NCBI GenBank assembly: GCA_964404065.1
Contig: CAYOIP010000001.1
Span: 21,721 to 85,720, forward strand
Direction: 5' to 3'
Length of the DNA stretch: 64,000 nucleotides
From: an uncultured Candidatus Peribacteria bacterium
GTDB lineage: Bacteria > Patescibacteriota > Gracilibacteria > BD1-5 > UBA6164
Part shown: positions 1 to 64,000 of the stretch, piece after piece
Layout of the letters: the number at the start of each line of letters is the position of its first letter
Position numbering within the stretch: position 1 is the first letter of the stretch
Notes under the pieces: model-generated
Databases searched by the model: none
What the model saw: only the letters and a program-made list of their open reading frames with translations
What the model was told of the DNA's origin: nothing
Program-made: the position numbers and the translations under genes

Positions 1-471
1 GGTTTTTGTTATTTCACTATATTTTTCACTTGATTTCATAGAAATATAAACAATTCAATTATTATTCAATATTTCATAAAATTTATCAAATAGTTTAATA
101 GTTGTTTCTTTATCAGAGTGAATTAAAGAAGCAAAAGCAAAAATTATATCTAATTTTTTATCAAAGTTATATTCTTCAATATCTCAAACAATAAATTCTC
201 AATCTTGAAATTTTCATTTTGCATATTCTATAGCTTCTTTAGAGATATCAATTCAAACGTAATTTTTTGAAAAATTTCTTATATAAGAATATTCTCTTCA
301 AGAAAAACATCATATTTCTAAAATATTAATATCTATGCTTTTTCAAAATAGTTTTATTGCATTATCAATATCAAAGATTCTTGGTCAAATTTTATCAAAT
401 TTCTCTATTAATTCTTTAGTTTTTGAATTATAAACTTCAAAATTTAATTTTTTAACTTCTTTTTTAGTCAT
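1..471 (-). CDS. class I SAM-dependent methyltransferase; C-terminal part lies beyond the window start
   Basis: ATG at 471-469. Code-25 translation MTKKEVKKLNFEVYNSKTKELIEKFDKIGPRIF.... Motif I ILEIGCFSGRE (both Gly are TGA) and VGIDIS motif II. Confidence 0.65.
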
Positions 472-513
472 TTTGATTTTTTAAGATCTATTTTTTCTAT
501 AGTAATAGAAAAA

Positions 514-3162
514 TTATTTTTTCAAAACTAATTTATCATTTTCAATACTCAAAAGTACATCATCTCATGATTTTAATTCATCTTTTAATATAAAGTTTGA
601 AAGTTCATTTAAAACTATGTTTGTAATAGCTCTTTTCATAGGACGTGCTCAAAATTCACTATCAAATCAAACTTTTATTAAGTATTCTTTTAATTCTTTT
701 GAAAAATCTATTTTTATATTTTTAGCTTCTAATATTTTACAAACGTCTTTTAGTAATATTTCAACTATTTCTAAAATCATTTCGTGATTTATAGGATTGA
801 AAACTATTATATCATCTATTCTATTTAAAAATTCTGGTCTGAAATAATTCTTTAACTCTCATAACATTTCTTTATTTATTTCATCTTCTGATTTTTTTTC
901 TTCTATGAGAGAAGCAATTTTTTTACTTCAAATATTAGATGTTAAAATAATTATAGCATTTTTAAAATTAACAGTTCTTCATTTACTATCAGTTAATCTA
1001 CCATCATCAAGAACTTGTAAAAGTACATTAAATACATCAGGGTGAGCTTTTTCAACTTCATCAAAGAGAATTACGCTATATGGTTTTCTTCTAACAGCCT
1101 CAGTTAATTGTCCTCATTCTTCATATCAAACATATCCAGGAGGTGCTCCTATAAGTCTTTGAACAGAGAATTTTTCCATATATTCGCTCATATCAATTCT
1201 GATAAAAGCATCTTTAGAATCAAATAAATTTAGAGCTAGTGCTTTTGCAGTTTCAGTTTTACCAACTCAAGTAGGACCAAGAAATAAAAAGCTTCAAAGA
1301 GGTTTGTGTTCATCATTTAGTCAAGCTTTTGCTCTTTTAATAGCATTTGCAACTGCAAAAATGGCTTTATCTTGTCATACAACCGATTTTTTCAAATACT
1401 CTTCTAAATGCAATATTTTATCTTTTTCGCTTTGAACAAGTTTTGAAACAGGAATAGATGTCCATTTTGAAATTATTTCTGCAATATCCTCATCAGTTAC
1501 TTTATCTCTTAAATAAGATTTTCCTGAGTTTTTTATTTCTTCAAGTTTATTATCAATTTCAGAAATTTCTTTTTCTAGAGCAGGGATTTCAGAATAACTT
1601 ATTTTAGCTACTTCTTGGTAATTTGCTTCTCTTTCAAAAGTTTTTGCTTTTATTTTTAATTCTTCAATTTTTTCTCTTAACTGCTTTGATGCAACAATTA
1701 AATCTTTTTCTTTTTTCCAAGATATTTCTAAAGATTTATATTCTTCTTTTTTGGAAGCTATTTCGTGAGATAGTTTTTCTAATCCCCCCTCTAACTCCCC
1801 CCTAGCAGGGGGAGGAGGATTTTGGATTTTCCCCTCCTGCAAGGGAGGGGTTAGGGGAGGGGTATTTTCTGACTTCTTCGCCTCCAACTCTATCTCCAAA
1901 TTCCTTATTTTTTTCTCTAAAATATCAAGTTCAACAGGTTTTGAAATAGTTTTTAATTTTACTGAAGATAATGCTTCGTCAATCAGATCAATGGCTTTAT
2001 CAGGAAGTTTTCTATCAGTAATATATTTTATACTTAATTCAACTGCTGAAATTATAGCATTATCAGTTATTTTTATTCAGTGATGAGTTTCGTATTTATC
2101 TTTTATTCATCTAAGTATAGCTAGCGCATCTTCTCTTGAAGGTTCATCAACTAATACTTGTGCAAATCTTCTTTCTAAAGCTGGATCTTTTTCAATATAT
2201 TTTCTATATTCATTTATAGTTGTAGCTCAAATCAAATGCAAAGCTCATCTAGCTAAACTTGGTTTCAAAAGATTTCAAGCATCGGCTTGTCATTCCTGAT
2301 TTCAAGCTCAAACTATAGTATGAATTTCATCAATAAAAAGTATTATATTTCAGTTAGATTTTTCAACTTCTTTGATAACTGCTTTTAGTCTTTCTTCAAA
2401 TTCTCATCTATACTTTGCTCATGCAAGCAAAGCTCACATATCAAGAGTTATAATTCTTTTTCAAAGTAAATTTTCTGGAACTTCACGCTCAACTATTTTT
2501 CTAGCAATTCACTCAATAATTGCTGTTTTTCAAACTCAAGGGTCTCAAACTAAAACTGGATTATTTTTTGTCCTACGAGATAGTATTTGAATAGTACGTC
2601 TAATTTCTTCTTCTCTTCAGATTACTGGATCTATTTTTCCATTTCTTGCTTGCTCCACCAAATCTATTCAATATTTTTTCAGAGCATTTAGTTTATTTTC
2701 TGCGTCATTTGAAGTTACTTTTTCTCAATTTCTAAACTTTTCAATAACTTTTAAAATATCATCATATTTTATATTTAGAGTAGAGAATATGTTTTTTATT
2801 TTTTCGCTTCAAGATTTTAAAATTGCTAAAATAAGATGTTCTTCTGTTATAAATTCGTCTTTGTTTTTTCAAGCAATATTTTCAGCTTCTCTTAAAATGT
2901 CATTTAGAGGGTAAGAAATCCTCAAATCATAATGTCATTCAATTTTTGGGAAATTATCAATTTCTTTTTTAATACTTGATTTTAAAATCATTAAATCGGC
3001 TCCTAAATCAAGAAGTATTTCTTTTACAATGCTATCACTAGATTCAAGCATAGAGTAAAGTAAATGAAAATCAGTGATTTCAGGATTTTTTAAATTATTT
3101 GCAAGATTTTGGGCTTCTGCAATCCTAGAACTTGCATTTATGGTAAATTTTTCGATGTTCAT
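514..3162 (-). CDS. clpB: ClpB disaggregase (AAA+ chaperone), 882 aa, with a repeat-derived insert in the middle domain
   Basis: N-terminus [18 protein letters not shown].... NBD1 Walker A VGDPGVGKTA at ~2521-2550 has three Gly encoded by TGA. NBD2 FLGPTGVGKTE. C-terminus [15 protein letters not shown] then TAA. Standard-code fragments 1375-1899 and 2935-3162 are in the same frame. Confidence 0.95.
1784..1862. repeat. GC-rich palindromic element, double-arm copy A, inside the clpB CDS in frame
   Basis: cccccctctaactcccccctagcagggggagg-aggattttggatttt-cccctcctgcaagggaggggttaggggagggg. Two inverted units, each with its own hairpin. Read in frame as [32 protein letters not shown] (visible in ORF-track entry 1375..1899). 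Confidence 0.9.
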
Positions 3163-3255
3163 ATATTTTTAATTAAAAATTAAATTAGCACATATGTATT
3201 ATATGTGCTAATTTTAAAAGTCAAAAGATTTTTTTGCAAATAAAAAACACCACTT

Positions 3256-4221
3256 CTAATGATGGTGTTCATCGTGTCAATGTTCGTCATGTCAATGATT
3301 ATTATATTGTTCATCATGTCAGTCATTTGCAATCTTCTTTTTTCACTCAATATAAGCAAAGTACCGAACTGAAGTTTTAAATATTTCAAAAACTCATCAT
3401 AAATATCATAAAACTAGAATTAAAGCTATAAATATAATACTTAAAAGTAAAACTGTAATTATCAAAATAGCTTTAGTTGTGATAAAAGTAATTGCAGAAG
3501 CTATTAAAAAAGGGAAGAATAAAAATACTAAAAAGTTAATTATGATTCTTATATTTACTAAAAACATAAAAAAATATATTTTTGTTGTTGTTCTCAAATT
3601 TAAGATAGAAATTTTTATTGACTCAGAAATAGACTCTAAAGCTTTTTTATTGTTTAAAACTATTTCAAATCTAGCGTAAGCAAATAAAATATTTACTATT
3701 GTAGAAATAACAAGTAAAAATAAAAATACGTAACTTAAATATAAAATATATTCAACTCAAACAAATCTTAAACAAAAAAGATAAATATTCAAAAGACTCA
3801 TAAATTTGAACTGAGCAAAAATATTTCAAAATTCAAATAATGGCAAAAATCTATAAAGTCAGTTTCAAATACTATCAGATACGCTTACATAAGTTTCTAG
3901 AGTTTCTTTTTTTGAAATATACCAAATCAAGCCTCATTCAAAAATAGGCATAACTATCATATATAATACAAGAAGAATACTTCAAGAAATTAGTATTTCT
4001 GAAAAATATCAAGAGTGAAAAACATTTAATATAACTTTTAATGCTTTATCTTCTTGATGAAATAATTCAACATAAGTATAAATTGTTTGATAAACAAGTA
4101 TTATCATCAAAAAAATTATTGAGATAAGCCCAGGTATAAAATAAAATTTTTTTATTTTATGATCTTCATGCATTATATCTAGTGCTTTTGTGATAATATT
4201 TTTTTTAAGATTGTCATTCAT
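3256..4221 (-). CDS. multi-pass membrane protein of unknown function with a His/Asp/Glu-rich C-terminal tail
   Basis: Fragments 4009-4221 and 3406-3597 share a frame and join when TGA=Gly. Several hydrophobic spans. Ends ...NDGHDEQYNNHGHDEHGHDEHHH then TAG at 3258-3256. Confidence 0.6.
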
Positions 4222-6337
4222 TGTTAAAAACTCTTTTAATAAATTTTATAAAATCATAAATTCATTTGTTTGTAAAAATTATTTTTTTATCACTATTAAC
4301 GTATGATTTATAAATTGCATCAATTATAGCAAAATCTCAAGGTGAATTTTCATTTAAAGAAAATCATTTTATATTTTTATCTATTAAAACTACGTTTTCT
4401 TTTGTATAAAGACTTTTAAAAATTTGTTTTTCATCAAGAATTTGGACAACTTTTTTTTCTAATTCAAATCTTTTTTCTTTTGATAATACATTTGATTTCA
4501 ATTCTTCAAGTAAAATATCTAAACTTAGATTTTTTATATTTGAAAATGAAAATCATCATTTTGATTGACTAGAGTGAAAATATGGGAAAATATTATAATT
4601 TTGATATCATAAATTTAATCAAACTAAAAGTAAATCATAATTTTCTACTCAATCTAATATTTCTTTGTTTAAATCATCAATTGTTACAGAATTTATATTA
4701 ATAATTATTCAGTAACTTTCTAGATTATTTTTAATAATATTTACAACTTGTGAAAGTTCTTTATTGTTATCAATGTAATAAAGCTTTAAAACAAATTTTT
4801 CTAAATTTTCATTATAAAAATATTTTTCATCTAAAGATAATATTTTTGTCTTTTGTTCTTCACTTATTTCCTTTGGTTTTTCTACAACTCAAAAGTAGTT
4901 TTTTTCTATATTTGCTAGTTTTTCTTTATCAGTAGAAAAAACTATGTTAAATTCTTCAACTAGCTGCTTTTTTCCTCAAATTACAAATTCTATTTTATAA
5001 TTATTTTCTCAAACTACTAGGTTTCTATAACTAAGTTTTAATCTATAATAAAACTTAGTTTCTCCGGATTTATAGCTTGCCAATTTGTATCAATTTATAT
5101 AAATTTCATCTGGATTTTTATCTTTTGTAATTCAAGTTATTAGTATATTATCTTCACTAAAGAAGTTGTATTTTTTTGTAAAAGGAGAAGATATAAAACT
5201 TAAATCAGAGTTTGTTTTTCAAGTATTTGTTTGTCAGCTTGCTGAATTTTGAGTTAATTTATTTAATAATTGGTCTTTTTTATAAAATCAATTCTCATTT
5301 ATTATACTTACTAAATTTGTATTTTTTATCTCATTATTTTGTTTTAATCATTCCTCTAAAAATGGATTAGTTACTTCTTTATATCAATTTCACAAAGTTT
5401 TTAAAATATTTCAAGTATCAACTTTTCATAAAATAAAATTTCTTAAATTAAAATCTTTAATTTTATCTTCATTTATAAACAAAGAAACATATTGATTTAA
5501 AAAATATGGTTTTTGTTCAAGTCTAGGAATGCTATCTCAAATAATTTTATTTTTATCAAAAAATATATTTACATCTTTAAGTCTCAAAAAATGAGCTTCA
5601 TCTTTAAATATTTTAAAAATATATTTTGATATTAAAATATTTGATTCTTTATAATTTTCATTTTTTGTTAAAATAAGTTTTTGAATTCACAAACTATCAT
5701 CATAACTTACAGTTTCTACTTTGTAAGGACCAGAATAAATTCAATCAATTGGATTAAATTTTCCATATAATTCTTTGTTTCAAATATTATCTAAGACTGT
5801 TTTTGGAACAATTGGTTGGAAAAGAGCTTGTAGGAAATTTACATCTTTTAATTTATTTGAGAAAGTTATTATTCATGATTTTTCTTCAACAATAGTATCC
5901 TTTAGTAAAGATCATAAAGAATTATTTATATCAGAATTTTTTATGATATTGTAAGTTGCAACTACATCTTGGGCAGTTATATTTTCTCAATTTGACCATT
6001 TAACATTATCTTTCAGATAACATTCTATATAATTTAGGTTTTTTACATCACAATTTGCTAAATCAGATACAATTTCTTTTTTTTCAAAATCATATTTTAA
6101 TAAGCTTCTGTAAAGCATATAAATAATATTTTTATTGTAATCATTTGAACTTAAAAGTGGGTTTAGATGTGGAAAATCTCAGATAATTCATTCTGACACA
6201 CTTCATCATTCGCTAGGAGATTCAAGCGAATTATCGTATAAATAAACGTAAATTATGTGTCATCAAATTATAAATGAAAAAAATATACTTATCAGAAATA
6301 AGTATTTTTTTAACCTATTTATATTATCGCTATTCAT
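4205..6337 (-). CDS. ABC-transporter substrate-binding protein, family 5 (peptide/oligopeptide-binding-like), N-terminal membrane anchor
   Basis: 710 aa translated codon by codon with no TAA/TAG. MNSDNINRLKKYLFLISIFFSFIIGG anchor; FPHLNPLL; KDNVKWSNGENITAQDVVATYN. The 3' end overlaps the next start by 17 nt. Confidence 0.7.
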
Positions 6338-6429
6338 AAAAGTTTAATTAGTGTTAATTCTTTAAAAAACTAAAATTACTCAAAAACGAAAAGTTCGAGG
6401 AAGAAAAATTTCAAATTTTTCAGTAATTT

Positions 6430-6648
6430 TTATTTTATGAAAAAAAATACTAGAGAGTTTATAGTAAATAAAGTTCAAAGAACAATGGTTGTAATATGTA
6501 AAACTTTTTCTCATCATCTTTTTGTAACTTCTCACATTCATCCTCACATACTTGTAAGATTTAAAGAAACATTTTTATTTTGAACTAGTATTACAAGTAT
6601 AAGTAATATAGAAATAATTATTTGCGATATTGTTAAAGCAGTAGTCAT
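6430..6648 (-). CDS. secG: preprotein translocase subunit SecG
   Basis: 72 aa: MTTALTISQIIISILLILVILVQNKN...MGGGMGEVTKRGGEKVLHITTIVLGTLF. This is the SecG pattern (LLQ-like, Gly-rich loop, RG.E..L...T). Confidence 0.6.
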
Positions 6649-6651
6649 TTT

Positions 6652-7047
6652 TTATTTTTTAGAAAATAATATCGAATACAAAATATTCAAAATTGTAAAA
6701 ATTGCAACAGCAATTATAAAATTTATGCTTCAATTGATTTCAAAAGTCATTCCAGGAAGTGCTAAAATGTTATTTATTGCTTTTGATAACAACCATAATA
6801 AAAGTGCATTAATAAGCAAACTTACGATTGGATAAATGAAAAATAATGGAATTCCTAAAAGTTTCAAAACTGGTTTCACAAATGTATTTAAAAGTCACAA
6901 AATAACTCATCAAAGTAGATACGTTTTCCAAGCGTCAATTCAAGCTGGCAAAACTACAACTGCATTGGGATGAGTTTCATTATTTAAAAGATATGCAATT
7001 ATAAAAAGAATAGAAGCATTTAATAAAATGGAAAAAAAGATTTTCAT
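6652..7047 (-). CDS. DUF360 / phage-holin-4-like small membrane protein
   Basis: 131 aa; LLGGVILGLLNTFVKPVLKLLGIPLFFIYPIVSLLINALLLWLLS resembles the DUF360 core. Confidence 0.5.
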
Positions 7048-7069
7048 AGTTTTAAAGTTAGAAAATATT

Positions 7070-8494
7070 TTACAATTTATACTCAATTTTTTCTCAAATT
7101 CAAATATTTCCAGAAATTACATTTGATGATTTTATATAATCAAGTTCATCTATTTCTGGAGCATGGCTTTCTGGTATAACGGAAAGTTTATTTTTTGAGA
7201 TTTCGTGAATATATCAAGTTTGAATTTTTCAAACTCTTTGCTCATATTTTTTATCATAAATTTCTTCTAGGATTTCTCTCATTTCATAAACTCTTTGCTC
7301 AATAATTTTGTCATCAACTTTATTACCAAGTTTTGAAGAAGTTGCTAAAGGTTCATCATGATAACCAAAAAGAGAAACACTATCAAATTCATATTTTCTT
7401 GCAAAATTTTTTAGCATTTCAAAATCTTTTTCATCTTCCCCGGGGAACCCAACTATAAAGTTTGTATGAAGAAAAACATTTTTAAAATTTGCTTTTATGA
7501 AATCTAAAACTTTATAAATATGACTTTCATCGTAAAATCTTCACATAAGTTTTAAAACTTTTGGAGAAATATGTTGAAATGGAAGATCAAAATATGGAAT
7601 CATTTTTTTCAGTTTTGCAAGTCTTTCTAGATGAGAAAAAGTCAAGATATCGGGATACATATAGTAAATTCTATATTTAAAATCTCATGGAACTTTATCA
7701 ATTTCTTCAAGTAAATCTACAAGTTTAGATTCTCAGTAGATATCTGTTCAATATCTTGTTAAATCTTGAGCAATAATTTGAATTTCTTTAATTCCAGAAG
7801 AAATCATCGTTTTCACTTCAGTGAGTATATCTTCGATACTTCTTGATTTTTGTCTTCATCTGATGTTTGGAATTATACAAAAAGTACAATTATTATCACA
7901 TCATTCAGATATTTTTAGATATTCATATCCAAAATCAGCATTTAGGTAAGCTCTTACATCATCAGATTGCCAAATAAATGCTTTTGATGAAATATTGTCA
8001 CCTCAGATATTTTTTAAATAGTTTTTTAATTTTTCTGTTTTTAAGCTTATAATATTTTGATTTAGCTTTCTAAATCCCCCAACCTCCGCTACGCTTTGGT
8101 TTTCCCCCTTTACAAAAGGGGGAAGCGAAGTATGAGCAGGGGGATTTTTCATCCAATCAAGATTTTTACTTTCATTATGAGGAATAACAGCATAAAGATT
8201 TTTAAGGCTTGATAAAAATTCGTCATCTTTTACTTCTGTATAACATCACATAACAATAATTTTCTTTCATTTATCGTCATATTCTTTTATAAGATTTTCA
8301 GCTTCTTTTCTAGAACTAGATAAAAATCAGCAAGTATTTATTATCAAATACTCAACTTCTTTTTCGTCTGGATCAGTAAAAAACTCTATATCAACTTCTG
8401 AAGATAAATTAAAAATATTTCAAACCATAAATTCTAAATCAACTAAATTTTTAGAACATCCAAGGTTTATAGTGGAAAAATAAAATGTTTTCAT
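7070..8494 (-). CDS. rimO: ribosomal protein S12 methylthiotransferase RimO (radical SAM) with a repeat-derived insert
   Basis: MKTFYFSTINLGCSKNLVDLEFM; NTCGF; radical-SAM ISEGCDNNCTFCIIP; C-terminal TRAM-like end. Fragment 7229-7417 is in the same frame. 474 aa. Confidence 0.85.
8072..8147. repeat. GC-rich nested palindrome (divergent variant, copy B) inside the rimO CDS in frame
   Basis: aaatccccc...cgctt..ttttcccccttt-ac-aaaagggggaa-gcg...gggggattt. Outer 9-bp and inner 10-bp inverted repeats. Translated as NPPAHTSLPPFVKGENQSVAEVGGF. Confidence 0.8.
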
Positions 8495-8504
8495 GAAGCA
8501 AAAA

Positions 8505-8531
8505 ATAATAAGCTAAATTTTAGCTTATTAT
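8505..8531. repeat. AT-rich junction palindrome ATAATAAGCTAAA(T)TTTAGCTTATTAT, copy 1
   Basis: Lies between the ubiA-like stop (8528-8530) and the rimO ATG (8494). On the minus strand it is followed by a T-run and then the ATG. Confidence 0.7.
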
Positions 8532-9325
8532 ATGGAAAAAGTAGTTTTGGCAAATTTAATATAAAATATAAAAACAAGTATCATATACAAAAAATAATAA
8601 AATTGATATTTTCAAAAAGGAATATTATTTTTATATTTTGATTTAATAATAAATATTATAAAAAATAATGGGAAAAATAATATCAATATTCATTTAAAAT
8701 AAAAAATTGATGCTATAAAAGAAATTAAGAAAATACTTCAAAAAAATAAATTTGGTAAATATTTTATGCTAAATAAATTTTTATATAAAATTAAATTTAA
8801 ACATGCAAAAGAACTTCATAAAGTAAATAAGATAAAATTGTTTTCTAAAAAAGGATTTATTCATAAATAAATCGTTATTAATAACCATTTTATAAAATAA
8901 ATAATAAAAATATTTATTTCTCTGAGAAAATATTTATTTCTCAATTTAATTTTAGGATGACTATAAATAAAATTTAAAAAATAAAGCAAGAAAATAAAAA
9001 TCAAACTGATTTTTGAAATAAAAAAAGAAATAATAACTCAAATAAGAGGAATAATAACTCAAAGTATAAAAAATAAATTTTTATTTTTTATATCTAAATA
9101 TAAATTATGTTTTTTATTTTTTAAATCCTCATTTTTATCATAAAAATCATTAAGAAAATATATAAAACTATAACTTAAAGAATATCAAAAAATTCATAAT
9201 AAAAAGTGAAATAAATCTATTTCAATATTATAATTAATTTTAAAAATTAAATATAATAAAAAAAATAAATAAAAATTTCTTAAATTATGACTGATATATT
9301 TTATTTCTTTATAATCTTTAAACAT
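8528..9325 (-). CDS. UbiA-family prenyltransferase (integral membrane)
   Basis: 265 aa, highly hydrophobic; Asp-rich motif LNDFYDKNEDLKN (NDxxDxxxD). Confidence 0.6.
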
Positions 9326-9333
9326 GATAAAAA

Positions 9334-9347
9334 ATAATAAGCTAAAA
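9334..9347. repeat. half-copy of the AT-rich junction palindrome
   Basis: ataataagctaaaa lies immediately between the Fic stop (9349-9351) and the ubiA-like ATG (9325). Confidence 0.5.
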
Positions 9348-9348
9348 T

Positions 9349-10353
9349 CTAAACATACCTATTCATATTTAATAAATAATTTTCTACAAATAAATCTCTC
9401 ATCAAACTCACATCATTTAATTCATAAATTGCTAAAATTGCATTTATGTAATCTCTGTCTTTTATTTGCAAAAAACTAAACGGCACAAATCAATTTTTAA
9501 TAAGTGGAATATTTGCACTAATTCTTGAAGTTCTTTTATTTATATCCTTAAAAATTTGAAAATATGGAATAAAAACAAGTATAAAAAGTGATTGCTCAAA
9601 AGGATTTTTTATTTCATTAAGTTTTTGTAAAAATATACCAAATTGATCTTCAAGCTGAAATCTATTTTCTAACGGAGTATAACTTGACCCTCAAATACTT
9701 ACTGAAGAACTTCTAATTTTTCATAAATAATCTTCAAGCAACAATCATTTTCAAAGAAATTTATGAATATTTTGAAATTCAGTTTTACTAAAATTTATAT
9801 TATTTCTATTATCAATTATGTACTTTATTGCATTTTTGTGATTAAGTATCATTTGAGTTTCAACTTGGCTTTTTCACTCTGCAACAGAATTATATTTTAT
9901 AAGTATTTCTGTATCTAGATAACTATATGTATTTCATTCAAGTTTTGAAGATGAAAAACTCAGATCAATAAGCAAATTTTCTATTGCTCTTAAATTTTCT
10001 TTGTAATCATAAGTTGAAAGTATATTTTGATCTAAATATTTTTCTTTAATTAACTCATATTTTTCTCATAAGAAATTCGTTTCATTTGGTTTATAATTCA
10101 GTAAAAAATCAAAATTATATGATTTTTTTTCTCTTTCAAAAAATGGTTTTTGAAAATAATTTGAAATATTTTGTTTAATTTTATACTTTCATTTTGAAAT
10201 TTCTATAATTTTATCATCTTTTATTAAATCTTTAAAGTCTCTATAAATAGTTGTTCTTTCAAGATTTAACTGATTTATAACATCAGAAACTTTTATAATT
10301 TCTTTTTGAGTAAGTAGATTTAATATAAATTCTTGTCTTTGTTTTTTATTCAT
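9349..10353 (-). CDS. wHTH + Fic-domain protein with a degenerate Fic motif
   Basis: 334 aa. N-terminus MNKKQRQEFILNLLTQKEIIKVSDVINQLNLERTTIYRDFKDL (DeoR-like HTH). The Fic core position reads QIFKDINKRTSR instead of HPFxDGNGRxxR. Confidence 0.6.
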
Positions 10354-10373
10354 AATTTGAATTATAAAAATAA

Positions 10374-10435
10374 TGTTGCAAATATTATATTTTTTGTTGC
10401 AAAAATTGCAACATTATTTAGTAAGAATTGCAACA
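10374..10435. promoter_or_regulatory. cluster of TTGCAAC/GTTGCAA half-sites, including the perfect palindrome TGTTGCAAAAATTGCAACA (10395-10413)
   Basis: Four half-sites lie directly upstream of the HTH-Fic gene start (10353). Candidate operator. Confidence 0.4.
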
Positions 10436-10469
10436 TAGTTTTCAATAAATGGATTTTTGCAACTTAAAT

Positions 10470-10503
10470 CTAAAAATAAAAGGCTCGGAAAACCGAGCCT
10501 TTT
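10470..10503 (-). terminator. GC-rich intrinsic terminator of the standard-code cassette
   Basis: Minus strand: TGA-caaaaGGCTCGGttttCCGAGCCttttatttttag. This is the only GC-rich terminator stem seen in the window. Confidence 0.75.
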
Positions 10504-10504
10504 G

Positions 10505-11083
10505 TCATGTCATCATTGCAATTTGCATCACAATTGATAACACTACCCATTCAAATGTTACAGCAATTTCCCAAACATCTTTTTTTGTTATTTTTCTTCC
10601 TTTTGTTTCTATAAACAACTGGATTAACATGGATGAAAGTGCAATTCCATTTGCAATCCAAATAGTTACATCAACAGGAGGAGTTTTTAGATAATGCATT
10701 ACTCCTGGGAATACAACTACAATTGCAGCAACCATTAACGAAATTTGGGAAATGTTTTTATTTTTTTTATTCATATACCCAAAAATTGCTAATAGTAGAA
10801 CGCTTGAAAATACTAGCCCTTGAGTAGGATTTAATCCTATGTTTTTCATCCCACCTATGATGATACCTAATACAACACTTATATCACCTATCAGCATAAA
10901 TGAATAAAACTTCCAAGGACCATTATTTCTTTTCATAACTGCTATTTGTGCTATCATCAAGATTGTGAAACCTAACCAAGATAATAAAACGATATCATGG
11001 TTAGAGTGCTTGGTAGCATATATTGCTGGCAGAAATGATGCCATAGCCAACATATATGCAATATTTTGCAGTGACATGGTCAT
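10505..11083 (-). CDS. 7-TM membrane protein (possibly PQ-loop/SemiSWEET-like duplication) written in the standard genetic code
   Basis: The only long intact ORF in the supplied track (192 aa). 12 Gly all GGN, 5 Trp TGG, no internal TGA; ends in TGA at 10507-10505. AGGAG Shine-Dalgarno at ~11086-11090. SFLPAIYATK...LSW resembles a PQ-loop. Under code 25 it would read on to TAA at 10420-10418. Confidence 0.75.
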   Translation of the reverse strand: MTMSLQNIAYMLAMASFLPAIYATKHSNHDIVLLSWLGFTILMIAQIAVMKRNNGPWKFYSFMLIGDISVVLGIIIGGMKNIGLNPTQGLVFSSVLLLAIFGYMNKKNKNISQISLMVAAIVVVFPGVMHYLKTPPVDVTIWIANGIALSSMLIQLFIETKGRKITKKDVWEIAVTFEWVVLSIVMQIAMMT

Positions 11084-11149
11084 TTCTCCTAAAAATGAGT
11101 GAATTTTCCTATACTGAATTGAGAATTAATCTACCAGTATAAGATATGA

Positions 11150-11177
11150 AATATAAACACAAAACTATTTTTGTCAA
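11150..11177 (-). promoter_or_regulatory. candidate sigma70-type promoter of the standard-code cassette
   Basis: Minus strand TTGACA-16 nt-TATATT, immediately after the MFS stop codon. Confidence 0.35.
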
Positions 11178-11178
11178 A

Positions 11179-12357
11179 CTAATCTTTCCTCAAAAACCAG
11201 AAATAAACAGAGCTTAAACTAAAAAATAAAATTATTCATAGAACCAAAAATCCTAAACTATAAGATTTATTCATTATAAAAGCAATAGGAATCATTAAAA
11301 GTATTTGAATAATAGATGATAAAAATCATTTTATTGAAAGTATAGTTGATTTATATTTTTTTCATGGAATTAAGTTTATTATATGATCAGTATAAATATC
11401 ATACCTTCACCACATATATCAAATTACAACTGAAAATAATAGTCAAAGTAAATATGGATTTGTTATAAAATAGGCTCAAATATAATAAAAACTAAAAACA
11501 AAAATTTCAATTAACATCAATTTATGAAAATCAATTTTATCTTCTATCTTATGAGCAAATTGTCATACAATAAACCGAACAAATCTTGAAAGTCACATTA
11601 CAAATCATAAAAAAATTACTGGATAACCTAAACTTTCTAAATATGGAGTTCTAAAAGATCAATCAACTTGTAAAAATGCTATAATAACTGATGAAAATAT
11701 TATTACCTGAAATAATCATGTTCAAGAAGATAATTTTAAAGTTTCTTTTAAATTTTTTATATTTATTTTTTCATTTTCATGATGTTCTGATTTAACCGGG
11801 AAAAGTAAAAAAGCTACTAAAAGTCATATTATATCTATTCATAAAGCTATTATAAAAGGAAAAACTAAACTAATTTTTGTAAAAAAAGGTAGAGTAATTA
11901 TAAAAAATATACTTAAAAACGAAACCCATCATTTCATAGAAGATGAAATTTTTTTAAATTTACTTTCTTTTCAAAGAGATGTTAATGTATCATGTAAAAA
12001 GATTGAAGTATTTCATGTAGTAAAAGCATCTGCTCACAGTGCCATAAATATAGCTCAAGCAAAAAAATACCAAAAATTATCTCAAATAACAAACCATAAG
12101 CTAGATAATATTAAAAAGATTTTACTTATAATTATAGTAATTTTATTTCAAAATTTATCTCAAATATATCATGCAGGAAGCTGAAAAACTAAAGATGCAA
12201 TATATCAAGCAGTCATATAAAATCATATTTCCTGAGCTTGAGAGTTTTGCAAAGATAAATAATAAATACTCAAAATTGGAATAAAGTTTCTTCTTGAAGT
12301 GAAAAGTATTATAAAATGTTTCCAAATATTGGATTCAAGTCAAGTGAGTTTGAACAT
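11179..12357 (-). CDS. MFS-type transporter
   Basis: 392 aa, about 12 hydrophobic spans; motif-A-like GYIGDKFGNK. By hand count about 27 Gly are TGA versus 2 GGN. Confidence 0.65.
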
Positions 12358-12366
12358 TGCAAAAAA

Positions 12367-12392
12367 ATAATAAGCTAAATTTAGCTTATTAT
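12367..12392. repeat. AT-rich junction palindrome, perfect 26-nt copy
   Basis: ataataagctaaatttagcttattat lies between the stop at 12399-12401 and the MFS ATG at 12357. Confidence 0.75.
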
Positions 12393-12398
12393 ATAAAA

Positions 12399-12935
12399 TT
12401 ACCATTTAGGAACAAATTTTTTTTGGCTATAAGGTTTTATTCATCAATATCTTTCAAATATTTCTATTAATTTTCATAAATCAGTATATTTATCATCTAA
12501 AAAATATAATATTGGATCTCAAGAACTCATTAAAAAAGCAGATTTTCAAGAACCATATATATAAGCAGTATTTTTTGATGGTCAAGATGATTTACGTTCT
12601 TCAAGAAAATTAAATCTTCAATTAATTTGTTGTTTTGCTTCAATAATTGCTTTTTCAACTTCTCAACTATATTTTTCTCAAGGAAATCAATGAGAACTTA
12701 ATTTTCTAACTAAATTCTCAGATAACAGATTTTGAAGTTCAAATAAACGAATAGAATCACTAATTTCTAATATTCCATTAACAAGTAATACTCTACGAAT
12801 TACTTCTTGTACAGGTTGAGGTAATGAAAAAAAATATTTTTTTAATGTATCAAAATTTAGATAATAACCTAGTTGTTCTTTTTCTTCCAATGAAAAATCT
12901 TGATCAAATAAAGGAATAGTTAGATTAGAGTTCAT
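12399..12935 (-). CDS. hypothetical protein (178 aa)
   Basis: Fragment 12687-12935 extends through TGA codons to TAA at 12401-12399. No motif recognised. Confidence 0.5.
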
Positions 12936-12996
12936 AAATAAAATTAAAAAAATAAGAATTATTTATAATCCTTATTTATAAAAAGTCAATATTTTT

Positions 12997-13461
12997 TTAC
13001 AACTTAAATATTTTTATAAGTTTGTCTGTAAAACTTAATTCTCAGTTTTCATCTTCTACTATGAAATTTGGTAAAATTCATTTTAAATTTAAAGCAATAT
13101 TATTATCAATAGTTAAATCTAAAAAGTTAATTCATTTTTTTACCAAAGCAAGTCTTAAGATAACGGCATTTTCTCAATCGTAAATCAAAGTATAAGATGA
13201 AATTTTTGAAAAATCATAAAATGAATTATTTACTTTTATTCATAAATTTGTGATATAAACTTGAGTAGTTTCTTCTGAATTATTTTCTAAAAAAAAGCTA
13301 ACTCAAGTAATCAAAATAATTAAAAAACTCATCACATATTGGCGAGTCAAAAATCACCAAACAACAAGTCAAATTATCACAGATAAAGCTATTATATACC
13401 ACAAATTTCATCTATTTTTGTCATTTGAAAAACTCCAATTATAAATTATTTCATTGTCCAT
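12997..13461 (-). CDS. hypothetical membrane protein (154 aa)
   Basis: MDNEIIYNWSFSNDKNRGNLWYIIALSVIIGLVVWGFL...; two hydrophobic spans. The ATG lies 2 nt after the upstream stop. Confidence 0.5.
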
Positions 13462-13463
13462 TT

Positions 13464-13817
13464 TTATGAAAAATTATCAATTATTAATTTAAATATAATC
13501 CAACTCAAACTTGATAAAACAAGTCAGGCAAGAGCATAAAATATAGTCTTTTTTCATTCAGATTTTTCTCATTCAAGTCATCAAAGAGATATTCTAAAGG
13601 CTCAAATAATTATAAAAATTATTGAAATAGTTGCAGCAAATCACATCAGATAATCAATAGCATAGCTTATAATTTTTGGAATATCTCAAGTGTGAATATC
13701 TCAAGTTCTAATTTTTGTTTGATCAACTCACCCTAATATTCCAGCATCTGTTGCATAGATTTTTGAATGAAGTGAAAAAAGTAGTGGAATTATAAAATAT
13801 TTTATTTTATTTATCAT
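13464..13817 (-). CDS. T4SS-pilin-like small secreted/membrane protein (VirB2/TrbC-like)
   Basis: 117 aa. Signal peptide, then two hydrophobic helices flanking a GGLEGEKSEGKK loop. Same layout as the 48758-49132 paralog. Confidence 0.5.
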
Positions 13818-13841
13818 AATTTCAAGTTATCATTTAAATTT

Positions 13842-13879
13842 CCCCTCTACCTCAAGGGAGAGGGGTTAGGGGTGAGGGC
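13842..13879. repeat. GC-rich palindromic element, single-unit copy C
   Basis: cccctctacctcaagggagaggggttaggggtgagggc. Its terminal ...GGGCTATAT supplies the TAG stop of the upstream gene. Flanked by TTAAATT on both sides. Confidence 0.85.
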
Positions 13880-14586
13880 TATATTAAATTATAATTATCA
13901 ATTCAAGTTTTTAAGTTTGTAAAACTATCTAAACGAGGATTATAATATTCGCTTAAAAATTTTACAAGTTCAGTTTTATCAAGTTCAGAAGCTTTTATTC
14001 AAATAGATTCCAAACTAGTTTTTATAGTATTTATTCTAGTAGCAAGAGCTTTTTTGTTTTTATTTAAATTTTTTATTTGGTTTTTTATTCATATCAAATC
14101 ATCTTGTCCGTTTATTGATGCCCAGAAGTTTTTAAATTTCCCCACAAAACTTAGATCTCTAACAGAATTATCTCACTCATTATCTACAGCAACAACTATA
14201 TAAAAATCTTTTTTCATGATTTGAGCAACTTCAATTAATTTTTTTAAATATTCTATATATTCATAAGTTTGATTTTGTAGTAGAGAATTTGTTTGATTTA
14301 CAGCCAGTGAATTTAATTTGTTTAGGTATGTTTCTATATCAAGTTTTGTAGAACGAATCATGATTTGAATAGGGAAATCAATAGAGTTTAGAAATCTTTG
14401 AAAACTCATAATAATAGCATCTTGTTCTTCAATACTTTTAAGTAAAAAGTTTATAGTTGAACATTTTAATACTACTCTTGCTGAAAAATCTTTCATGATA
14501 ATTACATTGTCCCTTATTTGGGAAAAAGGTAAATATCTTTGTGTTGAAACATCTGAAATTTGTTTTTTTGCTTGATTTACTGGCAT
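13879..14586 (-). CDS. VirB4/PrgJ-like N-terminal fragment (235 aa, no ATPase domain)
   Basis: STQRYLPFSQIRDNVIIMKDFSARVVLKCSTINFLLKSIEEQDAIIMSFQRFLNSIDFPIQIMIRSTKLDIETYL resembles the N-terminal region of Gram-positive/CPR VirB4 ATPases. It ends ...NLI-TAG at the repeat edge. Confidence 0.45.
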
Positions 14587-14615
14587 AAGTTTGTTTTGTT
14601 GGTTATTGTATAATT

Positions 14616-14686
14616 CCCCCCACCTAGCATCCCCCTGGCAGGGGAGGAATTTTCCCCTCTTGCTAGGGAGGGGTTAGGGGAGGGGC
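14616..14686. repeat. GC-rich palindromic element, double-arm copy D
   Basis: ccccccacctagcatccccctggcaggggagg-aatttt-cccctcttgctagggaggggttaggggaggggc. It supplies the TAG stop of the PrgI-like gene. Confidence 0.9.
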
Positions 14687-15099
14687 TATATTTTATGTAA
14701 ATTATCTTCTAAAGTCTTTATTTTTTCCATTTTATCTTTGAAATCAATATTTTCTTCTTTTTTTGTATCTTGAACAATTATTCAAATATCAAGAGGAGAA
14801 AAACTATCAATTCAAGCTTTCCAAGTTCTTTCTTTAAAATTTATATTAAATCTTAAAAGAGCTAATATAAATGGTAAAAAAGTCATTTCATATTGTTTAA
14901 AAAGAGCAATAAACAAAGTTATTCAAAATATAATTATTGCAGGAATTGCAGCAACTTCACCTGAAGAATATTTTTCTAGTGAAACAAAAACTCCATAAGC
15001 AATTGCTCATCATCACATAATTATCATAAGTTGTTTTAAACTTAATCAAAGCAAAATTGGATCTTCATTTTCTATCTGAACAGGAATTTTGTATTGCAT
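14686..15099 (-). CDS. PrgI-family (VirB3-like) T4SS membrane protein
   Basis: MQYKIPVQIENEDPILLGLSLKQLMIIMGGGAIAYGVF... is the typical PrgI N-terminus. 137 aa. Confidence 0.55.
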
Positions 15100-15139
15100 A
15101 ATTAATATTTATTACTTAATTTTTTGTATTATATTCATT

Positions 15140-15589
15140 TTAACCCTTTTTTTCAAATATTTCTTGCCAAATCTTGTTTTCAAATTCATTCATTATTTTA
15201 TAATCATTTTCTTCTTCATGGTCAAATCATAAAATATGTAATAGAGAATGAATTAAAAGTTTATAAAATTCTTTTTCACTTCAAAGCTGGTATTCCACTC
15301 ACCCAGAAATAATTTTTTCTTCGCAAAAAACGACTTCTCAGGCTATGTCATCTTCTTTTAATTCTGAAAAATTATTATAATAATGAAAGCTTAAAACATC
15401 TGTAACACTATCTTTATTTCTATAGTTTTTATTTAAGTTTTGAATTTCTTCAGGAGTTATAAAAACTATATTTAAAATTCCCCTTTGTTCTTTATTTATA
15501 GTATTGCCCACTTCTAAAAAAATCCTTTTTATTATTTTATCATCTAACTTAAAGCTTGGAGGATTTATGATTTCAAATTTAAACATCAA
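15140..15589 (-). CDS. ybeY: rRNA maturation endoribonuclease YbeY
   Basis: Fragment 15338-15589 continues to HSLLHILGFDHEEEND (the H..LH..G.DH zinc motif). 149 aa. Confidence 0.85.
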
Positions 15590-15883
15590 TAATTATTAAG
15601 TATTATTTACTTAGATTATAGAAAAAATTTCAAAAAATAAAAATTTATTGAAATAATTAAACTTATTAATATAATACAAAAGTCTATTTTAATGGTATTT
15701 GTTTAGATTAATTTTTTTCCTTACAGCTAAAAATTATCTGAAAGTTTCTTTGTAAGATAAGCATATGAGAATTAATTTTTTCAGAAAGTTTATCGGGGCT
15801 TTCTAAATCCTTGTCTAAAAAAAGGAATACAAAAAAGTCTATCTAACCTTAAAATGGATTTTTTAAATTTATAAATAAATATT

Positions 15884-16117
15884 ATGACTTTATTAACTGA
15901 AGAACAAAGAAAAAAATTAAGTGAATCTTGAATAAGAGCTCCTTATGTGAATGAAAATTGCATTGGTTGTAGTGCTTGCGTGGCTATATGTCCGGATGTA
16001 TTTGATTTAAGTGATGAAACTTATAGAGCTTATGTAAAAGAATTAGAAAATTATGATAATTCATGTATAAATGATGCAATATCAGCTTGTCCAGTAAATG
16101 CAATTTCTTGGAAATAA
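15884..16117 (+). CDS. small 4Fe-4S ferredoxin
   Basis: 77 aa; NCIGCSACVAICP ... SACPVNAI cysteine pattern. Confidence 0.8.
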
Positions 16118-16200
16118 AACAATTAAATGTCAATATAATTTCTTGGCAAATGAGTTTAAAATATGATAGACTATATAAAAGTTTATCATTTTTTTATTTT

Positions 16201-19200
16201 ATGGCAGAAATACAAAAACAAAATGAGTGATTAAAAGAACAAAAATCACCTAAAGAACAAACACAAACAAATTTGAATTATATGCTATCAGAGCTAAAAA
16301 AATGAACTCCAACAAAAGAAAAAAGAGATCATATGGTTAATTATGTTATAAAATTAGCAGAAATAGAAAGTAAATACGAGTGAGAAAAAGAAAATATAAA
16401 AAAGGATGTAAGATTTTTTATAGAATCATCTCTTTGAAATAGACTATATAGTCATTTATGAGAATACAATATTAAAAAGTTTGATGTTGATTGAAATGGT
16501 GAAATAGATTCAGAAGAAGAAAAAAATTACTCACAAGCAATGACTGAAGCTATATCACAAATAATAATAATGTTATGAGTAAATAATTTCTCTCAAACTC
16601 ACTATGAATCAGCATCAAAAGAGTGAATAACAAATGTAGATAAAAAATTGGCAAATATAGTTAATTTATGAAAACACTTTTTATGAGAAAAGGGTGAAAA
16701 AAATTTTTCAGAAGCATTATATCAAAGAGAATTAAGTATAAAAGAAGAAGAACTAAAACAAATAAAAGAAAGAAAATTTGATATAACATCAAAAGAAAGT
16801 AGATGAGATTTAGCGTTATTATTGTTTAAAGAATTTTGAGATTGAGTAGAAGATATTTTAAGGTTTCTTTGAAATATTCCTGCATGAATTATTTTACTTC
16901 CAAGATATTTAACATATAGAACTCTAACAAGCGAGGATAATTTAAATATACAAAGTAAAACAGATGCACAAATAAAATTAAATGAATTAGTAAAAGAAAA
17001 TCCATCTCTTTGACTCATAGAACTATTATGAGAAAAATGAGTAGAAATGATAAAGAAATTAGCAGAAATGTTTACCAGCTGAAAACAATGAGACATTGCA
17101 ATGCTAGTAGTTACAATAGCATGACTTTTAGCAGGGTGAGCTTGAGCAGCAAAATTATGACTAAATCTTTCAAGGAAATCAGCTGTAAATTCAGCAAGAT
17201 TAGCTTGAAGAGAAGCAAGAATTGCCTGAGAAACTACTTCAAGAACAACTAGACAGTGACTGAAAAAATGAGCACAAAAAACCTGAAAGTTTGCTGAAGT
17301 TACTGGAAGAGTTGATGATATAGTTTGAGGAGCTTGAATTGGTCATATGACGGGGCAATTTGGATGAAGTGCTGAAAAGATAAAGAATATTCAAGAGTCA
17401 GCAAATGATTCACATTATCATTCTAACTTTTCAACAGAAATTCCAGAAAGTTTAAGACAGCAAAATCCACTTGCTTGGATAGATAAATCATGAGAAATTC
17501 ACTATAATCAAACATCTTTAGAAGAAAAATTTGGTATAAAAATTACCACAGAAAACGGAAAAACTCTTTTTGACTGAAAAACTTTAAAAGACCATAAACA
17601 AGCTCAAGAAATACTTGATTATTTAAAGGAGTTAAAAGCTCACGAAGTTACTCATAGAATACTGGAAGCTAGAGGAATAACTGAAATAAAAGTTTGAGAT
17701 AAAATATATTCTCAAGAAGATATTTGTAGTATAGTTGATTGAAGTAGAAAAATAGAAAAATCAGAACTTGAAGCACTTGAAAAAGCACTCAAAGAAAAAC
17801 TTTGAGATGATTTTAGACTCTTAAAAAATTGAGAGTTAGATGCTGATTTTTTAAGAAGATATGATACAAAGATGGTAGCTGGGTGAGAAGATGTGAGGAG
17901 GAAAAGTGAGGCTGCGAAGGTAAGTTATAGGTTGGAGCAAATTCCAAAAAATACTGAAACTTTACTTACTTATGAATGAAAGGAAATTACAATATTTTTG
18001 TGAAATAATCAAATGATTCAGGTAATTAAAACATCTGATTTACCAAAAGATATAAGAGATAATTATAGAACTCCTTATTTAATTATTCAACCTGATTTAT
18101 TTTCTCAATCAAAACAAGAAAAGTGATTTAAATGATTAAGACAATGAGAACCAGTTTTAATTTGAAGAAATAATGAAAGATTCCAATTTTGAAATGATGT
18201 TTCGAAAAATCATGTTTATATAGCTTTAGAATGAGATACAATAAAATTATTTGATGATAGTACAAATGGTACTTTTGTTAATAAAGATATTTGAACATGA
18301 ATTTGAAAAAAGGAATCTCCATTAAAAGGCGAAAAAGTTGTTGAAGCAAATAATATTCAAAGAAATCAAGAAGTTTTAGCTGTTTGAGATTTACATGGGA
18401 ATATTGAAGCACTATGGGGAAATCTAAATTCTTTATGAGTTATTGATAAAAATAAAAATTGGATAGGTTGAGATAGAAAATTAGTATTTCAATGAGATAT
18501 ACTTGCAGATAGAAATACTCAATGACTTCAAATATTACAAGAAATAGAAAGACTAAAACTTCAAGCAAAAAACGCTTGATGAGATATTACAATTATTGCT
18601 GGAAATCATGATGATATTGCTGTTTCATTTTTATTATGAAAATGAGTTGCTTGAAGCAATTGAAGATGAAACTATAAAGATTTTAGAGATTGATGAGTTG
18701 ATCAAGCATTATGAATGCAAGAGTTTAGAAGATTTATAAATTCAAATTGAGATTTAAATGCGAGAGAAATTTTAGCAAATATGAGAAAATCTCCAGAATG
18801 AATGAAAATATTAGAAAGCATTTGTAGTATGAAACTTGTTGAACAAATTGATGATACTTTGTTTGTTCATACAGATATTACAAATGATATGGCAGAGGCT
18901 ATTTGAAACCTAGGAGTTAATAGAATAAATTCAATTTATCAACATTGATTAAGAAAGGTTCTTTTAGAATGATGAGAAGTAAGAAATTTAGATAATTCTT
19001 TTCATCAATTAGTAGATATATTTTTGAATACAGATAATAGAAAATATATGTCAAATAATCGTGGAGAATTTTTAAAATCAAAGGGTATTAATACTGTTAT
19101 TCATGGTCATACTGATCATAAATGAGCTGATGCACCAGTTATTGGATGAGTTTTAGTGAAATCAGTAGATAATAGTTATGGTAAAAATCCTAAATATGTA

Positions 19201-20613
19201 GATAATCCATCAATTTGAATTATTCGTAAGGATGGAAATATACAGGTTTGAGCTGAAAAGTTATCTATAAATTGAGGAAAACATGGAGATTATTTGGAAG
19301 TTAAAAAATGATTAACTCAAGAAATGTTAGATTCTATAGATTTTTCTAAAGTATTAAATGAATTAGATTCTATAATAAATTCTTGAATAGATACAATAAA
19401 AATAAATTTAGAAAAATTAAAACAAATATATAATAGTTTTAAAGAAGTTTTAATATATTGAAAATATGTTTTTCTTGATTTATTAAAGTGAAATAAAGCA
19501 GAGGATTTATGAATAAAATTAGAAAAATTATCAAATCCTAGATTATCTATTCAAGAAAGAAAAGATATAATTATGTCATTACCAAGAGAAACTCCTGAGC
19601 AAAAAGCTTTTATTCGTTTAGAAATTCAAAGAACGAGAGAAATGATAGATGTTTGAAGGTGAATTACTTTAGATTTAATAGAATCAATTACAAAAGCCAT
19701 TAAACATTGTGAAAGTAATTGACTTGCTTTTAAAGATATTGATAAAACTCCATATCATTGAATAATTAGTGAATATATTAATTATCTTCCCGAAGATATG
19801 AAAATGAAATTTGTTGAAAGATATTATTCATTAATATGAGATTTATCAAGACAAGATATACTTTCACATTTTTCAAAAGATGAATTATTAGATAGGTTTT
19901 TCTGAATGAAAGCAAATTGAAAATTTGATGTTGAAGTTTCTTGATTATCAGTAAATTTTAAATTTGATAATATTGAAGATTATGTATCAGCTTTTTGAAA
20001 AGAAGAATGACGTAAGTCTGCTTGATTTCAAGTAAGAAAAAAGTGATCATGAAATGCAATAGCTTTAAAAGAACATGATGAAGATACTTTTTTACATGAG
20101 TCACAACATGTTAGAAATGATAAAATTTCTCCATTATCTTTATGAAAACAAAATCGTTGACTATGAGAAAATGAAAAATGAACATTGCAAGCATCCAATT
20201 TTAATAACATAGAACAAGTAGTTAAAGAAATTTTTTGAGAAAAATTAAAATGATTATTGAATATAAATGCTAAAGATGAAATAATTGCATGGTTTGCATG
20301 AAATCCATATAATCCAAATATTAATTGGATTAAAGAAGTTATGTTAATGAAATGAAAAGAAAGTCCTTATGATTACAGTTTAATGTTAAGAGCTGAAATT
20401 TGACAAATATTATCACATAATCCACAATTACAATGAATAGCAGGAGGTTATATTTGAGAATATATGGAAAAATATGATAAAATTATTATAAATATGATTG
20501 ATGTTGTTTGTGATGCCCCAAATCCTAGAAGACTTGATGAACTTATGATAACTCCATTTCAAGAATGGTATAAATTTATGCCATGACTTACAAAAGCTGA
20601 TTTTGCTATTTAA
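16201..20613 (+). CDS. 1470-aa multidomain protein: EF-hand loop, TM/Gly-Ala segment, FHA domain, PPP-family (calcineurin-like) Ser/Thr phosphatase, long C-terminal extension
   Basis: Every codon was checked and is open under code 25. EF-hand DVDGNGEIDSEE (~16486-16521). FHA LIGRNNERFQFGNDVSKNHVYIALEGDTIKLFDDSTNGTFVN (~18150-18290). Phosphatase motifs GDLHGN, GDILADR, GNHDD, HGHTDH (~18380-19120). An alternative in-frame ATG exists at 16150. Confidence 0.8.
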
Positions 20614-20626
20614 AACTAAATCCCCT

Positions 20627-20653
20627 AAAAATCTCTTCACAGAGATTTTTTTC
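20627..20653 (+). terminator. intrinsic terminator
   Basis: aaatctct-tcac-agagattt followed by a T-run. Confidence 0.6.
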
Positions 20654-20723
20654 TTGCAAAAAATTTTGACTTTTTATATAAAAGTATATAATATGTTTAT
20701 ATTTATTTTTTAAATTCAAAATT

Positions 20724-21716
20724 ATGAATACTTGAGATGTAAAAATTTATGAAACTACTGCTTGAAATATTGACGTTCAAGTTAATTTTAAAGAAGAAAC
20801 CGTTTGGCTGAATTCAGAACAAATAGCAACTATATTTTGAAGAGATAGATCTACTATTCAGAAACATATAAAAATGATTTATAAAAGATGAGAGTTAGAT
20901 GAAAAAACAACTTGTGCAAAAAATGCACAAGTTCGAATTGAATGATGAAGAAAAGTAAAAAGAGAGAAAAATTTATACAATTTTGACTTAATTTTAGCTG
21001 TTTGATATATAACTAACTCTACTGAAGCAATTAATTTTCGTAGATGGGTGAGTAATATATTAAAACAATATTTATTAAATTGATACGCTATCAATCAAAA
21101 AAGACTTCAAGAAAAATGATACAAAGAACTAGAAAATACTCTGGCTTTAGTGAAAAAAGCTATTTCTTCATGAGATATATGAAAAGATGAAGCTTTGTGA
21201 CTTTTAGATATTATTACAAAATATACTAATACTTGGCTATTACTTCAAAAATATGATGAAGATACTTTATCAGAAACAGGGAAAACAAAAGAAATTTATT
21301 ATAAACTACAAGCTAAAGAAGCATTGGAAAGTCTTGTAGAACTAAAAAAAGACTTGATAAAAAATTCACGCGCTACAGATTTATTTGCAAATGAAAGACA
21401 AAATTGATGAATTGAATGAATTTTTTGAAATATATATCAAACTTTTGGATGAATTGAACTTTATGAAAGTATTGAAGAAAAAGCAGCAAATTTACTTTAT
21501 TTTATAGTAAAAGATCATCCTTTTAGTGATGGAAATAAAAGAAGCTGAGCATTTTTGTTTATACTTTTTTTAGCAAAAAACAAAATACTTTTTGATGAAA
21601 ATGGTGAAAGAAAGATAAATGACAGAGCATTAGTTGCGATAACATTACTTATTGCTGAATCAAATCCAAAAGATAAAGACATCATGGTAAAGCTTGTTTT
21701 AAATTTAATAAATTAA
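20724..21716 (+). CDS. RhuM-family N-terminal domain fused to a Fic/Doc domain
   Basis: 330 aa. KIYETTAGNIDVQVNFKEETVWLNSEQIATIFGRDRSTIQKHIKMIYKRGEL is RhuM-like. HPFSDGNKRSGAF is the Doc-type Fic motif. Confidence 0.75.
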
Positions 21717-21750
21717 AAAACATCTTTTAAAAACAAATACTTCTTAGTTT

Positions 21751-21834
21751 TTAACATAAATGTTAATTTTTTAACATAAAACGCTTAACAAAAAGATTTT
21801 GGCTTACTTAAAATCAGACTATGTTTTTTAACAT
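21751..21834. promoter_or_regulatory. palindromes upstream of nrdA: TTAACATAAATGTTAA (21751-21766), TTAACATAAAACGCTTAA (21771-21788), ATGTTTTTTAACAT (21821-21834)
   Basis: Repeated TTAACAT/ATGTTAA half-sites lie in the 240-bp nrd leader. Candidate repressor (NrdR-like?) boxes. Confidence 0.4.
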
Positions 21835-21956
21835 TTTATTAACAAAACTGTTCTATTTTTGTTAGCAAAAATTTCAAAAATTATTACATTGAATTAATAT
21901 TAAGAAATTAATAAGAACTATTAATTTTTTATTTTTTACTCTTAAAAATTGGCATT

Positions 21957-24569
21957 ATGAAAATAAAATTTATAAAAAATAGAGATGGGGATTTAATGAT
22001 TTTTGATAGAACTAGAATAGAAAGAGCTATTGAAAAAGCTGCTGAAGCGGCAAATCATAGTGATTTTTCTTTTATTGATCAAGTTGTTGATGAAATTATT
22101 GAGGGGTTAAAAGATATAGTTTTAGCTTGAGAAAATGAAAGAGTTTTAGAAATAGAAGAAATTCAAAACGTTGTAGAAAATAAACTTATGGAATTTGGTT
22201 ATTTTGATATAGCAAAAAAATACATCATTTATAGAGAAAAAAGAGCTTTTGAAAGAGATTTAAAGAAAAAAGAAGTTCTAGAAAAGTTGCTACAAAATAA
22301 ACTAGAGGTTACAAAATCAAATGGGGAAAAAGAAGTTTATGATGTAGAAAAAGTAAAAGAAACTTATAAAAGAGTTTCTTATGGATTGGCTAGAATTTGT
22401 AAATTTGAAGAATTAGAAAGTTCTTTAAATAAATATTTAGTTGATTGAATTAAAACAAAAGATATTTTAAAAATGATGATAAAATCATCTATTGACTTAA
22501 TCACTGTAGAAAATACTTCTTGGCAATATATTGCTTGAAGATTAACAACAATTGATTTGTATAAAGAAGCTTCAAATAACAGAAAAATAGATATTGAGGA
22601 TATCTATAAACCATCAACATATAAAGCACTTTTTGATGAATATATCAAAAATGGACTTTACTATAAAGATTTTTATAAATATTACTCGCAAGATGATATT
22701 TTAGAAGCATGAAAAAAACTAAAAAAAGACACTGATTTTACATACAATTATACAACACTTTTGATGTATAAAAAAAGATATCTTTTAAATCCAAATAAAG
22801 TTATAAAAGAACTCCCACAAGAAATGTATATGAGTGCTGCTTTATTTTTAGCAATTCCAGAGAAAAAAGAAGATAGACTTGAAACAGCTTTCAAAATATA
22901 TGAATACTGCTCAAAAGCAATGATTTCTCTTCCAACTCCAACATTACTTAATGCTAGAACAAATTTTCACCAATTATCAAGTTGTTTTGTTTTCAACGTA
23001 GAAGATGATTTAAGGGCTATTTATCATAATATAGAAAATATGGCTCAAGTATCAAAATTTGGTTGATGAATAGGAGTTTATTTATGAAACATCAGATCAA
23101 AATGATGAGCTATAAGATGAGTAAATTGAGTTGCTTGAGGTGTAAATCCTTGGATAAAAGTAATTAATGATACTGCGATTGCTGTAAATCAACTATGAGC
23201 GAGAGCTGGAAGTATAAGTGTAACTTTAGATATGTGGCATAGAGATATATATGACTTTTTAGATCTTCAAACTGAAACTTGAGACATCAGAAGAAAAGCA
23301 TTTGATGTATTTCCTGCAGTTTCTGTGCCAGATATGTTTATGGAAAGAGTGCAAAATAATGAAGATTGGACGCTGTTTGACCCAAAAGAAGTTAAAGATG
23401 TAACTTGAAAAGCTCTGCAAGACTTTTTTGGAAAAGATTTTGAGAAATTTTATATAGAATGTGAAAAAAATGAAAAATTAACTTTAAAAGAAAAAACAAA
23501 TGCAAAAGAATTATTTAAAAAATTCTTAAAATCAACTGTTGAAACAGGTATGCCTTACGTATTTTTTAGAGATACAGTAAATGAATTAAATCCAAATAAA
23601 CATGTTTGAAATATTTACTCAACTCAACTTTGTACAGAAATTTGTCAAAATACTTCTCCTTCAAAATTTGTAGAAGAAACTTTAGAAGATGGAGTAATTT
23701 CTATAAAATATACTCCCGGAGATAACGTAGTTTGTAATCTAACTTCTATAAATATTGCAAAAGTAAATGATGAAAAAACGATTGAAAAGGTTGTTCCAAT
23801 TGTTATGAAAATCCTTGATAATGTAATTGATTTGAATTTTTATCCAGTAAAAGAAACAGAAATTACAGCTAAAAAATATCGTTCAGTTTGAGTTTGATAT
23901 TTAGGACTAGCTGAATATTTAGCAGTAAATAAAATATCTTACGAATCAAAAGAAGCCAGAGAAATAGTTGATAAAATGATGGAAAAATTTGCTTATGAAG
24001 TATTTAAATCATCAAATGAATTAGCAAAACAAAGATGAAAATATCAAGTTTTTGATGGAAGTGAATATAGTAAGTGAGTTATTTTAGGTAAAGATGCAAA
24101 ATGGTTTAAAGATAATTCAAACATAAAAGATGATTGGTCAGAACTAATAAAAAATATTAAAAAAGACTGACTTAGATTTGCTTATCATATAGCTCCAGCT
24201 CCAAATACTTCAACAGCTTGAGTTGTTGGAACTACTGCAGCAATGCTCCCTATTTATAAAAAATACTTTGTTGAAACTAATTCTGTTGCTCCTTCTGTTG
24301 TTGTTGCTCCAAATCTAAATAGTGAAAATTTTTGGTATTATAAAGAATATGTAAATATGAATATGGCTGATGTAATTGATATGGTTTCAGTAATTTACAA
24401 ATGGGTTGATCAATCAATAAGTTTTGAATGGATTATAAATCCAGCAAAAGTTTCACCTCGCGAGCTATATGAATATTATATTAAAGCACATAAACAATGA
24501 ATAAAAACAGTTTATTATGTAAGAAGTATGAGTTTAGAAGTGAATGAATGTGTAAGCTGTAGTGGCTAG
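21957..24569 (+). CDS. nrdA: ribonucleotide reductase class I alpha subunit with an N-terminal ATP-cone
   Basis: 870 aa. ATP-cone [55 protein letters not shown] (Gly mostly TGA); QLCTEI; C-terminus ECVSCSG. Three ORF-track fragments share the frame. Confidence 0.95.
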
Positions 24570-24584
24570 TTTTCTATAAAAAAT

Positions 24585-24664
24585 CCCCCCACCTAGCCTC
24601 CCTCGCAAGCTGGGGAAGAACTAAAAAACCCCTCCCGGCTTGCGAGAGGGGGTAGGGGAGGGGC
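24585..24664. repeat. GC-rich palindromic element, double-arm copy E, in the nrdA-nrdB spacer
   Basis: ccccccacctagcctccctcgcaagctggggaag-aactaaaaaa-cccctcccggcttgcgagagggggtaggggaggggc. Confidence 0.9.
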
Positions 24665-24686
24665 TTTATTAATTAACAAAAAAAAT

Positions 24687-25730
24687 ATGACACACGAAAT
24701 GTTAGCAAATCCTATATTTAATCCAGCTGGAAACGATGATGTTGCAAAAAGAACAATTATAAAATGAAATACTACTGGGTTATTTCAATTAAATGCAGTT
24801 AAATATACTTGGGCAAAAAGTATGTATCAAGTAATGATTTGAAATTTTTGGGTTCCAGAAAAAGTTTCAGGACTTTGAGAAGATGCAGTTCAATTTAAAA
24901 ATGCATTAAGCGAAGATGAAAGAAGAGCTTATAAATGAATTTTATCATTTTTAATATTTCTTGATTCAATTCAAACTGTAAATCTTCCAAATTTTAATGA
25001 TTATATAACTGCTCCAGAAGTGAATTTGATTTTATCAATTCAAGCTTATCAAGAAGCAATTCACTCTCAATCTTATGCTACTATTTTGGAAACTGTAGTT
25101 GATAGCAAAGATAGAGATGGAATTTATTATTTTTGGAGAGAGGATAAAAATTTACTTGAAAGAAATACTTTTATTTGATGAATTTATCAAGATTTTATTA
25201 ATAATCCAACTGATGAAAATTTCTTTAGATGAATAATTGCAAACTTTTTACTTGAAAGTATTTATTTTTATAATTGATTTGCATTTTTTGATACACTTGC
25301 TGATCAAACAAAAATGGTTGCAACAGATAGAATGATAAATTATATCAGAAGAGATGAATTAACTCATGTAACAATATTTGCAAATATTATAAAAGAAATT
25401 AAAAAAGAATTTCCAGACGTTTATAATGAAAAAATGATAAATGATATGATGGCAGTAGCAGTTGATCAAGAAATAAAATGGTCAAAACATATTTTATGAA
25501 AAAATATAATTTGAATGAGTCATATAAATATAGAGAATTATACTAAACGGCTAGCTAATAACAGACTTAGTATGCTTTGAATAAATCCATTATATCCAGA
25601 TGTGATAACTAATCCTTATAAGCATCTTGATAGATTACAAGATAATAACTCAGAAAAATGAAATTTCTTTGAATCAACAGTTACAAATTATTCACAATCA
25701 AGTTCTATGAACTGAAGTTGGGAATTTTAA
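24687..25730 (+). CDS. nrdB: ribonucleotide reductase class I beta subunit
   Basis: 347 aa. Iron ligand motifs QEAIHSQSY and RDELTHV; C-terminus NGSWEF. Confidence 0.9.
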
Positions 25731-25750
25731 AAAAGTGTTTTTTCCCCTTT

Positions 25751-27043
25751 TTAAAAACAATGTTTAAGAAAATCATTTATAGCTGAAAAACCAATTCTAT
25801 GATTTATGTCTCATAAACAAAGATCTTTTAAAATTATTAGTTTATAAACAAAATCATGACTCAGACCATTATCTCTTCAATTCAATAATAAATCTTCAAT
25901 AAGATATCAAAATGCTCTCACATCAATTAATTCTTGTTTATTTCAATTTCTATTATTATAAAAACTTGCTGCTCAGAAATCTCATAATAAAGAGTTTCAG
26001 TTTTGATTTGATAGGATATTGTGCGCATATATATCTCAATGCATAATTCATCTACTATGTAGATGAGCACAAGCGTTTGATATATCTTTTAAAACTTGCA
26101 ATATAAATTCTTGGGAAAATTTTGTATTCTCATCAAAAGTATCTCTAGTACAACTTTCAAGAGAAGGAGGATTTCAAAGTTTTTTATATTCATGTCAAAC
26201 TAATCATAAAACCAATCATTTTTTTCATTCTATTAAGTCAGTTATATTACCTATAATTTTTATTAGATTATTATGGTTTCATGAAGCAATTGCTGATTTC
26301 ATATCATCTTCAGGATATCAATCACTTGTAAGTTCTCATTTGAATAATTTTACTGCGACTTCTTCTTGGGAAGATTTTATTCTTGCTTTATAAACTGAAC
26401 TTGATGGGCTTTCTCAAATTTTTTCTAAAATTTCAATATCATTTATAAATATATTTGGAATATCAGGAATAGTTTTTGTATTAAATGATCAAGGATTTCA
26501 TCAGTCAGAATACCAAGCAAGTTTTGGTAAATCAAAAATCCATTCAGGAAATATATCAAATTTTCAAGCTGATATTCTTAATAGTTCGATACTTGAACAT
26601 CATTGCAATTTATCATTTAAATCTCTCAATAAGGTTCATACTAATGCAAATTTTCTAAGATTTATAAAATTTTCTATATCATCTGGAATCTCTGTTATAG
26701 GAGTTCATGACATAACAATCCAATTAGAATTTGTTGGAAGAGTTCATTTCGGCCATCTTGCTAGACCTTTACATCATTTTAATGAAATTATTCTAGCTCA
26801 TTCTATATTTGAAAGCACTCAAGGAACTTCTTCAAATCATTGATTTTGAAAGAATAATGCTTTTAAGTCTTGAAAATGAGAAAAATTATCGGGTAGTTTA
26901 GTTAATCATCAATTATTTGCTTCAATTATTCTAACTGTATGATTTCTTGCAAAATCAATAGCATTTTCAGGAAATACACCACAAGGATGTATTATAAGTT
27001 TTTGATTTTTTGGATTATATTCAAATCATTTTGTGGAGTTCAT
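25751..27043 (-). CDS. leucine-rich-repeat + Ser/Thr protein kinase fusion
   Basis: 430 aa. N-terminal LRR-like units (LTKLPDNFSHFQDLKALFFQNQGFEEVPG...). Kinase VAVKLFK, HGDIYAHNIL catalytic loop, GDFGAA. Confidence 0.7.
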
Positions 27044-27069
27044 AATTTATTTTTTAAAATTAAGATGGG

Positions 27070-27097
27070 ATTATATAAAAAAGTATTAATAAGTCAA
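27070..27097 (-). promoter_or_regulatory. sigma70-type promoter TTGACT-16-TATAAT
   Basis: Minus strand ttgacttattaatacttttttatataatccc. It shares the block cttttttatataatccc with the tRNA promoter. Confidence 0.5.
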
Positions 27098-27250
27098 AGT
27101 TTCTTTTTTGTAAAAACTTTAAAAAACTCAAAAATAAATTTGCATTTTTTAAAAAATCGTTAAACTTGACAACTAGGGTTTTAATATTTCTAAATTCTAG
27201 TTTATCCAATTTTATTTTATTATACTACCTTATTTGTTAATATTTTTATT

Positions 27251-28822
27251 ATGAAAAATTTTTTAATATCATTAATATCTGTATTACTTATAACTTGATA
27301 TGCAAGCGCTGCTTCAAATAGTTTATTTGAACAAATTTTTGATGGAACTAGTACTATTGATATTCCATCTGTTGTTAATAAACCATCAAGTATTTCAAGT
27401 TATAGTGTAAAAGTTATTGATGCTAATTTTGAGCAAATCAAAAATAGTTTAGTTAAATATTCTATTTCTAAAAGAATAGATATATATGATACTGCTATTG
27501 TAAAACTTCAAAAATTAGCAAATTCAAGAACTGTTAAATCAGAAAAAGATGCTTTAAATTACCTTAAAGGGTTAGCAAAAAAAGAAAAAGAATCTTTAGA
27601 AAAAGATACTTGATTGCTTATAGATTTATTTTGAGCTGATACAAGCATTTGTAATACTGATTATATTTTACAAGACTGAGATTGTGTAAAAAAAGTTTCT
27701 AAAACATATTCTTACGATGATAGCCTACCAAATAAAAGTTGTTCAGTTAGCAATGGTTATGGAAAACAATATTGGTATTGAACTTATTGGTCAAGTTGTC
27801 AAGTAAAATGATGTAATAGTTGATATTATATCTCAAATAATAGATGTGTAAAATGAAGTTCTTCTTCTTCAAGATATTATTCTGATAATTGTTATAATGA
27901 TGATTGTTCTTTAAGAACTACTTCTTGTTCAGTATATCATTGAGATGGAAAACAAGTTCGGGACTGAACAAACTGGTCAAAATGTTACGTAACTTCATGT
28001 GATAGTTGATATTATTTATCAGGAAATAATTGTGTTAATAGGTATGATTATAGATATGATTATGGAAATTGTTATAATGATGATTGTTCTTTGAGAACTA
28101 CTTCTTGTTCAGTTTCACATTGAGATGGACAAAAAGTTTGGGATGGAAATTCTTGGTCAAAATGTTATGTAACTTCATGTGATAGTTGATATCGTCTTTC
28201 AAAAAATTCATGTGTAAGAGATAGTTATTATTATGATTACAATGGAGATTATTACTGTTATGATTGAAGATGTGATTATGAAGATAGTAGATATTGTTCA
28301 GTAAGCCATTGAAGTTGAAGACAGTATTATAACTGATATAATTGGACTATATGTAGAGTTACATCATGTGATAGTTGATATTATGTTTCATGAAATAGCT
28401 GTGCAAGAGGAAATTACTATTATAACAATGATTATTACTATTATGATGACTATTATTATAATCATGACAATAATTACTGTTATGATTGAAGATGTGACTA
28501 TGAAGATAGTAGATATTGTTCAGTAAGTAATTGAAGTGGAAGACAATTTTATAATGGAAATTCTTGGTCTATTTGTTATGTAAATTCTTGTAATAGTTGA
28601 TATTATGTATCAGGAAATAGTTGTGTAAAAGATTATAGTAATAATTGTAATGGTTCTTCAATGCACTACGAAAATGATTCATGTTATGAAAATAATAGAT
28701 CTTGTTATATAGCATATTGAGTTTGAGAAAGAACATGGAATTGATCAAATTGGTCAGATTGTAGAGTTGTATCTTGTAATAGTTGATATTATAGCACTTG
28801 ATATAGTTGTTTAAAAAATTAA
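27251..28822 (+). CDS. secreted Cys/Tyr-rich tandem-repeat protein (523 aa)
   Basis: Signal peptide MKNFLISLISVLLITGYASA. About 6 repeats of C-S-V-x-x-G-x-G-x-x-x-W/Y-x-G-x-x-W-S-x-C-x-V-x-S-C-D/N-S-G-Y-Y-x-S-G-N-x-C with Tyr-rich linkers. Every codon was checked. Confidence 0.75.
27890..28547 (+). repeat. near-identical intragenic tandem repeats (180-bp period at 27890/28070; 222-bp period at 28253/28475)
   Basis: tgttataatgatgattgttcttt[a/g]agaactacttcttgttcagt... occurs twice. tactgttatgattgaagatgtga[t/c]tatgaagatagtagatattgttcagtaag occurs twice. Confidence 0.85.
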
Positions 28823-28825
28823 AAA

Positions 28826-28856
28826 AAATCAGTTTCTTTCGAAACTGATTTTTTTA
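28826..28856 (+). terminator. intrinsic terminator
   Basis: atcagtttc-tttc-gaaactgat followed by T7. Confidence 0.7.
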
Positions 28857-28867
28857 ATATTTCATTA

Positions 28868-28946
28868 TGGAGCGAGGGACCAGGTTTGAACTGGCACACC
28901 CAAGGGTTGAAGCCTTAGTACACTCACTCTTTTATGTTACCCTCGC
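28868..28946 (-). tRNA. tRNA-Gly with anticodon UCA (reads UGA), CCA encoded
   Basis: GCGAGGG-TA-ACAT-AAAAGAGTGA-GTGT-A-CTAAGG-CT[TCA]AC-CCTTGG-GTGT-GCCAG-TTCAAAC-CTGGT-CCCTCGC-T-CCA. Cloverleaf with a 7-bp acceptor, a short variable loop, and the Gly identity set G1:C72, C2:G71, G3:C70, U73. Confidence 0.85.
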
Positions 28947-28966
28947 AAGTGAAAAATGTATGGGGA

Positions 28967-28994
28967 TTATATAAAAAAGTTTTTTTTTGTCAAA
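28967..28994 (-). promoter_or_regulatory. consensus sigma70 promoter TTGACA-16-TATAAT driving the tRNA
   Basis: Minus strand ttgacaaaaaaaaacttttttatataatcccc. The -10 box ends ~20 nt upstream of tRNA position 1. Confidence 0.6.
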
Positions 28995-29067
28995 ATTTTT
29001 TAAAAATATTTTTTACTTTTAGGTATTATCTCATATACTTCTAAACGTTATTTTTTAAAAATATTTT

Positions 29068-31131
29068 ATGTTAGAAACACCAAATTACGTTGAGATTATT
29101 TCAAGTGAGTTATGATTTAAAAATTTTCAAATTGAAGTTGTTTTATCTTTAGTAGGAGAATGAGCTACTGTTCCATTTATTGCACGTTATAGAAAAGAAA
29201 GGACTTGAAATCTTGATGAATGACAAATCAGAGATATTATAGAGTTACAAAAGAAACAAGAAAATTTATTTAATGCAAAAAATACAGCCATTAACTGAAT
29301 TACTGAAGTTTGAATGATGACGGATGAATTAATGGCAAATATTATAAACGCAAAAACTCTAAAAGAAGTAGAAGAAATTTATAAACCATATAAATCAAAG
29401 AAAAAAACAAAAGCAATGCTTGCAATAGAAAAAGGTTTTCAAGTTGTAGCAGATAGTATAAAATGAAATTATTTAGAAATTCCAGAAAATTTATTAAAAG
29501 ATTATTCTAAAGAAGAAATAATAGAATGAAGTTTAGAAATTATTTGAGCTGAGATTTCAGCAAATGGAGAATTAAGACATCTTTTAATAGAAGAACTTAA
29601 AAAATATTGAATGATTTCTTCAAATAAAAAATCAGACAAAATGCTTGAAAAACTAAACGAAAAAGATAAAGAACAAATTAAAAAATTTGAAATATATTTT
29701 GAAAATTCTCTAAAAATTAGCTATATAAAACCATATCAAATATTAGCATTAAATAGATGAGAAAATCTTTGAATTTTGACAGTTAAAATAGAAAAAGATG
29801 AAATAATTTTTGATAAAATTAAAAATAAATATGCAAGAATTTTAGAGTTGAGAGAGGAGTTTATAGATGAACTTGAAACAGCTTTTAAAATATGATACGA
29901 AGCACTTTTTTCTTCAGTAGAAAATGAAATTAGATCGCAGTTAAATGAAATTTGAGAAGATGATTCTATAAAAACTTTTCAAACAAATTTATCTGCTTTG
30001 CTTTTAACTGCACCAGAATATGGAAAAACTATTTTAGCAATAGACCCAGGGTATAGAGCATGATGTAAAATAGCAATTTTAGATAATTTATGAAATCCTC
30101 AAAAGTTTGATAAAATATTTTTACATGAAATATTAAATGCTCGCGCGAAACTTCAAGAAATATTTTCAAAAAATAAAATTGATACAGTTGTTATATGAAA
30201 TTGAACTGCATCTGACGAAACCCAAGCTTTAGTTTGAGAATTATTTTCTGGAGATATTTTTATTGTAAATGAATCATGAGCTTCAGTTTATTCGGCTTCA
30301 GAAATCGCAAAAGAAGAATTTCCTGATTTAGATAGTTTAGATAGATGAACAATTTCTATTTGAAGAAGATATATTGATCCACTTTCAGAACTTGTAAAAG
30401 TACCAGTTGGAAGTATATGAGTTGGTATGTATCAACACGATATGCCAGAGAAAAAACTTGAAGAAAAACTTTGATATGTAGTTGAAGATTCTGTAAATCA
30501 AGTTTGAATAAATGTAAATACAGCTTCAATTTATCTTTTAAATCATATTTCTGGAATTGATAAAAGACAAGCAAAAAAGATTTATGCTGGAAGACCATAT
30601 AAATCTAGAAAAGAACTTCAAAAAGTTTTGTGAGAAAAAGCTTATGAGCAAGCAATTTGATTTTTAAGAGTTCCAGAAAGTAAGGAAGTTCTTGATAATA
30701 CAGATATTCATCCAGATCAATACGATTTAGCAAAATATATTATAGAAAATAAAAAAACAAAAGTTGATGATGAAATGAAAAAAATATATGCTGAAGTAAA
30801 TTCTGATACAGTTGATTTTATAATTGAATCTTATAATAATATTTGAAAAGAAAAAAGAGTGAATTCTACTCACTCAAAAGCAAAGAAAGCTGTTAGTATA
30901 GAAAGTTTAAAAGTTTGAGATGTGCTTGATGGAGTTGTAAGAAATGTAGTTGCATTTTGAGCTTTTGTGGATGTTTGATTAAAAAATGATTGACTTGTTC
31001 ATATTTCAGAGTTAGCTGATAGTTTTGTAAAAAATCCTATGGATATAGTTCAAGTTTGAGATAAAGTAAAAGTAAGAGTTACAAATATAGATTTAGAGAA
31101 AAATAAGATTCAATTAAGTATGAAAAACTAA
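29068..31131 (+). CDS. tex: transcription accessory protein Tex (YqgF-like + S1 domains)
   Basis: 687 aa, every codon checked. GEGATVPFIARYRKERTGNLDE; ILAIDPGYRAGCKIAILD; S1 domain [31 protein letters not shown]. Confidence 0.9.
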
Positions 31132-31163
31132 AAAAATTGCAGAAATTTTTCTGCAATTTTTTT
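31132..31163. terminator. bidirectional terminator between tex and recA
   Basis: ttgcagaaa-tt-tttctgcaa flanked by A-run and T-run. Confidence 0.6.
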
Positions 31164-32145
31164 ATAAACTATTTTTTATAATTTCTTCTATTTCAGAAGC
31201 AATTTTTGGGTTTTCAATCAAAAATTGTTTGGCATTTTCTCTTCATTGTCATAATTTTGTTTCTCCAAACGAATAGAAAGCTCATGATTTTTTAATAACT
31301 TCTAATTCTGATCAAATATCAACTATTTCTCAAACTTTAGAAATTCATTCATTGTACATTACATCAAATTCAGCTTCTTTAAATGGAGGTGCAATTTTGT
31401 TTTTTACTACTTTTACTTTTGTTCTATTTCAAGTAGCTTCTTTATCTATTCAAACTCAATTTTCAATTTTATCTTTTTTTCTAACATCAAGTCTTTGAGA
31501 AGCATAAAATTTTAGTGCATTTCATCAAGTTGTAGTTTCAGGACTACCAAACATTACTCATATTTTCATTCTTATTTGGTTGATAAAAATTACACTACAT
31601 CAAGTTTTTGAAATAGGTCATGTAATTTTTCTTAAAGCTTGACTCATTAAACGAGCTTGCAATCACATATGACTATCTCACATTTCTCATTCTATTTCAG
31701 CTTTTGGAGTTAATGCAGCAACACTATCAACAACTATTAAATCAACAGCTCCAGAACGAACTAGAGCATCAACTATTTCTAAAGCTTGTTCTCCATAATC
31801 AGGTTGAGAAATAATTAAATTATCTATATCAACTCAGATTTTTTTAGCATATGCAGGATCTAGGGCATGCTCAGCATCAACAAATGCTGCAGTTCATCAA
31901 GATTTTTGCACTTCAGCTATAGCATGAAGTGTAAGAGTTGTTTTACCTGAAGATTCTGGTCAGTAAATCTCAATAATTCTTCATTTTGCATATCAACCTC
32001 AAAGTGCTATATCAAGTGAAAGTGATCAAGATGAAGTTGTTTCAACGTTCATACTTTCTTTATCTCAAAGTTTCATAACAGTTCATTTTCAAAATTGTTT
32101 TTCTATCATTGATAGTGCTTGTGCTAATGCTTCTTTTTTATCCAT
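31162..32145 (-). CDS. recA: recombinase RecA
   Basis: 327 aa. [81 protein letters not shown]. Confidence 0.97.
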
Positions 32146-32426
32146 TTGTATATAAATTAAATATTAAAAGTATATATAGAGTATTTATATTTTTTTATAA
32201 GTCAAAACTTTTTTATAAAAATCTTTTTGTTATTTTAGTTTTTATATATTTTATAGATTTATAATCTTGTTTCATTTTTTTGAACAATAAGTATTTAAGC
32301 CAAAAAAATTAAAAAATTTCTAAAAAAATCATAAATGTTAATAGATTGTTAAAAACTGATTTTTTTGCTCTCAAAATAAATAAATAAATTGTCTAGAGTT
32401 TTTTTAGAAATTGTAGTAACTTAGTA

Positions 32427-32454
32427 TTGACTTTATTTTAAAAAAGAGTAAATA
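32427..32454 (+). promoter_or_regulatory. candidate promoter TTGACT-16-TAAATA upstream of rsmH
   Basis: agtattgactttattttaaaaaagagtaaatatt. Confidence 0.35.
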
Positions 32455-32518
32455 TTATTCATCAAAAATAAGTAAAACAAAAACAAAAAAATCACTTATT
32501 AACATTTTTTTAACAAAA

Positions 32519-33475
32519 ATGAAGAAAAAAGAAGAAAAAAAGTTTAGTGAATTGCATAAATCTGTATTATTGTGCGAGTTAGTTTGAGGAATTGAAATAA
32601 AAAAAAATGCAAAAAACATAATTGTTGATTGCACACTTTGAATGGGGTGACATGCTAGAGAAATTTTAAAAAAATTACATAAGTGAGATATATTTGTTTG
32701 ATTTGATGCTGATAAAAGAAATCTTGACATAGTAAAACCAGAACTAGAAAAAGAGTTTGAGTGAACTGGAATAGAAATTAAGTTTATAAATGATAATTTT
32801 GTAAATTTAAAATTTAGATTAAACGAAATTTGAATAGAAAAGATTACTTGAATTTACTATGATTTAGGGATTTCTTCACTTCACATAGATGAAGGTGAGA
32901 GATGATTTAGTTTCAAATTAGACGGACCACTTGATATGAGATTTGATACGAGTTATTGAATTACAGCAAAAGAAATAGTGAATTCTTACTCTAAAGATGA
33001 TTTGATAAAGATTTTTAGAGAATATGGGGAAGAGCCAAGTTCTAGAAAAATAGCTGAAGAAATAATTTTGGAAAGAAAAAAATGATTTAGATTTAAGACA
33101 ACTAAAGATTTAGCTGACATAATTTGAAAAGTTTCTAGGTTTCCAAAATCAAAAACAAGAATCTTCCAAGCTTTAAGAATAGAAACAAACAAAGAATTAG
33201 AGGTTATAAAAAAGTCTGTGAGTGACGCAATAGAAATGCTTGAAAGTGGAGGAAATATTTTTGTAATAAGTTTTCATTCGCTTGAAGATAGAATTATAAA
33301 AGACATTTTTAAAAAAGAGAGTAAGGATTGTATTTGTAGTGAATTAATATGTGTGTGCAAACACAAAAAAAAGTTAAGTGTCTTAACTAAAAAACCATTG
33401 CTTCCATCTAGTGAAGAAATAAAAGTAAATCCTAGATCTAGAAGTGCAAAAGCGAGAAATGCTAAAAAGATTTAA
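32519..33475 (+). CDS. rsmH: 16S rRNA (cytosine1402-N4)-methyltransferase RsmH
   Basis: HKSVLLCELV, DCTLGMGGHA, YDLGISSLHIDEGERGFSF, SFHSLEDRIIK. Fragment 33218-33475 is in frame. Confidence 0.9.
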
Positions 33476-33496
33476 AAAAATAACCACTACAACGAA

Positions 33497-33865
33497 ATGA
33501 ATCCAAATTTGATAATAATTAAATCCGGACATTTTAGATTTTTCTCTGAAAGAAAAACTACAAGAGAAAATTTTAAATTATGAATTAATACAACATATAT
33601 TTTGTCGCTTTTGTTTATTTGATTTTTATGAATTTATTATGTTTGGACTCTAAACATAAATGCAACAAAATGATATAATATAAGAAATTTAGAAATTCAA
33701 AAAAATAGTTTAAATGTTGAAAGAGAACTTTTAGAAGTAAAAATAGCTGAGGCAGAAAGTCTTTCAAACTTGATGGAGTGGGAATGAATTGACAATATGG
33801 AAAAAGTAGAAAATGCAGAATTTTTGGTAGTAAAAGATATGAAAAATTATGCTTTCAAATATTAA
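33497..33865 (+). CDS. FtsL-like cell-division membrane protein
   Basis: 122 aa; single TM (TTYILSLLFIGFLGIYYVW) then a coiled-coil. Sits directly after rsmH, as in dcw clusters. Confidence 0.45.
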
Positions 33866-33878
33866 AAAAAATTATACA

Positions 33879-33915
33879 AAAATAAGTCAAAATTAATTTT
33901 GACTTATTTTTTTTA
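33879..33915 (+). terminator. intrinsic terminator
   Basis: aataagtcaaaa-ttaa-ttttgacttatt followed by T-run. Confidence 0.65.
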
Positions 33916-33957
33916 TTCTTATTATTTGAATATAATTTATTTTTTATAGTTAGTTTT

Positions 33958-35076
33958 ATGGTTAGAGTTGTTTGAATTGGTAGTGAAAAACAAGAATTAA
34001 GTTTAGAGTTGAAAAGTATGTATGAAGCATATTTTAAATCAAAAGAATTTGAACTTGCTTTATTAAATGTATTAAAACTTGATGAAATTTATGGAAAATC
34101 TCCAACTATTTTAGAAGTTTTTACAAAAATTTTTGATTGAGAAAATTTAGAAAATAATGAATTTTCTTTAGTAAAAAGAGTATTTTTAGATTCTTATTTT
34201 ATGGAATCTTTATCACAAACTTTATCTGATGAAGATTTTGAAATGTTTTTTTCATATATAAAAAAAACAAATTCTAATTTAGTACTAGCTAATTGATTTT
34301 ATTACCCTTCTTCTTCTTTTAAAAAGGAAAATAAAATAGTAGTTATAACATATATTGTATGAGAATTTTTATGAGCTATTAAAAATTCATATGTTTCAAA
34401 TTTAATAAATCAAACTACTACTCAAGTAGAATGAATTATTTGAGAATATGCTGGAGAAGAAATAGAAATTATAAAACAAGCAAAAAAATATAGTGTTATA
34501 AAAATTTGAGAAGAATACAAACTATATGACAATGAAACAAAAAAGATTTTATCAGAATATTTACTTTTAAATAAAGAAATTCTCACATTAAAAAATGGAG
34601 ATTTTGTAATGATTATTACTTCAAGAAGAGATATATTTGAACAATATGCTATTTCTTTAGAAACTTGAGAGCAAATTACTCCAAGTTTTCAAATTTCATA
34701 TGACATTGAAAAATATCCAACACAAACTGTTATTTTTATTAGAACTAATTCAACTTTAGAAAAAAAACCATATAGTTTAGAAACAAAAGATTTTTTGAAT
34801 CCTGAAGTTTTTCCAGTTCCAGAAAAAAAAGATTTTTTATCTATGGATGAAGTAGATGCTTTATTAAAATGAGTCACTGGAGAGCCAGGAGGAAAAGAAC
34901 TTGCATTTCCTGATGAAGATGAATGGGCTCGGGCAATAGCAGAAATGCAACAAGATTGACCAGATATAAAAATATTTGAAACTCCAATATTAGATGAAAT
35001 AGAAAGATGACTAAATTTTAAGAGACTAGATGAAATGTGTAATTGACAAGCAAAGCCGGAAGATATAAAAAATTAA
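33958..35076 (+). CDS. hypothetical protein (372 aa)
   Basis: Open under code 25 from ATG 33958 to TAA 35074-35076. No motif recognised. Confidence 0.5.
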
Positions 35077-35085
35077 TATATAAAT

Positions 35086-35694
35086 ATGCCAGAAAGTTTA
35101 AAAAAATTGATTAATCTTATAGGTTTTTTACCTTGAGTTGGAGAAAAGTCAGCTACTAAACTTGCATTTTTTTTACTGAATTCAAATAAAAATTATCTAG
35201 AAAATCTTGCAAATTTACTAAATAATTTAAAATCAAGTATAGGAAAGTGTGAAAATTGTGGAAGTTTGGTTGATATGTGAAAAGAACTTTGTGAAATCTG
35301 CACTGATGAAAGTAGAGATAAAAATATAATTTGTGTAGTTGAAGAATATCTTGATAAAATGACAATTGAAAATTCTTGAATTTTTAATTGAACTTATCAT
35401 ATACTTGGATGAGCTATTTCACCGATAAATGGAGTTTTTATTTGAGATTTAAATTTTGAAAAATTATTTAAAAAAATTGCAGAACACGAGTGAGGTTTAG
35501 AGCTAATTATGGCTACAAACCCAAATATTGAATGAGAAGCAACGGTTCAATATATTTTATGAGAATTAGAAAAAAGATGACTTAAAAAATTTGTAAAAAT
35601 TACAAGACTTTCTAGATGACTTTCTAGTTGATATATAGAATATGCTGATAATATTACACTTATAAATTCTATAAAAGAAAGAAAAGAAATTTAA
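35086..35694 (+). CDS. recR: recombination protein RecR
   Basis: LPGVGEKSATKLAFFLL (HhH), zinc finger CENCGSLVDMGKELCEIC, Toprim ICVVEEYLDKMTIE. 202 aa. Confidence 0.9.
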
Positions 35695-35728
35695 CCCCCA
35701 CCTAACCTCCCCCTTATCAAGGGGAGGG
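35695..35728. repeat. GC-rich palindromic element, single-unit copy F, starting 1 nt after the recR stop
   Basis: cccccacctaacctcccccttatcaaggggaggg; hairpin CCTCCCC-ttatcaa-GGGGAGG. Confidence 0.85.
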
Positions 35729-35749
35729 ATTATAATTAATAAATAATTT

Positions 35750-35935
35750 ATGTCAGAATTTGCACCAGGAGGATGAATTCCAAAAATGACAAGATGACAA
35801 GTAAGAAGATATATTAAAGAAATGGAAGAAAAAAGACTTAAAGCTCAACTTGAACTTGAAAAAGCAAAACTTGCTTGAGAATTATCAAGTGATGAAGATT
35901 TAGAAGATTTAGATAAAAAAATAGATGATTTATAA
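35750..35935 (+). CDS. small hypothetical protein (61 aa, charged/coiled)
   Basis: MSEFAPGGGIPKMTRGQVRRYIKEMEEKRLKAQLELEKAKLAGELSSDEDLEDLDKKIDDL. Confidence 0.4.
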
Positions 35936-35951
35936 ATCATCTATTTTTTTG
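35921..35951. terminator. bidirectional terminator hairpin overlapping two convergent gene ends
   Basis: atagatgat-ttataa-atcatctat followed by T7. Confidence 0.5.
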
Positions 35952-36150
35952 TTACTTCAATATATGAAGGAGCTTTGTATCATTCCATAAAATTATACTC
36001 TTCTCATAATCATTCAAGTTTTCATCATTGTACTTCAATTGCCATTCTAGTAGCATCTGCAAATCAGTCTAATATATCTTGTGGGATAGGTTTTCAAGAA
36101 TTTAGTCTTGCCCACATACCATTAGTAGCATTTCATAAATTTTCACACAT
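35941..36150 (-). CDS. small hypothetical protein (69 aa)
   Basis: MCENLGNATNGMWARLNSGKPIPQDILDGFADATRMAIEVQGGKLEGLGEEYNFMEGYKAPSYIEVTKK. Weak call. Confidence 0.3.
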
Positions 36151-36206
36151 ATTTATTAAGTTAAAAAATAAGATAATATTTTATATAAAAATTTTAAAAA
36201 TCAAAT

Positions 36207-37211
36207 TTATTTTCCATATTTTTCCCACATATCAGCCATAAGTTTTACAGATTCATATGGGTAATTTCAACTTGCTGATTCTGCTGATAGCATAGTATAA
36301 GTTACTCATAAGTCAATAGCAGTATATATATCTGTCATCTCTGCTCTTGTCGGACGAGGAACTGAAATCATAGATTCAAGTACTTGAGTTGCCCAAATAC
36401 ATTCTTTTCAATATTTTTTTGAAACTTCTATAATTAATTTTTGTAATCTTGGTAATTCCAAAATATCAACTTCAACTCATAAATCTCCTCTAGCAATCAT
36501 AACTACATCTGATAATTGAACTATTTCTTCTAAATTTTTTATAGCTTCATGTCTTTCAATTTTTACAACTATTTTTGCTTTAGAGTTATTTTTTTCTAAG
36601 ATTTCTTTCAATTTTTTTACATCACCAGAGCTACGAACAAAAGATAAAGCTACATAATCAGGATTTTGAGTAATTCAAAACTCTAAATCAGCTAAATCTT
36701 TTTTTGTTAAAGGATCAATTGATAATGAAGCAGTTGAAGTATTTATTCATTTATTTGAAGATAAAACTCAATCATTTAAAAATTCTATATATAAACGATT
36801 TTGATTTTCTCTTTTTTCTAAAACTTTAGCTGAAATATATCAGTCATTGAAAAGTAGTATGTCTCAAACATTTACTTCTTTTGTTAAATGTGGGACAGAA
36901 ACATAAAGATGTTGTTTATCACAATTATTTATATTTTCTAGATCATATATTAGATGAGAACATTCTCACGTCTTAAAATTAATTGGTCAGTTAGGAAATT
37001 TTCCAAGTCTTATTTTTGGTCATTGAAGGTCAATTAATATCTTTGTTTCAGGGGATATTTTTCTTACTCTTTCTATTTTTGTTTGGTGTTCTTCATAACT
37101 TCCATGAGACATATTCATACGAGCAATTGCAATGTAAGGTAATATTTTTTTAAGCATTTCTTCATTTTCACTTGCAGGACCAATAGTTGCAACTATTTTT
37201 CTTTTAGTCAT
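36207..37211 (-). CDS. pyk: pyruvate kinase, short form (334 aa; A and B domains only)
   Basis: KIVATIGPAS, ARMNMSHGS, MIARGDLGVEV, TMLSAESASGNYP, then the protein ends 20 aa later. Confidence 0.85.
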
Positions 37212-37271
37212 TTTTTTATATTATAAATTTAAAATATTGTGTATTATATAAATTTATTTTTAAAATCAATT

Positions 37272-38279
37272 TTATTTTATCCATCAGTCAGACAAATCTT
37301 TAATAGTCTGTGCTAATTTTATAGGATCATGTCTAACTACATCACTTTCATTTACAAAATCTCTTTCAATAATTTTATAATTTTTTCATTCAAAAAGAGA
37401 AATATCTTTTAATTTTACCGGTTTTTTTCATTCTTCAATCTTATATTTTTCTACTATTTCATCACTTATATGTCAATTATTTACAAAAACATAATCAATT
37501 ACTTTTCAAGCATATTTTTCCATATTATCTATAAAATCTTTTAATTCATATGTTGTAGTTTCTCATTTTTTTGTCATGATATTACAAACATAAATTATTT
37601 TTGCAGAAGTTTTTGATAAAGCCTCTTTCATACCTTTTGATAACAAATTTGGAACTATAGAAGTGTAAAAATCTCCAGGTCCTAGTATGATAAAATCACT
37701 ACTCATTATAGCTTCATAAGCTCTTGGATTTAGTTTTCATTCTCATCCGACTAAAAAAGCATTTATTACATTTTGATTTATATTATGTGTTCTAGTAAAG
37801 TCATTTTTTGAGCTAACATCTATATATTTTTCTCAAATAATTTCTGTTCCATCTTCAAATTTTACTCAAAGATGAACATCCTCTAAAGTAACAGGAATTA
37901 CTTTTCATTCAACATCAAACATTTTGCAAGCTTCATCTAGTCAAGCCTCAAAACTTCATTTTATATGATTTAATGCAGTAAGTAGTATATTTCAAACTTT
38001 ATTTGATCAAATTACTCAAGTTTCTCAGTCAAATTTGTATTCAAAAAGTTTTCTAACTATTCCAGTATCGCGAGCCAGAGCACACATAGCTCATCTAATA
38101 TCTCAAGGAGGTAAAACTCAATATTTATCTCTTATTTCTCAAGTAGTTCCACCTGAGTCAGTCATAGCAACAATAGCTGAAAGGTTTCTTTCTTCTTCGC
38201 TAAAAATTTTTTTTAATCAATAAAGAACATTAAAAGTTCAAGCTCAACCTCAAATGGTTGTTATATTTATTTTTGTCAT
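37272..38279 (-). CDS. YvcK/CofD-family protein (gluconeogenesis factor-like, UPF0052)
   Basis: TTIGGGAGTFNVLYGLK, AMTDSGGTTGEIRDKYGVLPPGDIR, ILGPGDFYTSIVPNLL. Confidence 0.8.
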
Positions 38280-38289
38280 AATAGTTTAT

Positions 38290-38796
38290 TTATAAATTTA
38301 TATAATATCTATTTCCTTCTCAATTTTTAATTTTTTTATCAAAAATTCAACCATTATTTTGAATTACTTTGTTTGATCAAATATTTGCTACATCACATCA
38401 TAAAAAAACTTTTTCTAATCAAATCTTTTTTGCTTCTTTTAAAGCTAAAGAAAGCATTTTACTTCAATATCATTTTCATCTAAATTTTGGTGCAATTCCA
38501 TATCATATATGTCATCAAACTTCTATTAAATTAGGATGATTTATATGATGTCTTACTTGAATTGCTCAAAGTATTTCAAATTCTTTCTCATCATCAATTA
38601 GAAAAAATAAATGAGCTGGAACTTTTCAAGGCATTTCTCATAGTTCTTTATTAACATTTTCTAAAAACTCTTCAAAGTTTTTTCAATGAAATAAAACACT
38701 TGGAGAAGTTGGAATAATTTCAGATTCTCACCATTCTTTTATAAGTTTCTCATAAGCATTTTTATGAGTTTTATTTGGGAATATTAGTTGGAGCAT
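38290..38796 (-). CDS. GNAT-family N-acetyltransferase
   Basis: 168 aa; IGYGIAPKFRGKGYGSKMLSLALKEAKKIG (acetyl-CoA binding motif A). Confidence 0.7.
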
Positions 38797-38801
38797 AGAT
38801 T

Positions 38802-39362
38802 TTAATTAGTATATTCTCTTATTTTATTTACAATTTCTCTTCAAGTTATCATACTTTCTTCATTTCTACTAAAATATAAATATAAATCAGTCATAGATTT
38901 TTTTAAATTTTGTTTTTTATCATTACCTCAATTAAAAAATGTTCTAACACTTTCAATTATTTTAATTAATCCAATATTAATATCTTCTTTATCAATACTA
39001 TCTATTAAATCAATTAATCTATCAAATACCATAACTAAATCAAGTCAATAAAAATCTTCATCATTTTTATTTTCAAAAAAAGATGTTATAATATTAAATG
39101 CTCAATTTATATCTCAATATTTAATATAATTAACAAAGTTTATCATATTTTTAATTCAAAAAAAATCTTTCAATCATTTTCATATTTTCATAGCTAAAAA
39201 AGTCTCATCTTCTGTTAATCATTGTTCAGTATAAAATCTAACATGTTCTGCAATCATATTCTGAGCAAAATCTATTCTTCATTTTCAATTAGGTTTTCAA
39301 GCTAATATTAATAATCTTTGTCACATTCTTGAAAGATGTTCTTCAGGTGTTCTAGGAGGCAT
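38802..39362 (-). CDS. hypothetical protein (186 aa)
   Basis: Open under code 25. The stop lies 5 nt before the next ATG. No motif recognised. Confidence 0.45.
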
Positions 39363-39420
39363 GAGTTTAAGTTTATTAAAAAATAAGAAACTATTATAAT
39401 AAGATTAATTGTAAATCAAA

Positions 39421-41232
39421 TTATTTTTCTAATACTGCTTTTATTCTTCTAACTCATCTAGAACTGGCTTCTTCTTTTAAAATCTTAAATTTTCACATAA
39501 TTCCAGTATTTTCTACATGTGGTCATCCACAAAGTTCTCTTGAAAATATTTCTCAAGAAGGAGATTTAAATGTATAAACTTTTACGATATCAGGATATTT
39601 TTCCCAAAAACTTCATTCTACTCAGTTTTCTTTTGCAACATTTTTATCCATTTCTTCTAAAACAACTTCAGCTTGTGCTGAAATAGCTTGGTTTACATAA
39701 TCTTCTACTTCTTTCAATTGTTCAGGTGTAACTTTATCTTCATTTGTGAAATCAAATCTAAGTCTTTCAGCAGTTATATTTGATCCAGCTTGATGAACAT
39801 GATTTCATAGGACTTTTCTAAGTCATGCCAACATTAAGTGAGTAGCTGAGTGAAGAGCTGTTGTAGTTTCTGAGTGATCAGCTAATCCTCAAGCAAATTT
39901 TTGAGCAGCTCAAGCGCGTGATAATTCTTGATGTTTTTTAAAAGCTTCATTGAATCAATCAACATCAACTTTTAGTCATTTTTCTAAAGCTAACTCCTGA
40001 GTCATCTCAATTGGGAAACCAAAAGTTTGAAATAAATCAAAAGCTTCTTTTCAAGAAATTTCTGATTTATTCCCCTCTCCTTGCAGGAGAGGGGCTAGGG
40101 GTGAGGTTTTTTTATCAAACTCTCTCAATCATTTTTCTAATGTAGTTAAAAATTGTTTTTCTTCTCTATCAATCTCTTCTAAAATTATAGACTTTCTATC
40201 AAGTACATTTGTATAAATTGGTGAAAATTTTTCTATTACTTTGCTTGCAACTGGAGATAAAAATTGTCACTGAAATCCTAGTTTATATCATTGTCTGATA
40301 GCACGTCTTAAAAGTCTTCTTAAAATATATCATTGATCTACATTTGATGGAGTTACAGAGTCAGAAATCATTATAACAGAAGTTCTTAAGTGGTCTGCTA
40401 TTATTCTTACAGAATTTTTTGTATTTTCGTTATATTCAATATTTAAAGTTTTACATATAACTTCAATAATATCTGAAAAAATATCAGTTTCATAAACACT
40501 TGGAGCTCAAGTTAAAGTTCTTGTAATTCTTTCAAGTCACATTCATGTATCTACGTTTTGCATTGCTGCTTTATTAAAATTTTCATTTTCATCTTTAACA
40601 TATTCCATAAATACATTATTCCAGATTTCCATCCAGTTTTTATCATCATTTCAAACTGTGCTTTCTTTTGGTGGAAGTTCTTCTTTTCATACCCGATAAA
40701 ATATTTCAGTATCTGGTCAGCAAGGTCCTGTTGCTCCAGCTGGTCCCCACCAATTATCTTTTTTTCAAAGATAACTTATATTTGTAATTCCTAAACTTCT
40801 CCAAACATCAGCAGAAAAATCATCTTTTGGAGCATTCAAGTCTCACTCAAAAACTGTTACAGCTATTTTTTTAGGGTCAATTGCTAGCCAATCTTTTGAA
40901 GTTAAAAATTCATAAGACCATTTTATAGAATCTTCCTTGAAATAATCTCAAAGCGACCAATTTCCAAGCATTTCAAAAAATGTTAAGTGAGTATTATCTC
41001 AAACATCTTCTATATCTCAAGTTCTTATACATTTTTGATAATCAGCTAACCTTTTTCCAAGAGGGTGTTTTTCTCATAACAAATATGGAACCAAAGGTTG
41101 CATTCCGGCAGTATTAAATAAAACAGTTGGATCATTTTCAGGAACTACTGAAGCAGAAGGGATGATAGAATGATTTTTTGATAAGAAAAAATCAATATAT
41201 TTTTGTCTAATTTCATGACTTGTAATTTGCAT
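39421..41232 (-). CDS. alaS: alanine--tRNA ligase, short form (603 aa) with a repeat-derived insert
   Basis: The N-terminal two thirds was translated line by line. [27 protein letters not shown] (Trp=TGG and Gly=TGA in one motif), GPCGPDTEIFY, editing-domain HSATHLM and CGGPHV. Confidence 0.95.
40072..40106. repeat. GC-rich palindromic element, single-unit copy G, inside the alaS CDS in frame
   Basis: cccctctccttgcaggagaggggctaggggtgagg (24 of 35 nt are G/C by count). Translated as [12 protein letters not shown]. Confidence 0.9.
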
Positions 41233-41449
41233 ATTATAAAATATAAAAATGTAAAAATGTAGGGAACAAATATTTTTGTTCCAACCAAATAAAGTTGAGC
41301 TTTATTATAGTAAAAAACTTTATTTTTCAAATATAAAATCATATTTTAATTATTAGACAATTTTATATATGTTTGTCAATACTAGATTTTGGTAAAAGAA
41401 GAGGGAATATGGTAAAATTTTTAGGAATTTAATAATAATATTTAAAAAA

Positions 41450-43612
41450 ATGAATCCAGTTGAAGAGTGAATTTATAAATATAAAAATTACTGAGAACTA
41501 TCAAGCGAGGTATGAAAATATAATGAAATTCAAAGTGCATTAAAAGAATGATGGGAAATTTTACTTGCCATAGAAGCAAAGTATTGAAAAGATAGTGCTT
41601 TATATAGACAATTTGAAAAAGAATATAGAGATTTATATGAAACTATAAAATCATCTTTTGAAGACGATAAAAAATTTTCTCAGGAAGAAAGAGCAAAAAT
41701 TATATTTGAGTTATGAGATGTAGTTTTATTAGCACAAAAAGAGTGAATCAGAGAAAAAAAAGCTTGGTATAGTAGATTATGAGATTGGGCGAAAGGAACA
41801 AATACAAATGAAGTAAAACAAAAAGCAGAAGCTTTAAGAGATAAAAAAGTTGAAGATTTTTCAGTTGATGAAGCAATATCAGCTATGAATTATTTAAGTG
41901 TTAATTATAAAAATTATGATGAAACTTCAAAATGAGAAGATAATGTTTCAAAGGCTAAAAGATGAGCAGCACAACTGTTATGAAGTTATTCAACAATAAA
42001 TGAACTTGATGATAGGCATGAAGTTAGATTATTTCAAGATAAATTAATTCAAAAAATATTTTGAAATGAAGTTAGCTTTAATGATAAATATATAGTTTGA
42101 TTCAATAATGAAAGATGAAACTATTTAGTTACTATTTGAGATTTTGAAAAACAACTAAAATGATGAATAAAAGTTTGAGATATAAACTCAAGAGCTTTAT
42201 GAAACTACTTTTTATATTTAAAAAATCAAAATAGACTTGAAACAACAAATTTATTAAATATTTTTGGTCCAGATGTGTTGTTTGAATTGGCAAAAATATG
42301 GTGAGAAAGTAATGATACAGACACAAAATATGCGTTTAATTATTTGAAAGATAATTGAGGATGAGAAATTTTAGATATCATAAAACTTTTTTCTTCACCA
42401 GATGTATTTTTAAAAGAAGCGTATAAGCTAAAAAACAATCCCAAAAAAGCAGAACTTGCTTTAGAATTATTAAACAAAAATTTGAATTCTATAAAGGAAC
42501 AATTTAAAAAAGATTTGAAGGAAAAATTTAAAAAATCAAATCCAAATATGTCTGAAAGTGAAATTGACAAGATAATTGAAGAAATGTTTGATGAATTAAT
42601 GAGGTATAAAGACCTAAATTGACTTCTAGATATTTATAAAACTTTTGATGAATATAATAAGAAATATAAATTATGACTTGATATAAATAAAGAAGCTGAG
42701 GAATTATTAAAACAAAAAACTCTGAATTTAAAAACTCAAATATTGAAAAATTCTCAAGAACTTGAATTTGCAAAAAAAGAATGAAATAATAATAAAGTTC
42801 AAGAATTAGAGAAAAATCAAAAAAAATTAGAATTAGAATTAAGTGATCTAAAATTAGCCGGGAAAGCAAACCAAAAATTTACTAATCAAGATATTTCAGA
42901 TTTTGTTTCATGAAAAAAGGAAATTTCTAAAGCTATAGAAGAGTTCATAAAAAATGACAAAGAATTTGCAAAGTTATACGATCAAGTTGATAAAGAAAAA
43001 AAACAATATGAAGGAAAATATTGAGAGGAGGGAAAACAAGAAAATAAGTTTCAAGAAATTAAAGTTTCAAATAAACAAATTGATTATGGGGATGGAACTG
43101 TTATTGAATATAAAGAAAGTTGATGAAATTATTTAATTAATACTTCATATAATAAAATAAAAGTTAATCATCAAGAATTTTTAATTATATCTTCTTCAAA
43201 AGAGGCGCTTAAAAATTTAGTTAAATTTAGAGAAACTTTAGATGAGTTAAATTTAAGTTGATTATGGAGATATAGAGAACAAATTTTTAAATGAATTGCT
43301 AATAAATATGTTATTAATTTTAACTTAAAAGATAATTATTTATGAGAAAATGAAATGAAAATATTTTTACTTGCAATTTTAAAATCCGTTTGAATAGAAC
43401 CTAAAAGTAAAACCAATTTTACTGTTTTAAAACAATGAATTATGGAGAAAAATAATTCTTGAATTTTTAATAATCAAAAAGAAATTAATAGATATTTTGA
43501 AAGTATGCTTGATAAGGAATTTATTTCTAGATTTGATTCTAATAGAAATGGGTCTTTTAATTTTCAGGCATTTTCTGATAGTTTAGATTGATTAGCTTGA
43601 ATAAGAGTTTAA
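41450..43612 (+). CDS. hypothetical K/E/N-rich protein (720 aa)
   Basis: Every codon was checked and is open under code 25. No TM, long coiled-coil-like stretches, EF-hand-like DSNRNGSFNFQAF near the C-terminus. Confidence 0.6.
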
Positions 43613-43614
43613 TT

Positions 43615-43929
43615 ATGGAAAGAAAAAATATAGAAACAAGAATAATAAATATTCTAAAATATATAAATCATCCGATTACAGAAAAACTAGAACAATCTCT
43701 AAGTCTTTTTACTATACAAGAATTAACTCAAATTTTAGAATATTTAGAAACTTGAACCTTAAATCCAATTTATGATTTTTTAGAAGATAAGAAAAAAGAA
43801 TATTTAGAAATATTAGAATTCTTAAAATTTAAAAATAGATATGTTAAACTTAATTCTCTAAAAGTAAAAGAAAGATTTGAGTCAGAAAATGACAAACAAG
43901 AAATAGAACTTATTGATTTTAATTTTTAA
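43615..43929 (+). CDS. hypothetical protein (104 aa)
   Basis: The ATG lies 2 nt after the upstream TAA. MERKNIETRIINILKYINHPITEKLEQSL... Confidence 0.5.
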
Positions 43930-43938
43930 AAAATATTT

Positions 43939-45999
43939 ATGTCAGAACAAGAAAAAAAAGAGCAAACTTTAACTCAAGAAACTCAAATTAGGCAAGAATA
44001 TACTGAAGATGATTTAAGAGTTCTTCTTGTTGATTTATGAATGCTAGAAGAAAATTTATTTTCAAATAAAGATTGAATAGTTGATGGAAATAGTGGTGAT
44101 AGTGAAATAGATAAAAAATATAAAGAATGATTAAAGAAAGCAAAAGATATTAAAACAAAAATAGAATTAGTTCAAAGACTTTATTGAGAATTTAGTAGAG
44201 ATAGTTATATAAAAACAACTATTTCATCTCATTTAGATTCAAAAAAAGATTATTTAGATGATGAAGATAGGGATAATATATATAAAATTCAAGAAGAAAC
44301 ACAAAAGATATTAAATGATTATCCAGAATATAAAGAAGTTATAGTTAATCATATAGAATCTAATTTTGATAAATTAAATTATATTGTTTCTAATTACCAA
44401 AAAAATTGAATTGATAAAAAAATCATATCTAATTATTTAAAGATAGATTATAAATTAACTTTAAATGAATGATTTAATAGATTGAGAATAATATTAGAAC
44501 ACATAAATAAGTCAGAAAAAATCATTGATAAAAAAAACATTGTAGATAATTTTCTAAATATAACAAAAAGTGTTTCAGTTGATTTTAGTTGAATGTCTGA
44601 AATAGAAAAAAATAATGACCCATATTGACTTAAAAAATTAGATAAAATATATAATTTTGATTTTACAAATAAGTCACAAGAATTAGATATATATAATTTA
44701 TTAAAAATTTGAATTAAAGATTTAGAATATATAAACAAACTTTACAAAGAAAATAATAAACAAGAATTAATAAGTTTTATAGATAATTTAGAAAATAAAA
44801 ATGATTTGTTAAAAATTGAAAGTATCAAAAAAATTTATTTAGAAGAAAGAAAAAATGAATATGATATAAAAGATTTAGATTTTTGAAGATTAGATGATGT
44901 TTTATTAAAAATAGAAAAAATAAAAGATTTAAAAACAAAAGAAAAAATTATTAATTTACTTAAGGAGTTCAAAAATGGGGGAATTAATGTAGGAAATAAA
45001 GAACAAAAAGAAAAAGAATTAAATGAAATATTTTCTTCTGCATTAAAAGACATTTCTAAAAATATAAATGATGATGATAAAATAAATGACAATCATTATG
45101 AATTAAGTATTCTACACTCTATTGCAATAACTTTTTCAACAGATTTTACTCTTGAGCAAATAGAAAAATTACAAGAAAATATTTGAAAAAATGTAAATAT
45201 AAGATTATTAAAACTAGAAGAAAAATTAAGTAATCCAAATGATTTATATAGGTATAAAAAATGATTGGCATCTTTAAGAGAAAATGACAATTCACCAGAA
45301 AACACTCAGTTAAAATTAGATTATTATAATAGTTTTTCTTTATGAAAAAATACTTATTCTCAAGGTATAAGATGAAAAGCTGAAGAAGAAAAAAAACAAC
45401 CAAAAATTACTGAATCAAAAAAAGCACAAATTCAATATCATTACCAAAAACTTTGATTAAAAGTTCAAGTTTGAAATAATTGAGAAATATTATGAAAATA
45501 TTGAGAGAAAAGTTTTTCTCAAAAACTTCAAGGTTGAAAAATAGAAGTTTGAGCCGATGAGAAAATGATTTACACAACATCACTTTGATACAAATTTGAA
45601 TTTGAGAATAGTGAATTTTGAGCTATGAAAGTAGTTGAAATAACTCAAAGATTTGATTATTTAAACAAAATCTGACTTGGATATTTTGGTGAAAATTTCA
45701 AGAAAATGATGGATTGTATTCCAAGTTTTCTTCCTAATCAAGCATTAAGATTAAATATAGACGAAAAGACTTGAGATTTTTTAGATCAAGTTGAATTAGG
45801 TAAAATTTTAGAAATATTTATAAATATTTGATTTCTTGAAAATATAAATTTTAGTCAAAATATATCAAATATTCAGGAGGTTACTGATGGACAGATGATG
45901 TATAGAGTTTGAAATCTAGAAAATTGAAGTGCATTTATTGATTGAAAATTTGATATAAAATTATTTTGAGAATTATTACAAGAAAAAAATAAAGTCTAA
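43939..45999 (+). CDS. hypothetical K/E/N-rich protein (686 aa)
   Basis: Every codon was checked and is open under code 25. Starts 9 nt after the upstream stop. Confidence 0.6.
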
Positions 46000-46018
46000 A
46001 ATTTAGACTTTATTTGTT
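45988..46018. terminator. hairpin at convergent gene ends
   Basis: aaagtctaaa-a-tttagacttt. It overlaps both stop codons (45997-45999 on + and 45996-45998 on -). Confidence 0.5.
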
Positions 46019-46940
46019 TAAGTAATTTAAATAATTTATATAAAAATTTATTATTTATCCAAATATAACTATCACTTACTTTTTTTATATCTGGAGTAAA
46101 TTTTAGTTTAAAATCAGTTACTCAAGCAAGTGGTGAATTTTTATCTTCAGGGCTTGCTATTCATAAAAAATCATAATACTTAGATCAAATTTCTTTGGCT
46201 TTCTTTATAGCGTACCATTGCATACTATACGGAGCCATTAAGTTTCTAAATTCTTTTAGAGAAGTAGAAGCTCAATAATAATAAATAGAAATTTCTTTAT
46301 TAAAAATAAATATTCAAGCAGAAAGTATTTTGTCTCAAATTTTTGTAAAAATAAGAGAACTTTCAGGGATAATTTCTAAAAAATTTTTATAATATTCTAA
46401 ACTATTTCAAGAAAATCAGTCTCTTGAAGTTGTTTCTAAAATTAGCGAGTAAAATATTTTTATATTTTCTAGAGTTTTTTCTACTTCAAAAACTTCAACT
46501 CATTTTTTAGTTGCAAGTCAGATATTATATCTTCACTTTGGTTTCATTTCTGATAAAATTTCTTCTTCAGATTTTTTTAAATCAATAAGAGCTGTATAGG
46601 GAGTAATGAATTTTTTATAGTGTCAAGGTTTTAGCCCCCCCTCTAACTCCCCCCTAGCAGGGGGAGAAATAGGACTTTCCTCCCCTGCCAGGGGGAGGTT
46701 AGGTGGGGGGATTTTAAAACTCTCAACTTGCACAAATAAACAACTTTGCAATTTACAAAGTTTAATTAATTCCTCAAAATTAACTTTTTCTAAATCTTCT
46801 ATTCATAAAGCAAAAAGTCAGTATTTTCAAAATCAAATACTTCTTTTTTCTACTAATATTTCATCAACCTCAAAAACATCACTTGCTTGATGTGATTTTA
46901 ATAGTAATTTTTTCCAATTATTTGATTGCCAAATAGACAT
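45996..46940 (-). CDS. FemAB-family peptidoglycan bridge-forming aminoacyl transferase (FemX/MurM-like) with a repeat-derived insert
   Basis: 314 aa. MSIWQSNNWKKLL, MKPKGRYNIGLATKKGVEV, GVTDFKLKFTP. Insert [30 protein letters not shown]. Confidence 0.7.
46635..46710. repeat. GC-rich palindromic element, double-arm copy H, inside the FemAB-like CDS in frame
   Basis: ccccccctctaactcccccctagcagggggag-aaataggactttcc-tcccctgccagggggaggttaggtgggggg. The left arm shares 31 identical nt with copy A. Confidence 0.9.
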
Positions 46941-46944
46941 AGTT

Positions 46945-47955
46945 TTAGTTTTTATGTAAATGTTTAATTGCATTCTCTGTGATTTTTCTTCCACGAGATG
47001 ATTTTTCTATAAATCAGATTTGAAGTAAATATGGTTCAACCACATCTTCAAGAGTTGCTTCTTCTTCTCAAATACTTGATGCGAGTGTTCCAAGTCCTAC
47101 AGGACCTCACGAAAATTTTAAATTTATTGTATCAAGATATTTTTTATCTAAATAATCAAGTCCAATCTCATCAATTCATAAATCTATAAAAATTTCTTTC
47201 CAAGTTTTTTGCTCATTTATATTGTGCCCTATAATTTTATAATCTCTAATAATTTTTAAAAGTCTATTTGAAATACGAGGAGTTCATCTACTTCTAGATG
47301 AAATTGCTTCAATTAAATCTTTTTGCATTTCTAGTTCTAGTATTGATGCATTTCTTACAAGAATTTTTGATAAATCACTTCCTGAATAAAAATCAAGTTT
47401 TAGAACATTTCCAAACCTATCTCTTAGAGGGCTAGATAATGCACTGAGTTTTGTAGTAGCTCATATTAAAGTAAAAGATTGAACTGGCATTCTAACACTT
47501 TGCGCTCAAGTTCATTTTCAAACAACAATATCTATAACAAAATCTTCCATTGCAGTATAAAGTATTTCTTCAATTTGTGGTTTTAAACGGTGAATTTCAT
47601 CTATAAAAAGTATGTCTCAGGCTTCAATATTTGATAATATACTAACAAGATCTGCTTGTTTTTCTATAGCAGGACCAGATGTGATCTTTAAATTGCTTCA
47701 CATCTCGCTTGCTATGATGTTTGATAAAGTAGTTTTTCATAGTCCCGGAGGTCAGTAAAAAAGAATATGCTCTAAAGCTGCATTTCTGAGTTTTGCTGAA
47801 GCGATTGAAACTCAAAGATGTTTTTTTATTTGTTCTTGTCCAACATATTCTCAAAGTGTTTTTGGTCTAAGAGAATTTTCATTTAGATCAATATCTTTTA
47901 CAGTAGTTTCAATAACTCTATCGGGTTTTTTAGTTTTTGATGAACTTAATGCCAT
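46945..47955 (-). CDS. ruvB: Holliday junction helicase RuvB
   Basis: [49 protein letters not shown]. 336 aa. Confidence 0.95.
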
Positions 47956-47979
47956 ATAAATATTTTAAAGGTTAATTTT

Positions 47980-48070
47980 CCCTCACCCCAACCCTCTCCT
48001 TTGAAGGAGAGGGAGTAGAAGGATTTTTTATCCCCCTCTACCCTCAAGGGAGAGGGGCTAGGGGTGAGGG
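47980..48070. repeat. GC-rich palindromic element, double-arm copy I
   Basis: ccctcaccccaaccctctcctttgaaggagaggg-agtagaaggattttttat-ccccctctaccctcaagggagaggggctaggggtgaggg. The right arm lies inside the 3' end of the methyltransferase CDS. Confidence 0.9.
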
Positions 48071-48616
48071 TTTTACTATCATAACTATTCCATCTTCAAT
48101 ATCAATAGGAATAATATTGTATGCAATTTTATTATCTTCTAAATACTCCCAAAATCAAATCATTTTTTCTCTAAATTTTATTACGTCATCTATAATTACA
48201 ATACCTCAAGGTAATACTTTATCCCAAACTAATTCTAAAAAATCTTTAGTTCTTCTTTTCATTCCATCAATAAATACAAAATCAAAAGTTTCATTTAAAG
48301 CTGGAATTATATCTAAAGCATTTCAATTTATAGCATTTATTGCATTTTCTACTCAAGCAGTTTTGAAATTTTCCAGCGCTTCTATATAAGATAATTTTGA
48401 AAACTCTATTGTTGTTAGTTTTCCTCAAATTTCTTTTAACTCTAAAGCAAAATTTATTGCACTATATCAATTTGCAGTTCATATTTCAAGCATATTTTTA
48501 GTTTTTGAGACTTTAATTAAATCTCTTAAAAATCTAGCATTTACTTCTGAAATATTTGGAATTTCGTTTTGTAATCAGTGTTTTTTTAGTTCTTTTAGAA
48601 ATACATCAACATTCAT
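48038..48616 (-). CDS. class I SAM-dependent O-methyltransferase (family-3-like) with a repeat-encoded C-terminal tail
   Basis: LEIGTANGYSAINFA, FDFVFIDGMK, GGIVIIDDV. Ends ...IVMIVKPSPLAPLPGG-TAG, with the last ~10 codons and the stop inside repeat copy I. Confidence 0.7.
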
Positions 48617-48695
48617 TTTTTTGGCTTTAATATTTAATATAATAAAATATAAAAATAAAAAATTATAAGTCAAGAATTAAATTTTCTAGAAAAAC

Positions 48696-48724
48696 TTGCT
48701 TTTTAGACACATTTTTATTATAAT
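48696..48724 (+). promoter_or_regulatory. candidate promoter TTGCTT-17-TATAAT
   Basis: cttgctttttagacacatttttattataatg, 34 nt upstream of ATG 48758. Confidence 0.4.
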
Positions 48725-48757
48725 GCCGGTGTTTTATTTATTTAATAAATTTTTATT

Positions 48758-49132
48758 ATGAATAATTTAGTAAAAAATTCGCTATATTCTTTCGTATGAG
48801 CTTTTTCAGCTTTACAATTTAGTATTTCAAGTGCTAATGGATGAGCTATGAATTTTAATCCAGGTTGAGTAAGATCATGAGTAAAATGAACAAATAATAC
48901 TGTTGATGTTGCTGCTCAAAATCTTATTAGTACTTTAGCAACATTTTTAACTATTGTTGCTGTAATTTACGCTTTATATGGATGATTTAATATATTAACT
49001 GCTTGAGGTGAAGAAGATAAAGTTAAAAAATGAAAAACTATTTTGATTCAAGCTCTTATTTGACTTGTAGTTATCTGGTTAGCTTACTCAATAGTAAGTT
49101 GGTTAATTACATTAGTATTACCTTCAGCTTAG
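48758..49132 (+). CDS. T4SS-pilin-like small protein (paralog of 13464-13817)
   Basis: 124 aa. Signal-like N-terminus, LATFLTIVAVIYALYGGFNILTAGGEEDKVKKGKTILIQALIGLVVIWLAYSIVSWLI. Confidence 0.5.
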
Positions 49133-49151
49133 TTTTACTAATTTGTTTTTT

Positions 49152-49181
49152 AAAATCTCAATGAAAATTGAGATTTTTTTA
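49152..49181 (+). terminator. intrinsic terminator
   Basis: aaaatctcaat-gaaa-attgagatttt followed by T-run. Confidence 0.65.
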
Positions 49182-49293
49182 TTTTGAAATTTTCAAAATA
49201 TTTGACAAATAAAAAAATATATAATAAAATTTTATTGTAGGGAAAAGTGTTTATTATTTTAAACATTTTCCAATAATTTTTAATTTTAAAATT

Positions 49294-52200
49294 ATGAAAA
49301 CAAAAACAAATATTTTTAAATTAATTACATTGTTATATTTTTTTATAATAATGCTTTTTTCATGAAAATCATATGCTGACTTAACTGCATCAGATTGAAT
49401 AACAGCATCAACTTCTTGAGTAAAATATACTTATTATGAAGTTACTTGGTGCAGTCCTCATTATACTGAAATTACTTCATTAACTCAAATTTGTGAAAAA
49501 TGATATTTTTATAATAATGGTTGAGTTTGAGTAATGACATATAAGTGAGAAAATTTTAAAAATTGAAATGTAAAAGTTAAAACTTGACTTCCATGAGTTA
49601 CTAGAACATCAAGTGTTTGACTTTTAGATTTGTTTGATGTATCAAGTATAAAATTTGAATGAGAATGAACATATACTATAAATGTTTTACTTGTTGATTA
49701 TGCCTATAATGCTTCAAAATTTGATTTTACATATAAAATAGACAAAACAGCTCCACAATTTCAATTAACTTCAATTACTGAAAATACCCCTTATACTTAT
49801 GTTGATACTTCTTTACCAAGACTTAGTTGATTAAATTGAAATATTGTTAAATATGATAGTAATACAAATATTTCAAATGATCCAGATAAATATACAAATC
49901 CATGACTTGTTTTTACTGATAATACATATACTTGAGATATTCCAGTCGAAAGAACATGACATCAAAGACAAAATTTGTATGTTTTTTACTTCAAAGATGT
50001 AAATTCTTGAGATTGAGCTTGAAAACCTTTTAATTTAAATGTTACATATAGTGATAACTATAACTCATATTTAAAGTGATGAACAACTTTGGTTTCTTGA
50101 GTAGATAAACCTTTTGCACTTATGCCTGAAACTTGAAATATCCCAATAAAATCAAATATATCATTATGAACAGTTGCTTGATTAGTTACTTCGGATCTTA
50201 CTTCAAATAGTGATATAAATTCTCAAAAAAAATATAGACTAAGACTTTATGATAATTCGACTTGAAAAAATTGATGAGATTCAAATTTTTCTGAAATTAC
50301 ATTTTATGCTGTTAGGGACAATACAGCACCTAATATGTGATGAAATGGTTTAGCTTCAACAAGTAATGAAGCTTCGCAAAGAGCTTTAAAATTTGATTCT
50401 TCTACTACTGTTTGGGATACTTGAGCAACTCCATCAAATTCTGAAACTTCATGAGCTGTTTCAAAGTTTATTTCTGCCACATCCTCAAAAACTCTATATT
50501 CTACACTTTCAGATATTTGAATATGATGAAGTGATTCTACAAAATATTCTTGGTATAATGCTTGAATTCCACTTTCTGGAACTACAAAAATCCAAATAGA
50601 AACAAGTGGTGATAAAACAAGTTATAGCGATGTATTTTCATATAGTAATAGATTTATTAATACAGATGTAACAAGAAATAAAGATTTTTCAATAGTTGAT
50701 TTAGATAGACAAAATTGATATAGAAAATATACTGCAAAATTTGTAACAACTTGAATAACTTGAGATAATAATTTATGTGATAATGTATGAAACTGTTTAA
50801 GTCCAAAAATTGATTTTAGAGTTGTTGCAAATGCTATAGCTACGACTACTTCAAATATATCTTTAGCTTCTCCTGTGAAAGTTTTTGCAAACTGAACTGA
50901 TAAATATACTATAACTTCAAATTTTGAAGATACTTACTGAAATAAAATAGTTTGAGTAACAGCCGTAGAAAATTGAAATAAAATTATAAAAACAGTTGAT
51001 ACATATTTTGACTTTGAAAATTGACTATATTCTGATCAAAAATCAGATACTCCATCTTGAACAAAATTAGCAATAATAAATGATGCGCAAATTGATAATT
51101 CAACATCTACAACTTCAACAATAAATTCTTCTTCAAATATATATTTCAAAGAAATTGCTGAATCTTGAGCAAATACAAATGCATGAGTTTATAGTTTTTA
51201 TGTAGCATCAAAAGTCCCAACTAGTTGATTATATCCATATTTATCTAATAATACGAAAATTAAATTAACATCTATCAGACCAAGAGCTATTGAATGAACT
51301 ATATCATGAGTTTGAATTTATCCAACTTCTATATCATGACTTTGACTTTTTTCTTGAAATGTAAATTTATGAAATGCAACAAATTTCTTAACTTATGATA
51401 AGGCTTGAATTGATAATTGAACAACAACAACTGATTTAAGTAGTTTTAATTCAGCTAATTATTGAAAAATTACTTTAAGTAATGCAAATGATGTGAAATA
51501 TAATACTTTATCTTTAAGAAAGTTAGAGCTTGAGTTTGCTTCACCATTTGTTTATGGAATGGAAAACTTCAGTTTATCACCACTTTATAGTTTTAACGCA
51601 TATGCTTCACATACAAAAAAATTATATGAATTATCAACTTGAGTAGGGTTCAATAAAATATTCGAACAATTTTTATCAGCATATGGATCTGATAAACATA
51701 CTTCTTGAGTAGTAAATTTTGATTATAAGAATTCTAGTATTTGAAATGTAAATAATTGATATTCTTTTGCTTGAAATTACTATAGAGATAATATGTTATT
51801 GGCAAATTGATTAGAATTTGAAGTTAAATCATCACCAGCTTTATCAAGTTATGATTCTAATAATGAATTAAAATACTGATATGTTTCATATTTAGCATAT
51901 GATTTATGATGATATACTATATATATTCCTTCAGTTTCAAGAAATGTATCAAATTTATTAACATGATGAAATAATTCTAAATTATCATCTAGATTTTATT
52001 TTCCAGATTGAAATACTCCTTATGTAATTATATGAGATTGAGTTACAAATTTATGAGTTTGACCAAATTTATCTATAGCCGTAACTGGGCTAACAAATAG
52101 AAATATGCAAATGACTGATGATACTACTTGATCAAAAGCATCAGTTAATATTTGAGAGAATGTTTCAAGATATGATTTAATAACAACATTTAAGAAAAAT

Positions 52201-53106
52201 GTTTCTTCGTTAAGTTCTTGATTATGAGGAACTAGTTGAGTTGATTGGTGTGAAAATCTATGAATAATAAATCAAAATTTTATAAATAATGGAGATAATA
52301 AAAATTGTACTATTGATATAAATTGAGAAAAAGTTTCTTTTATAAAATGAAGTGTAAATATTGATTGTTGATCTAATAATTGTGTATTACCAAATAATGT
52401 TAAAAGAACTATTATTGTTCAAGATGGTTATACTTATATAAAATCAAATATCTCAACATACAATAAAAGTTCTCAATTACTTATTTGAACTTTATCTCAA
52501 GCTGGATTGCAAAATATTGATATACCGGATGATTTAAGTTTTGACATAACAACACAACCAAAAACTAAATGATGGACTTTTATTGATTCGAAAGTTACAA
52601 ATATTGATGCATTTATAGTATCTCAGTGACCAATGGTTACTTATGATCAAACAAAAACTAAACTTTATTGAAATACTATTGAAGCCAATGAATTGAGAAA
52701 CCAATTACAAATTTATGGTTCTGTATTATCTCTAAATACTATTTGAGGATTTAAAGATGTTTGACTTAACTTCGAATGTCCTTACATAATAGATAATTGT
52801 ACTTCAAATGAATCAGCAATATTTGATTTAGTATTTTTAAGAAGATATAATTTAATTTGAAAAAAGTTTTATGATGATACTTATACTTGAACTGAGGTTG
52901 CAGCTTATCATCCAAATTGATATGATATTGCTAAAAGATCTTGATGAAAAACTTGATACTTTAATTTAACAGATAGTGAATCTTGTTGAACTCCGGATTC
53001 AGATTTAAGATGTATTACTGATTCAGATTACAAAAAATATCCACTTTTCATACAAAGAGATACTATGTGGAATTCTTCGCCAAGTATAATGTTTAGTGTT
53101 GATTAG
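49294..53106 (+). CDS. large secreted S/T/N-rich surface protein (1270 aa), unknown family
   Basis: All 1270 codons were checked; no TAA/TAG. Signal peptide MKTKTNIFKLITLLYFFIIMLFSGKSYA. No cytoplasmic-type motifs. Confidence 0.7.
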
Positions 53107-53129
53107 GAAAAACTTTTTACTTTAAAATA

Positions 53130-53168
53130 AAAATAGCTAAAATTAAGTATAAATTTTAGCTATTTTTT
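53130..53168 (+). terminator. intrinsic terminator
   Basis: aaatagctaaaat-taagtataa-attttagctattt followed by T-run. Confidence 0.65.
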
Positions 53169-53174
53169 GATATT

Positions 53175-55328
53175 ATGAAATTACAAAAATATTTTAAATT
53201 TATTATATTACCAATTTTTATAGTTTTTATAGTATTATTTTCTTATAATTACTTTTTATCATTATTAAATAATAAACAAGATTTAATTAATTTTTGATTA
53301 AATAATATAGATTCAATTTATTTATCAGGTAAAAGAATTACTATTTTAGAGAAATCAGATTTTTGAAAATATTTTTCAGATAAAGAATGAGTTTCTATAA
53401 GATTTGATATTTGAAAAAATATCATAAAAAATCAAAACATTTTAAAATTTAAATGAGACTTAAATCCTTGATTAGCAAATTTAGCTTTTAATATTTGTGA
53501 CTTTAAAAAATGTAATCATAAACAATATAATCTTTTTTTTCTTAAATCAGATTTAAAATATACATACTTTTTGCTTAAAGAAGTGTCAGAAATAAATAAA
53601 GAAGTGTTAGATAAGAAAAATATCTATTCGTTTTGGAATATTTACTTTTTTTCATCTGATTGAAGTGAAATTAGTCTATTTGATTTTTGATGATTTGAAA
53701 TATATAGAAATGATTTTTTTATTTCTTACACTTGATTAGAAAACTATATTTATAATTTTATAAAAAATTTTAAATTAATAAATTTATTCTACTATTTATT
53801 ATTTATTTTTCTTTTTTCTTTATCTTATAAATTTAGAGATTTTATAATTTGAAATTTCAAAAAATCTTATTTTTTGTGAGTTTTGGGGATATTTTTTATT
53901 TCATTATTACATTTATATAAATCTTGAAATTTTATAATGTATGATGAATATTATAGTTGGGTAACTATAACTCAAAGTTTTAAAGATATAATTTTATCAA
54001 CAGCAGGAGATGTGCATCCACCAGGATACTATTTTTTATTAAAAACCATATCATTAATTTTTTGAGATGATATTATAATATTAAAAATTATAAATATACT
54101 TTTAATTTTCCCTTTATTTTATTTTCTTTATAAATTATATAAATTAATTTTTGAAAATAATTATAAACAAGTATTACTTTTGACTTTGTTATTAATTTCA
54201 TTAAATACATATTTTTTTATGTTTTCTTCAATAATTCGTATGTATTTATTTTGAACTTTGCTTTTTGTTTCTTCAAGTTATTTTTTACTTTCATATTTAA
54301 AATTTAATAAAACAAAAGATTTATTTTTTTATATAATTATAGCAATTTTATCATTATATACTCATAATTATTTGATTTTCCTTATTTTTTCTCAATTTTG
54401 TTTTGCTTTATATTTTTTATTTAAAAATGGGAGGTTAAAAGAGAATATTAAAAAAATCATTTTTTCCTATTTTATAATTTGATTATTTTATTTACCATGG
54501 TTGTTTGTTTTATTAAAACAAACAACCAATGTTTCAAATAAATATTGGATTGATAAATTGGATATTTCAAATATTTCGCAGTTCTTTATAAATTATATTT
54601 TTTACTTAAATAATGATATTTCTTGACCAAGTTTAATATTTAAAAATTATTTGATTATAAGTTTTGTTATTATATTACTTTTAGTTCTAATTTTATTTAA
54701 TTATATTAATAAAAATAAAACTAATATTTTCTCAAAATATTTAATATTTTCTTTTTTAATAACATTATTTATAGTTATTTTTTATTCTATATTTAAAACT
54801 CCTATTTTTAATGAAAGATATTTTTTGTTTATTTTACCATTTTTCATAACTTTTTTTGTGTTTTTTGATTATAAAAAATTATTTATTTTATTTTTCATTT
54901 CTTTTATAGTTTTTTCCCAAAACATTTGAATAAGGTATTTAGATAATAACTTTTATTATAAAGACATAGATAAATATTTTATGAAAATAATTACAACTGA
55001 AACCCCAGATATTATTATAAATAATGATATGGCAACATTAGTAGTTTTTGATTATTTAATAACAAAAAAATGATTAAATATAAAAAATTCTATTTTTGTC
55101 CAAAAAGATATAACTCAAAGTGAATTTGCATATAACTGATGAAGTCTTTTTTATAAATATCAAAATATTGATAAAAATAACATAAATAACATAAAAGAAA
55201 AAAAAATAATTTTATTTAATTCCTGAGAACATCAAAAAAATATAATTATTCCAAATAATTGGAAAAAGTTATGAGAAAATAAAGTAAAAATACCATATAC
55301 TATTTATGAAAATCTTTTGACAAAATAA
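53175..55328 (+). CDS. GT-C fold membrane glycosyltransferase (ArnT/PMT, GT39/83-like) with an extra N-terminal domain
   Basis: 717 aa, all codons checked. YDEYYSWVTITQ and AGDVHPPGYYFLLK near the first loop. About 10 hydrophobic spans. ORF-track fragments 54258-54482 and 54651-54929 are in frame. Confidence 0.6.
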
Positions 55329-55373
55329 GTTATATAATATATAATTTCATTGTTTATTTTTTAATATAAAATT

Positions 55374-57725
55374 ATGTTAAAATACATAAAATTCACTTTT
55401 CTAATCATTTCTCTTTTATTTTCATTAAGTGTTTATGCTTGAGTAGTTCCTGGAACAATTATTAGTTCTACGCAAACATGAGGTTGATGATGTTGAAGTC
55501 AATCTTGTATTTTAAACTATACTTGTGCCTGTTGAAATGCAGTTGCTGATAGTATGAGTTGTTGAACTTATAATGATTCAGCTTGTTGAGATTCAGTCGC
55601 TGATAGTATGGATTGTGCTTGTTGGTCATCATACTCAACAAATAATAGTACAACACATTATTTTTCTTCAAATCTTTCAACAGATTCTACTAAGAGTTGT
55701 CAAGTTAGTTTTATTTGAAGTTATGAATGTTGAAATACATCTTGTTCTGCTACTACTTGATATAATACTGATATGTCTCCAAATACGGCATATCAAAACT
55801 CTATGCCTTCTTGGAGTTCATCAAGTCATTCTAGTTCTACTTGTAGTATGAGGTGAAGAACAGCAACTAATGATTCCTCAGTTCCAATAGCAACATTAAA
55901 TTGAGTTTCATCAGTTTTTACTTCAGATAATGATAAATGGTGTAATATAAAAAAATATAGATCTGAATCTTGATACACATATAAAGCAGATGAAAATCCT
56001 TGATGTGAAAGTTATAGAAAATCAAATACTACTGAAAATCCTTGAATATGAGAAGATTTATTAAAATGACTTGAAATAAATATACCTTGAGATGTTTCAT
56101 GAATATGAGAAGTTCAAGTGAGACTTTGAAATTGTAGTAAAACTTATAAAGTTACAAATCAAGATATAACTTCTTTAATAAATTCTTCATGAGTTTGGTA
56201 TAATCCAAATCAAAAAAATAGTTTTACAATTCCTTATAGTTGAAATATTACATGATGATCTTTTATGTGACAAAGTTGATTATTATGATCTTTTTGAGTA
56301 ACTAGGTTGGATCAATGTTTAGAAGAATGAAAAAATTCCATCTCAGTTTTGATAAAAGATATGGCAAGGAGTAATAGTGATTGACTTGTATTATCTGCAA
56401 ATGTATGAGCAAAATTTACTGCATGAACAATAAATATAGACAATTCAAATTCAAAACTTAACTTAACTTGAGATCTAGAAACTACATCATTAAGTTGAAC
56501 AACAGTTTCAGGAGGATTTAATGGAACACTAAGTAATTCTTGAGTTTGGAGAAACTATTCTTTGACTGGATGAATAAAATCAGTTGAAGAATATAGATGA
56601 TGAGCTTTTAATGAATGTAAAAGTTTTACTTGATCATTAACTTGAGACTGTAATACTAGTAGTGTTACGCCAAAACCAAGTGCAACTAATTGACTTGTAT
56701 GGACTGCACCAAGTTGAGTTCAAACAGATTGAAAATTTATGCAATTCAAATGTGATACTTTAGGTCCATTTCCAACAAGTGCTGAATGTGCAACTTGATG
56801 TCCTACTTGAAAAGAATGGAATGCAAACACTTGAAAATGTGAGGCAATAACTTGTAAAGCTGTAGTTTGATGAGTTGAAACTACAATTATAAATGGAACT
56901 AATTGAGTAGTAAATGCTGATGGAACTTGTGTAGCATATTGTATTCCAGGGCATAGTGTGAGTTGTGTAGTAAAAGAGTGATGAAGTCTTGCCTGAGAGT
57001 GTTGATCTGCAAATGGAACTATAGATAATAATAGTTTCCCACTTTTTACATCATTATGTAATAAATGAGTATTTGAAAAAACTGATGAAGTTTGAATAGA
57101 CTGAACTTATAATTGGAAATGTAAAACAGAAACATCTTTTGTAGATTGTAGTGCATATAAATCTTGTAATCTTCCTTGGGGGTGAAATATATTACATGGT
57201 CAAAGTGTTACAGCATATAAAGATTCAATAGTTCAATTAGCATCAGATTGTAGTTTTGAAATGAGAACATGTAATTATTGAATTTTAAGTGGATCTTATA
57301 CTAATCCAGTTTGTGGTAATTATTGTAACAATCAATCGTATGTTCCACCTCCATTTTCTAGATATATAGTTAATCCACCTAATAGTTCTGCTCAACGGAT
57401 TTCTAATTTACCAGATACTTATTGGTGAGCTAATTTTGTAGCATATAGGGATTTTTATGTATCAGAAGATTTACATAATGCAACTTTTTATATGGCATCT
57501 GATAATTATTGAGAAGTATTTTTAGATTGAGAATTATTATCTACTACGCCATCTAATTCATTTGAAACTAATTATTCAGTAATTACTAAACCTATTTTAA
57601 CAGCTGGTTTACACAAAGTTAGATTTGTTGTAAATAATACTCATAAACGGTGATGAGGTATATTTTCAATGCAAGTAAATGGTAGAGAAATTTGGAAAAG
57701 TGATGATAAATGGTGTATAGAATAG
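55374..57725 (+). CDS. secreted Cys-rich protein (783 aa) with a PA14-like C-terminal domain
   Basis: All codons checked. Signal peptide; many CxxC/CxxxC modules (CPTGKEWNANTGKCEAITC; CNLPWGGNILHGQSV...C). C-terminus NATFYMASDNYGEVFLDGELL...GLHKVRFVVNN...GGIFSMQVNG. Confidence 0.6.
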
Positions 57726-57741
57726 AAAACTTGCTCAATTT

Positions 57742-57778
57742 AAAAACTACTTTAGTTTATTGGCTAAAGTAGTTTTTT
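57742..57778 (+). terminator. intrinsic terminator
   Basis: aaaactactttag-tttattgg-ctaaagtagtttt followed by T-run. Confidence 0.65.
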
Positions 57779-57916
57779 GATAATTATAAATTTAAGAAAT
57801 AAAAGCTAAATTAGTTTAAAATAATACAATTATATTCAAATTAAATTTGATTTTATTAGAATAAATTCTATACTATTTTAGATAATATTATGTTTATAAT
57901 GTAAAAATATCTAAAT

Positions 57917-59047
57917 ATGTTTAATAGGTTGATAGAAAAAAAAATATATGAATATATAAAAAAAGATGTTATTTTATTACTTTTGTGAGCTAGACAAGTA
58001 TGAAAAACAACTATTGTAAAGAATTTAAAATGAGTTTTAGATAATGAAAATAATGAAACTTTTTATATAAATTTAGAAAATCCTGAATTTTTAGATTTAT
58101 TAAATATTCATCCAGAAAACTTATTTAAAATTATTTGAAAATCTTTAGGTAAAAAAATAGTTTTTATTGATGAAATACAATATTTAAAAAATCCAAGTAA
58201 TTTTTTAAAATATATTTATGATGAATATAAGTGAATTATAAAACTCATAGTAACTTGAAGCAGTGCTTTTTATATTGATAAAAATTTTAAAGATTCACTT
58301 GCTTGAAGAAAACAAATTTTTTATATAAATACATTAAATTTTAAAGAATTTTTGATTTTTAATAAAAAACAAGATTTAATAAAATATATAGAAAATAAAG
58401 AAGTTATTCCTCTTATAAAAAAAGATGAAATAATGAATTATTATCATGAATTTATAATTTATTGATGATATCCTGCCGTAGTACTAGAACCGAACTTAAA
58501 TGAGAAAAAGAATCTATTGGAAGAGATAGGATTATCATACATTAAAAAAGATATTTTAGAAGCTTGAGTAGAATATGAAGAAAAATATTATTTTATATTA
58601 AAAATATTATCAAGTCAGATTTGAAACTTGTTAAATATAAATGAAATCTCAAATACTATAAATTTAAATGTTCAAACAGTTGAAAGATATATCTATATAA
58701 TGAAAAAGTCATTTCATATAGCTACTATTAAACCATTTTATAAAAATATAAGAAAAGAACTTACAAAAATGCCAAAAGTATATTTTTATGATTTGTGATT
58801 AAGAAATTTTTTTATAAATAACTTTGAAAGTTTTGATTATAGAGTTGATAAATGAGAATTATTAGAAAATATTGTATTTAAACAATTAATTGATTTAAAT
58901 AAACTTGAAGATATAAAATTTTGGAGAACTCAAAATAAAAATGAAGTTGATTTTGTTTTAGAAAAAGAATATAAAGCTTATGAAGTAAAAATAAATAAAG
59001 ATAAATTTATTTTTGAAAAATATAAATTATTTACCGATTCATATAAT
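57917..59047 (+). CDS. AAA+ ATPase with a DUF4143-type C-terminal domain
   Basis: 376 aa. Walker A LLLGARQVGKTT, Walker B VFIDEIQY, later FYDLGLRN. In-frame TAA at 59045-59047. Confidence 0.75.
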
Positions 59048-59126
59048 AATTTTTCTTTAGAAGTTATAGATTTAGATAAAAGTATATTTTTGTAATGAAT
59101 AATGTTTCGTAAAATTTATCAAAAAT

Positions 59127-59152
59127 AAAATCACCTTTCAAAGGTGATTTTT
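59127..59152. terminator. hairpin between convergent genes
   Basis: aaatcaccttt-c-aaaggtgattt. Confidence 0.5.
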
Positions 59153-59165
59153 AAAGTATAAATTT

Positions 59166-59726
59166 TTAGTCTTGAATACAAAGAAATTCATAATTTGATG
59201 AAGTTGCTCTCAAAGTTGATCAAGTTGGACAAGAAGCGTCTAATGAAACAGAAACATTACCTCAATCGGTAATATTAATCATGTAGGCTGTCGCTCATCA
59301 CCAGCATGGTCATGTGTTGGGAAGCATTTGAACACTGTCATAACACCCAGCAACAACTGCTCAAGACGGAAATGTGGCTGTTGTTGTACTTGCACTTGAA
59401 GCACTTGGAGTATTATTACACAAAATTTTACCATTAGTATAAGCACAAATTCATCATTCAGTATGAGGTCATGAAACAACTAAAGTCCAAACATAATTCC
59501 ATATAGCAGCAAAATAAGTATTTATATTATTATAATACTCTGCAGTTAATATATCACCTTGATTTACCGTATTTGCAGTTGCAATGTTTGTAGTAGTGTC
59601 AATAGTTATAGGAGCTGAGGGTCAAGTAGTATAAGCATAAACTACACCTCAAATCAAAGCAAGTGACGTAACTATTACAGATGTTGTTTTTAAAACATCT
59701 TTAAAGTATTGTTTTACATTATTCAT
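59166..59726 (-). CDS. small secreted/anchored protein (186 aa), unknown
   Basis: Translated line by line. N-terminal TM VIVTSLALIGGVVYAY, several Cys, locally higher GC. Confidence 0.5.
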
Positions 59727-59791
59727 AGATAGAAAAATTAAAAAATTAAAATACAGATAAATTTTATTATAATCATGCTGTAAAGTCAAAT

Positions 59792-60304
59792 TTATTTTTT
59801 GTTTGATATCAAATTATTTTGTGCTATACAAAGAGATTTGATATCTTTATTTTTTATCTCTTCACACCATTTTTTTCATTCAACTCATTTTGCTAATCTA
59901 TAATTTAGATTTAAAAAACATATATCTTGTCTTTCTGTGGCAGTTTTTCCATCTTTCTCAACTAATTTTTTACAATCATCAGCGTTTTTTGCTTGATTTA
60001 TTTCATCAAACATAAATTTTATTTGAGCTATACAATTTTCTTTTAAATCTTTATTTTTTATTTCTTCACATTTTTTATAATCATCATATTTTATTGAAGA
60101 AGAAAGTATTTGATTAAAAAGTTTAACAGTTTTAGAATCTTTTTTAAATTCTTTTACTCAAGTTGATTTATTTGTAATTATTTCACTTTGATCATCTTTT
60201 TCTCTAAAAAAAGAGAAGATTATTAAGGATAATCAAATCAAAACTAAAATAGCTAAAATAAAAAATAATTTTTTGTTTATTTTTTTTGATTTTAAGTTAT
60301 TCAT
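59792..60304 (-). CDS. membrane-anchored protein (170 aa) with repeated C-E-E-I-K-N-K-D-x-K-x-x-C-I-A-Q modules
   Basis: TM FFILAILVLIGLSLIIFSFF. KKCEEIKNKDLKENCIAQ and KWCEEIKNKDIKSLCIAQ. Confidence 0.5.
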
Positions 60305-60471
60305 AAAAAGCATTCAAAAAGTAAAATTAATATAATAATAACCATATTTTTTTAAAATCAAGTTTATAATTTTTTACAACTTTTGTCACCTTTTTATTTT
60401 TTAATCGTTTTTATATTTGATTTAAAAAAAATAAATCTTATAATACATAATTATTTCTTAATTTTTCTATT

Positions 60472-63400
60472 ATGAAATCAAAAAATAAGATAATTTTGAC
60501 TTTGTTGTCATTTATTATGCTTTCTCTCATTATACTTCCAAATCTCAAAGCTGATTTGGATGCCGAAAGCATTAAAAACGCTCAGATTTTAGCTGATGCT
60601 TGAGTTATAGTAAATAATTCATCTAATCCTAAAGCTTATAATCTAACTTCTTCTATAACTAGAAGGGAAATGTTAAAAGTTATGTTAAATTTAGCTTGAG
60701 TTACTCCAAGTCAGACTTGCGAGTGAAAATTTGCAGATATGCCAAAATCGGATTGGTGATGTAAATATGCTGAAACAGCTTTAAAACTTTGATATATTGC
60801 AGCGAATAAAAATTTTAGACCAAATGATTCTGTTTCAAAATCAGAAAGTTTAAAAATGATTTTTAAAGCAAAATGAATAACTGTTTCTCAAACTTCTGAT
60901 TGGAGAGTTTGATATATGCAAAAAGCAGTAGAGCTTTGATATTCTGAGAGTTTTTCAGATTATGATAGTGCTTGAAAAAGAAGTTTTGTATTTAATATAT
61001 GAGCAAAAACTATCTCTTCAAGTAAAATAAAAGAACAAGTTTTAAATTATGAAAAACCAAAAGTACTTTTAGCTTTTGCAGATAATATGAATAGAACATC
61101 AGTATTATCAAACTTAAAAGTTTATCCTGAAATAGCTTATACTACAAATTGGATAGATGATAAAAATTTAGAACTGGTAATTTCAGATTTAGTTAGAAAT
61201 GAAACTGATTTACTTGTAAATGTCCTTGATAGCGCTTTAACTTCATCTTGAGAAAAGCTTGAAGAAACTTATGTAAAAAAGTTTAAAATTGATGGTGAAG
61301 CTTTAATTGATTTTGTAACTCCATCTTGATTAGTAACTGATTTAAATCAAAATATTACCGTTCGTTTTTCAAAACCTATGGTTGCTTTAACAAATCTTGA
61401 TAATCAAGCAAAATGTCCAATTGAAATCACTCCTAAAATTTCAGGAAAGTGTGTTTGGATAACAACTTCTACTTTTCAATTTAGGCCTGAGAAAGGATTT
61501 CCAACTTGAGGAAAATATTTGATAAATATTCCTTCTTGAATAACTACAATTGCTTGAGATAAAACTATAAACTCAAAATCATTTGAAATAACAACACCTG
61601 ATTTTGCTTTAGTTTCAGATATAACTACACTTTGAGCAGACGAAAAATTAAATTTTGCTTTTAATGATGAAGTGAGTTTAGATAGTTTTAAAAACAATTT
61701 TAAATTATCTTCAATTTCAAATGACAGTTTAACTTTTTCTTATTATAAGTGAGAATCTGATTTGGAAGAAAATAAAAATATAATATCAGTTTATCCAAAA
61801 TCTTGAGATTGGTGATATGACAAAAACTATACATATTCTATTTTTAATAAACTTACTTCTTCAAGATGAAATGTTGGGTTAAAAAATACTATTTCAAAAA
61901 ACTTTACTACCAATGATTTTTTGGTTAGTTATAATCCAGTAGTATTTTTAAATGAAAATGCGGAAGAAAAATACGATATTTCAAATTTTAAACAATCGCA
62001 AAATAAGGATGTAATTACAATTTCAAATCCTTCTGTATTACTTTCTTTTTATAAAGAAATTTCTTTAGATAAAAGCTTATTTTCTTCAAATCTTCCTTTT
62101 GAATTACATTATGTAAAAACTTCAAATTATGATAATTGAAAGGTGGAATTATTAGAAGATAAAAAACAAGTTTTAATAATTTTTTCTTGAAGTGTAAATA
62201 GTAGTTTAACTTTTAAAATATTGCTTTCAAAAATATCATCAACTTCAGACAAAGTCTTAAATTTCAAAACAAAATCAAATAATTCTATTATTTCCTACAA
62301 ACAAGTAAATTATAAAAAAGCTTGTATAGAAACAAAAGAGGGAATTATTTCAAATCTAAATCAATATTTTTCTTTTGATAAATATGGAAAAGTTGATTAT
62401 GCGTATGAAGTTAATGAGTGGACTAAAGATAGTGACTGTTCTTACTTAGCTTGAAAACATAGATATATTTTAAATACAAGATTAAACCCTAGTTCAGATT
62501 ATAAATTAACAATAAAATCATCTCTTCCAGATTTAGATAATTATCCTTTAGATAAAGATTATAATTATAATTTTTCAACACCAAAAGCATTAAACGAAGA
62601 TAAAAGTGTTTCTATAATTGATTGAAGACAACTTGTTTTAGTTCCAAATGATGTAACTCCAATTTCAGTTTGATTACAATCAGTAAATTTATCACAAGTT
62701 TCTGCAAAAGTGTGTGTTGGAGATTTGGATATTTTATCAAATAGTTATTTAAAAAATGGAGATTGCGTTACAAAAACTATTAAACTAAATAATTTATGAT
62801 TTAAACCAAATATTTCTGTAATTGATTTAGAAAAAGTTTATGGGCAAATATTAGCAAAAAAATATATTACTTTAGAAGTTTCAAAACTAAGTGAAGATAA
62901 AACAAGTTATGAAGCTAAAAATGATTATTATATTCAGAAATCAAGTTTTGTTATAAGTGATATTTCTGCAACGATTAAATCAGCAAAAAATAATTTATTA
63001 TGGTTACATAACTATTCTTCTTGAGCTAATTTAACTGACGAAATAGCAAAAATTGAAAGCTTTAAAAAGGAAGCAAAATATTCAGTTTTTGGAAGTTATG
63101 AGTGAGAAAAAGTAACTTTAGATAAAAATATTTCATTTTCTGCTAAATCTGATTGAATGTATGAACTTGGAGAATCAAATTTCAATACTTTATTAATTAC
63201 TCTAAAATCTTGAGAACAAGTAATTTTAGATAATGTTTATAGTTATTACTATGCAAACCAAAATATTTATAATTACATAACAACTGATAAACCAGTTTAC
63301 AAGGCTTGAGAAAAAGTTCAAATTTCAGGAATTTCAAGAATATTGTCAGCAAAATGATACACTATAAATACTTCACCTGTTCAAGTTTATGTAAGAGATA

Positions 63401-64000
63401 GCCAATATAAAGAAATATTAAATAAATCAGTTTCTCTAAATTCTCTTTGAGCATTTGATTTAAGTTTTGATTTAAAATCAGATACAAAACTTTGAAATTA
63501 TACAATTGAAGTTTGAGGAAACTCTCTTAGCTTTGCTGTTGAAGAATATGAAAAACCAGATTTTAAAGTTGAATCAAAATCTAAAAAAGATAGTTATGTA
63601 TTTGGTGAAACAGCAAAAATAGATGTTGCTTGAGAATATTATATAGGACTTCCATTATCTAACTGAGAATGAAGTTATAATTTAACGTCTTCAGAATTTT
63701 ACTTTGATTGATGAAAGACAACTTGATATGATTTCTGAGAACAAAATAATTTCTGGTGGGGTATAAGACCAATGTCTTCAAAACTTGGATGAGTTTATTA
63801 TTGAGATAACAATACAGAAAAAACTTGAAAATTTGTTTTATGAGCTGATGGAAAAACTACTATAGATTTACCTTTAGAGGACTCTACTAAAGATAAAATC
63901 TATACAGTAAGTTCTACAGTTACAGATCCAAATACTAAAAAATCAATTTCAAATAATGCTACTTTTAAAGCAATAAGAAGTAAAACTTTCTTATGAATAA
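60472..64000 (+). CDS. SLH-like N-terminal domain + bacterial alpha-2-macroglobulin family protein (3' end beyond the window)
   Basis: All codons to the window end were checked. Signal peptide. SLH-like KFADMPKSDWGCKYAETALKLGYIAANKNFRPNDSVSKSESLKMIF. MG-domain hallmark FAVEEYEKPDFKVES. ORF-track fragments 61921-62139 and 62221-62454 are in frame. Confidence 0.7.

Follow-up and report, generated by a model that had tools for sequence, protein, structure and literature searches.

The closest described counterparts of the gene studied here are the TrsD/TraD proteins of the staphylococcal and enterococcal plasmids pGO1, pSK41, and pIP501 (MPF_FATA), which are about 230 amino acids long, are remotely homologous to the N-terminal part of VirB4, and carry no NTPase motifs. 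On pSK41, trsC (VirB3-like), trsD (227 aa, "TrsD/TraD family"), and trsE (672 aa, VirB4-like) are consecutive. TrsD homologues are the commonest part of the type IV secretion system (T4SS) in Patescibacteria, with 2,272 recorded, and they mostly lie near virB4, Gracilibacteria being a notable exception in which VirB3 homologues also are rarely near virB4 (PMC12102498; Microb Genom 2025;11:001409). In "Ca. Southlakia epibionticum," moreover, the homologue has proved essential (PMC12102498). The free-standing TrsD arrangement of Patescibacteria and Gracilibacteria is therefore already published. The closest described counterparts of the repeats that adjoin the gene are BoxC/PIT/TM_ECO, intrastrand-triplex repeats of E. 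coli and other bacteria with the BoxC/TM_ECO consensus CCCTCNCCC-N3-6-GGGNGAGGG-N3-GGGNGAGGG (Holder et al., NAR 2015; PMC4666352).

The window, a stretch of 64,000 nucleotides, contains a 235-aa gene that is very probably a native, conserved TrsD-type part of the Patescibacteria (CPR) type IV secretion-like system, with an ATPase encoded separately and repeats that were inserted later at ancestral TAA stop codons. The gene lies between a PrgI/VirB3-like gene upstream and a T4SS pilin gene downstream, and the features of the cluster are as follows.

14686..15099, minus strand: PrgI/VirB3-like membrane protein gene, 137 aa, TAG stop at 14686-14688; matches Pfam PrgI
14614..14687 (core 14616-14685): repeat copy C, an inverted doublet of a BoxC-like GC-rich element, located in the PrgI-TrsD spacer
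13879..14586, minus strand: TrsD-like gene, 235 aa, free-standing homologue of the VirB4 N-terminal domain, TAG stop at 13879-13881
13840..13880 (core 13842-13878): repeat copy D, a singlet made of a pyrimidine block, a TCAA loop, a purine block, TTA, and a purine block
13464..13817, minus strand: T4SS pilin (VirB2-like) gene, 117 aa, N-terminal hydrophobic leader; matches Pfam T4SS_pilin
12997..13461, minus strand: small membrane protein gene, 154 aa, weak DUF5673 match; syntenic with the T4SS cluster

The T4SS genes here are open only when TGA is read as sense. With table 11 the ORFs came out fragmented, and table 4 (TGA as tryptophan) was outscored on Pfam models by table 25 (TGA as glycine): the ribonucleotide reductase barrel scored 490 bits with glycine versus 416 with tryptophan, and AAA_10 scored 40.2 versus 25.5 bits. 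The genome has a GC content of 24.5%, and close homologues are named "Candidatus Gracilibacteria bacterium" in public records. Pfam PrgI matched the 137-aa protein with an E value of 1.9e-10 (41.6 bits against a cutoff of 27). The 117-aa protein matched Pfam T4SS_pilin at 2e-6 (28.2 bits against a cutoff of 26.6) and the NCBIfam Mbov_0395 pilin-like model at 1e-5, and the relative G006 has a pilin gene in the same place. G006 also has an ORF of the same size where the 154-aa gene sits, the product of which matched Pfam DUF5673 at 1e-4, below the cutoff.

What the 235-aa protein is was addressed by sequence profiles and by predicted fold. The NCBIfam VirB4 model NF045975 matched the protein at model positions 98 to 238 of 894 only (E = 1e-13), NF045971 matched at positions 22 to 127 of 752, and Pfam gave only a weak TraC match. 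Neither GxxxxGK[ST] nor a P-loop NTPase domain was found in the product by sequence, Pfam, or NCBIfam, and the initial annotation was right in describing a 235-aa product with a VirB4-type N-terminal region and no Walker motifs. An AF2 model built with 61 homologues had a pLDDT of 85.1, and the best 14 Foldseek matches in the PDB were all chains of R388 TrwK/VirB4 (PDB 7O42, 7O43, 7O41, 8RTB, and 8RTD; probability, 0.97 to 1.00), after which the matches dropped sharply to unrelated folds, leaving no other convincing one. The query-normalized TM score was about 0.44 at 12 to 15% identity, the aligned VirB4 residues not being given in the output, and in R388 the domain is part of the ATPase, unlike the separate polypeptide found here. 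A family profile of the 235-aa protein retrieved nothing relevant from PDB sequences, and the match came from the fold search alone.

In its length (about 220 to 240 aa), its VirB4 N-terminal homology, and its lack of Walker motifs, the protein agrees with the TrsD/TraD family. The 61-sequence family profile aligned with pSK41 TrsD end to end over 180 columns by hhalign (probability, 84.7%; E = 6.7e-6); sequence likeness to pSK41 TrsD was seen at this profile level only. No TrsD/TraD-family model appeared for the protein in an NCBIfam scan at an E value of ≤1, and the name TrsD rests on the one profile-to-sequence hhalign comparison (85%) together with the published CONJScan-based assignment. 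As in pGO1 and pSK41, the TrsD-like gene directly follows a VirB3-like gene (trsC/PrgI). A place beside both a VirB3-like gene and the ATPase gene, which is typical of the TrsD family, is only half kept: PrgI is adjacent and the ATPase gene is not, in agreement with the exception recorded for Gracilibacteria. The VirB2-like pilin gene follows the TrsD-like gene at the point where pSK41 has trsE. Of the family members with N-terminal extensions of about 110 to 220 aa, six were compared with Pfam and none of the six gave a PrgI domain, and thus there is no Rosetta-stone support for a PrgI-TrsD pair. We note that tblastn with the 235-aa protein matched unannotated "hypothetical" ORFs on Bacillus, Paenibacillus, Geobacillus, and haloarchaeal plasmids, with E values down to 3e-12. 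On at least two Bacillus plasmids the match overlaps or abuts an annotated DUF87 ATPase gene, an adjacency consistent with an origin of TrsD/TrsE in MPF_FATA.

The P-loop NTPase domain of VirB4/TraC conjugative ATPases, missing from the 235-aa product, is present in a gene on another contig of the genome, the initial annotation having advised a search of the rest of the genome for it.

G000:C50:478-2391, minus strand: TrsE/VirB4-type ATPase gene, complete ORF, Walker A sequence AKSGGGKS

The C50 product is 637 aa long from the first start codon (TTG) and 625 aa from the first ATG, and it carries P-loop_TraG, AAA_10, and DUF87 domains. It matched NF045971, the CD1110-type VirB4 model, at positions 179 to 734 of 752 (348.5 bits; cutoff, 325) and pSK41 TrsE with an E value of 1e-34 over 590 aa. 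Like TrsE, it is a partner ATPase of about 630 to 670 aa without the VirB4 N-terminal part. The 235-aa protein and the C50 ATPase show no similarity to one another, and we conclude that they are complementary rather than paralogous. Moreover, since VirB4 models match the one N-terminally and the other at positions 179 to 734, the two tile a full-length VirB4 colinearly. All 41 relatives in the order encode the ATPase in its own frame of about 590 to 685 aa, unlinked to the short gene, and in the closed relatives it lies 127 to 165 kb from the TrsD-like gene.

The surroundings of the ATPase gene gave further observations. Directly upstream of it on C50 (L001:2458-4048, minus strand) is a bAvd-like four-helix-bundle gene (Pfam bAvd, E = 4.9e-7, below the cutoff), and also upstream is an ORF that is open at the locus end and matches MutS domain I (E = 5.6e-14). 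The two may belong to a diversity-generating retroelement or a similar context, no reverse transcriptase domain having been confirmed. In the closed relative G015, the ATPase match falls in two overlapping frames (G015:C1:1041226-1043135; residues 3 to 203 and 201 to 624); a frameshift, decay to a pseudogene, or an error in sequencing could account for this.

The repeats flanking the TrsD-like gene belong to a family with a unit of about 37 nucleotides, in which a C-rich block is followed by a short loop and then by two G-rich blocks with TTA or CTA between them (GGGGTGAGG). The family occurs as singlets, such as copy D, and as inverted doublets, such as copy C. The core was counted 39 times in this genome and 0 times in the reversed control. 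Each of nine congeners has 0 to 1 cores, and other genera of the family are patchy, with, for example, 22 in G015, the relative with the most copies. Copies C and D are absent from these sites in 12 relatives, in which the PrgI-TrsD spacers are about 13 to 50 nucleotides long. From the copy number pattern and the empty orthologous sites, we conclude that the element is mobile and recently expanding. Across the whole genome, 62 of 110 family-like GC-rich islands fall inside long ORFs (table 25), which suggests that many repeat copies are translated in frame.

The likeness to BoxC/PIT/TM_ECO lies in the three blocks, one C-rich and, after a loop, two of the GGGNGAGGG type separated by TTA, as judged by eye from 38 copies, and in copies that are short, numerous, mostly intergenic, and tied to variable loci. 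Each block here is one G:C pair longer, however, and thus the strict E. coli BoxC pattern fits only with mismatches: it gave 0 exact matches and 23 matches at ≤2 mismatches, versus 0 in the control. The copies here also differ in occurring as inverted doublets and inside ORFs, in a genome of low GC content with TGA read as glycine. A second likeness is to the REP/REPIN-RAYT systems, as the copies are imperfect palindromes found as singlets and inverted doublets, many lie ≤15 nucleotides from a stop codon, and the genome encodes two HUH/Y1 transposase-like ORFs.

G000:C34:344-877, minus strand: HUH/Y1 transposase-like ORF, HUH motif, weak Pfam Y1_Tnp match
G000:C25:8424-9005, plus strand: HUH/Y1 transposase-like ORF, HUH motif, weak Pfam Y1_Tnp match

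The two ORFs are 177 to 193 aa long, carry HUH-type motifs (FVIMPNHFHGII and FVIMPNHVHFII), and are RAYT/IS200-like. In contrast to REP/REPIN-RAYT systems, they have no flanking repeats, and no GC islands were found within about 1 kb of either one. Homologues are patchy (11 of 41 relatives), and their presence follows the repeat number only loosely. We therefore did not retain the RAYT-like ORFs as mobilizers.

How the repeats meet the stop codons is best read on the mRNA strand, on which both genes end ATA TAG followed by CCC(C)TC and are fused to the GC-rich repeat. The plus strand reads CTA at 14686-14688 and 13879-13881, confirming the two minus-strand TAG stops at the repeats that the initial annotation had described. 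The terminal C-T of copy C (AG on the mRNA strand) overlaps the PrgI-like stop codon, and the terminal C-T of copy D overlaps the TrsD-like one. Before the next start codon, 27 nucleotides are left after copy C and 24 after copy D (pilin start, 13817), the latter in accord with the earlier figure of about 25. The sequence GGGCTATAT, which the initial annotation had given as the conserved end of copies D and C, occurs in both copies but is not a conserved end of the family. Its ATAT is the genes' own 3' sequence, as repeat-free relatives read ATA TAA, and across 38 copies only A-G-C next to CCTCACCCC on the C-rich strand rises above background (63%, 42%, and 71% versus 38%, 12%, and 12%). The enrichment of A, G, and C also is seen in copies far from stops, and the T preceding the terminal AGC is at background.

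TAG accounts for 146 of the 1,089 stops in the genome (13%), and the stops abutted by repeats are TAG in 5 of 10 cases and TAA in the other 5 (binomial P of ~0.006 versus 13%). In repeat-free relatives, the five genes with TAG stops here pooled to TAA at 47 of 50 gene ends, as follows.

TrsD-like gene: TAA in 10 of 12 repeat-free relatives, TAG in G008 and G023
PrgI-like gene: TAA in 11 of 12 repeat-free relatives, TAG in G003
FtsK-like gene on C53: TAA in 9 of 9 repeat-free relatives
MscS-like gene on C36: TAA in 9 of 9 repeat-free relatives
RNase P protein gene on C7: TAA in 8 of 8 repeat-free relatives

The nearest relative is about 86% identical in protein, so the empty site is not alignable base for base and no exact insertion point or target site duplication was defined. 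Downstream of the MscS-like gene, in the place of the GC-rich repeat, the congeners G009, G006, G001, and G008 (L061 to L064) have a different small hairpin, ACTCCTTTC...AAAAGGAG plus a T run, with the look of an ordinary terminator.

Whether the repeats made the short gene, its stop codon, or an mRNA feature has to be weighed against their being later arrivals at genes that were already complete. The initial annotation had left two choices, that the element truncated virB4 or that the lineage keeps a free-standing N-terminal domain. A split of a full-length virB4 by a repeat, leaving a 235-aa stump, is suggested by the gene terminating exactly at a repeat and by the GC islands of this genome that fall within long ORFs, but it is almost certainly wrong. 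In 12 genomes of the same genus or family that lack both repeats, the gene order is kept, and both the PrgI-like and the TrsD-like gene have their stop at the codon found here, save that G010 ends the TrsD-like gene one codon later. In the order sample (41 relatives in 23 genera and 3 families), 41 of 41 have one homologue in a stop-bounded frame of 226 to 309 aa at 43 to 86% identity. In the class, 144 of 151 genomes (108 of 113 genera) gave a match, nearly always of about 220 to 320 aa, and lineages that have no in-frame TGA are among those with a match. Of 1,953 cluster representatives drawn from 1.8 billion proteins, the best 150 are all 86 to 452 aa long, with no full-length VirB4 among them. 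Moreover, the ATPase gene begins with a start codon of its own and is distant in the closed relatives, and no repeat was found at the 5' end of the C50 ATPase gene. As judged from sequence comparison, truncation of virB4 is refuted by the repeat-free orthologues, the very condition that the initial annotation had set against it, and the second choice proves correct: the domain is the published TrsD homologue of the Patescibacteria T4SS with an unlinked ATPase. As a separate observation, the TrsD-like match in the relative G167 (G167:C3:133816-134460) falls in an open frame of 506 aa, roughly double the usual length, perhaps through a fusion or because a stop was missed.

If the gene is native, its TAG stop still might owe nothing to the repeat, and the repeats might have landed beside preexisting TAG codons or stops that mutated independently. 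We consider such coincidence improbable. TAG is not rare in this genome, it occurs without a repeat at 3 of 24 TrsD-like and PrgI-like gene ends, five of the repeat-abutted stops are TAA, and the T ahead of the AGC of the element is not enriched. Against this, half of the abutted stops are TAG where 13% is expected, A, G, and C are enriched at element ends distant from any stop, and for all five TAG genes the congeners are repeat free and bear TAA, at 47 of 50 gene ends. For any single gene, a TAG could still have arisen by chance, to judge from the sequences. An action on the mRNA for which the hairpins are kept, such as protection of the 3' end, control of the relative amounts of PrgI, TrsD, and pilin made from one transcript, or slowed termination, is a doubtful alternative. 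On the mRNA strand, the copy C doublet folds into a hairpin of -38.6 kcal/mol that starts 1 to 2 nucleotides past the PrgI-like stop, and the copy D singlet folds into one of -15.1 kcal/mol that starts 13 nucleotides past the TrsD-like stop. Over the whole genome, 22 of the 38 stop-facing offsets measure ≤15 nucleotides, exact abutment is 3 to 4 times the spacer-conditioned expectation (4 versus 1.13, P = 0.03; 7 versus 2.4, P = 0.01), and the 24 to 27 or so nucleotides upstream of the next gene are always intact. REP hairpins within 15 nucleotides of E. coli stop codons reportedly slow termination. No U tract follows either hairpin, however; AAAUUUAAAUG and AAUUAUACAA come next, and thus the hairpins are not canonical intrinsic (Rho-independent) terminators. 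At all five sites the congeners are without an element, and therefore the repeats are not required for the operon. In addition, BoxC/PIT elements showed neither promoter nor terminator activity in E. coli (PMC4666352), and in spacers of 13 to 50 nucleotides, selection against hitting the start region of the next gene can by itself yield clustering on the stop side. That clustering might come from selection where spacers are very short, from a preferred target, or from a role in the mRNA, and any effect of the hairpins on expression would be hypothetical.

On the simplest reading, the element went in at the TAA or inside it, and its AG preserved an in-frame stop. The initial annotation had held that the repeats supply the TAG stops; that claim is supported more narrowly, in that the position of each stop is ancestral and the element appears to contribute the G or AG that turns TAA into TAG. 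In outline, a BoxC-like element has expanded in this genome, with insertions that very probably postdate the split from the sequenced congeners. Some insertions would have occurred exactly at ancestral TAA stops, presumably at a point within the codon, and the terminal AG(C) of the element would have kept the stop as T+AG or TA+G. Protein length is unchanged, TAG stands where relatives have TAA, and a stable hairpin begins 1 to 13 nucleotides past each stop. We further propose, tentatively, that the family may integrate into the stop codon itself, after the T or TA of TAA, with its own AG regenerating the stop. If so, such a stop-preserving mode would let a selfish hairpin colonize operons with spacers of about 13 to 50 nucleotides and would leave a genome-wide TAA-to-TAG footprint. 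The footprint of BoxC-like repeats is only a modestly new point.

How the TrsD-like protein acts may be suggested by its predicted fold. It would be a small, soluble protein with the fold of the VirB4 N-terminal domain, supplying in trans the role that the fused domain has in VirB4. As such, it might anchor the ATPase hexamer to VirB3 and to the membrane platform where pilus and secretion assembly takes place. In this conserved split, the VirB3-docking module and the motor are naturally separate, which could serve for studies of VirB4 recruitment. For annotation, short "TraC family" or VirB4-N-like ORFs of CPR bacteria should be called TrsD-like rather than truncated virB4, and a Gracilibacteria T4SS should count as complete although the ATPase is encoded far away. 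Finally, in a compact AT-rich genome, mobile GC-rich hairpins appear to settle exactly on stop codons, leaving a TAG signature and the genes undamaged.

Follow-up and report, generated by a model that had tools for sequence, protein, structure and literature searches.

A probable UGA-decoding tRNA-Gly(UCA) gene of the BD1-5/Gracilibacteria type with a conserved, unusual fold

The use of UGA as a glycine codon, with a dedicated tRNA-Gly(UCA), was described for the SR1/Absconditabacteria (Campbell et al. 2013) and for the Gracilibacteria (Rinke et al. 2013), as related in PMC8629427, PMC13092985 and bioRxiv 10.64898/2026.05.24.727570. The class JAEDAM01 (BD1-5 / Absconditabacterales) is assigned to translation table 25 (bioRxiv 10.64898/2026.05.24.727570). 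Among tRNAs of this kind, the pairs G1:C72, C2:G71 and G3:C70 together with U73 serve as the criterion for glycine acceptors (PMC8629427). The same study raised the risk that U34 may wobble and read UGG in code 25. It has also been reported that an anticodon stem of 4 bp loosens decoding; longer stems go unmentioned there (PMC13092985).

The gene described here lies on the minus strand of a 64 kb stretch of DNA, referred to as the window, which is the whole stretch that was analysed. It is very probably (a probability of about 0.93) the tRNA-Gly(UCA) of the BD1-5/Gracilibacteria type, which decodes UGA as glycine in genetic code 25. It is not a new feature: public genomes already contain its sequence, and both the gene and the recoding have been textbook-level knowledge since 2013.

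The gene, its public relatives and its transcription

The features of the locus are as follows.

28946..28868, minus strand: tRNA-Gly(UCA) gene, 79 nt including the encoded CCA (28870-28868); from ARAGORN, Rfam RF00005 and identity to public loci
28908..28910, minus strand: anticodon UCA, in the 7-nt loop C-U-U-C-A-A-C with U33 (28912-28906); from the sequence and ARAGORN
28900..28918, minus strand: anticodon arm with a 6-bp stem, CUAAGG (28918-28913) pairing with CCUUGG (28905-28900); one pair above the canonical number
28924..28933, minus strand: D-loop AAAAGAGUGA, 10 nt, with G-A-G in the usual place of G18G19 and no GG dinucleotide
28993..28966, minus strand: sigma-70-type promoter, -35 TTGACA (28993-28988), 16-nt spacer, -10 TATAAT (28971-28966); 12/12 match
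28947..28965, minus strand: stretch from the -10 hexamer to tRNA position 1, with a transcription start predicted from promoter geometry at about 28961-28959
28822..28855, both strands: bidirectional intrinsic terminator hairpin with U/A tracts on each side; from a terminator scan
29068-31131: Tex-like gene; Pfam Tex_N, Tex_YqgF and S1

The tRNA is situated inside a 245-bp gap between a gene for a Cys-rich repeat protein and the Tex-like gene. Its sequence is GCGAGGG-UA-ACAU-AAAAGAGUGA-GUGU-A-CUAAGG-CUUCAAC-CCUUGG-GUGU-GCCAG-UUCAAAC-CUGGU-CCCUCGC-U-CCA. The ends (5′ GCGAGGG and 3′ CCCUCGC-U-CCA) supply the glycine acceptor set of G1:C72, C2:G71, G3:C70 and discriminator U73, the variable loop is 4 nt long and the CCA is genome-encoded. 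ARAGORN detects one tRNA only in the whole 64 kb window, with the anticodon tca at position 37. When the surrounding 400-nt region is scanned alone, Rfam RF00005 matches 28871-28946 with 44.0 bits (gathering score 29, E = 2.7e-8). A pattern of glycine ends, T-loop and UCA anticodon has one match in the window, against 0.00 expected from 100 shuffles. The 79-nt minus-strand cloverleaf with anticodon UCA that was proposed in the first-pass annotation is upheld by ARAGORN, by the Rfam score and by covariation in all four stems, and the bacterial glycine identity set, short variable loop and encoded CCA named there are all present in the sequence.

An Rfam scan of the entire 64-kb window at the gathering threshold reported no RNA of any kind. 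This miss is attributed to filter loss, since the local scan gives 15 bits above the threshold. Filtered covariance-model scans can overlook atypical tRNAs such as those of family A, defined below.

A search of one genome per GTDB species with a pattern for UCA-anticodon tRNAs of the G1C2G3/U73 type gave at least 119 loci. About 70 of 141 pattern matches were discarded as chance matches in GC-rich genomes or as other tRNAs, for example tRNA-Glu(UUC) matched out of register, and two real families are left among the matches listed. Family A comprises at least 46 public loci and the window, with a length of 76 nt without CCA and host genomes of 19-54% GC. Its record titles are mostly Gracilibacteria, and also include Candidatus Altimarinus, Patescibacteria group and some mislabelled Peribacteria. 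All members listed encode the CCA; G1-G3, C70-C72 and U73 do not vary in this family, but the search pattern itself demanded those bases. Family B, with at least 20 loci of 74 nt, carries the titles Absconditabacterales/Absconditabacteria and Peribacteria.

Over 76 nt, at least eight family A loci (L026, L034, L052, L058, L075, L088, L135 and L136) have exactly the sequence of the window tRNA (100% identity). The species-representative genomes that hold them are titled Gracilibacteria, Altimarinus (L075 is Candidatus Altimarinus sp.) or Patescibacteria. At least 38 further family A loci are at least ~85% identical to it. The Gracilibacteria tRNA(UCA) genes, to which the first-pass annotation had pointed for comparison, are thus identical or nearly so in public genomes at no fewer than 46 loci, and by this identity the gene is the known code 25 decoder and not a new one. 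The closest locus among the matches listed, L026 (JAVHSE010000023.1), has flanks only 77-89% identical to the window DNA. No GTDB representative comes close to identity with a flank of the window, and the window therefore derives from a related species outside the set of these representatives.

A single tRNA(UCA) is seen at each of the 46 listed related loci. The downstream neighbour is tRNA-Gly(GCC) in L031, L044, L066, L072 and L139, and in the first three of these its ends are G1C2G3/U73/CCA, as in tRNA-Gly(UCA). In L072 (7327-7403) and L139 (5373-5449) the tRNA-Gly(GCC) has A3:U70, while the tRNA-Gly(UCA) at these loci keeps G3:C70; the third acceptor pair may not be a strict determinant for GlyRS in that lineage. 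The only family B locus scanned with Rfam, L047, has its gene in a tRNA cluster.

Genes for tRNA(UCA) with G1C2G3/U73 glycine-like ends are also found on nine IMG/VR phage contigs (L002, L007, L009, L013, L014, L016, L018, L020 and L022). These fall outside families A and B, some are located in tRNA arrays, and the GC content of several contigs is low (0.28-0.39). Such phage-borne genes may act as suppressors of UGA or decode it as glycine.

The promoter of the window gene had been put forward as a perfect consensus TTGACA-16 nt-TATAAT and as the best match in the window. The perfect match stands, with all 12 positions agreeing, but it is not the sole one: the window contains two perfect promoter matches, against 0.21 expected. 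The second, TTGACA-17-TATAAT at 55317-55345 (+), is found just upstream of a gene for a Cys-rich secreted protein (55374-57725). The region had also been drawn to end at 28994, which is one base past the -35 hexamer. From the -10 hexamer to tRNA position 1 there are 19 nt. Within 110 nt upstream of the tRNA, a sigma-70 match of at least 10/12 is present at 38 of the 46 listed family A loci, compared with 42 of 920 control windows (4.6%) from the same loci. The usual family A form is TTGACT-16-TACAAT, and most members fit TTGAC(T/A)-16-TAnAAT. By this comparison across orthologous loci the promoter of the tRNA gene is real. An upstream promoter of at least 10/12 occurs in only 3 of the 20 listed family B loci.

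The terminator hairpin has a predicted folding energy of -18.6 kcal/mol (z = -6.4), which none of 200 shuffles attains. On the 3′ side of the tRNA it is separated from the CCA by 12 nt, and it immediately follows the stop codon of the convergent plus-strand gene at 27251-28822. With its own promoter and terminator and a convergent neighbour, the tRNA gene forms a solitary, antisense-oriented transcription unit.

Glycine at the TGA codons of the window

The window has a GC content of ~25%. ORFs of at least 100 codons amount to 10 kb under code 11 and to 83 kb when TGA is read through, the longest of these read-through ORFs having 1518 codons. The meaning of the TGA codons was examined in two conserved proteins. 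RecA (31162-32145, minus strand) was translated with X at every TGA and then aligned to E. coli RecA. In this alignment, 25 of the 28 TGA codons face glycine and the others face Lys, Asn and a gap; the glycine sites include one in the Walker A motif (GPESSGKTT in E. coli). In RuvB (46945-47955, minus strand), 10 of 15 TGA codons face glycine, among them sites in GPPGLGKTT, and the remaining five stand opposite Glu (2), His, Ala and Asn. Taken together, 35 of 43 TGA codons align with glycine of solved homologues and 0 of 43 with tryptophan.

Over 43 genes, TGA makes up 984 of 19,160 codons (5.1%) and GGN 319, so that TGA provides 75.5% of the glycine codons. Total glycine is then 6.8%, a normal level, and TGG stands at 0.67%. 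Only TAA (31) and TAG (11) are used as stop codons in these genes. The earlier hand count of about 27 TGA among 29 glycine codons in the MFS gene is exact, at 27 TGA and 2 GGN codons; the gene is located as follows.

11179-12405, minus strand: MFS gene; Pfam MFS_1, 6.3e-21

Among the long ORFs translated within the 64 kb window none resembled RF2, a result with no bearing on the whole genome. As judged from the alignments and the codon counts, the window uses genetic code 25. All of its genes need translation with table 25; read with code 11, the DNA would pass for nearly non-coding. At ~75% of glycine codons, the recoded stop codon dominates the coding of glycine in this 25% GC genome. With TGA at about three quarters of glycine codons, the UCA tRNA would act as the principal adaptor for glycine instead of playing an accessory part. 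A role as main decoder fits the strong, private, near-consensus promoter of the tRNA.

The reading of the gene as a UGA-decoding tRNA-Gly(UCA) is therefore supported by the TGA = Gly alignments, the identity set, the orthologues and the conserved promoter. Against a glycine identity may be set the loss of one nucleotide: C36 is a glycine identity element in E. coli, and is necessarily replaced by A36 in this tRNA. The proposed pathway begins at the near-consensus sigma-70 promoter, which would drive the solitary unit up to the hairpin terminator 12 nt past the CCA. From promoter geometry the transcript would carry a short 5′ leader of roughly 13-15 nt. This leader would be cut off by RNase P and the 3′ trailer trimmed to the CCA. 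Under bacterial glycine identity rules, GlyRS would then charge the tRNA by way of G1:C72, C2:G71, G3:C70, U73 and the retained C35, and the anticodon U34-C35-A36 would pair with UGA by Watson-Crick pairing throughout. Expression, processing, glycine charging and any modification of U34 are in this way deduced from sequence.

A further possible departure from the standard code concerns CGG. This codon is rare in the window (9 CGG and 1 CGA in 19,160 codons), and two sites are informative. Codon 288 of NrdB (24687-25730, +) is CGG; in five solved homologues the aligned residue is Tyr in three and Phe in two. Codon 237 of the Cys-rich repeat protein (27251-28822, +) is also CGG, at a position filled in the sister repeats by W (three times), Y and F. 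In the source genome CGG may thus encode Trp and not Arg. A CGG-to-Trp change has been predicted in some Gracilibacteria (PMC8629427), and the CGG sites of the window fit this prediction. The repeat protein itself has 523 aa, with an N-terminal signal-like segment and six tandem Cys/Tyr-rich repeats of ~60 aa, and its product has no Pfam match. The corresponding DNA repeats have a period of ~180-220 nt (families D1-D3).

A family of GC-rich palindromic repeats is also scattered in the window. Full copies are ~90 bp long, with units CCCCCC..TAGCAGGGGGAG ... CCCCTCCTGCAAGGGAGGGGTTAGGGGAGGGG, and the copies are placed as follows.

1777-1864, 14610-14686, 24584-24670 and 46629-46714: palindromic repeats, full copies
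13839-13882, 35689-35726, 40067-40111 and 48027-48074: palindromic repeats, half copies

Several of these lie inside genes and are translated in frame as Pro/Gly-rich inserts. One 11-residue insert is common to ClpB (514-3162) and an ORF at 45996-46973, and another 11-residue insert is present in AlaRS (39421-41232). The arrangement is reminiscent of the Rickettsia palindromic elements.

The fold of family A and the rival readings

The minimum-free-energy fold of the single tRNA sequence is not a cloverleaf and its stability is not significant (z = -1.33), so the structure relied on here is the comparative one. The first-pass annotation had called the fold slightly unusual, with a possible 6-bp anticodon stem and no obvious GG in the D-loop. 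This description is correct, and both traits are conserved family-wide. A 6-bp anticodon stem is possible in 21 of 21 distinct family A sequences, and RNAalifold predicts the same structure independently. When these sequences are laid on a cloverleaf with the 6-bp stem, 99.6% of cells are paired, with compensatory changes at 7 pairs across all four stems; a covariation score as high is seen in 0 of 500 shuffles, and in slid controls of the alignment pairing goes down to 26-57%.

Within the anticodon stem, the third pair covaries from A:U to G:C in 4 family A sequences. The outer C:G and U:G pairs are invariant in the 21 distinct sequences, and covariation therefore speaks neither for nor against them; complementarity and helix continuity suggest that they form. 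The nucleotides that border the 6-bp stem vary as A/G, G/A and A/A, which is usual for the purine-purine 26·44 layer. As these flanking purines behave like that layer, family A would have one stacked layer beyond a standard tRNA. An alternative description by Infernal, with a bulged U and a 5-nt variable loop, differs from the 6-bp description in bookkeeping only.

The D-loop of family A follows the form AA-NN-GAGYGA, and its G-A-G is invariant in 21 of 21 distinct sequences. A likely source of this arrangement is seen in L072 and L139, the deepest members of family A. There the D arm of the tRNA-Gly(UCA) is UAGCUUAAAUGAGCGAGAGC and that of the neighbouring tRNA-Gly(GCC) is UAGCUCAAUUGGCUAGAGC; the D-loop of the latter is AAUUGGCUA, the main difference being that no A stands between the two G. 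The fact that the D arms differ mainly by an inserted A points to a glycine tRNA as the likely ancestor of family A, in which case G18 and G19 would persist but be separated.

Both oddities lower the match to the general tRNA model. Family A scores 43-45 bits with Rfam, compared with 59-74 for 15 other tRNAs at the same loci (59 for family B), and this deficit of 15-30 bits is ascribed to the 6-bp stem and the G-A-G D-loop. Neither the Absconditabacterales tRNA-Gly(UCA) nor any other tRNA at the four related loci scanned with Rfam has the 6-bp stem or the split G18/G19. No discussion of either trait was found in the searchable literature, and the founding papers (Campbell 2013, Rinke 2013) may show them. 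No detail of the tRNA structure is given in Hanke et al. 2014 (PMC4032931) or in PMC4695839.

It is conceivable, if rather unlikely, that the BD1-5/Gracilibacteria tRNA-Gly(UCA) constitutes a structurally distinct class. Under such a model the longer, stiffer anticodon stem would be a fidelity device that keeps U34 off UGG (Trp) and off UGU/UGC, and the altered D-loop would re-tune the tRNA elbow in compensation. A stem acting in this manner would be the mirror image of the 4-bp stems that loosen tRNA-Trp(CCA) to read UGA (PMC13092985). The combination of a 6-bp stem and split G18/G19 offers a natural experiment on how a UGA-reading tRNA avoids misreading UGG.

Some of the same traits could be taken as marks of another kind of gene. 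The low Rfam score, the D-loop without GG and the extra pair in the anticodon arm might be expected of a degenerate or silent pseudogene, with the functional UGA decoder elsewhere in the genome; the single-sequence fold is likewise not significant, and the comparison is confined to 64 kb of that genome. Such decay is hard to reconcile with the presence of the same oddities, unchanged, in 21 distinct sequences at 46 listed loci from genomes of 19-54% GC, or with compensatory changes that preserve all four stems. The promoter is conserved, the terminator and the CCA are present, and no other tRNA(UCA) is seen at the 46 listed related loci. The tRNA is also 100% identical across species while its flanks diverge to 77-89%. 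A pseudogene is very unlikely on these grounds, and it was rejected on the cross-species identity, the covariation and the conserved promoter.

The anticodon UCA is shared with two other types of tRNA. ARAGORN prints the gene as ‘tRNA-SeC’, and tRNA-Sec is known to have a 6-bp anticodon stem as well; on this reading the gene would serve only rare UGA codons followed by SECIS elements. Scoring as Sec had been named in advance as a result that would count against a glycine tRNA, but the ARAGORN label only reflects the anticodon under the standard code. With 4 nt, the variable loop forms no extra arm of any length; acceptor and T stems measure 7/5 and not 8/5, the D stem has 4 bp and not 6, and the discriminator is U73 instead of G73. 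TGA at 5.1% of codons, with 35 of 43 sites aligned with glycine, is far from rare selenocysteine use. The general tRNA model gives the best Rfam match, and no tRNA-Sec match is listed by Rfam even at E = 10, though overlapping matches of the same clan collapse to the best one. As not one structural hallmark of tRNA-Sec is present, this identity is barely credible and was rejected. A tRNA-Trp(UCA) of code 4, in which UGA is Trp as in the Mycoplasmatales, would account for the anticodon and for the use of TGA as a sense codon at low GC (~25%), both of which recall code 4 organisms. The RecA and RuvB alignments decide against it, with none of the 43 TGA codons at tryptophan and 35 at glycine. The TGA frequency of 5.1% far exceeds that of tryptophan, and TGG is used separately at 0.67%. 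The acceptor end has U73 and G1:C72, where the tryptophan elements are G73 and A/G1:U72 (rules per PMC8629427). A tryptophan tRNA is accordingly extremely improbable, and the reading as tRNA-Gly(UCA) is retained.

Comparison with known systems

The tRNA-Gly(UCA) of Gracilibacteria/BD1-5 is the same gene as that of the window, with the same anticodon and identity set, and only the flanks differ. The tRNA-Gly(UCA) of Absconditabacteria/SR1 (family B) shares its function, anticodon and G1C2G3/U73 ends, as well as a 10-nt D-loop, a U13:G22 pair and a 4-nt variable region. Unlike the window tRNA, family B is 74 nt long and has a canonical 5-bp anticodon stem; its positions 26 and 44 covary as A:U or G:C, which gives the standard number of layers. 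It also differs in a normal D-loop GG, in G37 where the window tRNA has A37, and in an Rfam score of 59 against 44 bits, and it usually lacks the private promoter of family A.

The tRNA-Trp(UCA) of code 4, found in Mycoplasmatales and insect endosymbionts, is likewise a dedicated UCA tRNA in a low-GC, reduced genome presumed to be without RF2. Its identity elements are G73 and A1:U72, in contrast to U73 and G1:C72 in the window tRNA. Wobble of U34 onto UGG is harmless in code 4, whereas in code 25 it would place glycine at tryptophan codons (PMC8629427).

Two other tRNAs that read stop codons have a partial resemblance to family A. Both tRNA-Sec and tRNA-Pyl possess 6-bp anticodon stems, and tRNA-Pyl is without G18G19. 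The window tRNA differs from tRNA-Sec in having neither a long variable arm nor an 8/5 or 9/4 arrangement of the acceptor and T stems. From tRNA-Pyl it differs in a normal T-loop (UUCAAAC), 2 nt between the acceptor and D stems and a 10-nt D-loop. The resemblance is partial in both cases and implies no relationship.

Follow-up and report, generated by a model that had tools for sequence, protein, structure and literature searches.

The alaS gene, encoding an alanyl-tRNA synthetase (AlaRS) of 603 aa, lies at 39421–41232 on the minus strand of the 64-kb stretch of DNA analysed here (hereafter the window). The host is a Gracilibacterium with 25% GC that reads UGA as glycine (genetic code 25), and alaS itself holds 29 in-frame TGA codons for Gly. 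The protein has catalytic, tRNA-recognition and editing domains and is without C-Ala domain. Pfam matches to tRNA-synt_2c (E = 1.2e-133, residues 7–449) and tRNA_SAD (E = 5e-13), together with PDB AlaRS fragments matching at E = 1e-88, identify it as a class IIc AlaRS; the E. coli AlaRS 1–441 fragment aligns to residues 5–439, and the linker to the editing domain comprises residues 442–451. Within this essential gene a copy of a dispersed repeat is translated. The exact 35-mer CCCCTCTCCTTGCAGGAGAGGGGCTAGGGGTGAGG occurs at 40072–40106, with zero matches expected in dinucleotide-preserving shuffles, and the unit as translated covers 36 bases (40072–40107, minus strand), corresponding to the 12 codons T376–G387 in code 25. 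The initial annotation had described a single in-frame unit forming the middle 12 codons of a segment with conserved AlaRS flanks, which we confirmed on each of these points. However, it had placed the unit between the tRNA-recognition and editing domains, whereas it falls inside the tRNA-recognition domain, with some 55 residues still separating it from the linker.

At the DNA level the unit is a hairpin followed by a G-rich tail. Folding of the plus strand at 40072–40094 pairs a C-rich arm, CCCCTCTCC(T), with a G-rich arm, (A)GGAGAGGGG; the resulting structure CCCCTCTCC-TTGCA-GGAGAGGGG folds with a 10-bp stem in the DNA (−11 kcal/mol, z = −3.5) and likewise in the mRNA. Following the motif definition in PMC4666352, a second loop CTA and the tail GGGGTGAGG occupy 40095–40106 (plus strand). 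This tail mirrors the G-arm, with A replaced by T at one position, and could potentially serve as the third strand of a purine-motif intrastrand triplex. As assemblers can be misled by GC-rich repeats, and as further contigs of run X1 match the unit alone, an assembly chimera at the repeat, or a chance GC-rich coding stretch, was considered. Several results refuted this artefact reading, whose probability we regard as negligible. An independently assembled Logan contig of run X1 (3159 nt) showed 0 differences over 39700–40500 (801 bases), and in groundwater run X2, from a second study, 151-nt contigs span both unit junctions (39952–40102 with 0 differences and 40077–40227 with 4 differences). 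The reading frame is uninterrupted with alaS sequence on both flanks, and the 21-nt tail-plus-arm core matches another copy at 21 of 21 positions in a 25%-GC genome, where zero chance matches are expected. In RNA runs X3 and X5, coverage of the alaS region was confined to 40286–40500, outside the unit.

The same repeat is scattered over the window, with 13 units counted, five of these as inverted pairs. The 21-nt core of the alaS unit recurs at 48049–48069 (0 mismatches) and at 13857–13877 (1 mismatch), with zero occurrences expected. The former belongs to a sister unit at the 3' end of an O-methyltransferase gene (unit 48031–48070, plus strand; ORF 48038–48673, minus strand, Pfam Methyltransf_3), where its 10 codons encode the C-terminal PSPLAPLPGG and are followed by the TAG stop, which the unit also supplies; the ORF ends KPSPLAPLPGG*, in agreement with the earlier proposal that the unit is read in the same frame in alaS and in the SPLAPL tail of the methyltransferase. 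The latter belongs to a single unit at a gene 3' end (13841–13879, plus strand), whose G-arm plus tail reads GGGAGAGGGGTTAGGGGTGAGGG. ORF translation showed that inverted pairs are translated within clpB (1783–1863) and within a FemAB-family gene (46634–46711), and intergenic inverted pairs lie at 14616–14686 and 24585–24663. A further single unit begins immediately after the stop of gene 35086–35694 (35694–35727, minus strand), and an intergenic unit of a second subfamily (CCCTCACCCCAACCCTCTCC..., 47980–48013, minus strand) is near-identical to the alaS unit of two other loci, L082 and L097, described below. In total, at least five unit loci are translated in the 64 kb, among them the methyltransferase tail and those in alaS, clpB and the FemAB-family gene. 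A G tail that mirrors the G-arm is common to every subfamily, as compared by eye in 10 of the 13 units from three subfamilies; where the arm has its A, the tail has A or T, and unit 24629–24663 deviates at one position. Extending the repeat to a longer mobile unit was tried and rejected: AGTAGAAGG follows 47980–48013 and GCTAGAACA follows the alaS units in L082 and L097, but the sequence after the other window hairpins is unrelated.

This architecture is that of the BoxC/PIT/TM_ECO intrastrand-triplex repeats of E. coli and other bacteria. In these, a C-rich arm of about 9 nt and the G-rich arm complementary to it enclose a 3–7-nt loop; after another loop of 3 nt (TTA or CTA) comes a further G-rich arm, a mirror copy of the preceding one in which A is faced by A or T, making G*G:C, A*A:T or T*A:T triplets possible. 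The repeats are 34–37 nt long and present in many dispersed copies, often as inverted pairs. The hairpin, the mirror second arm and the dispersed copies with inverted pairs are all found in the window units, and from the hairpin and the mirror tail we consider triplex formation by the unit a potential property. Compared with TM_ECO type A (GGGAGAGGGTTAGGGTGAGGG), each run in the unit at 13841–13879 is one G longer. The runs here (4C-T-C-T-2C) are out of register with those of E. coli TM_ECO by one base, and the strict published consensus CCCTCNCCC N3-6 GGGNGAGGG N3 GGGNGAGGG has 0 matches in the window. The host also differs, being a 25%-GC, code-25 CPR bacterium rather than E. coli, and no Rfam family was detected in the window at the gathering threshold. 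In E. coli MG1655 the repeats are always intergenic (PMC4666352), whereas units in the window are translated in several genes. Holder et al. 2015 (PMC4666352) associate the TM_ECO motif with deletions and rearrangements at the local scale, which fits an insertion accompanied by loss of adjacent codons.

Comparison with orthologs revealed that the unit replaces native sequence. In about 192 of 200 Gracilibacteria AlaRS orthologs the site holds a conserved native segment of the same length, 18 residues with the pattern L-x-x-GFxIAFERTGxKxDT, and 192 of about 200 retain a 23-residue loop containing the GFxIAF motif. The whole replaced patch in the window consists of the 17 codons K375–E391 (40060–40110, minus strand), in place of the relatives' 18 codons L-[VI]-x-GFQIAFE[RK]TGQK[VI]DT. 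In DNA alignments, 51 bases stand in place of 54 native ones with sharp boundaries; pairwise DNA identity is about 90% up to the patch edges, there is no homology inside the patch, and the native DNA at the site bears no likeness to the unit. The earlier description of an insertion was therefore not borne out in the sense of a net gain, since 54 native bases gave way to 51 and the orthologs are 603–606 aa long against 603 aa in the window. The alignment nevertheless agreed with the initial annotation in that the unit is absent from repeat-free relatives: the nearest ones, L084 (88% identical in amino acids) and L001, both have the native segment, with no units in about 14 kb each.

A unit was found at exactly this site, in the same orientation and frame, in five of about 200 orthologs. 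Besides the window, the bearer loci include L081 (GCA_036170435.1), L082 (GCA_030950465.1), L097 (GCA_027075905.1) and L083, and the units fall into a TAG-CCCC type (window and L081), an AA-CCC type (L082 and L097) and a GGGAG type (L083). The hairpin is not equally preserved: in L081 a synonymous GGA to GGC change breaks one stem pair, and in L083 a 5-bp stem is all that remains. Three other searches added no bearer. A protein search limited to residues 366–412 passed the window's own protein alone, a metagenome pattern scan for 'unit tail ... ISG.E' gave 9 loci, all outside alaS and chance matches, and a contig scan with AlaRS returned one close relative (L001), code-25 genomes scoring poorly in tblastn.

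The five bearers occupy four or more positions in the gene tree (AU tests, p < 1e-27) and require 5 changes on a tree of 196 sequences. A single insertion of ancient date, passed on vertically and followed by repeated regain of the native segment, would account for the features common to all bearers (site, frame, QKxDT loss and E at position 396), and a clade of the window protein with P0032 was indeed not rejected (AU p = 0.45). However, the AU tests rejected the other joint bearer clades at p < 1e-27 (P0001 with P0031, 3e-28; P0001 with P0040, 1e-49; P0031 with P0040, 3e-143), leaving window with P0032 as the only pair not rejected. Furthermore, each bearer is 87–94% identical to proteins with the native segment and only 70–78% to other bearers, and regaining an 18-codon native helix would require recombination anyway, so that this history appears very improbable.

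Part of the scattered distribution may reflect exchange between alleles. L082 and L097 are 79% identical overall but share 59 of 63 nt across the patch, which in both includes a GCT codon (Ala) at a position that is Glu in their respective relatives; Ala occurs at this position in only 4 of 193 natives, and GAA to GCT takes two changes. This near-identical 63-base patch suggests short-patch exchange between alaS alleles. In the window, L081 and L082, sliding-window scans of synonymous and nucleotide divergence detected no clear imported tract flanking the unit, so that a long recombination tract was rejected there and any exchange tract would be about 25 codons or shorter. A bolder reading, which we entertain only tentatively, is that the unit-bearing helix tip is a small mobile allele segment passing between distantly related Gracilibacteria. 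Its transfer would proceed by short-patch homologous recombination or by a site-directed mechanism, the triplex-type repeat, set within the conserved flanks of a universal essential gene, would exploit alaS as both vehicle and landing pad for reaching further genomes, in a homing-like manner but without an endonuclease of its own, and the 63-nt patch of L082 and L097, set in genes of 79% identity, would be one such transfer.

The recurrence at one site could also reflect active, site-directed insertion, with some machinery recognising the alaS spot by sequence or DNA structure and hitting each lineage independently. Five bearers in four or more tree positions with one site, one orientation and one frame are in line with this, as are at least two or three unit subfamilies at that site, which point to separate events. 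Moreover, the sole unit on the 13.5-kb L081 contig is the alaS copy, and only one other unit-like insert was found elsewhere in the protein among about 200 orthologs (P0080, after residue 268). On the other hand, the flanks of the window units, read by eye, have no conserved target motif or target-site duplication, the native site DNA is unlike the unit, and 10 small ORFs scanned in the window include no transposase, nuclease or RAYT. A permissive tip under selection can equally yield recurrence at one site, and we consider site-directed insertion unlikely.

In structural models, the replaced segment lies where a helical hairpin of the tRNA-recognition domain has its tip. In the native AlphaFold model a helix of residues 347–386 passes through the segment with pLDDT 84–89, while in the window model the helix stops at 379 and residues 381–390 have pLDDT 54. 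According to these models, the native segment forms the confident last turns of a long helix, whereas the unit is predicted to make a low-confidence Pro/Gly coil; the unit thus falls on an exposed, low-confidence loop, in keeping with the surface loop that had been expected. The changes extend beyond the patch. Codon E396 (40045–40047, minus strand) is K in 109 of 120 orthologs, and the position is E, Q or D in all 7 loop-altered proteins, suggesting that the K396 to E change is coupled to the altered loop. In all unit bearers, nonsynonymous changes cluster just downstream of the patch, where synonymous divergence is not raised.

The residue that reads G3:U70 is located one helix downstream of the unit. 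In E. coli AlaRS, this base pair is read by Asn303 and Asp400. Asp400 recognises the G3 2-amino group, and the D400A and D400N variants show hardly any activity (PMC6055181). The equivalent of Asn303 is kept in the window protein as the invariant N297, whereas the Asp400 equivalent, D in 113 of 120 orthologs, is Q402 (40027–40029, minus strand), 15 residues after the unit, and the Tyr399 equivalent is Phe. No tRNA-Ala gene was found in the window or in nine related loci. These positions raise the possibility of adaptive remodelling, in which a Pro/Gly coil was selected for altered recognition of the tRNA-Ala acceptor stem and the repeat merely supplied raw material: the patch immediately precedes the helix with the Asp400 equivalent, three of the four F-Q proteins among 120 orthologs have an altered loop, and nonsynonymous changes are concentrated after the patch. 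Nevertheless, the unit bearers P0031, P0040 and P0149 retain Y-D, and P0038 combines F-Q with a native loop. The unit peptides differ by lineage and decay, so that no conserved peptide exists, and the coil itself is predicted at low confidence, all of which makes this proposal rather improbable.

Taken together, the analysis shows that the unit is present and in frame, that it replaces native sequence between sharp boundaries, where it sits in the structure, and that its distribution is scattered. From this we infer, with a probability of roughly 0.68, that the alaS unit is a tolerated passenger repeat rather than a new functional module, and that it was acquired repeatedly and/or by short-patch exchange. 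A copy of a dispersed, structure-prone GC-rich repeat of the BoxC/PIT/TM_ECO type, with its hairpin and mirror-image G tail, would have joined the alaS frame, its 36 bases with 15 flanking bases substituting for the 18-codon native segment. The last two to three turns of the helix and the next turn would thereby have been lost, and a floppy Pro/Gly-rich coil produced in their place. This would be tolerated because the tip is peripheral and variable in length among bacteria; K396 may have changed to E after the loss of its helical partner, and within alaS the unit would evolve as coding sequence, its hairpin decaying in relatives. Repeated acquisition at the tip is one probable route, since at least two unit subfamilies occur at the site; the other is homologous exchange over short patches, by which alaS alleles would pass on the unit-bearing tip. 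Some features sit uneasily with this account. The same site, orientation and frame (one of 4–6 open) seem too regular for random insertion plus selection, as does the fact that every lineage has lost the five codons QKxDT. The lack of an imported synonymous tract in the window, L081 and L082 also counts against it. Upstream of its unit, L081 retains a degraded duplicate of the native turn (RTQTISEK), which resembles target duplication rather than simple replacement. Finally, the L081 (13.5 kb), L082 and L097 contigs have no further unit, as would be expected from import or targeting more than from random hits by local copies.

To our knowledge, translated short palindromic repeats in essential genes are textbook material only for Rickettsia. 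Rickettsia palindromic elements (RPE) are dispersed palindromic repeats that are translated in frame in unrelated housekeeping genes at fold-compatible sites (PMC10969869), and in-frame copies in unrelated protein genes at fold-compatible sites are likewise found here; the alaS unit most likely behaves like them, as a tolerated passenger. The two differ in that RPE are about 100–150 bp long, form the families RPE-1 to -10 with unrelated sequence and contribute a conserved peptide as a net insertion, whereas the 36-nt unit comes from another phylum, replaces a native segment of equal length, encodes a peptide that varies with frame and subfamily, and recurs at one orthologous site in several lineages. 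The alaS case extends RPE-like behaviour to the very widespread BoxC/triplex repeat class, described as strictly intergenic, in a recoded CPR bacterium. What is new is that a repeat can substitute for a folded native element instead of adding a loop, that a neighbouring residue changes along with it, and that one orthologous site is occupied repeatedly across lineages, with a hint of allele-patch exchange. Whether repeats are targeted or merely filtered by selection, and what share of core-enzyme loop diversity in small-genome bacteria is due to them, can now be tested, and the adjacency to the G3:U70-reading helix, with Gln replacing the usual Asp, poses a concrete biochemical question.

REP/REPIN sequences are short GC-rich palindromes, often intergenic inverted pairs, mobilised by RAYT transposases (PMC3733652). 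The window units share the GC-rich palindrome and the frequent intergenic pairing, but they have no GTAG or CGTC head, their hallmark is the mirror-image third arm, and a RAYT of the Y1/HUH type is missing from the 10 small ORFs scanned. MITEs are defined by terminal inverted repeats and a short target-site duplication; none of the window units is flanked by a short duplication, and in L081 the decayed native-turn sequence of about 24 nt that lies to either side of the unit is atypical of a MITE. The site does share with lineage-specific insertions and indel hot spots of aminoacyl-tRNA synthetases a variable tip, at which other bacteria are 8 residues shorter than the window AlaRS; the difference is that in five orthologs the new sequence is a genomic repeat copy, not a product of slippage or drift. 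Variants without the repeat also occur at this tip among the approximately 200 orthologs, P0049 being shorter, P0065 different and P0118 17 residues longer.

The window has a G+C content of ~25%, and under table 11 no ORF of at least 100 aa was found around the unit site. Under table 25, in which TGA encodes glycine, a minus-strand ORF (39421–41232) encodes a 603-aa alanyl-tRNA synthetase (AlaRS) in whose reading frame TGA occurs 29 times, each at a glycine position (Pfam tRNA-synt_2c, E = 1.2e-133, residues 7–449; also tRNA_SAD). The 35-mer reported by the initial annotation matched exactly at 40072–40106, with a chance expectation of nil, and in the alaS frame the unit, one copy of a dispersed GC-rich hairpin with a mirror tail, supplies 12 codons, T376–G387 (40072–40107, minus strand). 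A 21-nt core of this unit is also present at 48049–48069 and 13857–13877. The end of an O-methyltransferase gene had been described as using the same frame, and indeed ORF 48038–48673 (Pfam Methyltransf_3) closes with KPSPLAPLPGG-stop, derived from a sister unit. A Logan contig of sequencing run X1, probably from the source sample, carried 39700–40500 with 0 differences, and short contigs of a groundwater run from another study (X2) spanned both unit junctions. Orthologs of the protein bear Candidatus Gracilibacteria source labels. All of the ~200 compared are ~604 aa long, terminate just past the editing domain and have no C-Ala domain; in canonical AlaRS, the C-Ala domain targets the tRNA elbow.

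We compared the site with the 120 best orthologs of the window protein and, together with a second set, ~200 in all. The 120 best orthologs are 598–636 aa long, nearly all 603–606, and the loop from EF[DE]K to AF.LY.T has 23 residues in 190 of the ~200. The aligned orthologs share the native consensus K-L-[VIL]-x-G-F-x-I-A-F-E-R-T-G-x-K-x-D-T-I-S-G-D-K-A-F, opposite which the window protein has a different 25-residue stretch, and the native GFxIAF segment is missing from only eight of the ~200. The closest relatives, on contigs L084 (88% amino acid identity with W and G equalised) and L001, retain the native segment and carry no GC-rich units in ~14 kb each. In DNA alignments, identity is ~90% as far as GAT-AAA upstream and again from ATT-TCT-TGA downstream; the interval holds 54 bases in the native genes and 51 unrelated bases in the window, 36 of them from the unit. 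The unit was therefore not inserted in the net sense, as first described, but lies in a replacement of near-equal length. The objection that the segment might be an ordinary conserved part of AlaRS does not hold, because what the repeat-free relatives conserve differs from the unit. In one strain with a native tip (P0004 group), alaS has an rve-family integrase gene (L085:935–1414) ~1.2 kb upstream, and the sister contig L084 lacks it there.

The initial annotation had also located the unit between the tRNA-recognition region and the editing domain. PDB catalytic fragments (E. coli AlaRS 1–441 and others) align to residues 5–439 with the site included, and the AlphaFold model of the window protein (mean pLDDT 85) has an interdomain linker at 442–451 (pLDDT <50) and an editing domain from ~455, which together place the unit inside the tRNA-recognition domain, ~55 residues ahead of the linker. 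Thus the unit is real, in frame and in the frame used in the methyltransferase, but neither the net insertion nor the between-domain position stood. In the window model, a long helix (347–379) and a later helix (394–404) flank low-confidence residues 381–390 (pLDDT 54), whereas in the native L084 model the first helix continues to residue 386 (pLDDT 84–89), followed by a short turn and the same second helix. On these models, the unit has taken the place of the last two to three helix turns and of the turn that follows, which lie at the tip of a helical hairpin. The site is 8 residues shorter in other bacteria, and three non-repeat variants were found there among Gracilibacteria (P0049, P0065 and P0118); the tip is variable in length. 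The non-repeat segment of P0118, AFLKPKYFMSCNYEDETFRKKLDDNNFEISKRWC, exceeds the native one by 17 residues (40 vs 23). Away from this tip, the one candidate repeat site seen in AlaRS was in P0080, where unit-like PFPSEERGI is inserted after residue 268.

A unit occupies the same site in five of the ~200 orthologs: the window protein (P0001), P0031 (contig L081), P0040 (L082), P0032 (L083, decayed) and P0149 (L097). All five have the C-rich tail leading in the mRNA and share one frame (ACC-TCA-CCC...); all lack the five QKxDT codons and have Glu at position 396. In an IQ-TREE tree built with the loop columns taken out and W treated as G, the bearers were scattered: identity to a native protein is 94% for P0031 (P0024), 91% for P0040 (P0116) and 87% for P0149 (P0159), against only 70–78% between bearers. 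AU tests rejected the joint clades P0001+P0031 (p = 3e-28), P0001+P0040 (1e-49) and P0031+P0040 (3e-143), but not P0001+P0032 (p = 0.45), and a FastTree tree of 196 sequences needed five changes for the five bearers; unit-bearing tips thus have at least four separate placements. Neither a metagenome pattern scan nor a region-limited protein search returned further unit-bearing AlaRS.

Two signals on the origin of this scatter point different ways. Separate acquisition at the tip is favored by the presence of different subfamilies, namely CCCC-TAG-CCCCTCTCC in the window and L081, CCCC-AA-CCCTCTCC in L082 and L097 (nearly identical to the intergenic unit 47980–48013 of the window) and a GGGAG type in L083, which point changes alone cannot interconvert without frameshifts. 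Lateral exchange of the whole tip between lineages is favored by L082 and L097, which are 79% identical overall yet have 59 of 63 bases in common across the patch, the patch-overlapping 63-nt windows being the most similar in the gene (95%). Both also carry Ala-GCT past the unit, at a position that is Glu in the relatives of each; just 4 of 193 native sequences have Ala there, and getting from GAA to GCT takes two changes. No long imported tract was visible in the flanks. In L081 (GCA_036170435.1, 9480–9620), whose protein is 10 residues longer, a decayed native turn stands on either side of the unit (RTQTISEK ... unit ... DRTEISGVE), the upstream RTQTISEK aligning to native RTGQIVDTISGDK with three in-frame gaps; the second turn copy may reflect target duplication or unequal exchange. 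The alaS unit is the only one on this 13.5-kb contig. Were the open frames equally acceptable, the shared orientation and frame across lineages would have odds of ~1/64 or less, so that targeting or selection on the peptide may have contributed.

Changes also extend beyond the replaced patch (residues 375–391). Position 396 is Lys in 109 of the 120 orthologs and Glu, Gln or Asp in 7/7 altered-tip proteins; E396 is confined to the four unit bearers of the 120-ortholog set and P0065, and is found in P0149 too. In every bearer-versus-neighbor pair, nonsynonymous differences are concentrated in the ten codons past the patch, and they show no such concentration in a native-versus-native pair, while synonymous differences there equal the gene average. 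Together with the change at 396, we read this pattern as structural coupling, in which K396 would lose its partner. The helix past the patch holds the equivalent of E. coli Tyr399-Asp400. In the E. coli enzyme, Asp400 binds the 2-amino group of G3 within the identity pair G3:U70, and its replacement by Ala or Asn (D400A, D400N) leaves almost no activity (PMC6055181). The window has Phe401-Gln402 at these positions (codons 40027–40032, minus strand), so that the AlaRS motif L-Y-D-T-[YF]-G-F-P reads L-F-Q-T-F-G-F-P. The Asp400-equivalent position is Asp in 113/120 orthologs, Gln in four (the window protein, P0032, P0038 and P0065) and Glu in three (P0025, P0026 and P0034), and three of the four Gln proteins have an altered tip. 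No tRNA-Ala gene was found in the window or nine related loci.

The unit most likely gives the enzyme nothing useful, since its peptide is not the same across lineages, its hairpin decays inside alaS (a synonymous GGA to GGC change breaks a stem pair in L081, and L083 keeps a 5-bp stem) and the coil is a low-confidence prediction. As mRNA, the unit folds into a 10-bp G+C hairpin (81-nt context, −25.9 kcal/mol, z = −3.7), which on this folding might slow ribosomes; RNA contigs end short of the unit. The significance of the case rests on the replacement of a folded element, the recurrence at one orthologous site and the nearness to the G3:U70 reader.

Scanning the 64-kb window for G+C islands and C-arm/G-arm hairpins gave 13 units, in five inverted-pair loci and three single units. 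Each consists of a C-rich arm (7–10 nt), a loop (3–9 nt), the G-rich complement of the first arm, a second loop of 3 nt (TTA, CTA, TTG or GTA) and a second G-rich arm, and at least three subfamilies are distinguished by the position of A in the G arm. The mirror position in the tail is A or T (10 of 13 units compared), with one mismatched position in unit 24629–24663, and the mirrored tail is the signature of a potential purine-motif intrastrand triplex. The architecture is identical to that of BoxC/TM_ECO of E. coli, and unit 13841–13879 differs from the E. coli type A solely by one extra G per run (PMC4666352). However, the published strict TM_ECO consensus has 0 matches in the window, and whereas the motif is always intergenic in E. 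coli MG1655 (PMC4666352), translated units are present here in alaS, in clpB, in a FemAB-family gene and in the tail of the methyltransferase. By build, the element groups with the BoxC/PIT/TM_ECO motifs, yet it departs from their strict consensus and intergenic habit; it behaves as a Rickettsia palindromic element does (PMC10969869). No Rfam family covers the unit, and our literature search returned no paper connecting triplex-type repeats with coding insertions in CPR bacteria. Five further X1 contigs match the unit alone (40069–40107, 0–4 differences) before running into unrelated sequence, indicating further copies of the subfamily in the source or co-occurring genomes.

Inverted unit pairs are translated into 27 residues each in clpB (514–3162, minus strand, 882 aa; pair at 1783–1863) and in the FemAB-family gene (45996–46994, minus strand; pair at 46634–46711). 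The clpB pair is located between the AAA modules (AAA_lid_9 ends at residue 434, AAA_2 starts at 620), and its first unit uses the frame of the alaS unit; the first unit of the FemAB pair uses the other open frame, so both are used in this genome. A divergent C/G-rich palindrome, TTCCCCCT-TTACAAA-AGGGGGAA (8076–8136), is translated in a radical-SAM/UPF0004 methylthiotransferase gene (7070–8494, minus strand), with the N-terminal domain on one side of it and the radical-SAM core on the other. The last ten O-methyltransferase codons come from unit 48031–48070, and the TAG stop falls at a mismatch in its C-rich hairpin arm, where the coding strand reads GGGTAGAGGGG. Elsewhere in the window, ARAGORN called 28868–28946 (minus strand) as tRNA-SeC with anticodon TCA, which in a code-25 genome is a UGA-reading tRNA-Gly(UCA).

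Follow-up and report, generated by a model that had tools for sequence, protein, structure and literature searches.

The FemX-like gene and its insert

A FemX/FemAB-family gene that carries a paired palindromic element was found on the minus strand within the window, i.e. the whole 64-kb stretch of DNA that was analysed. The features at this locus are as follows.

45996..46940, minus strand: FemX/FemAB-family gene, 314 aa (Pfam FemAB PF02388, 3.9e-33)
46635..46710, no strand assigned: paired palindromic element in the FemX-like gene, 76 nt, in frame on the minus strand
46636..46666, minus strand (G-rich strand): Fem unit 1, CTCCCCCT-GCTA-GGGGGGAG-TTA-GAGGGGGG; 31 nt identical to 1784-1814
46679..46709, plus strand (G-rich strand): Fem unit 2, CCTCCCCT-GCCA-GGGGGAGG-TTA-GGTGGGGG, from the triplex-rule finder

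The original prediction, which had placed an element at 46635-46710 of a FemAB-like gene in the same frame as one in clpB, was correct in sequence, frame and minus strand. Its second statement, that the insert interrupts a recognisable FemX-type transferase, was borne out, as the host gene has both the FemAB Pfam domain and the FemX fold: the best PDB match of its structure model was Weissella viridescens FemX (1NE9, TM 0.71), followed by S. aureus FemX and FemA. The AF2 model, made with 39 homologues on the Fem translation in which TGA was read as Trp (P0001), reached a mean pLDDT of 89.2. Upon translation from the minus strand, 46626-46715 gives a 30-residue Pro/Gly-rich insert, flanked by the conserved motifs FVQVEsF and YKKFITPYTA. 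Residues 81-97, located between the strands 69-74 and 103-105, are the sole segment with a pLDDT <50, and the insert is predicted to form a disordered surface loop. Folded as single-stranded RNA, the element gave one long hairpin of -63.6 kcal/mol (z = -6.4).

Genetic code and codon usage

The window has a GC content of 24.4%; ~92.6% of it (about 93%) is coding and 7.4% non-coding. Using table 11, 26 ORFs of >=100 aa were obtained, the longest with 233 aa, vs 96 ORFs with a maximum of 1517 aa using tables 4/25, in which TGA is a sense codon. Of the 48 glycines of ClpB, 35 are encoded by TGA, those of the Walker A motif VgDPgVgKT among them, and upon alignment with E. coli ClpB the TGA positions of VgDPgVgKT and DMgALLAgAKYRgEFEERLK stand opposite Gly. 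Over 43 window genes, TGA makes up 940/1227 Gly codons (77%). One tRNA gene was labelled 'SeC' by ARAGORN:

28868-28946, minus strand: tRNA, anticodon UCA

Its acceptor stem is GCGAGGG/CCCTCGC, followed by U73 and an encoded CCA, and it is probably a tRNA-Gly(UCA) reading TGA in code 25. The named close homologues of the Fem protein all belong to Candidatus Gracilibacteria. On this sequence evidence (ORF counts, TGA at conserved Gly positions, a tRNA with anticodon UCA and Gracilibacteria homologues), code 25 (TGA = Gly) is the correct one for the window. A suggested link between the use of aminoacyl-tRNA by FemAB enzymes and the reassigned Gly codon gained no support; the Gly codons of the element are GGG/GGA, not TGA.

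Outside the repeats, CCC, GGC, CGA and CGC are nearly absent from the 43 window genes, and the repeat inserts therefore concentrate the genome's rarest codons; the 108 element codons hold 11 of the 21 CCC and 11 of the 47 GGG codons. A separate ORF of ~520 aa (27251-28822, plus strand) contains 5-6 tandem coding repeats of ~186 nt each, which are 60-83% identical.

Further copies in the window

Copies were collected from GC islands and with an nhmmer profile, giving ~14 units over the 64 kb, which are arranged as 5 paired and 3-4 single copies. Beside the Fem copy, these are listed below.

1784..1861, no strand assigned: paired element in clpB (514-3162, minus strand), tip of the M-domain coiled coil
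8072..8143, no strand assigned: degenerate copy in a MiaB/RimO-like radical-SAM gene (7070-8494, minus strand), read as NPPAHTSLPPFVKGENQSVAEVGG
13841..13877, minus strand: intergenic single unit
14616..14685, no strand assigned: intergenic paired element
24585..24663, no strand assigned: intergenic paired element between two ribonucleotide-reductase-like genes
35695..35728, minus strand: intergenic single unit, directly 3' of a recR-like stop codon
40072..40106, plus strand: single unit in alaS (39421-41232, minus strand), 13 residues, replacing an equally long native segment
47981..48069, no strand assigned: paired element at the 3' end of an O-methyltransferase gene (48038-48616, minus strand)

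The unit pattern matched the window 4 times vs 0 times in 100 shuffles, and the triplex-rule finder 9 times vs 0 times in 20 shuffles. In 291 kb of other Gracilibacteria loci, ~8 units were found.

The exact 31-nt stretch CCCCCCTCTAACTCCCCCCTAGCAGGGGGAG is common to 1784-1814 (clpB) and 46636-46666 (Fem). Both genes lie on the minus strand and read this arm in one frame, which accounts for the same 11 residues in both proteins, just as the original prediction had it. The ClpB insert aligns to a gap opposite KESDE-A-S-KKRL of E. coli ClpB, at the tip of the M-domain coiled coil, and is absent from most homologues. The alaS unit lies in a variable stretch of AlaRS, where the native segment VNGFQIAFERTGQ is found in the closest syntenic relative (L121, gene order MTase-RuvB-Fem ... 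AlaRS ... RecR); the length difference of alaS from this orthologue is -3 nt. The copy at 47981-48069 abolishes the TAA of the methyltransferase gene and provides its last 10 residues, PSPLAPLPGG, and a TAG stop codon.

Five of the nine insertion events in the window fall into the 7.4% non-coding DNA, which fits strong selection against most genic insertions. The intergenic copies (13841-13877, 14616-14685, 24585-24663, 35695-35728 and 47981-48069) begin 0-20 nt past the upstream stop codon and nearly fill their short spacers, so that position is inseparable from function. As regards a possible role of the intergenic copies as terminators, no clear U-run was seen by eye 3' of the hairpins on the transcribed strand in the printed sequences, in which the spacers are short.

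Architecture and distribution of the repeat unit

The basic unit comprises ~32 nt and is composed of a C-rich stem, a loop of 4-7 nt, a G-rich stem, TTA/CTA and then another G-rich stem; a 31-nt example of the G-rich strand is CCTCCCCTGCCAGGGGGAGGTTAGGTGGGGG. Two inverted units make up palindromes of 76-97 nt, as in Fem and ClpB. For the triplex-rule finder, a pyrimidine-rich stem (Y-stem), a loop, a purine-rich stem (R-stem), a short loop and a third stem of G/A/T antiparallel to the purine stem were searched, with the triads G.G-C, A.A-T and T.A-T allowed and <=1 mismatch. With 8-nt stems, 8 window sites, the two arms of Fem and the two of ClpB among them, scored 7-8/8 for Watson-Crick pairs and 7-8/8 for triads; Fem unit 1 has 7/8 Watson-Crick pairs and 8/8 allowed triads. 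In all window units the second loop is a trinucleotide, TTA, CTA, GTA or TTG.

Among the matches listed, the same unit was present in more than 200 loci, which belong to Alphaproteobacteria, Cyanobacteria, Chloroflexi, Bacteroidota and Planctomycetota as well as to viral contigs; at least 87 viral contigs carry it. The matches listed for the unit pattern in GTDB genomes comprised Rhizobiales, Sphingomonads, Nostoc, Chloroflexus, Dehalococcoidia, Bacteroidota, Planctomycetota and others. A foreign unit of ~34 nt, CCCC[A/T]C[C/A]CC-TA[A/G]-CC[C/T]CTCCCC-loop-GGGGAG[G/A]GG, recurs in almost identical form in many phyla, and on IMG/VR contigs as well (L001-L208). In several Alphaproteobacteria the G-rich arm occupies a Shine-Dalgarno-like position (GGGGGAGAGGAACATGA). 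The ORF context of the foreign GC-rich loci was uninformative, spurious long ORFs being common at 60-70% GC.

In 209 distinct foreign units, a 9-nt 'tail' mirrors the C-rich arm of the hairpin, and the non-C positions covary strictly (tail5/stem5 194:0:2:13, p = 7e-19; tail7/stem3 61:1:1:146, p = 1e-50). This mirrored covariation of tail and stem equals the triad rule and thus points to a purine-motif intrastrand triplex architecture. It was also considered whether the G/C tracts might form a G-quadruplex or i-motif, but a triplex agrees better with the three-way covariation and with the conservation of the Watson-Crick partner stem. As judged from its sequence, the repeat is a unit of the BoxC/PIT/TM kind and a potential intrastrand purine-motif triplex, which may form in vivo.

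The strict TM_ECO consensus had 0 matches in the window and was found in 11 of the 297 loci compared, each of these 11 being a foreign (non-Gracilibacteria) locus from the scans of genomes and viral contigs; the window units are therefore variants of the class and not TM_ECO itself. No Rfam family reached the gathering score in the window and six foreign loci, with only sub-threshold matches to generic miRNA hairpins on the element, and the repeat is therefore not a described RNA family. A literature search with the literal element sequence returned nothing relevant, and the exact-arm pattern had 0 matches in the JGI metagenomes. When the 30-aa insert peptide was searched against 1.84 billion protein representatives, the sole match was a 161-aa 'protein' (P0241) in which the translation of the paired element is repeated four times in tandem; most probably this is a spurious ORF that overlies a tandem array of the repeat in another organism.

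Reading frames of the genic copies

The frame shared by Fem and clpB had been taken beforehand to suggest that only some frames and orientations are tolerated. Intact genes indeed contain stop-free readings only, but the same frame occurring twice says little. By six-frame translation, paired copies have exactly one stop-free frame per strand (ClpB +1/-2, Fem +1/-1), therefore the common frame was forced and the orientation alone was coincidental, with a prior of ~0.5. In single units, 4 of the 6 frames are open. A survey of 377 kb of code-25 loci upheld stop avoidance and gave no clear further restriction in what is a small sample; the ~15 intragenic events stem mostly from a few orthologous genes and are not independent. 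As to stop-containing frames, which had been named as the finding that would speak for pseudogenes, one case only was seen, the O-methyltransferase gene, whose C-terminus and stop codon are replaced by the copy.

A stronger form of the claim, in which the encoded peptide limits the tolerated frames or orientations beyond stop avoidance, is unlikely. It could draw on the genic units read on the G-rich strand, which show the xTA-in-frame phase (…GELEGG / GEGLGVR) in 4-5 cases and the Arg-rich phase in 0; these cases, however, are not independent, and the phase of paired copies is fixed by stops in the loop. On the C-rich strand, both open phases occur, with 3 and 3 independent cases, again a small sample.

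The insert might also be missing from the mature protein, by ribosome bypassing or removal from the mRNA, in the manner of the GC-rich 'byp' inserts of yeast mitochondria. The very stable mRNA hairpin (-63.6 kcal/mol) and the accumulation of the rarest codons would suit such a process. Yet all intact genic copies are in frame and free of TAA/TAG, genes with the element differ in length from their orthologues by a multiple of 3 (Fem, +45 nt; AlaRS, -3 nt), and the methyltransferase ORF ends at the element's own stop codon. As bypassing needs none of these properties, they count against it, and we regard it as very improbable. Translation of the insert, we infer, is almost certain.

Empty sites, hotspots and arm conservation in relatives

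The Fem, ClpB, AlaRS and MTase sites are empty or in different states in relatives. At the Fem site, L121 has a 14-aa AT-type loop, SVNKEINLELKILEY, the window gene being 45 nt longer, and neither the element nor a GC island was found across the syntenic 16 kb of L121. At the MTase/RuvB site, the flanks are ~100% identical between the window (filled) and L121 (empty). In L209, which was assembled independently, the Fem site is occupied by the same element as in the window.

The comparison of window positions 45300-49150 with L121 3100-6800 (Logan contig, SRR22388047) revealed a mosaic of identity: it amounts to ~100% in RuvB and over the 3' two-thirds of Fem, vs ~75% over the 5' 300 nt of this gene, in which the loop is included, and one identity break lies within ~15 nt of the Fem element. 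The mosaic could have arisen by recombination at the repeat, or it could, at least in part, be due to the Logan contig being chimeric.

Among 25 Gracilibacteria loci, the Fem loop normally has 13-17 aa (LNYDNxxxIxINxFKx); loops bearing an element have 22-38 aa, and position, orientation and subtype of the unit vary. In one locus (L232) the Fem loop is otherwise intact and has gained a single unit behind NYNN, while the Fem loop of P0011 contains a C-strand unit and that of P0007 a G-strand unit. The tip of the ClpB M domain shows the same varied occupancy (P0126, P0139, P0147, P0133). A second unit was seen in NBD2 of ClpB P0139 (SSPSPLAPLPKVEGENQ). Two units lie in the LeuRS of L213 (2966-2995 and 3380-3409); the length of LeuRS ranges from 889 to 1040 aa among close relatives.

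These patterns bear on a reading in which the loops of Fem (and ClpB) each received a single ancient insertion that descended vertically and then diverged, decayed or was lost, the hotspot being an artefact. The left boundary TTTT[A/G]AAAT|CCCCC, shared by the window, L209 and L211 despite differing subtypes, and the existence of degenerate versions (P0005, P0006, P0147) speak for it. On the other hand, position and orientation of the unit differ by lineage (L232, P0011, P0007), most Gracilibacteria have the AT-type loop of 13-17 aa, and the arms are 98% identical vs 78% for the flanks, which would not be expected from vertical decay in an AT-biased genome. We consider a single ancient event improbable; the sequence comparisons speak rather for a few permissive loops that were entered repeatedly.

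Between the window and L209, the elements are identical at 72/78 positions, vs 77-79% identity in the coding flanks of Fem. By hand count the arms are ~98% conserved, with ~1 difference in 68 arm positions and most differences in the spacer (binomial P ~1e-6). The flanks beside the element have diverged at the normal level, therefore the element is not part of a recently transferred patch. Because the arms are conserved beyond the flanks and the rarest codons are kept under AT pressure, the pattern calls for a constraint at the level of DNA, not of the peptide, i.e. selection on DNA or continual homogenisation.

Alternatively, the Pro/Gly-rich peptide itself might be selected as an adaptive surface loop, the DNA palindrome being secondary, and the repeated occupation of the same loops in two proteins could be taken in this sense. 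Against this, identical DNA units also occur between genes, synonymous positions are kept in the arms and not in the spacer, and different frames at the same site give unrelated peptides (GEGLGVRE vs SPLAPLLTWEG). The loop, moreover, is predicted to be disordered, and close relatives function without the insert. Selection for the peptide is thus hardly credible as the main cause.

Proposed origin and significance

With a probability of about 0.72, the Fem feature is an in-frame translated copy of a dispersed repeat of the BoxC/PIT/TM kind, which multiplied in the Gracilibacteria lineage and was filtered by selection. The repeat units have multiplied within one Gracilibacteria lineage and, as ~93% of the genome is coding, some copies land inside genes. 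Selection would then act as a filter on genic copies, so that the survivors would be those in surface loops which keep the frame and lack TAA/TAG, seen as Pro/Gly-rich disordered peptides. The 11-residue peptide common to Fem and ClpB results from the same unit subtype and the one open frame per strand.

No clean target-site duplication was found in the filled/empty comparisons, in which A-rich flanks blur short ones, and 9-56 nt of the target are replaced at filled sites. Terminal inverted repeats flanked by a target-site duplication, as in a MITE, were thus not found, nor was a mobilising gene within the 64-kb window. The copies may enter via recombination or template switching, or with the help of an enzyme by which single-stranded DNA in hairpin or triplex form is recognised; the replacement of the target and the lack of a target-site duplication fit such copy-in better than a cut-and-paste MITE.

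Tentatively, and at slightly less than even odds, the triplex-type repeats, which PMC4666352 describes as intergenic, may act in some Gracilibacteria as 'protein-coding palindromes', which re-enter the loops of FemX, ClpB, AlaRS and LeuRS with near-invariant arms. If so, one would have to assume that homogenisation or re-insertion is still going on, or that a non-B DNA structure is under selection within coding sequence, and a second, independent RPE-like phenomenon, carried by a cross-phylum element, would be at hand.

The repeat class is known and its setting is unreported: a literature search retrieved no report of triplex-type units that lie in frame within essential genes of a CPR bacterium using code 25. 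The case indicates that a non-B-DNA repeat can reside within essential genes of a minimal CPR genome. The inserts provide Gracilibacteria proteins with Pro/Gly-rich loops and GC islands of the rarest codons and coincide with identity breaks between strains; they therefore matter for annotation, protein alignment, phylogeny and assembly quality in Gracilibacteria. Orthologous filled and empty sites are material for studying how such repeats spread. The findings also join two literatures, one on triplex-forming BoxC/PIT/TM repeats in Proteobacteria and Cyanobacteria, the other on the in-frame 'selfish palindromes' of Rickettsia.

Comparison with known systems

The GC clusters of yeast mitochondria are GC-rich palindromic mobile islands in an AT-rich genome, occasionally located inside coding sequence. 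They are organellar and differ in sequence and structure from the present repeat, and serve as an analogy only.

REP/REPIN sequences, the mobilisation of which depends on RAYT transposases, share with the window units the occurrence of short palindromes, single or as inverted doublets with a long hairpin, as well as lineage-specific blooms without target-site duplications. The window units differ in having a third, mirror-related block and in that some copies are intragenic; by eye, no GTAG/CGTC head of the REP/REPIN type was visible in the printed unit sequences.

PIT / intrastrand-triplex motifs were reportedly treated by Hoyne and Maher in 2000, and to our knowledge no mobilising gene is known for the BoxC/PIT/TM family. 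Its consensus is 5'-CCCTCNCCC N3-6 GGGNGAGGG N3 GGGNGAGGG, with TTA as the second loop in type A (Holder et al. 2015, PMC4666352). BoxC/PIT/TM_ECO elements abound in Enterobacteria and Cyanobacteria, some of them in inverted pairs, and are tied to locus variability without a link to known mobile elements; for TM_ECO, a triplex was shown in vitro by CD, NMR and DMS footprinting, whereas no purine-motif triplexes form in RNA (PMC4666352). The window repeat agrees with this class in its frequent inverted pairs, very conserved sequence, patchy copy numbers among close relatives and variable loci. It differs in that its units miss the strict E. coli consensus and its host is a code-25 CPR bacterium with 24% GC. 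TM_ECO is, furthermore, 'always located intergenically' in E. coli MG1655 (PMC4666352), whereas the present copies in Fem, ClpB, AlaRS and the MiaB-like gene are located within ORFs.

An analogy to the RPEs of Rickettsia had been drawn in the original prediction, and it holds for the behaviour, with copies in frame at permissive sites, and not for the family, which is the different and known BoxC/PIT/intrastrand-triplex motif. RPEs measure ~100-150 bp and are Rickettsia-specific (Ogata et al. 2000, 2002, as cited in PMC10969869), whereas the present unit is of 32 nt, cross-phylum and triplex-type; the two were compared by description. In both systems, palindromic repeats of a reduced AT-rich genome are located between genes as well as in frame in unrelated housekeeping genes, at positions compatible with the protein fold.
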